DNA of 32,000 nucleotides from Candidatus Saccharimonadota bacterium (GCF_008189285.1 NZ_CP043315.1:60001-92000); one strand, 5' to 3'; shown: positions 1 to 32,000, counted from the first letter of the stretch. Made by a program: numbers and translations. The notes: generated from the sequence alone by a model not told the origin.

Positions 1-1252
1 CTTTCTTTAAATCAACTCCTGATTTTTTCATTTCCCATAATGGGCTCATTTCGCGTAATTCATTTACAGTTCTAATTGCATCATTTGCAAAATTATCCAT
101 ATCTTCTTCAGTAGTATATATTCCCATAACTATTCTTAATGAAGTATGTATAAGCCCTTCATCGACTCCTATTGCTTCTAAAACATAAGAAGGTTGCAAA
201 GTTGTAGATGAGCATGCAGAAGCAGATGACATGGCATAATTTTTTAATTTCATCATGATTGCCTCTCCCTCTATATGTGCAAAACTAAGATTCATGTTAT
301 GTGGAATTCTTTGCTCTGAATCTCCATTTAAATATATATCTTCCAAAGAGGACATAATCTTATTCAATGTTTTTTCTTGCAAATTTTTCATGCGATTCCA
401 CTCAGATTCTCGTTCCAATTCTGCAAGTTCAGCAGCTTTTGCCATTCCAACACATAATTGAACAGGGACAGTTCCAGATCTGATTCCTTTTTCTTGTCTT
501 CCTCCAAACACGATAGGAGAAACTCTAGTTTTTTTCTTAATATATAGAGCTCCTATTCCTTTTGGGCCATAAAATTTATGCGCAGAAAAGCTCATAAGAT
601 TTACGTAAATTTCTTGAAGATCTATTTTTATTCTTCCCACAGCTTGTGCTGCATCAACGTGGAAAAATACATTTTTAGCTTTACACATTTCTCCTATCGC
701 CTTTATTGGTTGAATTGTTCCTAATTCAGAATTTACCCAACCTACAGAAATTAGAATGGTGTTTTCTTTTATTGCATCATGTAATTTTTGCAAATCAATG
801 ATTCCATTTTTCTCGATTTCTATATAAGTTGTTTCTACATTATCTTGTTTATCCAATTCGTGAAATGTTTCAAGAGTTGCTTTGTGTTCGATATTTGTAG
901 TAATGATATGAACTTTATCCATGCCATTTTCTATCCTACTTTTTACTATTCCTTGAATTGAAATATTATTAGATTCTGTAGCTCCAGAAGTAAAAATTAA
1001 TTCTTTAGATTCGCAATTTATAACTTTTCCAATAATTTTCCTACTACTTTCTACTGAATCCGTTGCCTGCCATCCATATTGATGAGTAATCGAATGTGGA
1101 TTTCCTATGCATTTCAAATAAGAATCATATATTACTTTTGCTACTTCAGGACGACAAGGTGTAGTCGCGCTATAATCTAAGTAGATTTGTTGCTCAGAAG
1201 CATTTTGCTCCTGAGCTAGCCTTTTAGAGCTTTTTTCACTATTTATATTCAC
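1..1252 (-). CDS. iscS: cysteine desulfurase, IscS/NifS family (about the last 10 codons lie beyond the left window edge)
   Basis: The minus-strand frame is open from the window edge up to GTG at 1250-1252, preceded by AAGGAGA (1257-1263). The translation shows YLDYSATTP, TSGATESNN, the PLP-lysine context SAHKFYGPKGIG, GGRQEKGIRSGT, the active-site Cys loop SSASACSS and the C-terminal LREMSPLWEM. It is absent from the ORF track only because it runs off the window. Confidence 0.9.
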   Translation of the reverse strand, partial: MNINSEKSSKRLAQEQNASEQQIYLDYSATTPCRPEVAKVIYDSYLKCIGNPHSITHQYGWQATDSVESSRKIIGKVINCESKELIFTSGATESNNISIQGIVKSRIENGMDKVHIITTNIEHKATLETFHELDKQDNVETTYIEIEKNGIIDLQKLHDAIKENTILISVGWVNSELGTIQPIKAIGEMCKAKNVFFHVDAAQAVGRIKIDLQEIYVNLMSFSAHKFYGPKGIGALYIKKKTRVSPIVFGGRQEKGIRSGTVPVQLCVGMAKAAELAELERESEWNRMKNLQEKTLNKIMSSLEDIYLNGDSEQRIPHNMNLSFAHIEGEAIMMKLKNYAMSSASACSSTTLQPSYVLEAIGVDEGLIHTSLRIVMGIYTTEEDMDNFANDAIRTVNELREMSPLWEMKKSGVDLKK

Positions 1253-1450
1253 TATTTCTCCTTAAGTAATATTATAAAATTTAGAGAGAGCGGGCAAGGT
1301 TAATTATATTTTAATCTGTACTTGTATATTTATATAGAAATATTTGAAATTTATTTGTTGTTATTTTAATACAAATTAAAGACTTGATTAAGCTTTCATT
1401 AACTGTTAAAATAAATTGGTGCATTTTTATGTTCATTGTTAAAGGTGTTT

Positions 1451-2170
1451 ATGATTGTTAATAAAAATAAAAAGTATTCCAGTATTATGATACAAAGAAA
1501 ATATGGAGCTTTAGAAGGCAAGTATTCTAAGTGTGAAGCGAGTAATTTGGGAGGCAAATCAGCAGTGCTGATTCTTCATCCTGATTCTGCTTGTGGGGGA
1601 TCCATGAAGAATAAAGTTGTAAAAGTTCTTGGAGATGCATTTGCAACTCTAGATTTTGATGTTTTAAGGATAAATTTTCGAGGGGTTGGAAAATCTCAAG
1701 GAAAATATGATGGTGGAGTAGGAGAATTAGATGATGCATTGGATGCTATAGATTGGCTTAACTCTCAATATTATGATTTGGCAAATATTTGGGTAGCAGG
1801 GTTTGGATTTGGTGGATTAATTGCTATTAAATCTGTAATGAGGCGTCCAAATATCAACGGATTTATTTCTATCAGCCCTCCAAAAGAGAGTCAAGAATTA
1901 AACCCACTTACTCCATGCTCTAATGGATTATTGATTGTAGGAGAAAATGATCATACTGTTGAGCCAGATGTTGTAAAATCTTTGACTGAAATTCTTTCTT
2001 GTCAAAAGAATGCTTCGATAGATTATAAATGTGTTGATAGGGCTGATCATTATTTCTCAGATCACATGAATGAATTAGAAGATACAATTTATAACTACAT
2101 TCACGATAAAATGTTGTTAGATTCACCAATTTGCACAAAGAAAAAAAATAGAAAACTAAGCAGCTTATAA
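1451..2170 (+). CDS. alpha/beta-hydrolase-fold protein (COG2945-like), Gly at the nucleophile position
   Basis: Track ORF 1436..2170 starts at TTG. I prefer ATG 1451 (AAAGGTG 3 nt upstream); ATG 1487 is also possible. Fold pattern: AVLILHPDS..GGSM, RINFRGVGKSQG, elbow WVAGFGFGG, GENDHTV, ADHYF. Confidence 0.6.
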   Translation: MIVNKNKKYSSIMIQRKYGALEGKYSKCEASNLGGKSAVLILHPDSACGGSMKNKVVKVLGDAFATLDFDVLRINFRGVGKSQGKYDGGVGELDDALDAIDWLNSQYYDLANIWVAGFGFGGLIAIKSVMRRPNINGFISISPPKESQELNPLTPCSNGLLIVGENDHTVEPDVVKSLTEILSCQKNASIDYKCVDRADHYFSDHMNELEDTIYNYIHDKMLLDSPICTKKKNRKLSSL

Positions 2171-2213
2171 TATTTGTGTTGAAAAAATTGAAAAAATATT
2201 AGAAATTACTTGT

Positions 2214-3023
2214 ATGTATGAAAATTATATTGCAATTATCACTCCTTTCTATCATGGAAATATAGATTTTCCATCTTTGCATGTTTTCCTAGAAACAATT
2301 TATAAATCTGGAACTAGAAAAATTGTAGTTGGCGGAACGACAGGGGAGGGTATTTTGCTTACCAACTCAGAGAAAAAATCCATATTTACTCATATTAGAA
2401 AGCACTTCAATTTTGAAATTGTAGGGTGTTATTCTGATATTAGTGTAGTTAATTTTGATGAAGATGTTTATAATTTATGCGATAAAGTAATGATCTCTCC
2501 TCAGTATTTTATTAAGCCAAATATAGATTCGAAATTTGATTATATTAGCAACATAGCTGATAAATACGATAAGGAAATTATTATTTACAATAATCCATCT
2601 CGATTTTGCACAAATATAGATGAAGAATTGTATGATAAATTATATGAAATAGATAATATTGTAGGAATCAAAGAGGCTGGAAATATAGTTGATATAAAAA
2701 AATATGACAAATGGAAATGGTTTGGTGGAAATGATGATGCTATGGATATTTTTCAGAAAAATGGATTTAGCGGAATGATTAGCGCGGTTGGAAATTTATG
2801 CCCTAAATTGCTTGATAGTGCATGGAGTGATTTGAGTTATTTTAATGCATGGAAAAATATTTCTTTGGCAGTATTTGAATCTCCAAGCCCTTTGCTTATT
2901 AAATATTATCTTTATAAAGCGGGGATTATTTCATCCTATGAAACAAGATTCCATATAACTGACTCCAAATTAAATATGAAGTATAATGAATTAAAGGATG
3001 TTGTAGATAATGCTGCTGAATAG
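2214..3023 (+). CDS. dapA: 4-hydroxy-tetrahydrodipicolinate synthase-like (DapA family), short and divergent
   Basis: IAIITPF, GGTTGEG, IYNNPSRF and the Schiff-base lysine context VGIKEAG appear in the DapA order. At 269 aa it is shorter than typical DapA. Confidence 0.7.
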   Translation: MYENYIAIITPFYHGNIDFPSLHVFLETIYKSGTRKIVVGGTTGEGILLTNSEKKSIFTHIRKHFNFEIVGCYSDISVVNFDEDVYNLCDKVMISPQYFIKPNIDSKFDYISNIADKYDKEIIIYNNPSRFCTNIDEELYDKLYEIDNIVGIKEAGNIVDIKKYDKWKWFGGNDDAMDIFQKNGFSGMISAVGNLCPKLLDSAWSDLSYFNAWKNISLAVFESPSPLLIKYYLYKAGIISSYETRFHITDSKLNMKYNELKDVVDNAAE

Positions 3024-3435
3024 AAAAGCTAGATTTGATTACACGATTTTAAGCTCAATGGAGGCTGGAATTGTGTTGCTAGGAGGAGAAGTTAAGGTTT
3101 TGCGTAATGGCATGGGAGATATCATGCATAGCCATGTTATGCTGCATGATAATGAGGCATGGCTTATGAATATGCAAATTCCAGTTTACAAACAATCATC
3201 GATTAATTATGACGTGAGAAGAAATAGGAAGCTTTTGCTTAAGAAGAAACAAGTAAGGTCTCTTATTGGAAAAATGAAATTGAAAGGCGTGTCTGTTGTT
3301 CCATTAAAATTGTATTTTGTAAGAGGTTTAGTGAAAGTTGAAATAGGAACAGCTGAAGGTAAGAAGAAAGCAGATAAAAGACAAACAATTAAAGAAAGAG
3401 ATTTGCAAAGAGAGATGCAAAGAACAAAAATTTAA
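3010..3435 (+). CDS. smpB: SsrA-binding protein SmpB
   Basis: RKARFDYTILSSMEAGIVLLGGEVKVLRNG, then ...LLLKKKQV... and a basic C-terminal tail. ATG 3010 overlaps the dapA end by 14 nt. Confidence 0.9.
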   Translation: MLLNRKARFDYTILSSMEAGIVLLGGEVKVLRNGMGDIMHSHVMLHDNEAWLMNMQIPVYKQSSINYDVRRNRKLLLKKKQVRSLIGKMKLKGVSVVPLKLYFVRGLVKVEIGTAEGKKKADKRQTIKERDLQREMQRTKI

Positions 3436-3633
3436 TTGGCTCTATTTTCAATTAATTTCAATTTTTCAACTTACTTCTAATAGCTTTCGATATTTTCAAC
3501 ATTTTCATTTTTAGCTGACTAGTGACTAGATATTTCAATTTATCTAATAATTTTATATTTTTCGCCATTTTTATTTTATCTATGACTTAATGATTTTAAT
3601 TTATACTTTCAATTAATTTCAACTTTTCAACTT

Positions 3634-3675
3634 TTCAATTAATTTTTTAATTTTTTCAATTAATTTTTTAATTTT
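3634..3675. repeat. perfect 21-bp tandem duplication TTCAATTAATTTTTTAATTTT x2; the core TTCAATTAATTT also occurs at 3447 and 3608
   Basis: Direct reading: 3634-3654 is identical to 3655-3675. The 12-mer core recurs at 3447-3458 and 3608-3619. Confidence 0.9.
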
Positions 3676-3958
3676 CGATATAATATACAATCTTTTAATG
3701 GCTTTTTAGCAATTTGCTTTTTTATTCTTTAAATTTTTAAGTTTCATTTTTTAGCGATATGCTATTAATATCAAGTCTCGAATCTGTTTTCTTAATGAAA
3801 CGCTGAGGAGAAATAAATATTTCTCATATTTATTTTCCACTATTATTAAATATTTTTAGCTTTTTTGCTAAATTATACTGATAATTTGTGCAAATTGTTT
3901 GATAGATATATATTTTTATTAAATTGCGTGAAATTTAGATTATGTGAGTAGCTTAAAA

Positions 3959-4681
3959 TTAATCTTTGTTTAAATTATTTATATGAAATATAATTGACCT
4001 AATTTCATTTTTTGCTGAGATATTAGATATATTTAGTTTAGATGGAGGTAAATCAAATACAGTTTTGCCCTCATTAAATAATTCCTTGAATACAACTCTA
4101 TCTTTCACTCCAGAGCACAAAGAAAAACCAAGTGAACTTTGCATTTTTTTAAGCAATATCATGATCTTTCTTTGATTATTTGTTATTCTAACACTTAATT
4201 TGTTTGGAACTATAATCCATTTCAACTGTTCTTTTCTTTTTATTAATTTATGTTTTCTAGCATCCCAAATTATATTTGCATAGCATCCAGGTGTAAATTT
4301 TTTGTCTTCAGGGGAAAATTGACCAATAACATCCAGATCAAACCTGCTATCACTAATTGGGGTAAGGAAAATATCAGCAAGTTCGCATGCTTTTTTCATT
4401 GCATTATTTAAACTACCTGGAGTATCTATGATTATATAATCATATTTTTTATTGTCTTCAATAATTTGCTCAAGTTGATTTTCATCTTCTAGTTTTATAT
4501 GGTCAAATTTTGGATTTTCTTTATGCCTAAAATAGTTATTTAATGTGAATTGTGGTTTATCTATATCAATAGTAAGCACTTTACTGTTTGCACTTAAAGC
4601 TACAGCTAAATTAGCGCATATAGTGGATTTCCCTGTGCCCCCCTTGATATTGCTAACAGCTATAATTTTTGAATTCATCAT
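3959..4681 (-). CDS. mipZ: ParA/MinD-family ATPase, MipZ-like division-site regulator
   Basis: Deviant Walker A NIKGGTGKST, IIIDTPGS, LTPISDSRFDLDVIG, WIIVPNKL..NNQRK and GVKDRVVFKELF. These are collinear with Caulobacter MipZ motifs as I recall them (TPMNDSFVDFD, WVVLRNRL, LRDRVIYRELF). Confidence 0.75.
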   Translation of the reverse strand: MMNSKIIAVSNIKGGTGKSTICANLAVALSANSKVLTIDIDKPQFTLNNYFRHKENPKFDHIKLEDENQLEQIIEDNKKYDYIIIDTPGSLNNAMKKACELADIFLTPISDSRFDLDVIGQFSPEDKKFTPGCYANIIWDARKHKLIKRKEQLKWIIVPNKLSVRITNNQRKIMILLKKMQSSLGFSLCSGVKDRVVFKELFNEGKTVFDLPPSKLNISNISAKNEIRSIIFHINNLNKD

Positions 4682-4756
4682 TTAATTATAATTTAATTAT
4701 AATATTGTAACAATATTTAACAAAGGCCTTGCAAAAAGAATCAAATATGGTTAAGA

Positions 4757-6256
4757 ATGTATTTAATAGTTATGTTAGTATTTACAACTTTTTGGCACAG
4801 AATAAAACGCAGTTCCAAGATATTGTTTCCAATTAAAAGATCAGAATTTAGTTTATTTTTTTCAATATCATCTTTGATGTTATTAATTTTATTTAATACT
4901 TCCATATTAAAAACTTTAAAAGATACGTTAATAATTGCTGATAAAAATTCTGGCGCTGAAGTTGTTAATTTTCTGAAAATTTTTGTAGTTGTTCCTTTAT
5001 CTTTTATTTTTGTGTTCTTGTATAGCAAAGCGTGTAATTCAATAGATAATAGATTCATTTTTTATATAGTAATTGGATTTTTCACTGTTTTTCTTTTAAC
5101 ATTTGCATTGTTCTTATATCCTAACAGAGAATTTTTACACCCTTCATTAGAGAAAATAAATTATTTAAAATCTATGTATCCAAGATTAAAATGGATCATG
5201 CCTATTTATGGTTTATGGACTTATTCTTTATTTTATTCGTTTGCAGATTTATGGTGTAGCATGTGTTTAAGTCTTTTATTTTGGCAGTTTGCAAATCAAA
5301 TTATTTCCAAAGAGGATAGCAAAAGATTTTATGGGTCATTTGCAATAATAGGATATTTAGGATTAATAATTGCTGGATATGTTGTAAAATCTATATTTAA
5401 AATGACAAATGCAGTTAAGCTAAAAAATGTTACTAGCATAGTGAGTGAGAATGCCTTTGATACTAGATTAATAAAAATAATTTTAATAACTTGCGCTTGC
5501 AACTGTTTGATCATATCAATATATTATTTTATAACTCACCACTTATCGAAGAAAGCAATTTCTTTTGGAGTCAAAAAATCTAAAACATCCTTGCTAAATA
5601 GTTTTAAAATAATTTTTAAACAAAAACAGTTGATGTATATCATGTTCTTAGTATTTTGCTATAACTTTAGTATTAATGTAATTGAAGTTACATGGAAATC
5701 GCAATTGAAAAAATTTGCAGGAAACAAGTCTAATTACATTTTTTATGTTGGAACAATTAATCAAGTGGTAGGATATGCAACTATTTTTCTAGGGTTTATT
5801 TCCAACATAATGTTTCAGCGCTGTAGTTGGTTTACATGTGCTATGCTTACTCCTATTTTAGCTTGCTTTACTTCATTGCTATTTTTATCAAGCATTGCAA
5901 TAAAATATGTTGGATGGAAAACAATACTAGGATTTTCCTCTTTGGGTGTATGTGTTTTTGTTGGAATTGTTCATAATGTATTGAGCAAAAGTGGAAAATA
6001 TGTCTTCTTTGATCAAACTAAAGAAATGTCTTATATGCATTTGGATCAAGATTCAAAAACTAAAGGAAAAGCTGCAGTAGATGTTGCTGGAAGCAGGTTA
6101 TCCAAATCTTTAAGTGGTCAAATTCAAGCTATATTGCTTATTATTATCCCTAATTCTTCGCAGATAAAAATATTTCCTTATTTAGGGGCGCTGCTTATGT
6201 TAATATTTGCATTATGGTTCTGGTCTTTGAAAAAATTAGACAAAATGCATAAATAA
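4757..6256 (+). CDS. tlc: ATP/ADP translocase (nucleotide transporter, TLC/NTT family), paralog 1
   Basis: Multi-pass hydrophobic protein with TLC-family motifs GAEVVNFLK, YGLWTYSLFY, LLFWQFANQI, EVTWKSQ and KGKAAVDVAGSRLSKS. Confidence 0.9.
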   Translation: MYLIVMLVFTTFWHRIKRSSKILFPIKRSEFSLFFSISSLMLLILFNTSILKTLKDTLIIADKNSGAEVVNFLKIFVVVPLSFIFVFLYSKACNSIDNRFIFYIVIGFFTVFLLTFALFLYPNREFLHPSLEKINYLKSMYPRLKWIMPIYGLWTYSLFYSFADLWCSMCLSLLFWQFANQIISKEDSKRFYGSFAIIGYLGLIIAGYVVKSIFKMTNAVKLKNVTSIVSENAFDTRLIKIILITCACNCLIISIYYFITHHLSKKAISFGVKKSKTSLLNSFKIIFKQKQLMYIMFLVFCYNFSINVIEVTWKSQLKKFAGNKSNYIFYVGTINQVVGYATIFLGFISNIMFQRCSWFTCAMLTPILACFTSLLFLSSIAIKYVGWKTILGFSSLGVCVFVGIVHNVLSKSGKYVFFDQTKEMSYMHLDQDSKTKGKAAVDVAGSRLSKSLSGQIQAILLIIIPNSSQIKIFPYLGALLMLIFALWFWSLKKLDKMHK

Positions 6257-6351
6257 AATGAACTTGATATTTTTTGCAATTAATTTTCAGAAAATAAGAT
6301 TTATTTTATTAAATATTTTGAATACTGATAGATATTTGTTAGTATTATAAT

Positions 6352-7875
6352 ATGTCCGTAGCAACTGTATCTACTGTTTCATTTCGAGGAATGGATATTG
6401 TCAATATTGAAATCCAAGCTTATATTGGACCCGGATTGCCAGCATTTCATATTGTTGGATTGGCAGATAAAGCTGTTACAGAATCTAGAGAAAGAATTAG
6501 ATCTGCCTTTCAATCTATAGGATTAGCTTTGCCTGCAAAAAGAATTGTTATTAATATGTCTCCTGCAGACATTCAAAAAGAAGGAAATCATTATGACTTG
6601 CCAATTATACTTGCTATATTGGGAGCTCTGGATATTATTTCAAAAGATTATTTGAATGAGTGGATAATTATGGGAGAAATTTCATTAGATGCAAAAATCA
6701 ACCATGTTGCTGGATCTTTATTAGCTGCAGTTCATGCTGCGCATTTGAAAAAAGGATTAATTTGCCCATCTACTTGTGCAGGAGAAGCAAAATGGGGAGG
6801 AGATTTGAAAATTTTAGCTCCATCCAACTTAGTTCAATTGATGAATCACATTAAAGGAATTCAAATTTGCTTAGAGCCACATTATGAAGAAGAGAAAAAA
6901 ATACATGAAGCAAAAGATTTTAGCGAAGTTAGAGGTCATGAATCAATTAAGAGAGCGCTAGAGGTTGCAGCTGCAGGGCGTCACCATGTTTTGATGATTG
7001 GCCCTCCAGGTGCAGGAAAATCTATGTTAGCATCTAGAATGAATACTATTTTGCCAGAATTAACTCCAAGAGAAGCATTGGAAGTTTCTATGATTTATAG
7101 TATTTCTAATTTAAATAAAGCTGGATTAATTAAGCGTAGACCATTTAGGTCTCCTCATCATAATTCTTCTTTGCCTTCTGTAATTGGAGGAGGGCATAAA
7201 TGTCGCCCGGGAGAGATTTCATTAGCTCATCATGGGGTGTTATTTATGGATGAGCTTTCATTGTGGGCTCCATCAGTTTTGAATGGACTTAGAGAATCTA
7301 TTGAGACAGGAAATATTTTTGTAGCTAGAGCCAATGCAAGCATTAAGTATCCAGCCAGATTTCAGTTAATTGCTGCTATGAATCCTTGCATCTGTGGCCA
7401 TGCTTATGATTTAGAGAAAAGATGTTCGAAATTTCCTAATTGCTATACAAATTATCTCAATAAAATACCTGGACCTATTTGGGATAGATTTGGAATTATT
7501 GTCTCAATAGATAAGTTATCTCCTTGGGAATTGAGCGAAATTGGAGACAAGTCTAAGAGCAGTGCTGAAATGAAAGAAGTGGTTACTAGTGCAGTAAATG
7601 TTCAACAAAATAGATATAAAGATAAGGATTTCAAATGCAATAATGATGTTCCAAGTTCTAAAATAGATATATTGAATATATTGCAAGATTCAATGGATGT
7701 TATTAATAAATATGCAAAAAGTGTGGGAATGTCTAATAGGAGATATTATAATACTGCAAAAATTGCTCGCACAATTGCAGATATAGAGTCTAGCGAATTT
7801 GTTCAGATTCATCACATGCAGGAAGCGATTAGCTACAATATGTTTCAAAAGAGCTTGGTTAATATTTCTGAATGA
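6352..7875 (+). CDS. comM: Mg-chelatase-like AAA+ ATPase YifB/ComM
   Basis: N-terminal VGLADKAVTESRERIRSAF, Walker A GPPGAGKSM, Walker B GVLFMDEL, AAMNPC and a C-terminal helical domain (RRYYNTAKIARTIADIE). Confidence 0.9.
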   Translation: MSVATVSTVSFRGMDIVNIEIQAYIGPGLPAFHIVGLADKAVTESRERIRSAFQSIGLALPAKRIVINMSPADIQKEGNHYDLPIILAILGALDIISKDYLNEWIIMGEISLDAKINHVAGSLLAAVHAAHLKKGLICPSTCAGEAKWGGDLKILAPSNLVQLMNHIKGIQICLEPHYEEEKKIHEAKDFSEVRGHESIKRALEVAAAGRHHVLMIGPPGAGKSMLASRMNTILPELTPREALEVSMIYSISNLNKAGLIKRRPFRSPHHNSSLPSVIGGGHKCRPGEISLAHHGVLFMDELSLWAPSVLNGLRESIETGNIFVARANASIKYPARFQLIAAMNPCICGHAYDLEKRCSKFPNCYTNYLNKIPGPIWDRFGIIVSIDKLSPWELSEIGDKSKSSAEMKEVVTSAVNVQQNRYKDKDFKCNNDVPSSKIDILNILQDSMDVINKYAKSVGMSNRRYYNTAKIARTIADIESSEFVQIHHMQEAISYNMFQKSLVNISE

Positions 7876-8484
7876 TAATACTTTTTGCCAATTATTTTAT
7901 TTCTATATTTCTTAGTTTGCATATTGCATTAGAGATTTTCTTCTTTGCAGCAAGAAATGCTAATTGATTCATTTTGATGCTTTAAATATACCTTTTGGGG
8001 ATTTATTTGTTTAATCTGCAAGAAATCTAAAATTTTAAGAATTCTTCTAATTCATAGAAAATCGAGTTCATAAAAAAGCTCAAATATTATGATTTTGAAG
8101 CGATGAAAATATCAATTTTATTTTCAGGGTTTGGTTTTATCATTCAGGTTAATACAAATCATTTTTGCAAGATTTGATTTCATAATAAATCTAATTGCAA
8201 TTTTATTTTATAAATTTTAATTTGCATTGTGATTATGATTTGATTCCAAAACTTAATTAATTTTTAATTTATAAACCTAATTGTATGCAATGAATAATTT
8301 AAATTCTAAAATCTATATTTAATTAAACTTTAAAAAGGAGTTATTGCCCAATTAATATAAATTGTATTAATTTTCAATTATATGCATTTCTTAATTTCAT
8401 AGTTTTTATCTTATCAAATTTCAATTTATTTAAGACATTATTACAAAAAGAAAGTTTAACAGGAAGGCTTAGGTTTGTATTAAA

Positions 8485-8634
8485 ATTTATCTTATTTGTT
8501 AAATTCTCTGAGATTTTATTTAGAAAATAATTTGCATTATTTGATTTTCATATTTTACTATTTATCTTATTTGTTAAATTCTCTGAGATTTTATTTAGAA
8601 AATAATTTGCATTATTTGATTTTCATATTTTACT
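8485..8634. repeat. perfect 75-bp tandem duplication (8485-8559 = 8560-8634) spanning the stop codon and last ~12 codons of the ChpT-like gene
   Basis: A base-by-base comparison of the two copies found no mismatch over 75 bp. The flanking bases differ (8484 vs 8559, 8560 vs 8635). Confidence 0.9.
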
Positions 8635-9101
8635 GTTTTATCTTTAGATAATTGTCCAATTAAGTAAAAATAACAAGAATATGAAGAGAGATTTTTCAAA
8701 AAAAGACCAGATAACTCATCTTCATTTATTATAATATCTAATTCTACCATTGTTTCAGTTACGATTACTTTGCCTTTTTTTTGCTTTTGAAGGAAAACAA
8801 GACAAATAGTAAGTAATATTTGGGCTAAATTATCTAAATTTCTTGGAGTATTTTGAAAATCTAATTCAATATAATTAATTTTTTGAATAATCTTTTCAGC
8901 ATGATTTACAGTTAGATTGGAGCTAAATATGCTTCTAATAATATCTAAAACTTGCATTGCATGATTAATAGACTCTTTAATAATATCTTGTGATTCGCTA
9001 TCTATCTTTTGGTCTAATAGCATAGCAACTCCACCCAGCGGATTGATTAAATCATGAGATATTCTAGATATCAGAGTATTCATTAATATGTTTTTATTCA
9101 T
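8595..9101 (-). CDS. histidine phosphotransferase, ChpT-like (HisKA-like helix, no ATPase motifs recognised)
   Basis: N-terminal LISRISHDLINPLGGVAMLLDQ..SQDIIKESINHAMQVLDIIRSIF parallels Caulobacter ChpT LAARLCHDFISPASAIVSGLDLLED (recalled from memory). It is 168 aa and starts 21 nt downstream of the S1-like gene on the same strand. Confidence 0.55.
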   Translation of the reverse strand: MNKNILMNTLISRISHDLINPLGGVAMLLDQKIDSESQDIIKESINHAMQVLDIIRSIFSSNLTVNHAEKIIQKINYIELDFQNTPRNLDNLAQILLTICLVFLQKQKKGKVIVTETMVELDIIINEDELSGLFLKNLSSYSCYFYLIGQLSKDKTVKYENQIMQIIF

Positions 9102-9122
9102 GATGAATTTAATTGATACTTT

Positions 9123-9815
9123 TTATCTTGAATCAGATGATTTATTTCTTGAATCTCTTGAATCAGATGACTTGTCTCTTGAATCAGGCCTTGAATCTCT
9201 TGAGTCATTTTGATTATCACTTTTTTGTGAAACTATGATATTCCATTTTCTTTCCATTCTAATAATGAAAAATTGCATTTTTTTGTTTCTCATAGTTTGC
9301 AATAAGTTAGAGGCTTTTCCTCCCAATGAAGAGTAATCTATCTGACTTGAAGGCAAGAATGATTTTACTCCCCACGGAAGCAATATAACTATAAAGCCTC
9401 CTCTAACTTTTTCTGTGATTGTTCCTTCAACCAATTTTTTCCCTTGGAATATTTCTTCAAGATCTTTCCATGACCTAATTTGATTAACTTTAGAAAAGCT
9501 GATCACCATAGATCCGTTGGAATCCTCGTGTTTGTCTATCCAAACAGATATCAAATCACCAACATTAGGAATTTTTCCGAATCCATTAATTTTGAATTCA
9601 TTAATGTCTATTCTTCCCTCTGATTTGATTCCAATGTTCACCCAAACATAATCCTTAGTTACACCACTTACAGTAGCTGGAACTATGCTTTTTTCCTTCG
9701 GCATTGAGAAAGAATTCTTAATTTCTTCCATATTTCTCAAATTAGATTCATCCACTTCCAAAGATTTATTGTAATATTGTCGTGGCTTAGGGCGCAATTT
9801 TAAAAACTCATGCAT
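9123..9815 (-). CDS. ribosomal protein S1-like fragment (S1 domains 1-2 only) with a C-terminal Asp-Ser-Arg repeat tail
   Basis: VSGVTKDYVWVNIGIKSEGRI..VGDLISVWID..SFSKVNQIRSWKDLEE..VEGTITEKVRGGFIV..VKSFLPSSQID..MQFFIIRMERKWNIIVSQK is collinear with about the first 185 residues of RpsA. The frame then ends in SRDSRPDSRDKSSDSRDSRNKSSDSR. ATG 9731 (MEEIKNSF) is an alternative start that aligns better with the S1 N-terminus. Confidence 0.65.
   Translation of the reverse strand: MHEFLKLRPKPRQYYNKSLEVDESNLRNMEEIKNSFSMPKEKSIVPATVSGVTKDYVWVNIGIKSEGRIDINEFKINGFGKIPNVGDLISVWIDKHEDSNGSMVISFSKVNQIRSWKDLEEIFQGKKLVEGTITEKVRGGFIVILLPWGVKSFLPSSQIDYSSLGGKASNLLQTMRNKKMQFFIIRMERKWNIIVSQKSDNQNDSRDSRPDSRDKSSDSRDSRNKSSDSR
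9126..9206. repeat. six copies of TCTTGAATC (GATTCAAGA = Asp-Ser-Arg on the coding strand) at the 3' end of the S1-like gene
   Basis: Copies start at 9126, 9147, 9156, 9177, 9189 (CCTTGAATC) and 9198 (TCTTGAGTC). Confidence 0.9.
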
Positions 9816-9931
9816 TCCAAGATTATAACAAATATAAAACCATAATCAAGTACATTATTACTTATTCCATAATTTTCTTGATATTGCTAAAGATTTAAGG
9901 ATGATATATAGATTAATAGTAAAGGAGTTTT

Positions 9932-11473
9932 ATGAATCAAAACGCAAGTTTTATAAATAGTTTGCAAAATTGGTCGATAAAAATAGTTAAAATATTTTTC
10001 CCAATTCAAGCTAAAGAAATTAAAAAATACCTTCCTACTGCAATGATGATGTTTATCATCCTTTTTAACTACAATATTGTTAGAATTTTAAAGGATAGTT
10101 TTATTATTGGAGATGCTGGAGCAGAAGTTGTTAACTTTTTGAAGCCATTTGTTGTTCTTCCAGCTTCATTGTTGTTTGTTATTTTTTACAGTAAAATGAG
10201 TAACTCATTTAGCGAAAAAAATGTATTTTATGTTTCTGTATTACCATTCATTGCATTTAATATAATATTTACACATATATTATATCCCAATGTGAGTTGG
10301 TTGCATCCTTCTGCTGAAACTATTGCAGGATTGAAAGCATCTTATCCAAAGTTAAGATCTATATTTCCAGTATATGGACTATGGACATACTCTTTGTATT
10401 ACACGTTCTCAGAATTGTGGGGAACTGTTGCAATGAACCTATTGTTTTGGCAATTTGTTAACAGAATTGTAAGCACAGATGAAGCTAAAAGATTTTACCC
10501 ATCTTTTGGATTAGTTGGAAATATTGGATTCACATTAGGTTCTGTTCTTCTTTTGAAGACAGTTACAGTGGCTACAAAAGATACAGGTGCATTTGCAAAG
10601 CAATTTACTAATGTTATGAATATTGTAATCTTACTTAGTTTTGCATTAGTTGTCTTATACTGGGCAATTAATAAATTTGTTCTTTCGGATCCTTCTATGT
10701 TGCCATGTGAAGAAAAAGTGAAAAAGAAAAAGAAAGCTAAGCCTTCTCTTTCAGAAAGTTTCAAGATTGTTTTTTCATCTAAGTATTTAGGATTGATCAT
10801 GCTTTTGATTTTCTCTTACAATGCTATGATTAACTTGGTTGAAGTTACATGGAAAAGTCAGGTTAAAGCTTATACATCTGTTGCGGACAAAGAGATTTCC
10901 AAGGCGAACTATACAGCATTTGTTGCTAGAACAAACATATACACAGGATTAGTTTCCATTGCATTGTTTGTAGCTGCAAACTATTTGCTTTCTAGATTCA
11001 AATGGATTATTTCAGCATCTATTACACCTATAATTATGGTGTCAACATCTGTGTTGTTCTTCTTGTTTACTGTGTTTCCTAGCATTGCAACTCCAATGAC
11101 TGCGTTCTTCTCATCAACTCCATTATTTATGGCTGTTGTATTTGGAGCTATACAAAATGTTGCAAGTAAGAGTACAAAGTATTCATTGTTTGACCCTACT
11201 AAGGAGATGACATACATTCCTCTTGATAAGGAATTAAAGAGCAAAGGTAAGGCTGCAGTAGATATTGCTGGAAGCAGAATTTCCAAATCTTTTGGTTCTG
11301 CATTACAAGGTGTTCTTTTGACTGTGTTTGGATTTTCCACTCAGTTGCAAATTGCACCTTATCTTATGATTTTTGTTATATCAATTGGTATTCTATGGTT
11401 CATAGCTGTTAAGTTGTTGGCTAAAGAGTACGCAAGTGCTTTGCAAGAAAAATGCGAAGAAGATAAGAAATAA
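9932..11473 (+). CDS. tlc: ATP/ADP translocase (TLC/NTT family), paralog 2
   Basis: AAGGAG lies 7 nt upstream of ATG 9932. Motifs FFPIQAKEIKKYLP, GAEVVNFLKPF, YGLWTYSLYY, LLFWQFVNRI, EVTWKSQ and KGKAAVDIAGSRISKS. It aligns end to end with 4757..6256 but is clearly diverged. Confidence 0.9.
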   Translation: MNQNASFINSLQNWSIKIVKIFFPIQAKEIKKYLPTAMMMFIILFNYNIVRILKDSFIIGDAGAEVVNFLKPFVVLPASLLFVIFYSKMSNSFSEKNVFYVSVLPFIAFNIIFTHILYPNVSWLHPSAETIAGLKASYPKLRSIFPVYGLWTYSLYYTFSELWGTVAMNLLFWQFVNRIVSTDEAKRFYPSFGLVGNIGFTLGSVLLLKTVTVATKDTGAFAKQFTNVMNIVILLSFALVVLYWAINKFVLSDPSMLPCEEKVKKKKKAKPSLSESFKIVFSSKYLGLIMLLIFSYNAMINLVEVTWKSQVKAYTSVADKEISKANYTAFVARTNIYTGLVSIALFVAANYLLSRFKWIISASITPIIMVSTSVLFFLFTVFPSIATPMTAFFSSTPLFMAVVFGAIQNVASKSTKYSLFDPTKEMTYIPLDKELKSKGKAAVDIAGSRISKSFGSALQGVLLTVFGFSTQLQIAPYLMIFVISIGILWFIAVKLLAKEYASALQEKCEEDKK

Positions 11474-12074
11474 TTTTCTGTCTTAAGAATTTTATTTCAA
11501 GTTACTTTTAGAAGAACTTCATTCTTTTAAAAGCGCCATTTAGCTTTATTGATTTTTATTTCAATTTTATTTGGTTTTATTTTATATAATGAATAAATTA
11601 ATAAGATCATACAAAGCTAATTTCAACAAATTATTAATATCAATCAATCTATTATTTCTTGAATAGAGAAACTATTGATAATTCATAAAGTTATTTCACT
11701 GAATAGTTAGCATGAATTAATTTGTTTTGTTATTTGCGAAGGAAATATTTATTTATTTTTTATATAAATTTATAATTTCATAACTAAGTATAAATCTAAT
11801 TCATTTGAAATGGATTTTATATCAAGCATTTATTATATTTACTGTTAAATAATTATTGAGATCAATATAAATCAAGCTATACCAATAAGTTGAAATTAGA
11901 AATTTAGTATTATTGAAATATTAGAATCACTTAATTATATGATTGATTGCATTTTTATATTATTGAAGCGCATGACTAATTTATGGATCTCAAATATTAA
12001 AATAACTAATTAATTTTATTAATTATCAAGTAAGGTAGATTTTTTTGGAAACTTTAATTGTTTAATTAAATTTA

Positions 12075-13082
12075 TTATTTTTTCTGAACTCTATTTATTG
12101 AATCTATATGGTCTGAGAATTTTTCTGACACTGTTATATTTTCTTCTCTATGATGAAAAAATAGCTCTTTGCTTGATATAGGGTTAATTGAAGCAATTAA
12201 TGCATGTTTTCCTGGGTTGCATATTGATCCAATAGGCAATCCTTTAAATTTATAAGTATTATATGGAGAAATATGCTTAATATCATCATGAATTACCCTT
12301 GAAATATGAGTTTCTCCTTTTGTAATTCCATATACAGCAGTTGAATCTGCATCAAGTTTCATCTTTTGGTCCAATCTATTGCGAAATATTGTTGCTATTC
12401 TATGCATTTCATTGTTAGATTTAGATTCTTTTTGAACAATAGATGAAAAAATAATCCAGTCATTTATATTATTCCAATATTTTTTTTCATTTTGGCTCCA
12501 AATTTCAGTAGTCATTTTCACGAAATCATTTTGCATTTTTTGAATTATTTGATTTCTATTGATATTTCTTGCATACAAATAAGTTCCTGGAGAAATGGTT
12601 CCATCATTTGGAATTTCGCCAATTTCCCCTGCCATATATTGATTTTCATATAATGTTTGGCAAATCTTAAAAGAAGACCATCCTTCTGGTATTGTGATCT
12701 TTCTCATATATATTTTTTTTGACCAAATATGATATATAAATTGAAAAATATTTTTTGAATCATATTCTCCGCTTTCTAATCTAACTATTTTATTTGATGA
12801 AATAGCCATCATTGCAAGAGAGGCTAGCAATGATGATTTTGATGACGGTCTTTTGATTGATTGATTAAATATGCAAAATCTCTCTTTTAGTGATGCATTA
12901 GGATGTATGTATATAATTTTATTTATTGGATAAAGTAAAATTGAACAAAATAACACAACAGATAAAAATATATTGCGTAAAGCAAATTGATAAGTGTTAA
13001 ATTTAAAAAATACTGATAGCAATATTATTATAAATAAGAAGTCTGGATAGAAAATTTTTTGTAAAAATATAATATTTTGCAT
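12075..13082 (-). CDS. mltG: endolytic murein transglycosylase MltG (YceG-like)
   Basis: N-terminal TM helix, then IPEGWS, SIVQKES, LDADSTAVYG and ISPYNTYKFKGLPIGSICNPG. Confidence 0.85.
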   Translation of the reverse strand: MQNIIFLQKIFYPDFLFIIILLSVFFKFNTYQFALRNIFLSVVLFCSILLYPINKIIYIHPNASLKERFCIFNQSIKRPSSKSSLLASLAMMAISSNKIVRLESGEYDSKNIFQFIYHIWSKKIYMRKITIPEGWSSFKICQTLYENQYMAGEIGEIPNDGTISPGTYLYARNINRNQIIQKMQNDFVKMTTEIWSQNEKKYWNNINDWIIFSSIVQKESKSNNEMHRIATIFRNRLDQKMKLDADSTAVYGITKGETHISRVIHDDIKHISPYNTYKFKGLPIGSICNPGKHALIASINPISSKELFFHHREENITVSEKFSDHIDSINRVQKK

Positions 13083-13106
13083 TATGTTAATTCTATATTA
13101 TTTTAG

Positions 13107-13757
13107 CTATATTCTCATCAATGCAGCTACAGACAAAACTCCAGGACCTTTTTTGTTAAAAGTAATTCTTCTTTCATTCGCATCAGATCCTTGTTTGAAT
13201 AAATTAATTTGAGCGGGGTGTAAATATCTAAGCTCAAGAACTGTTATTCCAAGTCTAATTTGTGCTCCAGCTCCAACCATAGGTGTCCATTGCCACTCTT
13301 TATGCTTGTCATTAGTTGTTTCATTTTTATATTCCATATATTGACCATGGGGTCCTGCAAAAAGCAAGAATCTCATTAATGCAAAATTTACACCAAGCAC
13401 TCCAGTAGTCCCCAAAGTCCAAGTATTTGCTTTAATTGTATATTTTTCTTTTTCTTTATTTGTATTTGCTTCTAGAGAGTTTTTGCTTCTAAAAGACTTT
13501 CCAGCATCTATACAAAATCCCAAAGAAAACATGCTAACAGAGAAAAAGCTTTCTAGGGAAGCGCCTAATGTTGTTCTACTTGCAAATTTTCCACTATTTT
13601 TTTCTGATGATATTTTCTTTTCAATTTTCTTTATAGAAGAACTGATTTTTCCTTTAAGAGATAGAGTGCTCATGTCTATTCCGATTCTGGATCCCATATA
13701 AAATGACATTGCATTTGTTTGCCCAGCAATCAATAATAAGTGTAATATTTTGCGCAT
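13107..13757 (-). CDS. putative small outer-membrane beta-barrel protein (signal peptide)
   Basis: The track ORF starts at TTG 13808. ATG 13757 gives MRKILHLLLIAGQTNA, which looks like a signal peptide. The rest has alternating hydrophobic stretches and Gly-rich turns (GVLGVNFAL, GAGAQIRLGITVLELRYL). It lies 24 bp upstream of mltG on the same strand. The family assignment is weak. Confidence 0.5.
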   Translation of the reverse strand: MRKILHLLLIAGQTNAMSFYMGSRIGIDMSTLSLKGKISSSIKKIEKKISSEKNSGKFASRTTLGASLESFFSVSMFSLGFCIDAGKSFRSKNSLEANTNKEKEKYTIKANTWTLGTTGVLGVNFALMRFLLFAGPHGQYMEYKNETTNDKHKEWQWTPMVGAGAQIRLGITVLELRYLHPAQINLFKQGSDANERRITFNKKGPGVLSVAALMRI

Positions 13758-13826
13758 ATATAATTTTAGATTATTTTTATCTAAGATTGCAATGTATTTT
13801 TTTAGCAAGTAGAATAATATTAGTTT

Positions 13827-14645
13827 ATGAGAAAATTATTAAAGAAATTATATAGAAAAATAGATGGAAATAGATTCGTTAATTTTGATGTTTTTTGCAA
13901 TAATATTCAAAGTAAGTTTTCTATAGTATTTGCGCATAATATATTGAACAATCATCAAGATATGCAGTTTTTGATAGATAAATTTTCTGACACACATAAT
14001 GTTATTGCAATCGATTTTTCTGGACATGCAGGAAGTGATAATCTTAATGAATATAATTACGACTCTTATTTAAGCGATTGTTTATCAGTGATAAATCAAG
14101 CAAATTCTAAGTATATTATTTGGATAGGGCAAGGTATTGGAGGGATTATAGGGGCAAAATTAGCTTCGCATATTGCCAATCCTATTGTTGGGCTAGTTGC
14201 ATTTGATTGTGATCAGTTTTCTAATAATAATGTTTCATCTAATGATGTTGAGTATGAATATAATAATTTGATAGAAGCTAAAGAAGCTATTTATTCAAAA
14301 TACTCTGATATAGATAGAAATATCTTAGATAAATTTTCTCTGAATAAATATAAAGTTATGAATGAAATGTTTGTAAATAATTATCATATTGGAATAATTG
14401 CTCAGCTTGATAACTTTTTTAATTGTGATTTAGTAAAAATATTCAATGATGTTAGAAGTAGAGCTTTGCTAATAGGTAAGAAAGACCTAATTGATAAAGT
14501 TAATGATATGGATGTTTGCAAAGAAGAGCATGAAATTAAATTGTTGCACAAAGAAGAGCATATTAATTTAATTCATGGATGGGTTACCGATATCATGAAT
14601 GATCCTCATATGTTTTTGAATCAATTTAAGAAATACATGTCGTAA
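13827..14645 (+). CDS. alpha/beta-hydrolase-fold protein, Gly at the nucleophile position
   Basis: IVFAHN, AIDFSGHAGSD, elbow YIIWIGQGIGGIIGAKLA and VGLVAFD occur in the canonical alpha/beta-hydrolase order. Confidence 0.55.
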   Translation: MRKLLKKLYRKIDGNRFVNFDVFCNNIQSKFSIVFAHNILNNHQDMQFLIDKFSDTHNVIAIDFSGHAGSDNLNEYNYDSYLSDCLSVINQANSKYIIWIGQGIGGIIGAKLASHIANPIVGLVAFDCDQFSNNNVSSNDVEYEYNNLIEAKEAIYSKYSDIDRNILDKFSLNKYKVMNEMFVNNYHIGIIAQLDNFFNCDLVKIFNDVRSRALLIGKKDLIDKVNDMDVCKEEHEIKLLHKEEHINLIHGWVTDIMNDPHMFLNQFKKYMS

Positions 14646-16255
14646 TGTCTATTAAGGATGCTTTGTGGGTTGCGCCTAATGAAATTGAAATTGATAAATT
14701 AAAAAATCTTAAAGAATCTTATGAATTATCTGATTTAGAGGCTATTTTTGCAATTAACAGATCTGTTGATTTAAATGATTTTTTTAATTCTAAGATATCA
14801 GATTATATAAATAATAAAGATTTAGTTGACTTGCAAATTGTAGTGAATAGAATAAAAAAAGCAATTCAAAATAAGGAGAAAATAGCAATTTTAGGAGATT
14901 ATGATGTAGATGGAATTACATCAACTTCCCTGTTTATCAAATTATTCAAATCTTGTAATATTGACTGTATTTATAAAATTCCAAATAGAGAAGATGGATA
15001 TGGGCATTCTATGGAGAGTGTAAAAAATTTGGATGTAGACTTACTTTTGATGCTTGATTGCGGGAGTAGTCAAGATTTCAAAGAGATATCCAATAAAGAT
15101 ATATGTATTATAGATCACCATCAAACTAGCAATGATCCGAATGTGTTGGGATTTATCAATCCTTATAGATTTGATATTGATCCATTGCCTCAAGAGAAAT
15201 TTAAAGGAATTTGCACTGCAGGATTGGTTTTTATTGTAATTTTTCATTTAGTTGAAGAAATGAAATTGAAATTTGATTTTAAAGCGTTGTTAGATTTAGT
15301 GGCTATGGGAACAATTGGAGATTGCATGGAGCTTACTGGATTGAATAGAAGTTATGTGCAATATGGCTTGAAATTAATTAATTTAAAAAAGCGAGATGGA
15401 ATTAGATTTTTATGCGAAAATTTAAAATTAGATAGAATTTCTTCATCTAGCGTAGCTTTTTATATTTGCCCATGCATTAATGCTGCAGGAAGATTGGGCC
15501 AATCTGACATTGCATTGAGATTTTTATGTAATGATCATGAGTCTTATGAATTATCTCGTACATTGATTGGATTAAATAGCAGAAGAAAAGAAATAGAGCA
15601 GGTATGTTTAGATGAGGCTATGAGTACAATAAATGTTTCTAATAAGAAATGCATTATACTTGAGAATTCAGAATGGCATCCAGGAATTGTTGGAATTTTA
15701 GCCGGAAGAATAAAAGAAAAATTTGATTTGCCAACTTTTGTTTTTTATAAAAAAGGAGATATGTGGAAAGGGTCTGCTCGTTCTATAAATGGAATGAATA
15801 TTGGAACTCTTATACAAGATTCTGTCTGCAAAGGTTTTGCTAAAGAGGGCGGTGGACATGCTATGGCTGGAGGAGTTTCTGTTTCTGAAGATTGTTTTGA
15901 AAAATGGAAAGAATTTATTCAGGAAAATGCAAAATTTACAAAGCAGAAAAAGAAAATTACTATAGATGCAATTATGACTATGAAAGCTGTTTACAATGTT
16001 AGCTTGGATAAAGTTGCGCCTTTTGGAATGGGAAATAGCGCTCCATTAATTTTGGTTAAGAGCGTTCTTCTTGAAAAAACTTCCAAATACAATAATCATG
16101 TTAGATTAAGCTTAAATGAAAATGGATTTAGAAGAAGTATTTTTGCATTTAAGTGTAGTGAGCATGAATTTAATGTTGGCATGTTAGTTGATATTATTGT
16201 AAGAGTAGACAATATTGGAAATATAGACATAGTTGATATCTCTAATGATGCATAA
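14645..16255 (+). CDS. recJ: single-stranded-DNA-specific exonuclease RecJ
   Basis: DHH-family motifs ILGDYDVDGITS, MLDCGS and IIDHHQ, plus DHHA1 EGGGHAMAGG. ATG 14645 overlaps the upstream stop by 1 nt. Confidence 0.9.
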   Translation: MSIKDALWVAPNEIEIDKLKNLKESYELSDLEAIFAINRSVDLNDFFNSKISDYINNKDLVDLQIVVNRIKKAIQNKEKIAILGDYDVDGITSTSLFIKLFKSCNIDCIYKIPNREDGYGHSMESVKNLDVDLLLMLDCGSSQDFKEISNKDICIIDHHQTSNDPNVLGFINPYRFDIDPLPQEKFKGICTAGLVFIVIFHLVEEMKLKFDFKALLDLVAMGTIGDCMELTGLNRSYVQYGLKLINLKKRDGIRFLCENLKLDRISSSSVAFYICPCINAAGRLGQSDIALRFLCNDHESYELSRTLIGLNSRRKEIEQVCLDEAMSTINVSNKKCIILENSEWHPGIVGILAGRIKEKFDLPTFVFYKKGDMWKGSARSINGMNIGTLIQDSVCKGFAKEGGGHAMAGGVSVSEDCFEKWKEFIQENAKFTKQKKKITIDAIMTMKAVYNVSLDKVAPFGMGNSAPLILVKSVLLEKTSKYNNHVRLSLNENGFRRSIFAFKCSEHEFNVGMLVDIIVRVDNIGNIDIVDISNDA

Positions 16256-16545
16256 CTGATATCTCTAACATTGCATTATGGTATTGTATTTTGACATAGA
16301 GCTTCTTTAATATTGTTGTATTTCTTTGTGATATAATTGATATTTCTTCATGATATTACCGATATCCTTTTGTGACATAACTGATATTTCTTTGTGAGAT
16401 TGAAGATATTAATATTTCCCATATATCTTTCATAAACATTGCTGATATCTTATAGAGTAATGACTAACGCCTTTGTGAATTTAAGATACAATGAATTTTA
16501 ATTAATTTTAGTCTTTATAACCATGATATACTGTGATATTCATTA
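16231..16545. repeat. degenerate tandem array rich in (T)GATAT, with four in-phase 22-bp units at 16330-16417; it runs from the last recJ codons to just upstream of gltX
   Basis: GATAT on the plus strand starts at 16235, 16258, 16330, 16339, 16352, 16361, 16383, 16405, 16444, 16525 and 16535. One 22-bp series is 16339/16361/16383/16405. The other is 16330/16352/16374(GACAT)/16396(GAGAT). Confidence 0.7.
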
Positions 16546-16549
16546 ATCA

Positions 16550-17881
16550 ATGTTAGTTATTACACGTTTTGCTCCTTCTCCTACAGGAGACTTGCATATT
16601 GGCGGAATTAGAACAGCGCTATTTAATTGGCTATTTGCGCAATCTCACGGTGGGAAATTTTTATTGAGAGTTGAAGACACAGATCATGATAGATTTGCAG
16701 AGAATTCATTAAATTCCATCATAGAAGGACTTTCTTGGATGAATCTTCATTGGAATGAAGAAATTGTTTATCAGTCAAAAAATGTAGATTATCACAGAAA
16801 TATAGCATATGAATTATTAGAAAAGAAATTAGCTTACAAATGTTATTTAACTCAAAAAGAATTATCAGACATGAGAGAAAATAATGATTATTCTGAATTA
16901 AGAAAATATAGAGATAATATAGTAGATTTAAATACTTCTTATGTAATTAGATTTAAGATGCCTTTAGAGGGAAAAATCGTTATGAAAGATTTAGTGCAAG
17001 GTGATATTGAAGTCGAATGCAAGCAATTGGAAGATTTTGTAATTTTACGACAAGATGCAAATCCAACTTATAATTTATCTTGTGCAGCAGATGATCATAA
17101 AATGAATATTACGCACATTATTAGGGGAGATGACCATATAACTAATGCTTTTAAGCAAATTTCTATATTTAATGCCATGGGGTGGAGTTTGCCAAATTAT
17201 GCGCATATACCTTTAATACATAATGAATCAGGGCAAAAACTTTCAAAGAGAAATCAGGATGCTGGAATTTCTTATTATCGTGATTTAGGAATTTTACCAG
17301 AAGCTATGCTTAATTATTTACTGAGATTAGGTTGGAGCCATGGTGATGACGAAATTATTAGTATAGAAAAAGCTATCGAATGGTTTAATTTGGATAATAT
17401 AGGAAAATCTGCATCTCAATTAAATATGGACAAACTTCTTCATATTAATGGAGTTTATTTGAGACAAAAAGACAATTTTGAATTATTAAATCTTCTTGAT
17501 AATTATGGGCTTTCTCTTGGAGATGAAGGTCGTAATATGTTTAAGAAAGCAATGGGCGCTCTTAAAATAAGATCAAATACTCTAAATGAACTAAAAGATA
17601 CAGCTCATGATTTTTTTGCAAATAGATTGCCTAGATATGGTATGGATGTACCAAATATTTCTCCTGAAGCTAGGGATTTTTTGAAAAGCTGGGATATAAA
17701 TTTTGATGAAAGTGAATTGAGAAGCAAGTTAGAGAAATGTGATATAAAATTAAAAGACATTGCTCCTTTTATTAGATTTGCTTTATCAGGCAAGAAAGTA
17801 TCTCCAGGAATTTTTGATATGATTCAATTCTTAGGGGAAGAATTAACTAAGTACAGAATAGACTGTGCTTTGAGACTATGA
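16550..17881 (+). CDS. gltX: glutamyl-tRNA synthetase
   Basis: RFAPSPTGDLHIGGIRTALFNW (HIGH motif), LLRVEDTD and KLSKR (KMSKS motif). Confidence 0.95.
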   Translation: MLVITRFAPSPTGDLHIGGIRTALFNWLFAQSHGGKFLLRVEDTDHDRFAENSLNSIIEGLSWMNLHWNEEIVYQSKNVDYHRNIAYELLEKKLAYKCYLTQKELSDMRENNDYSELRKYRDNIVDLNTSYVIRFKMPLEGKIVMKDLVQGDIEVECKQLEDFVILRQDANPTYNLSCAADDHKMNITHIIRGDDHITNAFKQISIFNAMGWSLPNYAHIPLIHNESGQKLSKRNQDAGISYYRDLGILPEAMLNYLLRLGWSHGDDEIISIEKAIEWFNLDNIGKSASQLNMDKLLHINGVYLRQKDNFELLNLLDNYGLSLGDEGRNMFKKAMGALKIRSNTLNELKDTAHDFFANRLPRYGMDVPNISPEARDFLKSWDINFDESELRSKLEKCDIKLKDIAPFIRFALSGKKVSPGIFDMIQFLGEELTKYRIDCALRL

Positions 17882-19305
17882 TATTTAGATGCATTAAATT
17901 TCCTTTTTTTTATACTTTGTTTAATCTATTTTCCATATCAATAATTGTTCTTATGAGCTTTGTTATTAATAATTGGTATCTTGGATTTTATTCTGTTTTA
18001 TCTTCTAATAAGGAAAAATTGCCGTATCTTATTATTTTATTTATAATATATAATATTATTTCTCATGCAAGTGTATCTTTGAAAGAATTTACACAATATT
18101 CAATAAGTATTAGGTGGAGAGCAAATATTATTGCTAAAATTGCAAGTAGAATTAAGCCTCATTTGATAGATATTTCTAATCCAGATCAAAGATTATGCGA
18201 GGATAGCAATGAATTTGTTTCATATTTTACAAAGCTTATATCTGACATTATTCTCAATGCAGTTTCTTTAATTGTATTTATGATTTCATTGACTAAAATT
18301 ACTTCATTTGGAATAGCGTATAAATTAATTCTTGGAATGACATTGTATTCTTTGCTATGCAATCAAATCATTTCATTATATGTGAAAAAATACATCTTGA
18401 AATTAGGGGGTAAAAATGAAGGAAATGAAGCTGATTTAAGAATTAAAGTTTATGAGTTGCATCAATCTAAATCTGGATTTTCTATTGGATTAAAAAGATT
18501 AGTTGTGAAGGCTTTAAGAAAAATGTCTTTCCATCAAAAAAAATATTTTAATCATAAAACACTTATAGCATTCTTGCAGAAATTATTTGATGAAAATATA
18601 GGAATGATTTTCCCCTACATATTAATTTATTTATTTAGTTCAAAGTCTTGGAATATTGGGTTAGTGATGCAAATTGTGAATTGTTTAATGGTAATTAAAT
18701 TTCGCATGATGTTTTTTAGTGAAAATATACAAGATATATATATCGCGAAAATTGGCTACTATCGTTTAAAAAGATATATCAATCATTTAATTGATCATAA
18801 AGATCAATTTCAACATGGAAGGTCTGAGAATCTTAATATAGCTTTTTGCAAAATTGAAGTGTCAAACATGATTTTATTGAATAATATAAAATTAGAAGTC
18901 AAGAAAAATGATTCTTTGTGCTTGTATGGAGAATCAGGCATAGGCAAAACAACTTTATTGAGATACATTAATAACTCTATGAAAAATATAGAAGGGTTAG
19001 TAAGCTATCCTGGAAAAATGATTTGTCTTTGTTTGGGTAATCTGAAAAATTATTTAATATCTAGAGATAGATATGAAGATCATTTTTCTCAAGGAGAATT
19101 GCAAAAAGAATGCATTTCTTGCTTGATTGAAGAAAAGCCAGATTGGATTGTTTGGGATGAATTTTGCTTGGGATTATCTCAAGAAAGCAGAAAGAGAGAG
19201 TTTTTTAGATTGAAAAATAGTTTGAAGAATATTGGATTGGTAATTTTGACGCAAGATAAATTAGATTTTTGTGATAAGTCAATTCATTTAGAGAGGTTTG
19301 CATGA
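17878..19305 (+). CDS. fused permease-ATPase ABC protein, ABCD/SbmA-BacA-like membrane domain with a compressed, divergent NBD
   Basis: NPDQRLCEDSNEF (compare NPDQRIxED of the ABC_membrane_2 family), Walker A GESGIGKTT, signature-like FSQGE and Walker B WIVWDE. The ATGA overlap with the gltX stop is at 17878-17881. Confidence 0.6.
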   Translation: MIFRCIKFPFFYTLFNLFSISIIVLMSFVINNWYLGFYSVLSSNKEKLPYLIILFIIYNIISHASVSLKEFTQYSISIRWRANIIAKIASRIKPHLIDISNPDQRLCEDSNEFVSYFTKLISDIILNAVSLIVFMISLTKITSFGIAYKLILGMTLYSLLCNQIISLYVKKYILKLGGKNEGNEADLRIKVYELHQSKSGFSIGLKRLVVKALRKMSFHQKKYFNHKTLIAFLQKLFDENIGMIFPYILIYLFSSKSWNIGLVMQIVNCLMVIKFRMMFFSENIQDIYIAKIGYYRLKRYINHLIDHKDQFQHGRSENLNIAFCKIEVSNMILLNNIKLEVKKNDSLCLYGESGIGKTTLLRYINNSMKNIEGLVSYPGKMICLCLGNLKNYLISRDRYEDHFSQGELQKECISCLIEEKPDWIVWDEFCLGLSQESRKREFFRLKNSLKNIGLVILTQDKLDFCDKSIHLERFA

Positions 19306-20132
19306 TTATTTATAGATTTTTGCCTTTTTTATACATTTCATCTTATGTTGTTATATTGTTCTTTGTGAAGCAATTGCAATTAGATTCTAGCTTAAAAGCA
19401 TTAAGTAGGTTTATGGTTTCATTTATTGTTTTGTCTCCATTATTTATTATTAATCGAGATAAATTAAAAACAAAAAATCACAAGATATATTTTATCAGAG
19501 CTGTAATTGCATGTTGCGCTGTACTTTTGACATATAGAGTTTATAGCGTGTTGCCATTTACTAGCGCTACTTCAATTTCTTTGAGTGAGCCTTTGTTTAG
19601 CGCTTTATTATCTTTTTTAATATTGCGTGAGCAGATTTCATCAAGAAAATGGATTATGCTTCTTATTGGGTATATAGGAGTGTTAGTTTCAATGTGGCCA
19701 ATAGATTTTGCAAATAAATATTTAGTTATGCAGGGGTTATTGATTTTGGCCAATATTGTGGTTTCTTTTAATAGCGTGATTATGAAAAAATTGAGCACAA
19801 ATGAAGACACAGTTACAGTTTTGTTTTATTCATATATTTATATAATTCCTTTGCTTTGGATGGTAAATGCTTTTATGGGAAATAATTTGTGTTGCAGTGA
19901 AGTTTTTACTTATCAAAATATGAAAATATTAATTCCTATAGGTGTTTTAGGGGGATTAAATAATATATTGATGATTTTTTCTTTAAAGAAATTGCCGGTA
20001 TCAACATTTACATCTGCTCAATATTTCAGGATTTTCCTTGCCACTGCTTTTAGTATATTTATTGGAGAGTGCATTTCAATCAAAGAGATTGTTGGAAGTA
20101 TAATTATTGTTGTAAGTTCAGCTTTTATGTAA
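19302..20132 (+). CDS. EamA/DMT-superfamily transporter
   Basis: About ten hydrophobic segments with a two-EamA-repeat architecture. The ATGA overlap with the preceding gene is at 19302-19305. Confidence 0.7.
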   Translation: MIIYRFLPFLYISSYVVILFFVKQLQLDSSLKALSRFMVSFIVLSPLFIINRDKLKTKNHKIYFIRAVIACCAVLLTYRVYSVLPFTSATSISLSEPLFSALLSFLILREQISSRKWIMLLIGYIGVLVSMWPIDFANKYLVMQGLLILANIVVSFNSVIMKKLSTNEDTVTVLFYSYIYIIPLLWMVNAFMGNNLCCSEVFTYQNMKILIPIGVLGGLNNILMIFSLKKLPVSTFTSAQYFRIFLATAFSIFIGECISIKEIVGSIIIVVSSAFM

Positions 20133-20258
20133 TTGATTTAATCTGTATTATAATAATCTCTGTTATTAGATTAGATATAATTAACTGCAAAAACTCTTCT
20201 GTTAAATGCTTTAGCTTAGTTTTGATGTAATTGATTGTATAAATATTGTATTATTAGG

Positions 20259-20636
20259 TTATATTTTGCCTAAACTCCATTTTCCATTTTCTTCTTGCCA
20301 TATTTTTCCTTTTGCTTCAGATCTAGGTGGATTCCATAGTATATTTTCTACACTTTCATAAGAATCTGATGCATGATGGAAGTAAATATAAGTGTCAAAT
20401 TTCATATTTTCTATTTTTTTAGTGCTTATTACTATGGTTTGATCTTGCAAGTTAGGGTCATTTTCATCTCCATGAGGTAGAAATCTTCTGCTTTTCCAGA
20501 ATGCATCATTCAGCATATTCATATCTTCTTCATTCTTTACAATTAAAAGAATGGATCTATCATGTTTGTATAATTTATAAACCAACTCGAATATATTTTT
20601 AACAGAATGATCTGGAGAGCAAAAATAAGTAATCAT
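20259..20636 (-). CDS. holC: DNA polymerase III chi subunit-like
   Basis: SILLIVKNEEDMNMLNDAFWKSRRFLPH parallels E. coli HolC RVLIACEDEKQAYRLDEALW..FVPH. It is 125 aa and overlaps the upstream gene end by 4 nt. Confidence 0.6.
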   Translation of the reverse strand: MITYFCSPDHSVKNIFELVYKLYKHDRSILLIVKNEEDMNMLNDAFWKSRRFLPHGDENDPNLQDQTIVISTKKIENMKFDTYIYFHHASDSYESVENILWNPPRSEAKGKIWQEENGKWSLGKI

Positions 20637-21787
20637 CTTTTATCTAGCATATTTTTAAATACAACAATAAACAATGCTCCAGCAGATAAAGATACAACTG
20701 TAGTAGAAACAATCCAATTTGTTAAATATGTAGAATTTTTATGAAAACTATATATGTTTATCAAAACAAAAGAAAATTCACTTACCTGAGACAACAATAA
20801 ACTAGCCTCTAAAGCAAGTATGTCTTTCCATCCTAGCAATTTTAAGCTAGACATATTTATAAATAGTTTTATTGCAGTAACAGCGCAAACAATTGCAAAT
20901 ATAGATAACATGTTGTTCATAATAAATACTACGTCAAATAATATTCCTACATATATGAAAAATGACATCATTAGTATTCCGCTCAATGGGGCAGAAAAAG
21001 CTAGAAGTGAATTTTTTGGCCCTATATTCCCAAGTATAAATCCACATAAGAAAGCTCCATATACTCCAGATAATCCTAAATACTCTGATATAGCAGCAAA
21101 GCTAAAACATGCAGCAACTGATATTAATGCATTAATCTCTGAAATTTTAAATATCCAAGAGTTGAAGAATTTATGAACTATTCTTGGTTGAGATTTGCTC
21201 AAAAGAATAACTGTCCCAACCATACTTACGATAGATATAATAATTTTTATGAATAGCGTATGCATAGATTGATGAAATACTAAGCTTTTTAATATCATGA
21301 TCATGGGAGCTAATGTTAAATCTTGAGCAATTAATATGCTAATCACTAGAGATTGAACTGGGGTGTTGATTTCATTAAAATTTTCCATAATTTTAATCGC
21401 TACTGCAGTACTACTTAAAGCAATCATACATGTTATTAATGCAACTGTTGTTGCGTCTAAACAGAAAAAATAAGACAATAACAAGCTTATTAGTATTCCA
21501 AAAATAATTTGAGCTGAAACGCAATACATTGCTGTTTTCCATACTTTTTTGAATTCATATACATTTAATTTAAGACCAACCGTGAAAAGCATGATTAGCA
21601 TTCCATAATCACCTATAATGCCTATTAATTCTGGATTTGTAATCCATTGCAATGTGTAGGGGCCTAATAATACTCCAGTTAAAATATATCCCAAAATAGG
21701 TGGTTGTTTTAATCTTATAAATAACAATGCCATAACTGTGCAAACAGTAAGCACGATGGAAATTTGATTAATTTCAGCGAAGCCCAT
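20633..21787 (-). CDS. cation:proton antiporter (CPA2/Kef-type membrane domain, no RCK domain)
   Basis: LGYILTGVLLGP near the N-terminus and a multi-pass hydrophobic profile typical of the Na_H_Exchanger family. Confidence 0.8.
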   Translation of the reverse strand: MGFAEINQISIVLTVCTVMALLFIRLKQPPILGYILTGVLLGPYTLQWITNPELIGIIGDYGMLIMLFTVGLKLNVYEFKKVWKTAMYCVSAQIIFGILISLLLSYFFCLDATTVALITCMIALSSTAVAIKIMENFNEINTPVQSLVISILIAQDLTLAPMIMILKSLVFHQSMHTLFIKIIISIVSMVGTVILLSKSQPRIVHKFFNSWIFKISEINALISVAACFSFAAISEYLGLSGVYGAFLCGFILGNIGPKNSLLAFSAPLSGILMMSFFIYVGILFDVVFIMNNMLSIFAIVCAVTAIKLFINMSSLKLLGWKDILALEASLLLSQVSEFSFVLINIYSFHKNSTYLTNWIVSTTVVSLSAGALFIVVFKNMLDKR

Positions 21788-21921
21788 AAAACCATTATGT
21801 ATGCATATTGAATAAAAGTAAAATTTATATATTTTTTACATAAAATTTGTATATTTACAATTAGAAAGTTAGAGAATATTTTTAAATTAATCTTGAAATA
21901 TGTTCTCCTAGAGTATAATGT

Positions 21922-24426
21922 ATGTTTGTGTTTTCTTTGAAAAAAGCAATTGAAATAGTAGTAAGTTCAGTTAAAAAATTATTTTTTGGATCAAATCAGT
22001 TTTTGCTGAATAAAATGTGGAAAGTAGTTGATCAAATAGATCATATAAATCTTTCCGATTTGAGCGATAAAGATTTGTCTGGCATGACATTTGTGCTGAA
22101 AGAAAGATTGAAAAATGGCGAGTCGATAGATGATATTTTAGTGGATGCCTTTGCTGTTGTACGTGAAGCTGCCCATAGAGTATTAAATGAACGTCCTTAT
22201 AGAGTTCAGCTTTTAGGTGGAATTGCTCTTCACAAAGGAATGATTTCAGAAATGAAGACAGGAGAGGGAAAAACCCTAACTTCTGCTCTTCCTGCATATT
22301 TAAATGCTTTAACTGGTGAAGGTGTTCATATTGTTACAGTTAATGATTATCTTGCAGAAAGAGATTCTAAATTAATTGGAAAGATTTTTAATTTTCTTGG
22401 TTTGTCTGTTGGTTGCGTTGCAAATCATATGGGTGATGAAGCAAGAAAGCAGCAATATGATTGTGATATAACTTATATTACCAATAATGAATTAGGGTTT
22501 GATTATTTGAGAGATAATCTAAAAATGAGCCCTGATCAAGTTTGCCAAAGAGGTCTTCATTGCGCCATTGTTGATGAAATTGACAATATATTAATCGATG
22601 AAGCAAGAACCCCTTTAATTATTTCAGGGTCATCAGAAGAAACTTCTGGATTGTATATGTGGATTCAAAGCATTGTTTCTCAACTTGACGAAGCTCATTA
22701 CGAAAAAGATGAAAAAAATCATACAGTTACTTTAAATGAAGATGGAATACAAAAAATAGAAAATATTATGCGTCAAGAGGGTGTTTTAGATGATGATCAG
22801 ACAATTTATGATTCTCAACACATTATTTTAATACATCATATCAATCAAGCGTTGAAGGCAAATGCTTTATTCATAAAAAATGTGCATTATATGGTAAGCG
22901 ATAATAAAGTTAATATTATTGATGAATTTACTGGACGAATCATGCATGGAAGAAGATATTCTGATGGACTTCACCAAGCTATTGAAGCAAAAGAATCGGT
23001 TGAAATACAAGAAGAAAATCAAACTCTTGCATCTATTACTTTTCAAAGATTATTTAGATTATATGGAAAGTTATGCGGTATGACAGGTACTGCATCAACT
23101 GAAACAGAAGAATTTGAGAAAATTTATAATTTGAATATTGCAGTGATTCCAACCAATAAAACAATTGCTAGAATTGATCATGAAGATGAAATTTACGGAA
23201 CTATGAAAGAAAAAATCAATGCTGTTATTTCTCTTGTTAAAAAATGTCACGCCAAAGCGCAGCCAGTTTTACTTGGAACAAGCAGTGTGGAGAAATCTCA
23301 GATATTTGCGGATGCCTTAACTGAGCATGGAATTATGCATAGAGTTTTGAATGCCAAGAATCATGCCAATGAAGCTAAAATTATTGCTAATGCTGGTAAG
23401 TTAGGTCATGTTACAGTTGTTACAAATATGGCTGGAAGAGGAACTGATATTAAATTGGGAGGAAATCCTAAAATATTAATTGAAGATTTGACAAAAGATT
23501 TGGATGATGAAGAGCAAATTTCAGAAATTTCCAATCATGTAAATGAGCAATCTGAAAAAGAGAGAGAAGAGGTCTTAAAAGTTGGTGGATTGTTTGTAGT
23601 TGGAACAGAAAGACATGAGAGCAGAAGAATAGATAATCAATTAAGGGGAAGATCTGGACGTCAAGGAGATATAGGGGAGTCTAAATTTTTCCTTTCTTTA
23701 GAAGATGATTTGATGAGAATTTTTGCTTCTGGAAATCTAAAGCAATGGCTTAAGAGATTTGGATTAAAAGAGGGTGAGAAAATCACTAGCAAAATGATCA
23801 CAAAAGCAATTTCAAAAGCTCAAAAGAGAGTTGAGGCTCATAACTTTGACATAAGGCAACAAATGAAAAAATATGCCGATGTGAAAGAAGATCAAATGTC
23901 TTACATATATTTATATAGAAATGAGATATTATCTAGTTTTAACTTTGATATGTTAATAGATATTTCAAACAGAGTGATTGACAATGCTATGGAAAAGTTT
24001 TTATCTGATGAAAATTGGAATGAATCTGGATTATCTGAATACTTGCAATCAGTTTGCGGGATTAATATAGATATTGCTAGCGCTGTAAAAGATACACAAG
24101 CTAACTCTTCGTTGATTTCTAATTATGTAAAGGAGAATCTAAGAGTTCATTTGAGTCAATTTGAAAATGATGAAGATATGATAAGTTTTAGCAGAGTTTG
24201 CGCTTTAAATGCAATTGATGATCAATGGAGATCTCATGTTCAGGCATTGGATTATTTGAGACAGGGTATCAACTTGAAAAGTTATGGGCAAAAAGATCCT
24301 CTTATTGAGTATAAAAAAGACGCCTTTGCTATGTTTGAGAAAATTTGGCCATCTATTTATGAGAATTCATTGCAAAACTTGACTAATAAAACAAGTCATC
24401 CCAGCTTGCTTGACGAAGAGTATTAA
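21922..24426 (+). CDS. secA: preprotein translocase ATPase SecA
   Basis: FGSNQFLLNKM, MKTGEGKTL, DEIDNILIDEARTPLIISG and TNMAGRGTDIKLGGN. The protein ends ..SLLDEEY with no Cys-rich zinc-finger tail. Confidence 0.95.
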   Translation: MFVFSLKKAIEIVVSSVKKLFFGSNQFLLNKMWKVVDQIDHINLSDLSDKDLSGMTFVLKERLKNGESIDDILVDAFAVVREAAHRVLNERPYRVQLLGGIALHKGMISEMKTGEGKTLTSALPAYLNALTGEGVHIVTVNDYLAERDSKLIGKIFNFLGLSVGCVANHMGDEARKQQYDCDITYITNNELGFDYLRDNLKMSPDQVCQRGLHCAIVDEIDNILIDEARTPLIISGSSEETSGLYMWIQSIVSQLDEAHYEKDEKNHTVTLNEDGIQKIENIMRQEGVLDDDQTIYDSQHIILIHHINQALKANALFIKNVHYMVSDNKVNIIDEFTGRIMHGRRYSDGLHQAIEAKESVEIQEENQTLASITFQRLFRLYGKLCGMTGTASTETEEFEKIYNLNIAVIPTNKTIARIDHEDEIYGTMKEKINAVISLVKKCHAKAQPVLLGTSSVEKSQIFADALTEHGIMHRVLNAKNHANEAKIIANAGKLGHVTVVTNMAGRGTDIKLGGNPKILIEDLTKDLDDEEQISEISNHVNEQSEKEREEVLKVGGLFVVGTERHESRRIDNQLRGRSGRQGDIGESKFFLSLEDDLMRIFASGNLKQWLKRFGLKEGEKITSKMITKAISKAQKRVEAHNFDIRQQMKKYADVKEDQMSYIYLYRNEILSSFNFDMLIDISNRVIDNAMEKFLSDENWNESGLSEYLQSVCGINIDIASAVKDTQANSSLISNYVKENLRVHLSQFENDEDMISFSRVCALNAIDDQWRSHVQALDYLRQGINLKSYGQKDPLIEYKKDAFAMFEKIWPSIYENSLQNLTNKTSHPSLLDEEY

Positions 24427-25290
24427 CTTAAAATCCAAAGCATTCTAAAGTGCACTTCTTAATGAAAAAAGTTTAGTTTATTGAAATTATAATATTTGCT
24501 GTAAAGAAGATTAGTTATAATTAAGCTGTATTTTCCTATAGAATTTAATTGCATTTTGAAGTAATGTATATTATTTGCAAGCTCATTATAAAATTTAAAT
24601 TTCATGATTTTTGAAATATAATTTTTGAAATCTCAAAAATGCATGGTCAATAAAATCTAAATAATTCACGGAAAATTTATTTTATCAATAAATAATTTCA
24701 TGAAATAAAAAAATAAGATAAATAATATTTGAAATAAAAAATAAGCGAATAATATAGAAATCATTTCATGAAAAAATGAAAACAATCTTATGTTTAATTA
24801 TATCAAGCAAGTAGCATGCAAATATATTCTATTTTTCTTAAATTGATAATGGATATCAGATAATTCTCATGTTGCATCTAAGATTCAATTAATTTTTATG
24901 AGCTTAGATTGAAAATGATTATGCGCAAAAAGATTGGAATAATATAGTAGAGCGCACAAATAATAGAATGAGATTTAGATGAATTGAAATCTTTTGAATA
25001 TAGCAATATATTCAACTATAATATTTTAACAATATAACATATATTAAATTTTGAGAATTTACTGAGATTTTTTTTAAGTTCATGTTTATGATATTAGTAA
25101 GTTTATATTTTAATGCTTCTTCTTTAATTCTACTATGAAAAATATGTGTTATATATAATCTGTAGATGAGGCAATAGAAGTTGAATTTACTTTAGCTTTC
25201 TGACATTGCGTATGAAGCTAGATCTTAAGCATTAAGAGTGAAAAATTAAGAAATAACTAGAAAAATAATTTTAATTTATATCGATAGCAG

Positions 25291-25387
25291 AATCAATAAA
25301 ATCAATAAAATCAATAAAATCAATAAAATCAATAAAATCAATAAAATCAATAAAATCAATAAAATCAATAAAATCAATAAAATCAAT
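25291..25387. repeat. 9-bp microsatellite (AATCAATAA), about 10.8 perfect copies
   Basis: Direct reading: ten perfect units at 25291-25380, plus a partial AATCAAT. Confidence 0.95.
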
Positions 25388-25705
25388 TGATAATCTAGAA
25401 AATTAGAATGCAATATAAATTATAATTGAACATATACAAACTAACATTATTTTTTTGTTAGATTGGCATTGCGCTGAACGTGTTTGTAAATTAAGAGTTT
25501 TTGCAAGATAATTTGCATATTATTGTTGATTTAAGTATATAAATTTTAAATAATAAATCTATTGATAAAGAATAGAATAATTGCTATTAAAAAATATATA
25601 ATTTTCTTAAATAGCAGAAGAAGTGTAAAATTTCTGAGAGAGAGGTGTGATTTTCTTAGAATAGCCTTAAAATAGATTTAATTTAAAATACAAAGCGATA
25701 TTTAT

Positions 25706-25920
25706 AAAATAAAATCATTTTTAGTGAATTTTGTAATTTTCGTAGGATTTTTTATAAAAGTGCAATCTAGTAGGATTGGCATATAAGTTGTTCCCAATAA
25801 AATAAAATCATTTTTAGTGAATTTTGTAATTTTCATAGGATCTTTTGTAAAAATATAATTTAGTAGAGTTGGGAGCATTAGTTGCTCTCAATGAAATAAA
25901 ATCATTCTTGGTAAAATACA
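25706..25920. repeat. about 93-bp tandem repeat, 2 copies plus a partial third
   Basis: Units start at 25706, 25799 and about 25894. The first 36 nt (AAAATAAAATCATTTTTAGTGAATTTTGTAATTTTC) are identical in copies 1 and 2. The rest is roughly four-fifths identical by eye. Confidence 0.8.
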
Positions 25921-26176
25921 ATATAATTATTCCTGATGAAGTATAAATTTTTTAAATATCAAATCATTTCTTAAAAAACGCATATCCTGCTCGAAGAAAT
26001 ATAAATTTATTAAGCTTTTTTATAACAATTGATAATATCGACCTCAAGAAAGTCATTTTAGAATATGAAAAAAGTTTATCTCAAAATGCAAAGCAATTAT
26101 TTGCAAAACAATATCTAATGAATTCTTATTATAATTTAGAATTACATTATTTTTTAGTGTAGAGTTAATTTAAAAA

Positions 26177-26473
26177 TTAAGCTTTTTTAGCTTGTTTTTT
26201 AAGATACTTTTGCAATTTTCTTTTTTGCTCTTTTGCATCTACTGTCAATTTTCTATTTTTTGCATTTAGAAGGAATTGATCAAAACCACCATACTTGGTC
26301 ATTGTTCTCTCACCACGGTGAGAAATCAAGATTTTAATTTCTTTTTTTCTTATTTCACTCACAACATTTTTGGAGTGAAGGTTAGGCAAGAAGAGTCTTT
26401 TTGTTTTATTGTTCGCATGGCTAACATTGTGTCCATGTTGTACTCTATGTCCTGTTACTAAACAAATACGCAT
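26177..26473 (-). CDS. rpmB: 50S ribosomal protein L28
   Basis: MRICLVTGHRVQHGHNVSHANNKTKRLFLPNLH matches the L28 N-terminal signature. At 98 aa it has the long alphaproteobacterial form. Confidence 0.9.
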   Translation of the reverse strand: MRICLVTGHRVQHGHNVSHANNKTKRLFLPNLHSKNVVSEIRKKEIKILISHRGERTMTKYGGFDQFLLNAKNRKLTVDAKEQKRKLQKYLKKQAKKA

Positions 26474-26672
26474 ACTAGAATAGTATATTAATTATCAAAA
26501 AAAGCAAATAGATTGAATTAAAAAAAATTTAAAGTTTAATTGATAGCCAATGAAAATCACAAATAAACAGATTGATAGCAATTTCTAGTTATGCGCTTTA
26601 ATGAAAACTGCATTGATGGAGACGCGCACTATAAGCTGACATAGGGTAGGATTATATCTAGATATATGAGCA

Positions 26673-26963
26673 TTATCCCAGAGATTTATAGGCTTTGGAA
26701 TTTCTTGTAGATACTGGAGGAATAGATAGAGGTATGGCTGGCTTTATAATTGACATTTTAGCCATATTTGGAATTATGCTTGAAGTCATTGGAATCATGC
26801 TTGAAGTCATTGGAATCATGCTTGTAGATGGTGATTGATTGTCTTCTCCCAAATTAATTTTATGCTTGAAATTTGCATTGAGTTTGATTTGCATGGAAGT
26901 TGCAGAAAAGAAAATAGATTGAGCTAAAAAGATTGAACTAAAAGTTTTTAAAGATGCAATCAA
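26673..26963 (-). CDS. doubtful small ORF (TTG start) carrying a 21-bp repeat; coding status unresolved
   Basis: Only ORF-track support. No SD and no family recognised. A 34-aa ORF on the opposite strand (26734..26838) reads through the same repeat. Confidence 0.2.
   Translation of the reverse strand: MIASLKTFSSIFLAQSIFFSATSMQIKLNANFKHKINLGEDNQSPSTSMIPMTSSMIPMTSSIIPNMAKMSIIKPAIPLSIPPVSTRNSKAYKSLG
26770..26824. repeat. 21-bp tandem repeat ATGCTTGAAGTCATTGGAATC, about 2.5 copies
   Basis: 26776-26796 is identical to 26797-26817, followed by a partial ATGCTTG. Confidence 0.85.
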
Positions 26964-27245
26964 AAACCAATGACTGTTATTTATGAATGAAATTTATTAT
27001 GCACATGCGCAAAATTATCGGCAACATTATGTAAATTATAGGCAATATTATTCAAACTGTTCCTATTCATGAAATTGGCTTGAAATTGCTAAAAGCAAAT
27101 AGAATGAATGAAATTTTTAAATTTAGGTTGTTGATTTATGAAATTTTCAAATAAGAAAACAGGCTGCTAAATTTTTTAATTAACTTGATTGAAAAATGAA
27201 TTTAATGATTAAGATGTATTTATCATTAAATTGCATGCAAATTAC

Positions 27246-27275
27246 TTAAAAAACAAATAGGCGGATTATACGCCC
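27246..27275 (-). terminator. possible weak intrinsic terminator overlapping the stop codon of the repeat protein
   Basis: The minus strand reads GGCG-TATAATC-CGCC followed by TATTTGTTTTTT. The stem is only 4-5 bp. Confidence 0.3.
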
Positions 27276-29050
27276 TCTTGAAACCCTCCATCAGTTAATA
27301 TATTTCCTATGTACTGAATGCGCTTGTTATCTTCCAGTTTTTCATGAAAAAGCCTCACGCTAATTCTTCCATCAATATATATACATATCTCTGCTCTATA
27401 TGCATTGTTGCACATCAATCTCCCTGCTTGTTTATCAATTAGTTTATTTTTCATAGGCTGTTTATTTTTATATAAATGATATGAATCATCCCCTCTTAGA
27501 AGTGCGTATTCTTTTGTAAATGGGAGCTTTGTTCCTTTTTCAATTAACATTGTATTCTTATCATTTTTTATTTCAAAATCAAATGGCAAAGCATGGCTGA
27601 ATCTATTGTATAATTCATCGACTTTCTTAGCTTTTTCTTTCATTTCATCAAATTGCTTTTTATTGCGTTTTTCTAATTTAGCATCTTTCTTTTTTAGCTC
27701 TTCAATCTTCTGATCTTGCTCTTGTTTAGTTGATTTTGAAAGTTTGCTAATTGCATCAAATTGCTCTTGATTGCGTTTTTCTAATTCAGCATCTTTCTTT
27801 TTTAGCTCTTCAATCTTCTGATCTTGCTCTTGTTTAGTTGATTTTGAAAGTTTGCTCATTGCATCAAATTGCTCTTTATTACGCTTTTCTAATGCAGCAT
27901 CTTTCTTTTTTAGCTCTTCAATCTTCTGATCTTGCTCTTGTTTAGTTGATTTTGAAAGTTTGCTCATTGCATCAAATTGCTCTTTATTACGCTTTTCTAA
28001 TGCAGCATTTTTCCTTTTCAACTCTTCAATTCTCTGATCTTGCTCTTGATTGCGTTTTTCTGATTCAGAATCTTTCTTAATCAATGATAAAATAAGATTG
28101 TTAGTTACAGTTTGATATGAAAGTTGATAATCCTTATTCATTTGTATTTCTAGTTGATTCCATGATATGTCTTGCTCATTTTGCAATAAAATTCTGCGAA
28201 TATTCTCATCTTGCTCAGAGAAATCTATGTAATGTTGTATGAATTCGCTTAATAATGCATTAGAATATTTTTGCGCTTCATCAATCATAGTTGAAGATTG
28301 CGCAATTCTTATATTTGCCTCTTCTGCTAAAAATGAACTTTTTATGGAATTGAATTCGTCGTCCTGTTCTTTGGCTGTTCTATTTCGATCTAGAGTGGAA
28401 TATTCTGCTGTATATGATAAATATTTATTTAGTAGAATGACAAATTGATGAATTTGATTTCTTTCGATATAAAGTCTGTGACATTCTTCTCCAACTATTT
28501 TTCTTAATGTTCGTTCGTTAATTGAGCAAATTTCCATTAGATAAGAAACAATTTGATTGTTTTCATTTAAGAATTCATCAGATAATTCAATATAGAATTT
28601 GTCATATTCTGCATTTATCATTGCTCTTTCTGCCGCTTCTAATTGCTCAGTTCTGCTTTCTTGTGATTTGTCAGCACTTTCGCATTTATATGTAGAGGTC
28701 ACTTCATCTGTTTCAGATTCTGCGTCATTAAATTTCATTTCATCCAATAATGCATTTAATTGTTTCTGGGTTGCTATATCTGTGGTTCTAGATGCGATAG
28801 AAAGCAATGCTGCAATTTGCTTTGATGGAATATCTTTTGGATCAATGACAGATCCAGTTTCGCTATCAGTATGCAAGTCATGGTAAATCCCTGCTTGTTC
28901 GCTAATATCACTATTTTGGCATGGCGCAACGGAACATGTGCTTGACTGAGATAGAGGATTTAGACTTGGGCTTAATCCCATATGCCCAGCATTTTCACCG
29001 CCTGATACAATGCATTGAGCTATGCATAAGCAAAGTATTTTTGTTTTCAC
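27266..29050 (-). CDS. orphan exported protein: signal peptide, helical acidic region, 4 x 36-aa coiled-coil repeats and an unknown C-terminal domain
   Basis: GTG 29050 is preceded by AAAAGGGGTGA with 4-nt spacing. The N-terminus MKTKILCLCIAQCIVSGG looks like a signal peptide. It is a long uninterrupted ORF in an AT-rich background, and I recognise no family. Confidence 0.75.
   Translation of the reverse strand: MKTKILCLCIAQCIVSGGENAGHMGLSPSLNPLSQSSTCSVAPCQNSDISEQAGIYHDLHTDSETGSVIDPKDIPSKQIAALLSIASRTTDIATQKQLNALLDEMKFNDAESETDEVTSTYKCESADKSQESRTEQLEAAERAMINAEYDKFYIELSDEFLNENNQIVSYLMEICSINERTLRKIVGEECHRLYIERNQIHQFVILLNKYLSYTAEYSTLDRNRTAKEQDDEFNSIKSSFLAEEANIRIAQSSTMIDEAQKYSNALLSEFIQHYIDFSEQDENIRRILLQNEQDISWNQLEIQMNKDYQLSYQTVTNNLILSLIKKDSESEKRNQEQDQRIEELKRKNAALEKRNKEQFDAMSKLSKSTKQEQDQKIEELKKKDAALEKRNKEQFDAMSKLSKSTKQEQDQKIEELKKKDAELEKRNQEQFDAISKLSKSTKQEQDQKIEELKKKDAKLEKRNKKQFDEMKEKAKKVDELYNRFSHALPFDFEIKNDKNTMLIEKGTKLPFTKEYALLRGDDSYHLYKNKQPMKNKLIDKQAGRLMCNNAYRAEICIYIDGRISVRLFHEKLEDNKRIQYIGNILTDGGFQEGV
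27640..28075. repeat. 108-bp in-frame tandem repeat, about 4 copies, inside the orphan CDS
   Basis: Units start at 27681, 27789, 27897 and 28005 (the last diverged), with a partial unit at about 27640. Units 27789-27896 and 27897-28004 read identically. Confidence 0.95.
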
Positions 29051-29076
29051 AAATCACCCCTTTTCTTTTTTACTGT

Positions 29077-29103
29077 TTTATATATATTTGAGTGAATAGT
29101 CAA
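29077..29103 (-). promoter_or_regulatory. possible sigma70-type promoter for the orphan gene (TTGACT-15 nt-TATAAA)
   Basis: Minus strand: TTGACT at 29103-29098 and TATAAA at 29082-29077. The spacer is short, and AT-rich DNA yields many -10-like hexamers. Confidence 0.25.
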
Positions 29104-29413
29104 GCAATTTTATCCTTTGAATTATATTGTAGTTGAAATAATAAATTAGAATTCTGACAATCCATATAATTTACTTTAAATTCATTCTATTTTTCATCTA
29201 TTTATAAATAGAAATTGATTTAAATTAGAGGGAAACTTTTTCTAGATCAATTGCCTTTCTTGCCAAACTGATTATGCTGTCAAATAGATGAGAGATTAAA
29301 TAAATATTGAGAATTTCAACAGCAATTTTCATTTCGTTGAGAGAGCTGAATGTTGAAAAAGTATAAATTTTTCATTAATGGGAATTAGATTTTATGGATT
29401 TGCAAAGTATTTT

Positions 29414-29932
29414 TTATGCTAATGAGTCAGATTCAATCAAATTTTTGATCTTTTCTTTCCAATGCGATAAATCGCTTTTTGCTAATACAAAATCTCCAAC
29501 TCCTTCACCAGGATGCCCAATGCCAAGTCTGATTCTGTGATAATTTTGACCAATTGAGCTTGTAATGCTTTTCAATCCATTGTGCCCACCAGAGCCTCCA
29601 CCTTCTTTGAATCTGATTTCTCCATCTTTAAGATTTAATTCATCATGAATTATTAATATTTCTTCCGGCTTACATTTATTTTTGCTTATATAAGATAAAA
29701 CAGCTAATCCAGAAGCATTCATATAAGTAGACGGCTTCATCATATTGAAAGTTTGATTTTTTGAAATTAAAAAGTTTGATTTTTTATCTGATGTAAAATC
29801 GCTTAAATTGCGAATTTCTTTTAGAATATCTAGAAAAATAAATCCAAGATTATGTCTTGTATTATCATATCTAGTTCCAATATTTCCAAGTCCGACTATT
29901 AATTTATAATTATCAAACTTCATTTGCTTCAT
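29414..29932 (-). CDS. pth: peptidyl-tRNA hydrolase
   Basis: LIVGLGNIGTRYDNTRHNLGF and GGSGGHNGLKS. It overlaps the rplY stop by 1 nt. Confidence 0.9.
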   Translation of the reverse strand: MKQMKFDNYKLIVGLGNIGTRYDNTRHNLGFIFLDILKEIRNLSDFTSDKKSNFLISKNQTFNMMKPSTYMNASGLAVLSYISKNKCKPEEILIIHDELNLKDGEIRFKEGGGSGGHNGLKSITSSIGQNYHRIRLGIGHPGEGVGDFVLAKSDLSHWKEKIKNLIESDSLA

Positions 29933-30492
29933 TATTCCTTAGGTTTTGAAGGAGCAATAATGTTTGCAAGGGTATCATTCTCAGTTAACCTAAGAACTTG
30001 AATGTCAGTAGGAATTTCTAGATCTTTCAATCTTATTACATCGCCAATTGCGCTATTTTTCAAATCAAAATTGATCGCAGAAGGGATGTTGTCAGAGCTA
30101 ACAACAGCTTTAATTCCCTTTGTCAAAACATTCAAAATTCCTCCTAATTTAATTCCAGGAGATATTTCTTTATTTTTGAATGATATAGGAAGAGTAACTG
30201 TCATTTTTCTGTTAGGCTCTATAGCAAATAAATCTATATGAAGCGGCTTTCCACTCAATGGATGGTATTGCACATCCTTAATTAGCGCTTTGTATGATTT
30301 ATTATTTAATGAAAAATCCAATTGAGATATCATTGCGTTTGGTTGAGTAAGCATGTGCTTAGCACTTTTGTAATCAATAGAAGCGTGTTCATGGCTATTT
30401 TTTGAATACAATACAACAGGAACTTTTTCCTGCTTTCTTGCTTCTTTTGCAGCTTTGCTTCCTATATTTCTAGAAAAAAGATTTATATTCAT
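29932..30492 (-). CDS. rplY: 50S ribosomal protein L25 (Ctc form)
   Basis: ARKQEKVPVVLYSK, QYHPLSGKPLHIDL and the classic rplY-pth gene pair. Confidence 0.85.
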   Translation of the reverse strand: MNINLFSRNIGSKAAKEARKQEKVPVVLYSKNSHEHASIDYKSAKHMLTQPNAMISQLDFSLNNKSYKALIKDVQYHPLSGKPLHIDLFAIEPNRKMTVTLPISFKNKEISPGIKLGGILNVLTKGIKAVVSSDNIPSAINFDLKNSAIGDVIRLKDLEIPTDIQVLRLTENDTLANIIAPSKPKE

Positions 30493-30687
30493 AATATATA
30501 TAATTTAACTCTTATTATTGTAAATTTCAATGCTGATGAATCAATGAAAATCATTATCGTGCATTTATCAGTAAATAAGAGTGAAAATTTAAAATAATTA
30601 ACAAGCAAACAAAGCTAATCAATAAATAAATTAGTTGAAAAAATTAATTGAAACAAATTTCGATTGGAGTATCGAAATTTCTGACAA

Positions 30688-30762
30688 GGCGAACAACCGG
30701 TCTCGAACCGGCGACCTCTAAAGCCACAATCTAGCGCTCTAACCAACTGAGCTATGCCCGCC
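30688..30762 (-). tRNA. tRNA-His (anticodon GTG), genome-encoded G-1 and C73, no encoded CCA
   Basis: The hand-folded cloverleaf is G(-1)-GCGGGCA-TA-GCTC-AGTTGGTTA-GAGC-G-CTAGA-TTGTGGC-TTTAG-AGGTC-GCCGG-TTCGAGA-CCGGT-TGTTCGC-C. All stems pair, with a few G-T wobbles. Confidence 0.9.
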
Positions 30763-30789
30763 ATCAACATAAGAATACAAAACAAATTT

Positions 30790-30930
30790 ATGAATGACAA
30801 GTATATTATGAATGATAAGTGAATTTTGAATAATTTAAAAATTTATGAATGATAGATGCATTTTGATAAATGCATTTTGATAATTTAAAATTTAAAGTTA
30901 AATAATTTTCAAAGTTAAATAATTTAAAAA
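30790..30930. repeat. cluster of short direct duplications in the tRNA-His/gmk spacer
   Basis: ATGAATGA(C/T)A occurs at 30790, 30808 and 30845. ATGCATTTTGATAA occurs twice, and AAAGTTAAATAATTT occurs twice. Confidence 0.6.
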
Positions 30931-30957
30931 TGTTAAAAAAATTAATTTTATGCTAAT

Positions 30958-31506
30958 ATGATCTCCATGAAGAAAATTGTAGTTCTAGTTGGGCCTTCCG
31001 GATCTGGAAAAACCTCGTTGGCTAATGCTCTTTCTTCAAAAGGTTTTTATAAACCCGTTACTTGCACCACTAGGTGTAAGAGACATAACGAAAAAAATGG
31101 GATTGATTACTTCTTTATTTCAGAGGAAGAATTCATTAACAAAAAGTACAATCAAGAATTAGTTGATTACGATTATGTTTTTGGAACTTGGTATGGAGTT
31201 GAAAGGGCAGAATTTCAAAAAAATGATAGCAATATCGTGATGCCTGCAACTTTTAAAGGGGTGTCGAATTTAAAATCTCATTTTGATAATGTTAGGTCTG
31301 TTTTTCTTAATCCTCCTAATGAAAATGTTTTAATGGAGAGAATGAGAGAGAGAATGATGTGTGAAAAATTGATAAATGACAGAATTCTAAATATTCGAGA
31401 TGAAATGCGCAATATGGAGAAATGTGATTATGTAATTTCTACTGATCAAGATTTAGATGCATCATGCACAGATTTAGAAAGGATCTTATGTTTGAAAAAT
31501 TTTTAA
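30958..31506 (+). CDS. gmk: guanylate kinase
   Basis: P-loop GPSGSGKTS and TTRCKRHNEKNGIDYFFISEEEF. ATG 30967 is an alternative start. Confidence 0.85.
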   Translation: MISMKKIVVLVGPSGSGKTSLANALSSKGFYKPVTCTTRCKRHNEKNGIDYFFISEEEFINKKYNQELVDYDYVFGTWYGVERAEFQKNDSNIVMPATFKGVSNLKSHFDNVRSVFLNPPNENVLMERMRERMMCEKLINDRILNIRDEMRNMEKCDYVISTDQDLDASCTDLERILCLKNF

Positions 31507-32000
31507 AAAGATACAAGTTGTATAAAAATTCTGAGCATTATTTGAGAAATAATATAATTTTAGCTCTTGGAGCTGTGAGCGCTGCAGTTTATGCGCTATG
31601 TTTTCACACTTTAATATACTGGTTGGCAGATTTGGAAGTTTCAGCGAAATCTCTTGGATTTGTCAGTCTTGGATATGTTGTAAGTGCGCTGAAAATTTTC
31701 TGGATTCCAATTTTTGAGAAATTTGATGTACCGTATTTGAAGAATTTCCTAGACAGACGAGCGTCATGGATTTTTCTTTGCATATTTATATCCGGTATTT
31801 TAATATCGATTGTGAGTTTTTTGCATCCTTTGCAAGATACTTACTATTTTGCAACATGCATTGCATTGTCTTTTTGTTGTTTTAATATAATGGATACATT
31901 ATTGAGAGCTCAAATATTGAAACTAGCCACAGATGATAAAGATCAGACAACCATTGTTGGATTAGGGGCATTTGGTTTCAGAACAAGCATGTATGTATGC
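31488..32000 (+). CDS. ampG: AmpG-like MFS permease (N-terminal 171 codons; continues past the window)
   Basis: My own translation from ATG 31488 is open to the window end. ILALGAVSAAVYALCFHTLIYWLADLEVSAKSLGFVSLGYVVSALKIFWIPIFEKFDVPYL..DRRASWIF matches the AmpG N-terminal pattern (L..WL...G.s...iG.fsl....Y..KflW.P..D). It overlaps the gmk end by 19 nt. Confidence 0.65.
   Translation, partial: MFEKFLKRYKLYKNSEHYLRNNIILALGAVSAAVYALCFHTLIYWLADLEVSAKSLGFVSLGYVVSALKIFWIPIFEKFDVPYLKNFLDRRASWIFLCIFISGILISIVSFLHPLQDTYYFATCIALSFCCFNIMDTLLRAQILKLATDDKDQTTIVGLGAFGFRTSMYVC

Follow-up and report, generated by a model that had tools for sequence, protein, structure and literature searches.

The TRPs of Ehrlichia and the coiled-coil effectors of chlamydiae and Legionella are lineage-restricted, fast-evolving repeat or helix proteins that are encoded among housekeeping genes in reduced genomes. 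To our knowledge, these proteins use T1SS, T3SS or T4SS signals and not Sec signal peptides. The protein described here shares in-frame repeats and a long helix with them, a likeness of kind only, with no sequence similarity.

In the Holosporales, the 63-kDa PRP1 and the 89-kDa invasion-tip protein of Holospora obtusa belong to the infectious form; both have a putative signal peptide, accumulate in the periplasm and are then secreted or exposed towards host structures (PMC9866348; PMC11909080). This pair provides the best-documented precedent in the group for a Sec-signal protein that reaches the host, and our protein resembles it in its Holosporales origin, its lineage-specific 'novel sequence' and its putative signal peptide. 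In this comparison by description, the two systems also differ: Pfam assigns PRP1 a D5_N DNA-binding domain, and actin-binding motifs are present in the 89-kDa protein (PMC9866348), whereas our protein lacks any Pfam domain, and an infectious form is known for Holospora but none is described for Cytomitobacter.

The gene under study encodes the hypothetical protein FZC35_00375 (QEK37845.1; WP_148980692.1) of the protist endosymbiont Ca. Cytomitobacter indipagum and lies in a window of 32,000 nt, the whole stretch of DNA that was analysed (Table 1). The published account of this species counts 106 proteins with a predicted signal peptide, notes many hypothetical proteins and describes the T2SS/T4P as reduced (George et al., bioRxiv 10.1101/719211). 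A preliminary description, made from the DNA alone, had presented the gene as an orphan encoding a candidate secreted or surface effector.

Table 1. Features of the gene and of the protein that it encodes; positions are counted from the first nucleotide of the window.
Feature	Position	Strand	Basis or remark
Coding sequence	27266..29050	minus	594 aa plus TAA stop (27266-27268)
Shine-Dalgarno-like AAAAGGGGTGA	29054..29064	minus	Sequence inspection; 6 nt between end of G-run and GTG
Predicted Sec-type signal peptide, residues 1-18 (MKTKILCLCIAQCIVSGG)	28997..29050	minus	Hydropathy and rule-based check
Ser/Pro/Gln/Asp-rich linker, residues 19-75, with C39 and C44	28826..28996	minus	Composition
Acidic, mostly helical 'head', residues 76-272	28235..28825	minus	Composition and low-confidence AF2
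Family-conserved segment, residues 273-331	28058..28234	minus	Head-stalk junction
Long charged helix ('stalk'), residues 297-485	27596..28162	minus	AF2 and composition
Tandem array, 108 nt x 3.8 copies, in-frame length	27640..28048	minus	TRF, 94% matches, score 699
Basic beta-rich C-terminal domain, residues 486-594	27269..27595	minus	Composition and low-confidence AF2
Terminator-like hairpin GGGCG-TATAATC-CGCCT, then ATTTGTTTTT	27249..27275	minus	5-bp stem, overlaps stop codon

The gene, its start codon and predicted export

The gene is real, native and intact, because its open frame is far beyond chance, its composition is native, and a Shine-Dalgarno (SD)-like sequence and a terminator-like hairpin mark its ends. 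At the local base composition (p(stop) = 0.083 per codon) one stop is expected every 12 codons, and the chance probability of 594 open codons is ~4e-23; GC (0.322) and GC3 (0.237) are typical of the genes in the window. The hairpin is weak evidence, with 2 such sites in the region against 1.3 expected, and is listed because it is located exactly at the end of the gene. The flanking spacers (792 and 363 nt) contain only short low-complexity ORFs, in agreement with their earlier characterisation as ORF-free, and nearby spacer DNA is AT-rich (1.75 kb at 20.7% GC, with arrays of 9 nt x10.8 and 93 nt x2.2). No remnants of either C. primus homologue (see below), of xth or of any further copy of the gene were found in the spacers of the window. 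The statement that this is the only large gene of the window without a family holds for ORFs of at least 300 aa, but three smaller ORFs (168, 233 and 272 aa) also have no Pfam match.

GTG is the earliest possible start, with an in-frame TGA two codons upstream, and is directly preceded by AAAAGGGGTGA-TTT, the strong purine-rich SD already recognised in the preliminary description. Most housekeeping neighbours have no SD-like sequence, and GAGGAG and GTGAGGG occupy the equivalent place in the C. primus homologues. The internal ATG (M24), from which a protein without the signal would start, has no well-spaced SD; a GGTGA does precede it, but at 14 nt, which is poor spacing. The GTG start is favoured on two independent lines, the SD-like sequences directly upstream in all three genes and the hydrophobic N-termini of both C. 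primus homologues.

The N-terminus has the n-, h- and c-region layout of a Sec signal that had been proposed for it, with positive charges at K2 and K4 and an uncharged run of 14 residues that includes the hydrophobic stretch I5-V15. Hydropathy of the whole protein peaks here (11-mer Kyte-Doolittle 2.83 at residue 5), with no TM-like window beyond residue 40; this is the sole case, among 24 proteins of the window, of signal-like features without a later TM-like segment. In a pattern match by inspection, the -3/-1 rule is fitted by V15-S16-G17/G18 or S16-G17-G18/E19 (slash, putative cleavage site), and SPase I would accordingly be predicted to cleave after G17 or G18. The C. primus homologues start with equivalent hydrophobic N-termini (MQKIFLLFITSCMFA.. 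and MKNIFLLYLVFAQVYAGS..), followed by small residues (VYA/GS and MFA/MP), and this signal-like N-terminus is kept in both though the adjoining sequence is unalignable. The h-region is unusual in containing Q12 and three Cys. Since the sequence rules fit and the N-terminus is conserved, the protein is probably exported via Sec, and a membrane anchor is disfavoured because 14 uncharged residues are too short to span the membrane.

Processing as a lipoprotein by SPase II was considered and rejected. The IAQC that had been called possibly lipobox-like departs from the consensus [LVI][ASTVI][GAS]C at C13, which is preceded by I-A-Q and thus has Q at -1, and C7 (after K-I-L) and C9 (after L-C-L) likewise fail. 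A canonical lipobox-like ITSC occurs in the 710-aa C. primus homologue, but not in our protein; the signal of the 741-aa homologue is without Cys.

Domain layout and the repeat-bearing stalk

AF2 was run without an alignment and gave a pLDDT of 42.9 for the full length and 37.8 for the C-terminal domain, values at which the models are unusable; at this low confidence, helices extend up to residue 485 and strands lie beyond. The regions outlined in the preliminary description were largely recovered. Its Ser/Pro/Cys-containing linker is probably disordered, with no secondary structure in AF2 (very low confidence) and Ser/Asp-rich counterparts in the C. primus homologues that are not alignable to it. 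The acidic helical region is borne out by a pI of ~4.5 for residues 60-344 and by helices in the low-confidence model. The distinct, beta-like character of the last 115 aa agrees with their pI of 9.1 and with the strands of the same model. An RGD tripeptide at residues 519-521 is probably a chance occurrence (~0.05 expected per protein, an estimate).

At the head-stalk junction, the family-conserved segment follows the pattern ENxxR..(N/K)(D/E)Q...W(N/E)xL...M(N/D)..Y(Q/R)(L/I).Y(Q/E).(V/I)TNxLI..L and reads as an amphipathic helix whose hydrophobic stripe recurs at ~3.7-residue spacing rather than in heptads. It leads into the stalk, for which AF2 places helices at residues 297-398 and 409-485 (pLDDT 60-76 over ~330-470), and which would be ~28 nm long, provided that it forms one continuous helix.

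Tandem repetition in the stalk is clear, at a period of 108 nt, but the four units described earlier amount to 3.8 copies. The 36-aa unit (EQDQKIEELKKKDAxLEKRNKEQFDAMSKLSKSTKQ) starts at residues 336, 372, 408 and 444, the fourth copy departing from the pattern after ~24 residues. The first three units differ by 5-11 nt; differences between units are mostly non-synonymous and too few to interpret. In the C. primus profile, one single segment aligns with the first unit as well as with the last.

The coiled-coil label given to these units is uncertain. Opposite-charge i/i+3 and i/i+4 pairs are enriched (64 versus 44+/-5 in shuffles), but heptad a/d occupancy is poor, the best register placing 18/49 hydrophobic residues at a/d; the unit itself equals 5 heptads plus 1 residue. 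Across residues 325-480 (156 aa) there are 38 D+E and 46 K+R against 25 LIVMF, and what was called a coiled coil could be a single charged helix of ER/K-like type. The stalk resembles ER/K single alpha-helices and long coiled-coil spacers (myosin SAH, stathmin-like helices, Lpp as a periplasmic ruler) in being E/K/R-rich, hydrophobic-poor and charge-paired and in varying in length through repeat copy number. The sole PDB sequence matches of the protein, to stathmin and a designed coiled coil (E 0.004-0.01), are compositional and not homologous.

Homologues in C. primus and turnover of the pth-rpmB-secA interval

The absence of a curated family, as claimed in the preliminary description, was confirmed: there was no Pfam family at E<=1, no NCBIfam family at E<=10 and, for all three members of the family described below, no PHROGs family at E<=0.01. 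A PDB profile search with the family core returned nothing below E 0.1, and no profile match to a housekeeping protein was found. In a whole-protein search of 5.8 billion proteins, the protein matched only itself among the 8,000 word-sharing candidates scored, which were probably crowded by coiled-coil proteins. A word-indexed search with the N-terminal 335 aa gave no match and missed the protein itself too, so that this null is unreliable. The C-terminal 119 aa had no relative besides the protein itself in an exhaustive phmmer search of 1.84 billion representatives; two further phmmer matches (E<1e-3) proved to be repeat artefacts, one a TPR-repeat NLR-like protein with weak matches summed over 7 repeats and the other a repetitive junk translation. 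Two metagenome scans, with the family core profile and with our protein, returned nothing. Together, these comparisons suggest a lineage-restricted protein of a Cytomitobacter family, although the family could be wider than now seen. A scan of genome contigs for Pth recovered only MAGs at 36-50% identity and no Cytomitobacter genome.

In the strict sense, the protein is not an orphan. Two homologues were identified in the sister species, Ca. Cytomitobacter primus. These are the paralogues QEK38343.1, of 710 aa, and QEK38346.1, of 741 aa, to which NCBI gives the name 'coiled-coil domain-containing protein'; neither belongs to a known family. An entry identical to QEK38346.1 stands in EukProt under D. 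japonicum. Our protein matches the 710-aa homologue in blastp at 36% over 126 aa (E 3e-12) and the 741-aa homologue at 32% over 63 aa (E 2e-7), and the two match each other at 28% over 394 aa (E 5e-33). A profile built from both C. primus proteins matches our protein at E 6e-10, and shuffle z-scores are 15.5 (710 aa) and 13.0 (741 aa), with 0/5000 shuffles reaching the real score; the phmmer E-value of 3.9e-11 in 851 ORFs scales to ~3e-4 for 5.8e9 sequences. On this sequence evidence, the three proteins are a small Cytomitobacter family.

The C. primus pair shares with our protein the signal-like start, the SD-like leader, the junction motif and the pth-rpmB-secA locus, and its regions follow the same order: signal, Ser/Asp-rich linker, helical region, motif, charged helix and beta-rich region. 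The ~50-aa amphipathic motif at the head-stalk junction is the sole segment conserved family-wide. The pair differs from our protein in having no 36-aa array, shorter stalks (99 and 60 aa, against 183 aa) and C-terminal coiled-coil extensions of 230-290 aa, and for the head and beta domains no similarity is detectable. The head lines up in order with its C. primus counterparts, without significant similarity (score -1.8, profile domain 1). A beta-region homology suggested by eye (LLVxDGxxLP, and IDIYGxLT versus ICIYIDGRIS) is unproven: in an HMM test the real sequence ranked ~220th of 5000 shuffles, and Smith-Waterman shuffles gave z 1.5 and 0.1, the common stretch being only a short (M/L)L(I/V)xxGxxLP. 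Only ~20% of our protein can be aligned, against an identity of 67-75% for neighbouring genes of the two species, and the protein is therefore considered to be evolving fast.

The gene order of this interval also differs between the two species, running pth - (97, 741, xth) - rpmB - 710 - secA in C. primus (741 and 710 being the two homologues) and pth - our gene - rpmB - spacer - secA in C. indipagum, with a different strand orientation. One inversion of a block resembling rpmB plus 710 would reconcile both arrangements; a search for inverted repeats marking such an inversion found only AT-rich chance matches. Among the relatives, two loci (L007, L008) have pth, rpmB and secA with no insertion, ankyrin-repeat proteins occupy the locus in L006, and in L011 pth is followed by a different ORF with a signal-peptide-like start. 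A gene like ours was not found near pth in at least three relatives (loci listed: L006, L007, L008, L010 and L011). New diplonemid-symbiont genomes (ENA ERZ25333236 and ERZ25333217; CP060235) were covered as 20-kb loci. The possibility of a decaying gene, raised in the preliminary description, finds agreement in this absence of orthologues near pth (3/5 relatives with large contigs) and in the strong divergence from C. primus, but the copy in C. indipagum is intact; absence and divergence are taken to indicate rapid turnover of the locus and not decay of this copy.

Candidate roles at the envelope or host interface

We propose, with about as much confidence as doubt, that this fast-evolving and lineage-restricted protein has a head-stalk-head layout, is exported by Sec and belongs to the envelope or the host interface, with a putative effector role. 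In this proposal, in which we infer export, topology, oligomerisation and any host-directed function, a cleavable signal peptide would carry the protein across the inner membrane, and the mature part would run from a disordered Ser/Pro-rich linker through an acidic helical head, the conserved amphipathic helix and a very long charged stalk to a basic, beta-rich domain at the end. The amphipathic helix probably either seeds self-association or holds the head on the stalk, and in-frame duplication of the 36-aa unit would recently have lengthened the stalk. The family occupies an interval, from pth through rpmB to secA, that is prone to rearrangement, and its most likely role would be that of a spacer or adhesin-like protein at the envelope or host interface, with end domains and stalk length that change quickly.

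In E. coli, the length of Lpp sets the width of the periplasm, and the ~190-residue helix, as modelled, would have a length comparable to periplasm dimensions. The protein might hence be an envelope or periplasmic structural protein that is Sec-exported but retained, its ~28-nm helix serving as a strut between envelope layers; a signal peptide guarantees delivery to the periplasm only, where the Cys pairs could form disulfides, and the secretion machinery of the genome is reduced (bioRxiv 10.1101/719211). The bacteria of D. aggregatum have been described as having 'a prominent periplasm' (Tashyreva et al., PMC5845003, Fig. 8H legend), a qualitative remark without comparison between species. 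We regard a strut as unlikely, if still worth serious consideration: an essential component should be conserved, whereas this gene is missing near pth in relatives and so little of it aligns with C. primus, and Pfam, NCBIfam and PDB gave no similarity to known envelope families. That the protein stays inside, through an uncleaved signal anchor in the inner membrane or as a cytoplasmic coiled-coil protein starting at M24, is quite unlikely. The short h-region with its Q and three Cys would suit such a fate, and cytoplasmic proteins of the SMC/Rad50 kind, to whose models the 741-aa homologue has weak sub-threshold coiled-coil matches, do exist; these matches fall far below cut-offs and lie within the C-terminal extension that our protein lacks. 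The placement of GTG first after the in-frame stop and with an SD, set against the poorly spaced GGTGA of M24, argues for export, as do the hydrophobic N-terminus and small residues kept in both homologues, and fourteen uncharged residues are too few for the membrane span of an anchor.

Relaxed constraint would explain the fast divergence and the absence from relatives no less well than host-driven selection would, and the gene could be a lineage-specific one on its way to loss, its fast evolution reflecting drift in a small endosymbiont population. The AT-rich, repeat-laden flanking spacers resemble decayed DNA, the gene is absent at the locus in most relatives, and the differences between repeat units are mostly non-synonymous. 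We nevertheless judge loss under drift to be improbable given the 594 stop-free codons, the good SD, an array that remains in frame, a motif and signal peptide that are conserved though housekeeping proteins have diverged by 25-33%, and two intact paralogues kept in C. primus, each sequence on two contigs. A remnant of a phage or mobile element, such as a fibre-like protein whose shaft is a coiled coil and whose tip is beta, would match the layout of head, long helix and beta tip superficially, and the rearrangement of the locus between species. This explanation is already close to refuted and is extremely unlikely: no PHROG matched any of the three members, tblastn found no match in 50,697 phage records, base composition is native, no integrase, transposase or phage genes lie nearby, and a Sec signal would be unexpected on a fibre protein.

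A bolder version of the host-interface proposal considers the cell biology of these symbionts, which are found free in the cytosol, in contact with the outer membrane of mitochondria (PMC13462478; PMC5845003); a volume-EM study explicitly treats the existence of specific tethering complexes as an open question (PMC13462478). The family might act as an exported or surface-exposed symbiont-mitochondrion tether with stalk-set spacing, or as a periplasm-spanning ruler behind the 'prominent periplasm', which we consider very unlikely. As a tether, the fast-evolving end domain would bind the mitochondrial outer membrane and the repeat-adjustable stalk (60 to 183 residues) would set the distance; specific support for it is limited to architecture and lineage restriction.

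The genome was published previously, with this gene annotated as hypothetical and about a hundred predicted exported proteins noted by its authors, and the gene taken alone is of little importance. Our analysis adds that its product is one of a small family in which a single amphipathic motif is sharply conserved and the stalk varies threefold in length through recent in-frame duplication, and provides comparative support for the start codon and the signal sequence. It also indicates that, across relatives, the pth-rpmB-secA interval holds different putatively exported or eukaryote-like (ankyrin) proteins, or nothing. The family would thereby offer a concrete candidate for a component of the host interface or of the symbiont's envelope, where symbiont and mitochondrion are in contact in this system.

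A native gene and its surroundings

The window, AT-rich at ~29% GC, comes from Candidatus Cytomitobacter indipagum, a member of the Holosporaceae that lives as an endosymbiont in the diplonemid protist Diplonema aggregatum and has a 628-kb genome. The gene examined here (Table), annotated in databases as 'hypothetical protein FZC35_00375' (QEK37845.1 / WP_148980692.1), is real, native and intact and carries translation signals. At the local composition, where one stop is expected per 12 codons, 594 open codons would arise by chance with a probability of ~4e-23, and its GC and GC3 agree with those of neighbouring genes, arguing against recent import. The GTG start with a strong Shine-Dalgarno (SD) sequence proposed in the preliminary description was borne out: an in-frame TGA two codons 5' makes this GTG the earliest possible start, the upstream sequence is AAAAGGGGTGA-TTT, and SD-like leaders also precede both C. 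primus homologues described below. Such sequences are absent from most housekeeping neighbours; the start regions of rplY, rpmB, secA and gmk (window 26000-31600) contain none, and pth has a weak one (TAAGGAATA). This contrast may reflect differential translation initiation in a reduced genome.

The gene lies in the minus-strand series rplY - pth - FZC35_00375 - rpmB, on which secA converges; the spacers are 363, 792 and 1750 nt long. The stop codon of FZC35_00375 coincides exactly with a weak hairpin that, with its T-run, resembles a terminator. A 21-nt repeat in the downstream spacer yields a low-complexity 96-aa ORF with a TTG start (SSMIPMTSSMIPMTSS, minus strand), which is probably non-coding. 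Elsewhere in the window, two TLC-family ATP/ADP translocase genes less than 5 kb apart (Pfam E values of 7e-123 and 1e-143) fit the description of the symbiont as an energy parasite.

Table. Coordinates of the gene and of other features in the window and in related loci.
Feature	Sequence	Position	Strand	Description
FZC35_00375	window	27266..29050	minus	594 aa, GTG start
Spacer downstream of FZC35_00375	window	26474-27265		
21-nt repeat	window	26768-26824		2.7 copies
secA-rpmB spacer	window	24427-26176		1.75 kb, gene-free, 20.7% GC
9-nt array	window	25291-25387		perfect, 10.8 copies (AATCAATAA)
93-nt repeat	window	25704-25906		2.2 copies
TLC translocase	window	4757-6256		
TLC translocase	window	9932-11473		
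ORF without Pfam family	window	8595-9101	minus	168 aa
ORF without Pfam family	window	13107-13808	minus	233 aa
ORF without Pfam family	window	13827-14645	plus	272 aa
Cpri741	C. primus OX638200 (L005)	12019-14244		
Ankyrin-repeat protein	L006 (ENA ERZ25333236)	1-1477		
Ankyrin-repeat protein	L006	8269-9009		
Ankyrin-repeat protein	L006	17997-19745		
SecA_DEAD ORFs	L007 (ENA ERZ25333217)	14179-16025		236, 88 and 238 aa
ORF after pth	L011 (Logan SRR12358675)	1189-1668		159 aa, no Pfam family

Relatives in C. primus and a variable locus

No match to FZC35_00375 was found in Pfam, NCBIfam or PHROGs at permissive thresholds, and no housekeeping profile matched. Its description as the only large gene in the window lacking a family holds for ORFs of at least 300 aa; three smaller ORFs are also without one (Pfam, E<=1e-5). 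PDB sequence searches returned compositional matches only, to stathmin and a designed coiled coil, and a phage collection and two metagenome scans gave no family match. When the C-terminal domain was searched exhaustively with HMMER, 1.84 billion representatives yielded the protein itself and two further matches, rejected as artefacts of repeats in the target sequences. The whole-protein search scored the 8000 most word-similar candidates, and a word-indexed search with residues 1-335 was null, missing even the identical database protein, such that nulls of this kind should be read cautiously.

Relatives were recovered by synteny. Five small genomes of relatives, together with one short contig, were reached through homologues of the adjacent pth; 20 kb around pth was taken from each, and all six-frame ORFs were searched with FZC35_00375. 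Two matches were significant, both from C. primus and both situated at the equivalent locus: QEK38343.1 (710 aa, Cpri710; phmmer E 3.9e-11; blastp 36% over 126 aa, E 3e-12) and QEK38346.1 (741 aa, Cpri741; blastp 32% over 63 aa, E 2e-7). By sequence, these two uncharacterised proteins, the closest true relatives of FZC35_00375, are clearly paralogous (28% over 394 aa, E 5e-33). A profile made solely from this pair matches FZC35_00375 residues 273-394 (E 6e-10), and when the non-repeat motif segment was shuffled (z = 15.5 and 13.0) none of 5000 shuffles attained the real score, indicating that the similarity is not compositional. Rescaled by our own arithmetic to 5.8 billion sequences, the phmmer E value becomes ~3e-4, which would explain why routine searches missed the family. 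The gene is therefore not strictly the orphan first described; on the question of lineage restriction, raised there as a check, matches came only from C. primus among the pth loci, in keeping with a small lineage-specific family. Cpri741 is also present verbatim in the EukProt dataset of the host Diplonema japonicum (EP01064_..._P003583), reflecting either transcription or symbiont contamination of the host protein set.

The genomic slot of the family is variable. The C. primus order is pth - 97-aa ORF - Cpri741 - xth-like - rpmB - Cpri710 - secA, and that of C. indipagum is pth - FZC35_00375 - rpmB - AT-rich, repeat-laden spacer - secA. L007 and L008 have pth, rpmB and secA side by side without an insert; in the Cytomitobacter-like L006, large ankyrin-repeat proteins adjoin pth and secA; and in L011, nearest of the relatives as judged by Pth (73% identity), pth is followed by an unrelated ORF whose start resembles a signal peptide (MKKVGILFLLAMQGVCG). 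Within 10 kb of pth, neither these four loci nor Nesciobacter contain a family member. To judge from these loci, the slot after pth seems to gather different exported proteins in different lineages. Of the three ankyrin-repeat proteins around pth and secA in L006, the two large ones gave direct hmmscan E values of ~1e-100 where precomputed Pfam annotation was blank, and one of the three (582 aa) has a signal-peptide-like start (MKKISMIYGSIFLLNMFAG). In L007 (genome ~619 kb), the short SecA_DEAD ORFs directly adjoin an intact secA and look like a decayed tandem duplicate of it.

The orientation of the genes is not the same in the two Cytomitobacter species, and their orders would be reconciled by inversion of an rpmB+710-like block together with loss or gain of the Cpri741 block; no inverted repeats marking this inversion were found. 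Such an inversion would make FZC35_00375 the orthologue of Cpri710, which is also its best match. The C. primus counterpart of the secA-rpmB spacer houses Cpri710, and no protein-level remnant of it was detected in the C. indipagum spacer. Housekeeping neighbours are 67-75% identical between the species and only about a fifth of FZC35_00375 is alignable, implying that the family evolves much faster than its surroundings.

Anatomy of the protein

The signal region is followed by a Ser/Pro/Gln-rich linker containing two cysteines and by an acidic region (the head; pI 4.5), largely helical in low-confidence AF2 models, in agreement with the preliminary description. A single long helix (the stalk) is predicted from W297 to about residue 485, and moderate confidence was restricted to it (pLDDT 60-76); AF2 without an alignment gave pLDDT values of 42.9 for the full length and 37.8 for the C-terminal domain, too low for usable models. 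Within the helix lies a tandem array of 108 nt x 3.8 copies (94% identity), so that of the four 36-aa units reported three are near-identical and the fourth departs after ~24 residues. The supposed coiled-coil charge pattern was retained in part: the helix is E/K/R-rich and enriched in opposite-charge i/i+3 and i/i+4 pairs (64 vs 44+/-5), but it has few hydrophobic residues and no coherent heptad register, the repeat unit being five heptads plus one. The stalk may form either a single helix of the ER/K type or a weak coiled coil. Low-confidence models show the basic final 109 residues as beta-rich, matching the distinct, beta-like composition noted for the C-terminal ~115 aa.

The core conserved with C. 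primus spans ~50 aa, ENxxR...(N/K)(D/E)Q...W(N/E)xL...M(N/D)xxY(Q/R)(L/I)xY(Q/E)x(V/I)TNxLIxxL, exactly at the head-stalk junction. Hydrophobic residues invariant in this core line up as a stripe with ~3.7-residue spacing (W, +3, +7, +11, +15, +18, +22, +26), making it an amphipathic helix. The head and beta-rich regions are collinear with those of C. primus without significant similarity; homology of the beta region was suggested by eye, and the statistics did not support it. The conserved W and the beta region are 183 aa apart in FZC35_00375 versus 99 and 60 aa in C. primus, and the first and last repeat units map to one same C. primus profile segment, suggesting that duplication of an ancestral unit lengthened the stalk. 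Coiled-coil tails of 230-290 aa (SMC-like matches, sub-threshold only) extend the C-termini of the C. primus proteins and are missing from FZC35_00375.

Probable export and possible role

Residues 1-18 (MKTKILCLCIAQCIVSGG) comprise two lysines and then a 14-residue uncharged run, the hydropathy maximum of the whole protein, and contain small residues that match the -3/-1 rule. Both C. primus proteins likewise open with a short hydrophobic N-terminus and then small residues (MQKIFLLFITSCMFA followed by MP and MKNIFLLYLVFAQVYA followed by GS), and these shared N-termini and SD-like leaders support both the GTG start and a function as signal. When all 24 window proteins were screened by simple rules, FZC35_00375 alone had signal features without a later membrane-like segment; the remaining hydrophobic N-termini belonged to polytopic transporters. 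The Sec signal suggested earlier thus gained support, and the lipobox-like reading (IAQC) was ruled out, as Q occupies the -1 position of C13 and C7 and C9 fail as well. We consider Sec-dependent export probable on these sequence features, with putative SPase I cleavage near residue 17-19.

With less confidence than export, we propose a head-stalk-head architecture for the mature protein: the conserved amphipathic helix would seed self-association or pack against the head, the charged helix would act as a spacer of adjustable length, and the fast-changing end domains would provide contacts. Its destination could be the periplasm, the surface or the host. The main rival to a host-interface role is a strut of the envelope that stays in the periplasm, a reading made slightly more plausible by the 'prominent periplasm' reported in the D. 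aggregatum symbiont (PMC5845003) and weakened by absence of the gene from relatives and by its extreme divergence. That the family tethers mitochondria or serves as a periplasmic ruler, its length tuned by the repeats, appears very unlikely.

A host-interface role is attractive because the symbionts, free in the cytosol, contact the mitochondrial outer membrane (PMC13462478; PMC5845003) and because the C. indipagum genome, in which T2SS/T4P is reduced, is rich in predicted exported hypothetical proteins (George et al., bioRxiv 10.1101/719211), a biological context that is not evidence for this protein itself. Within the order, Holospora obtusa offers the nearest functional precedent on record: periplasmic proteins with signal peptides that reach host structures by release or become exposed towards them (PMC11909080; PMC9866348); FZC35_00375 has none of their annotated domains. 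The preliminary observation was correct and careful, and what it describes is an ordinary gene class in an already published genome, a protein akin in kind to the lineage-specific proteins with repeats or coiled coils that are common among obligate intracellular bacteria.
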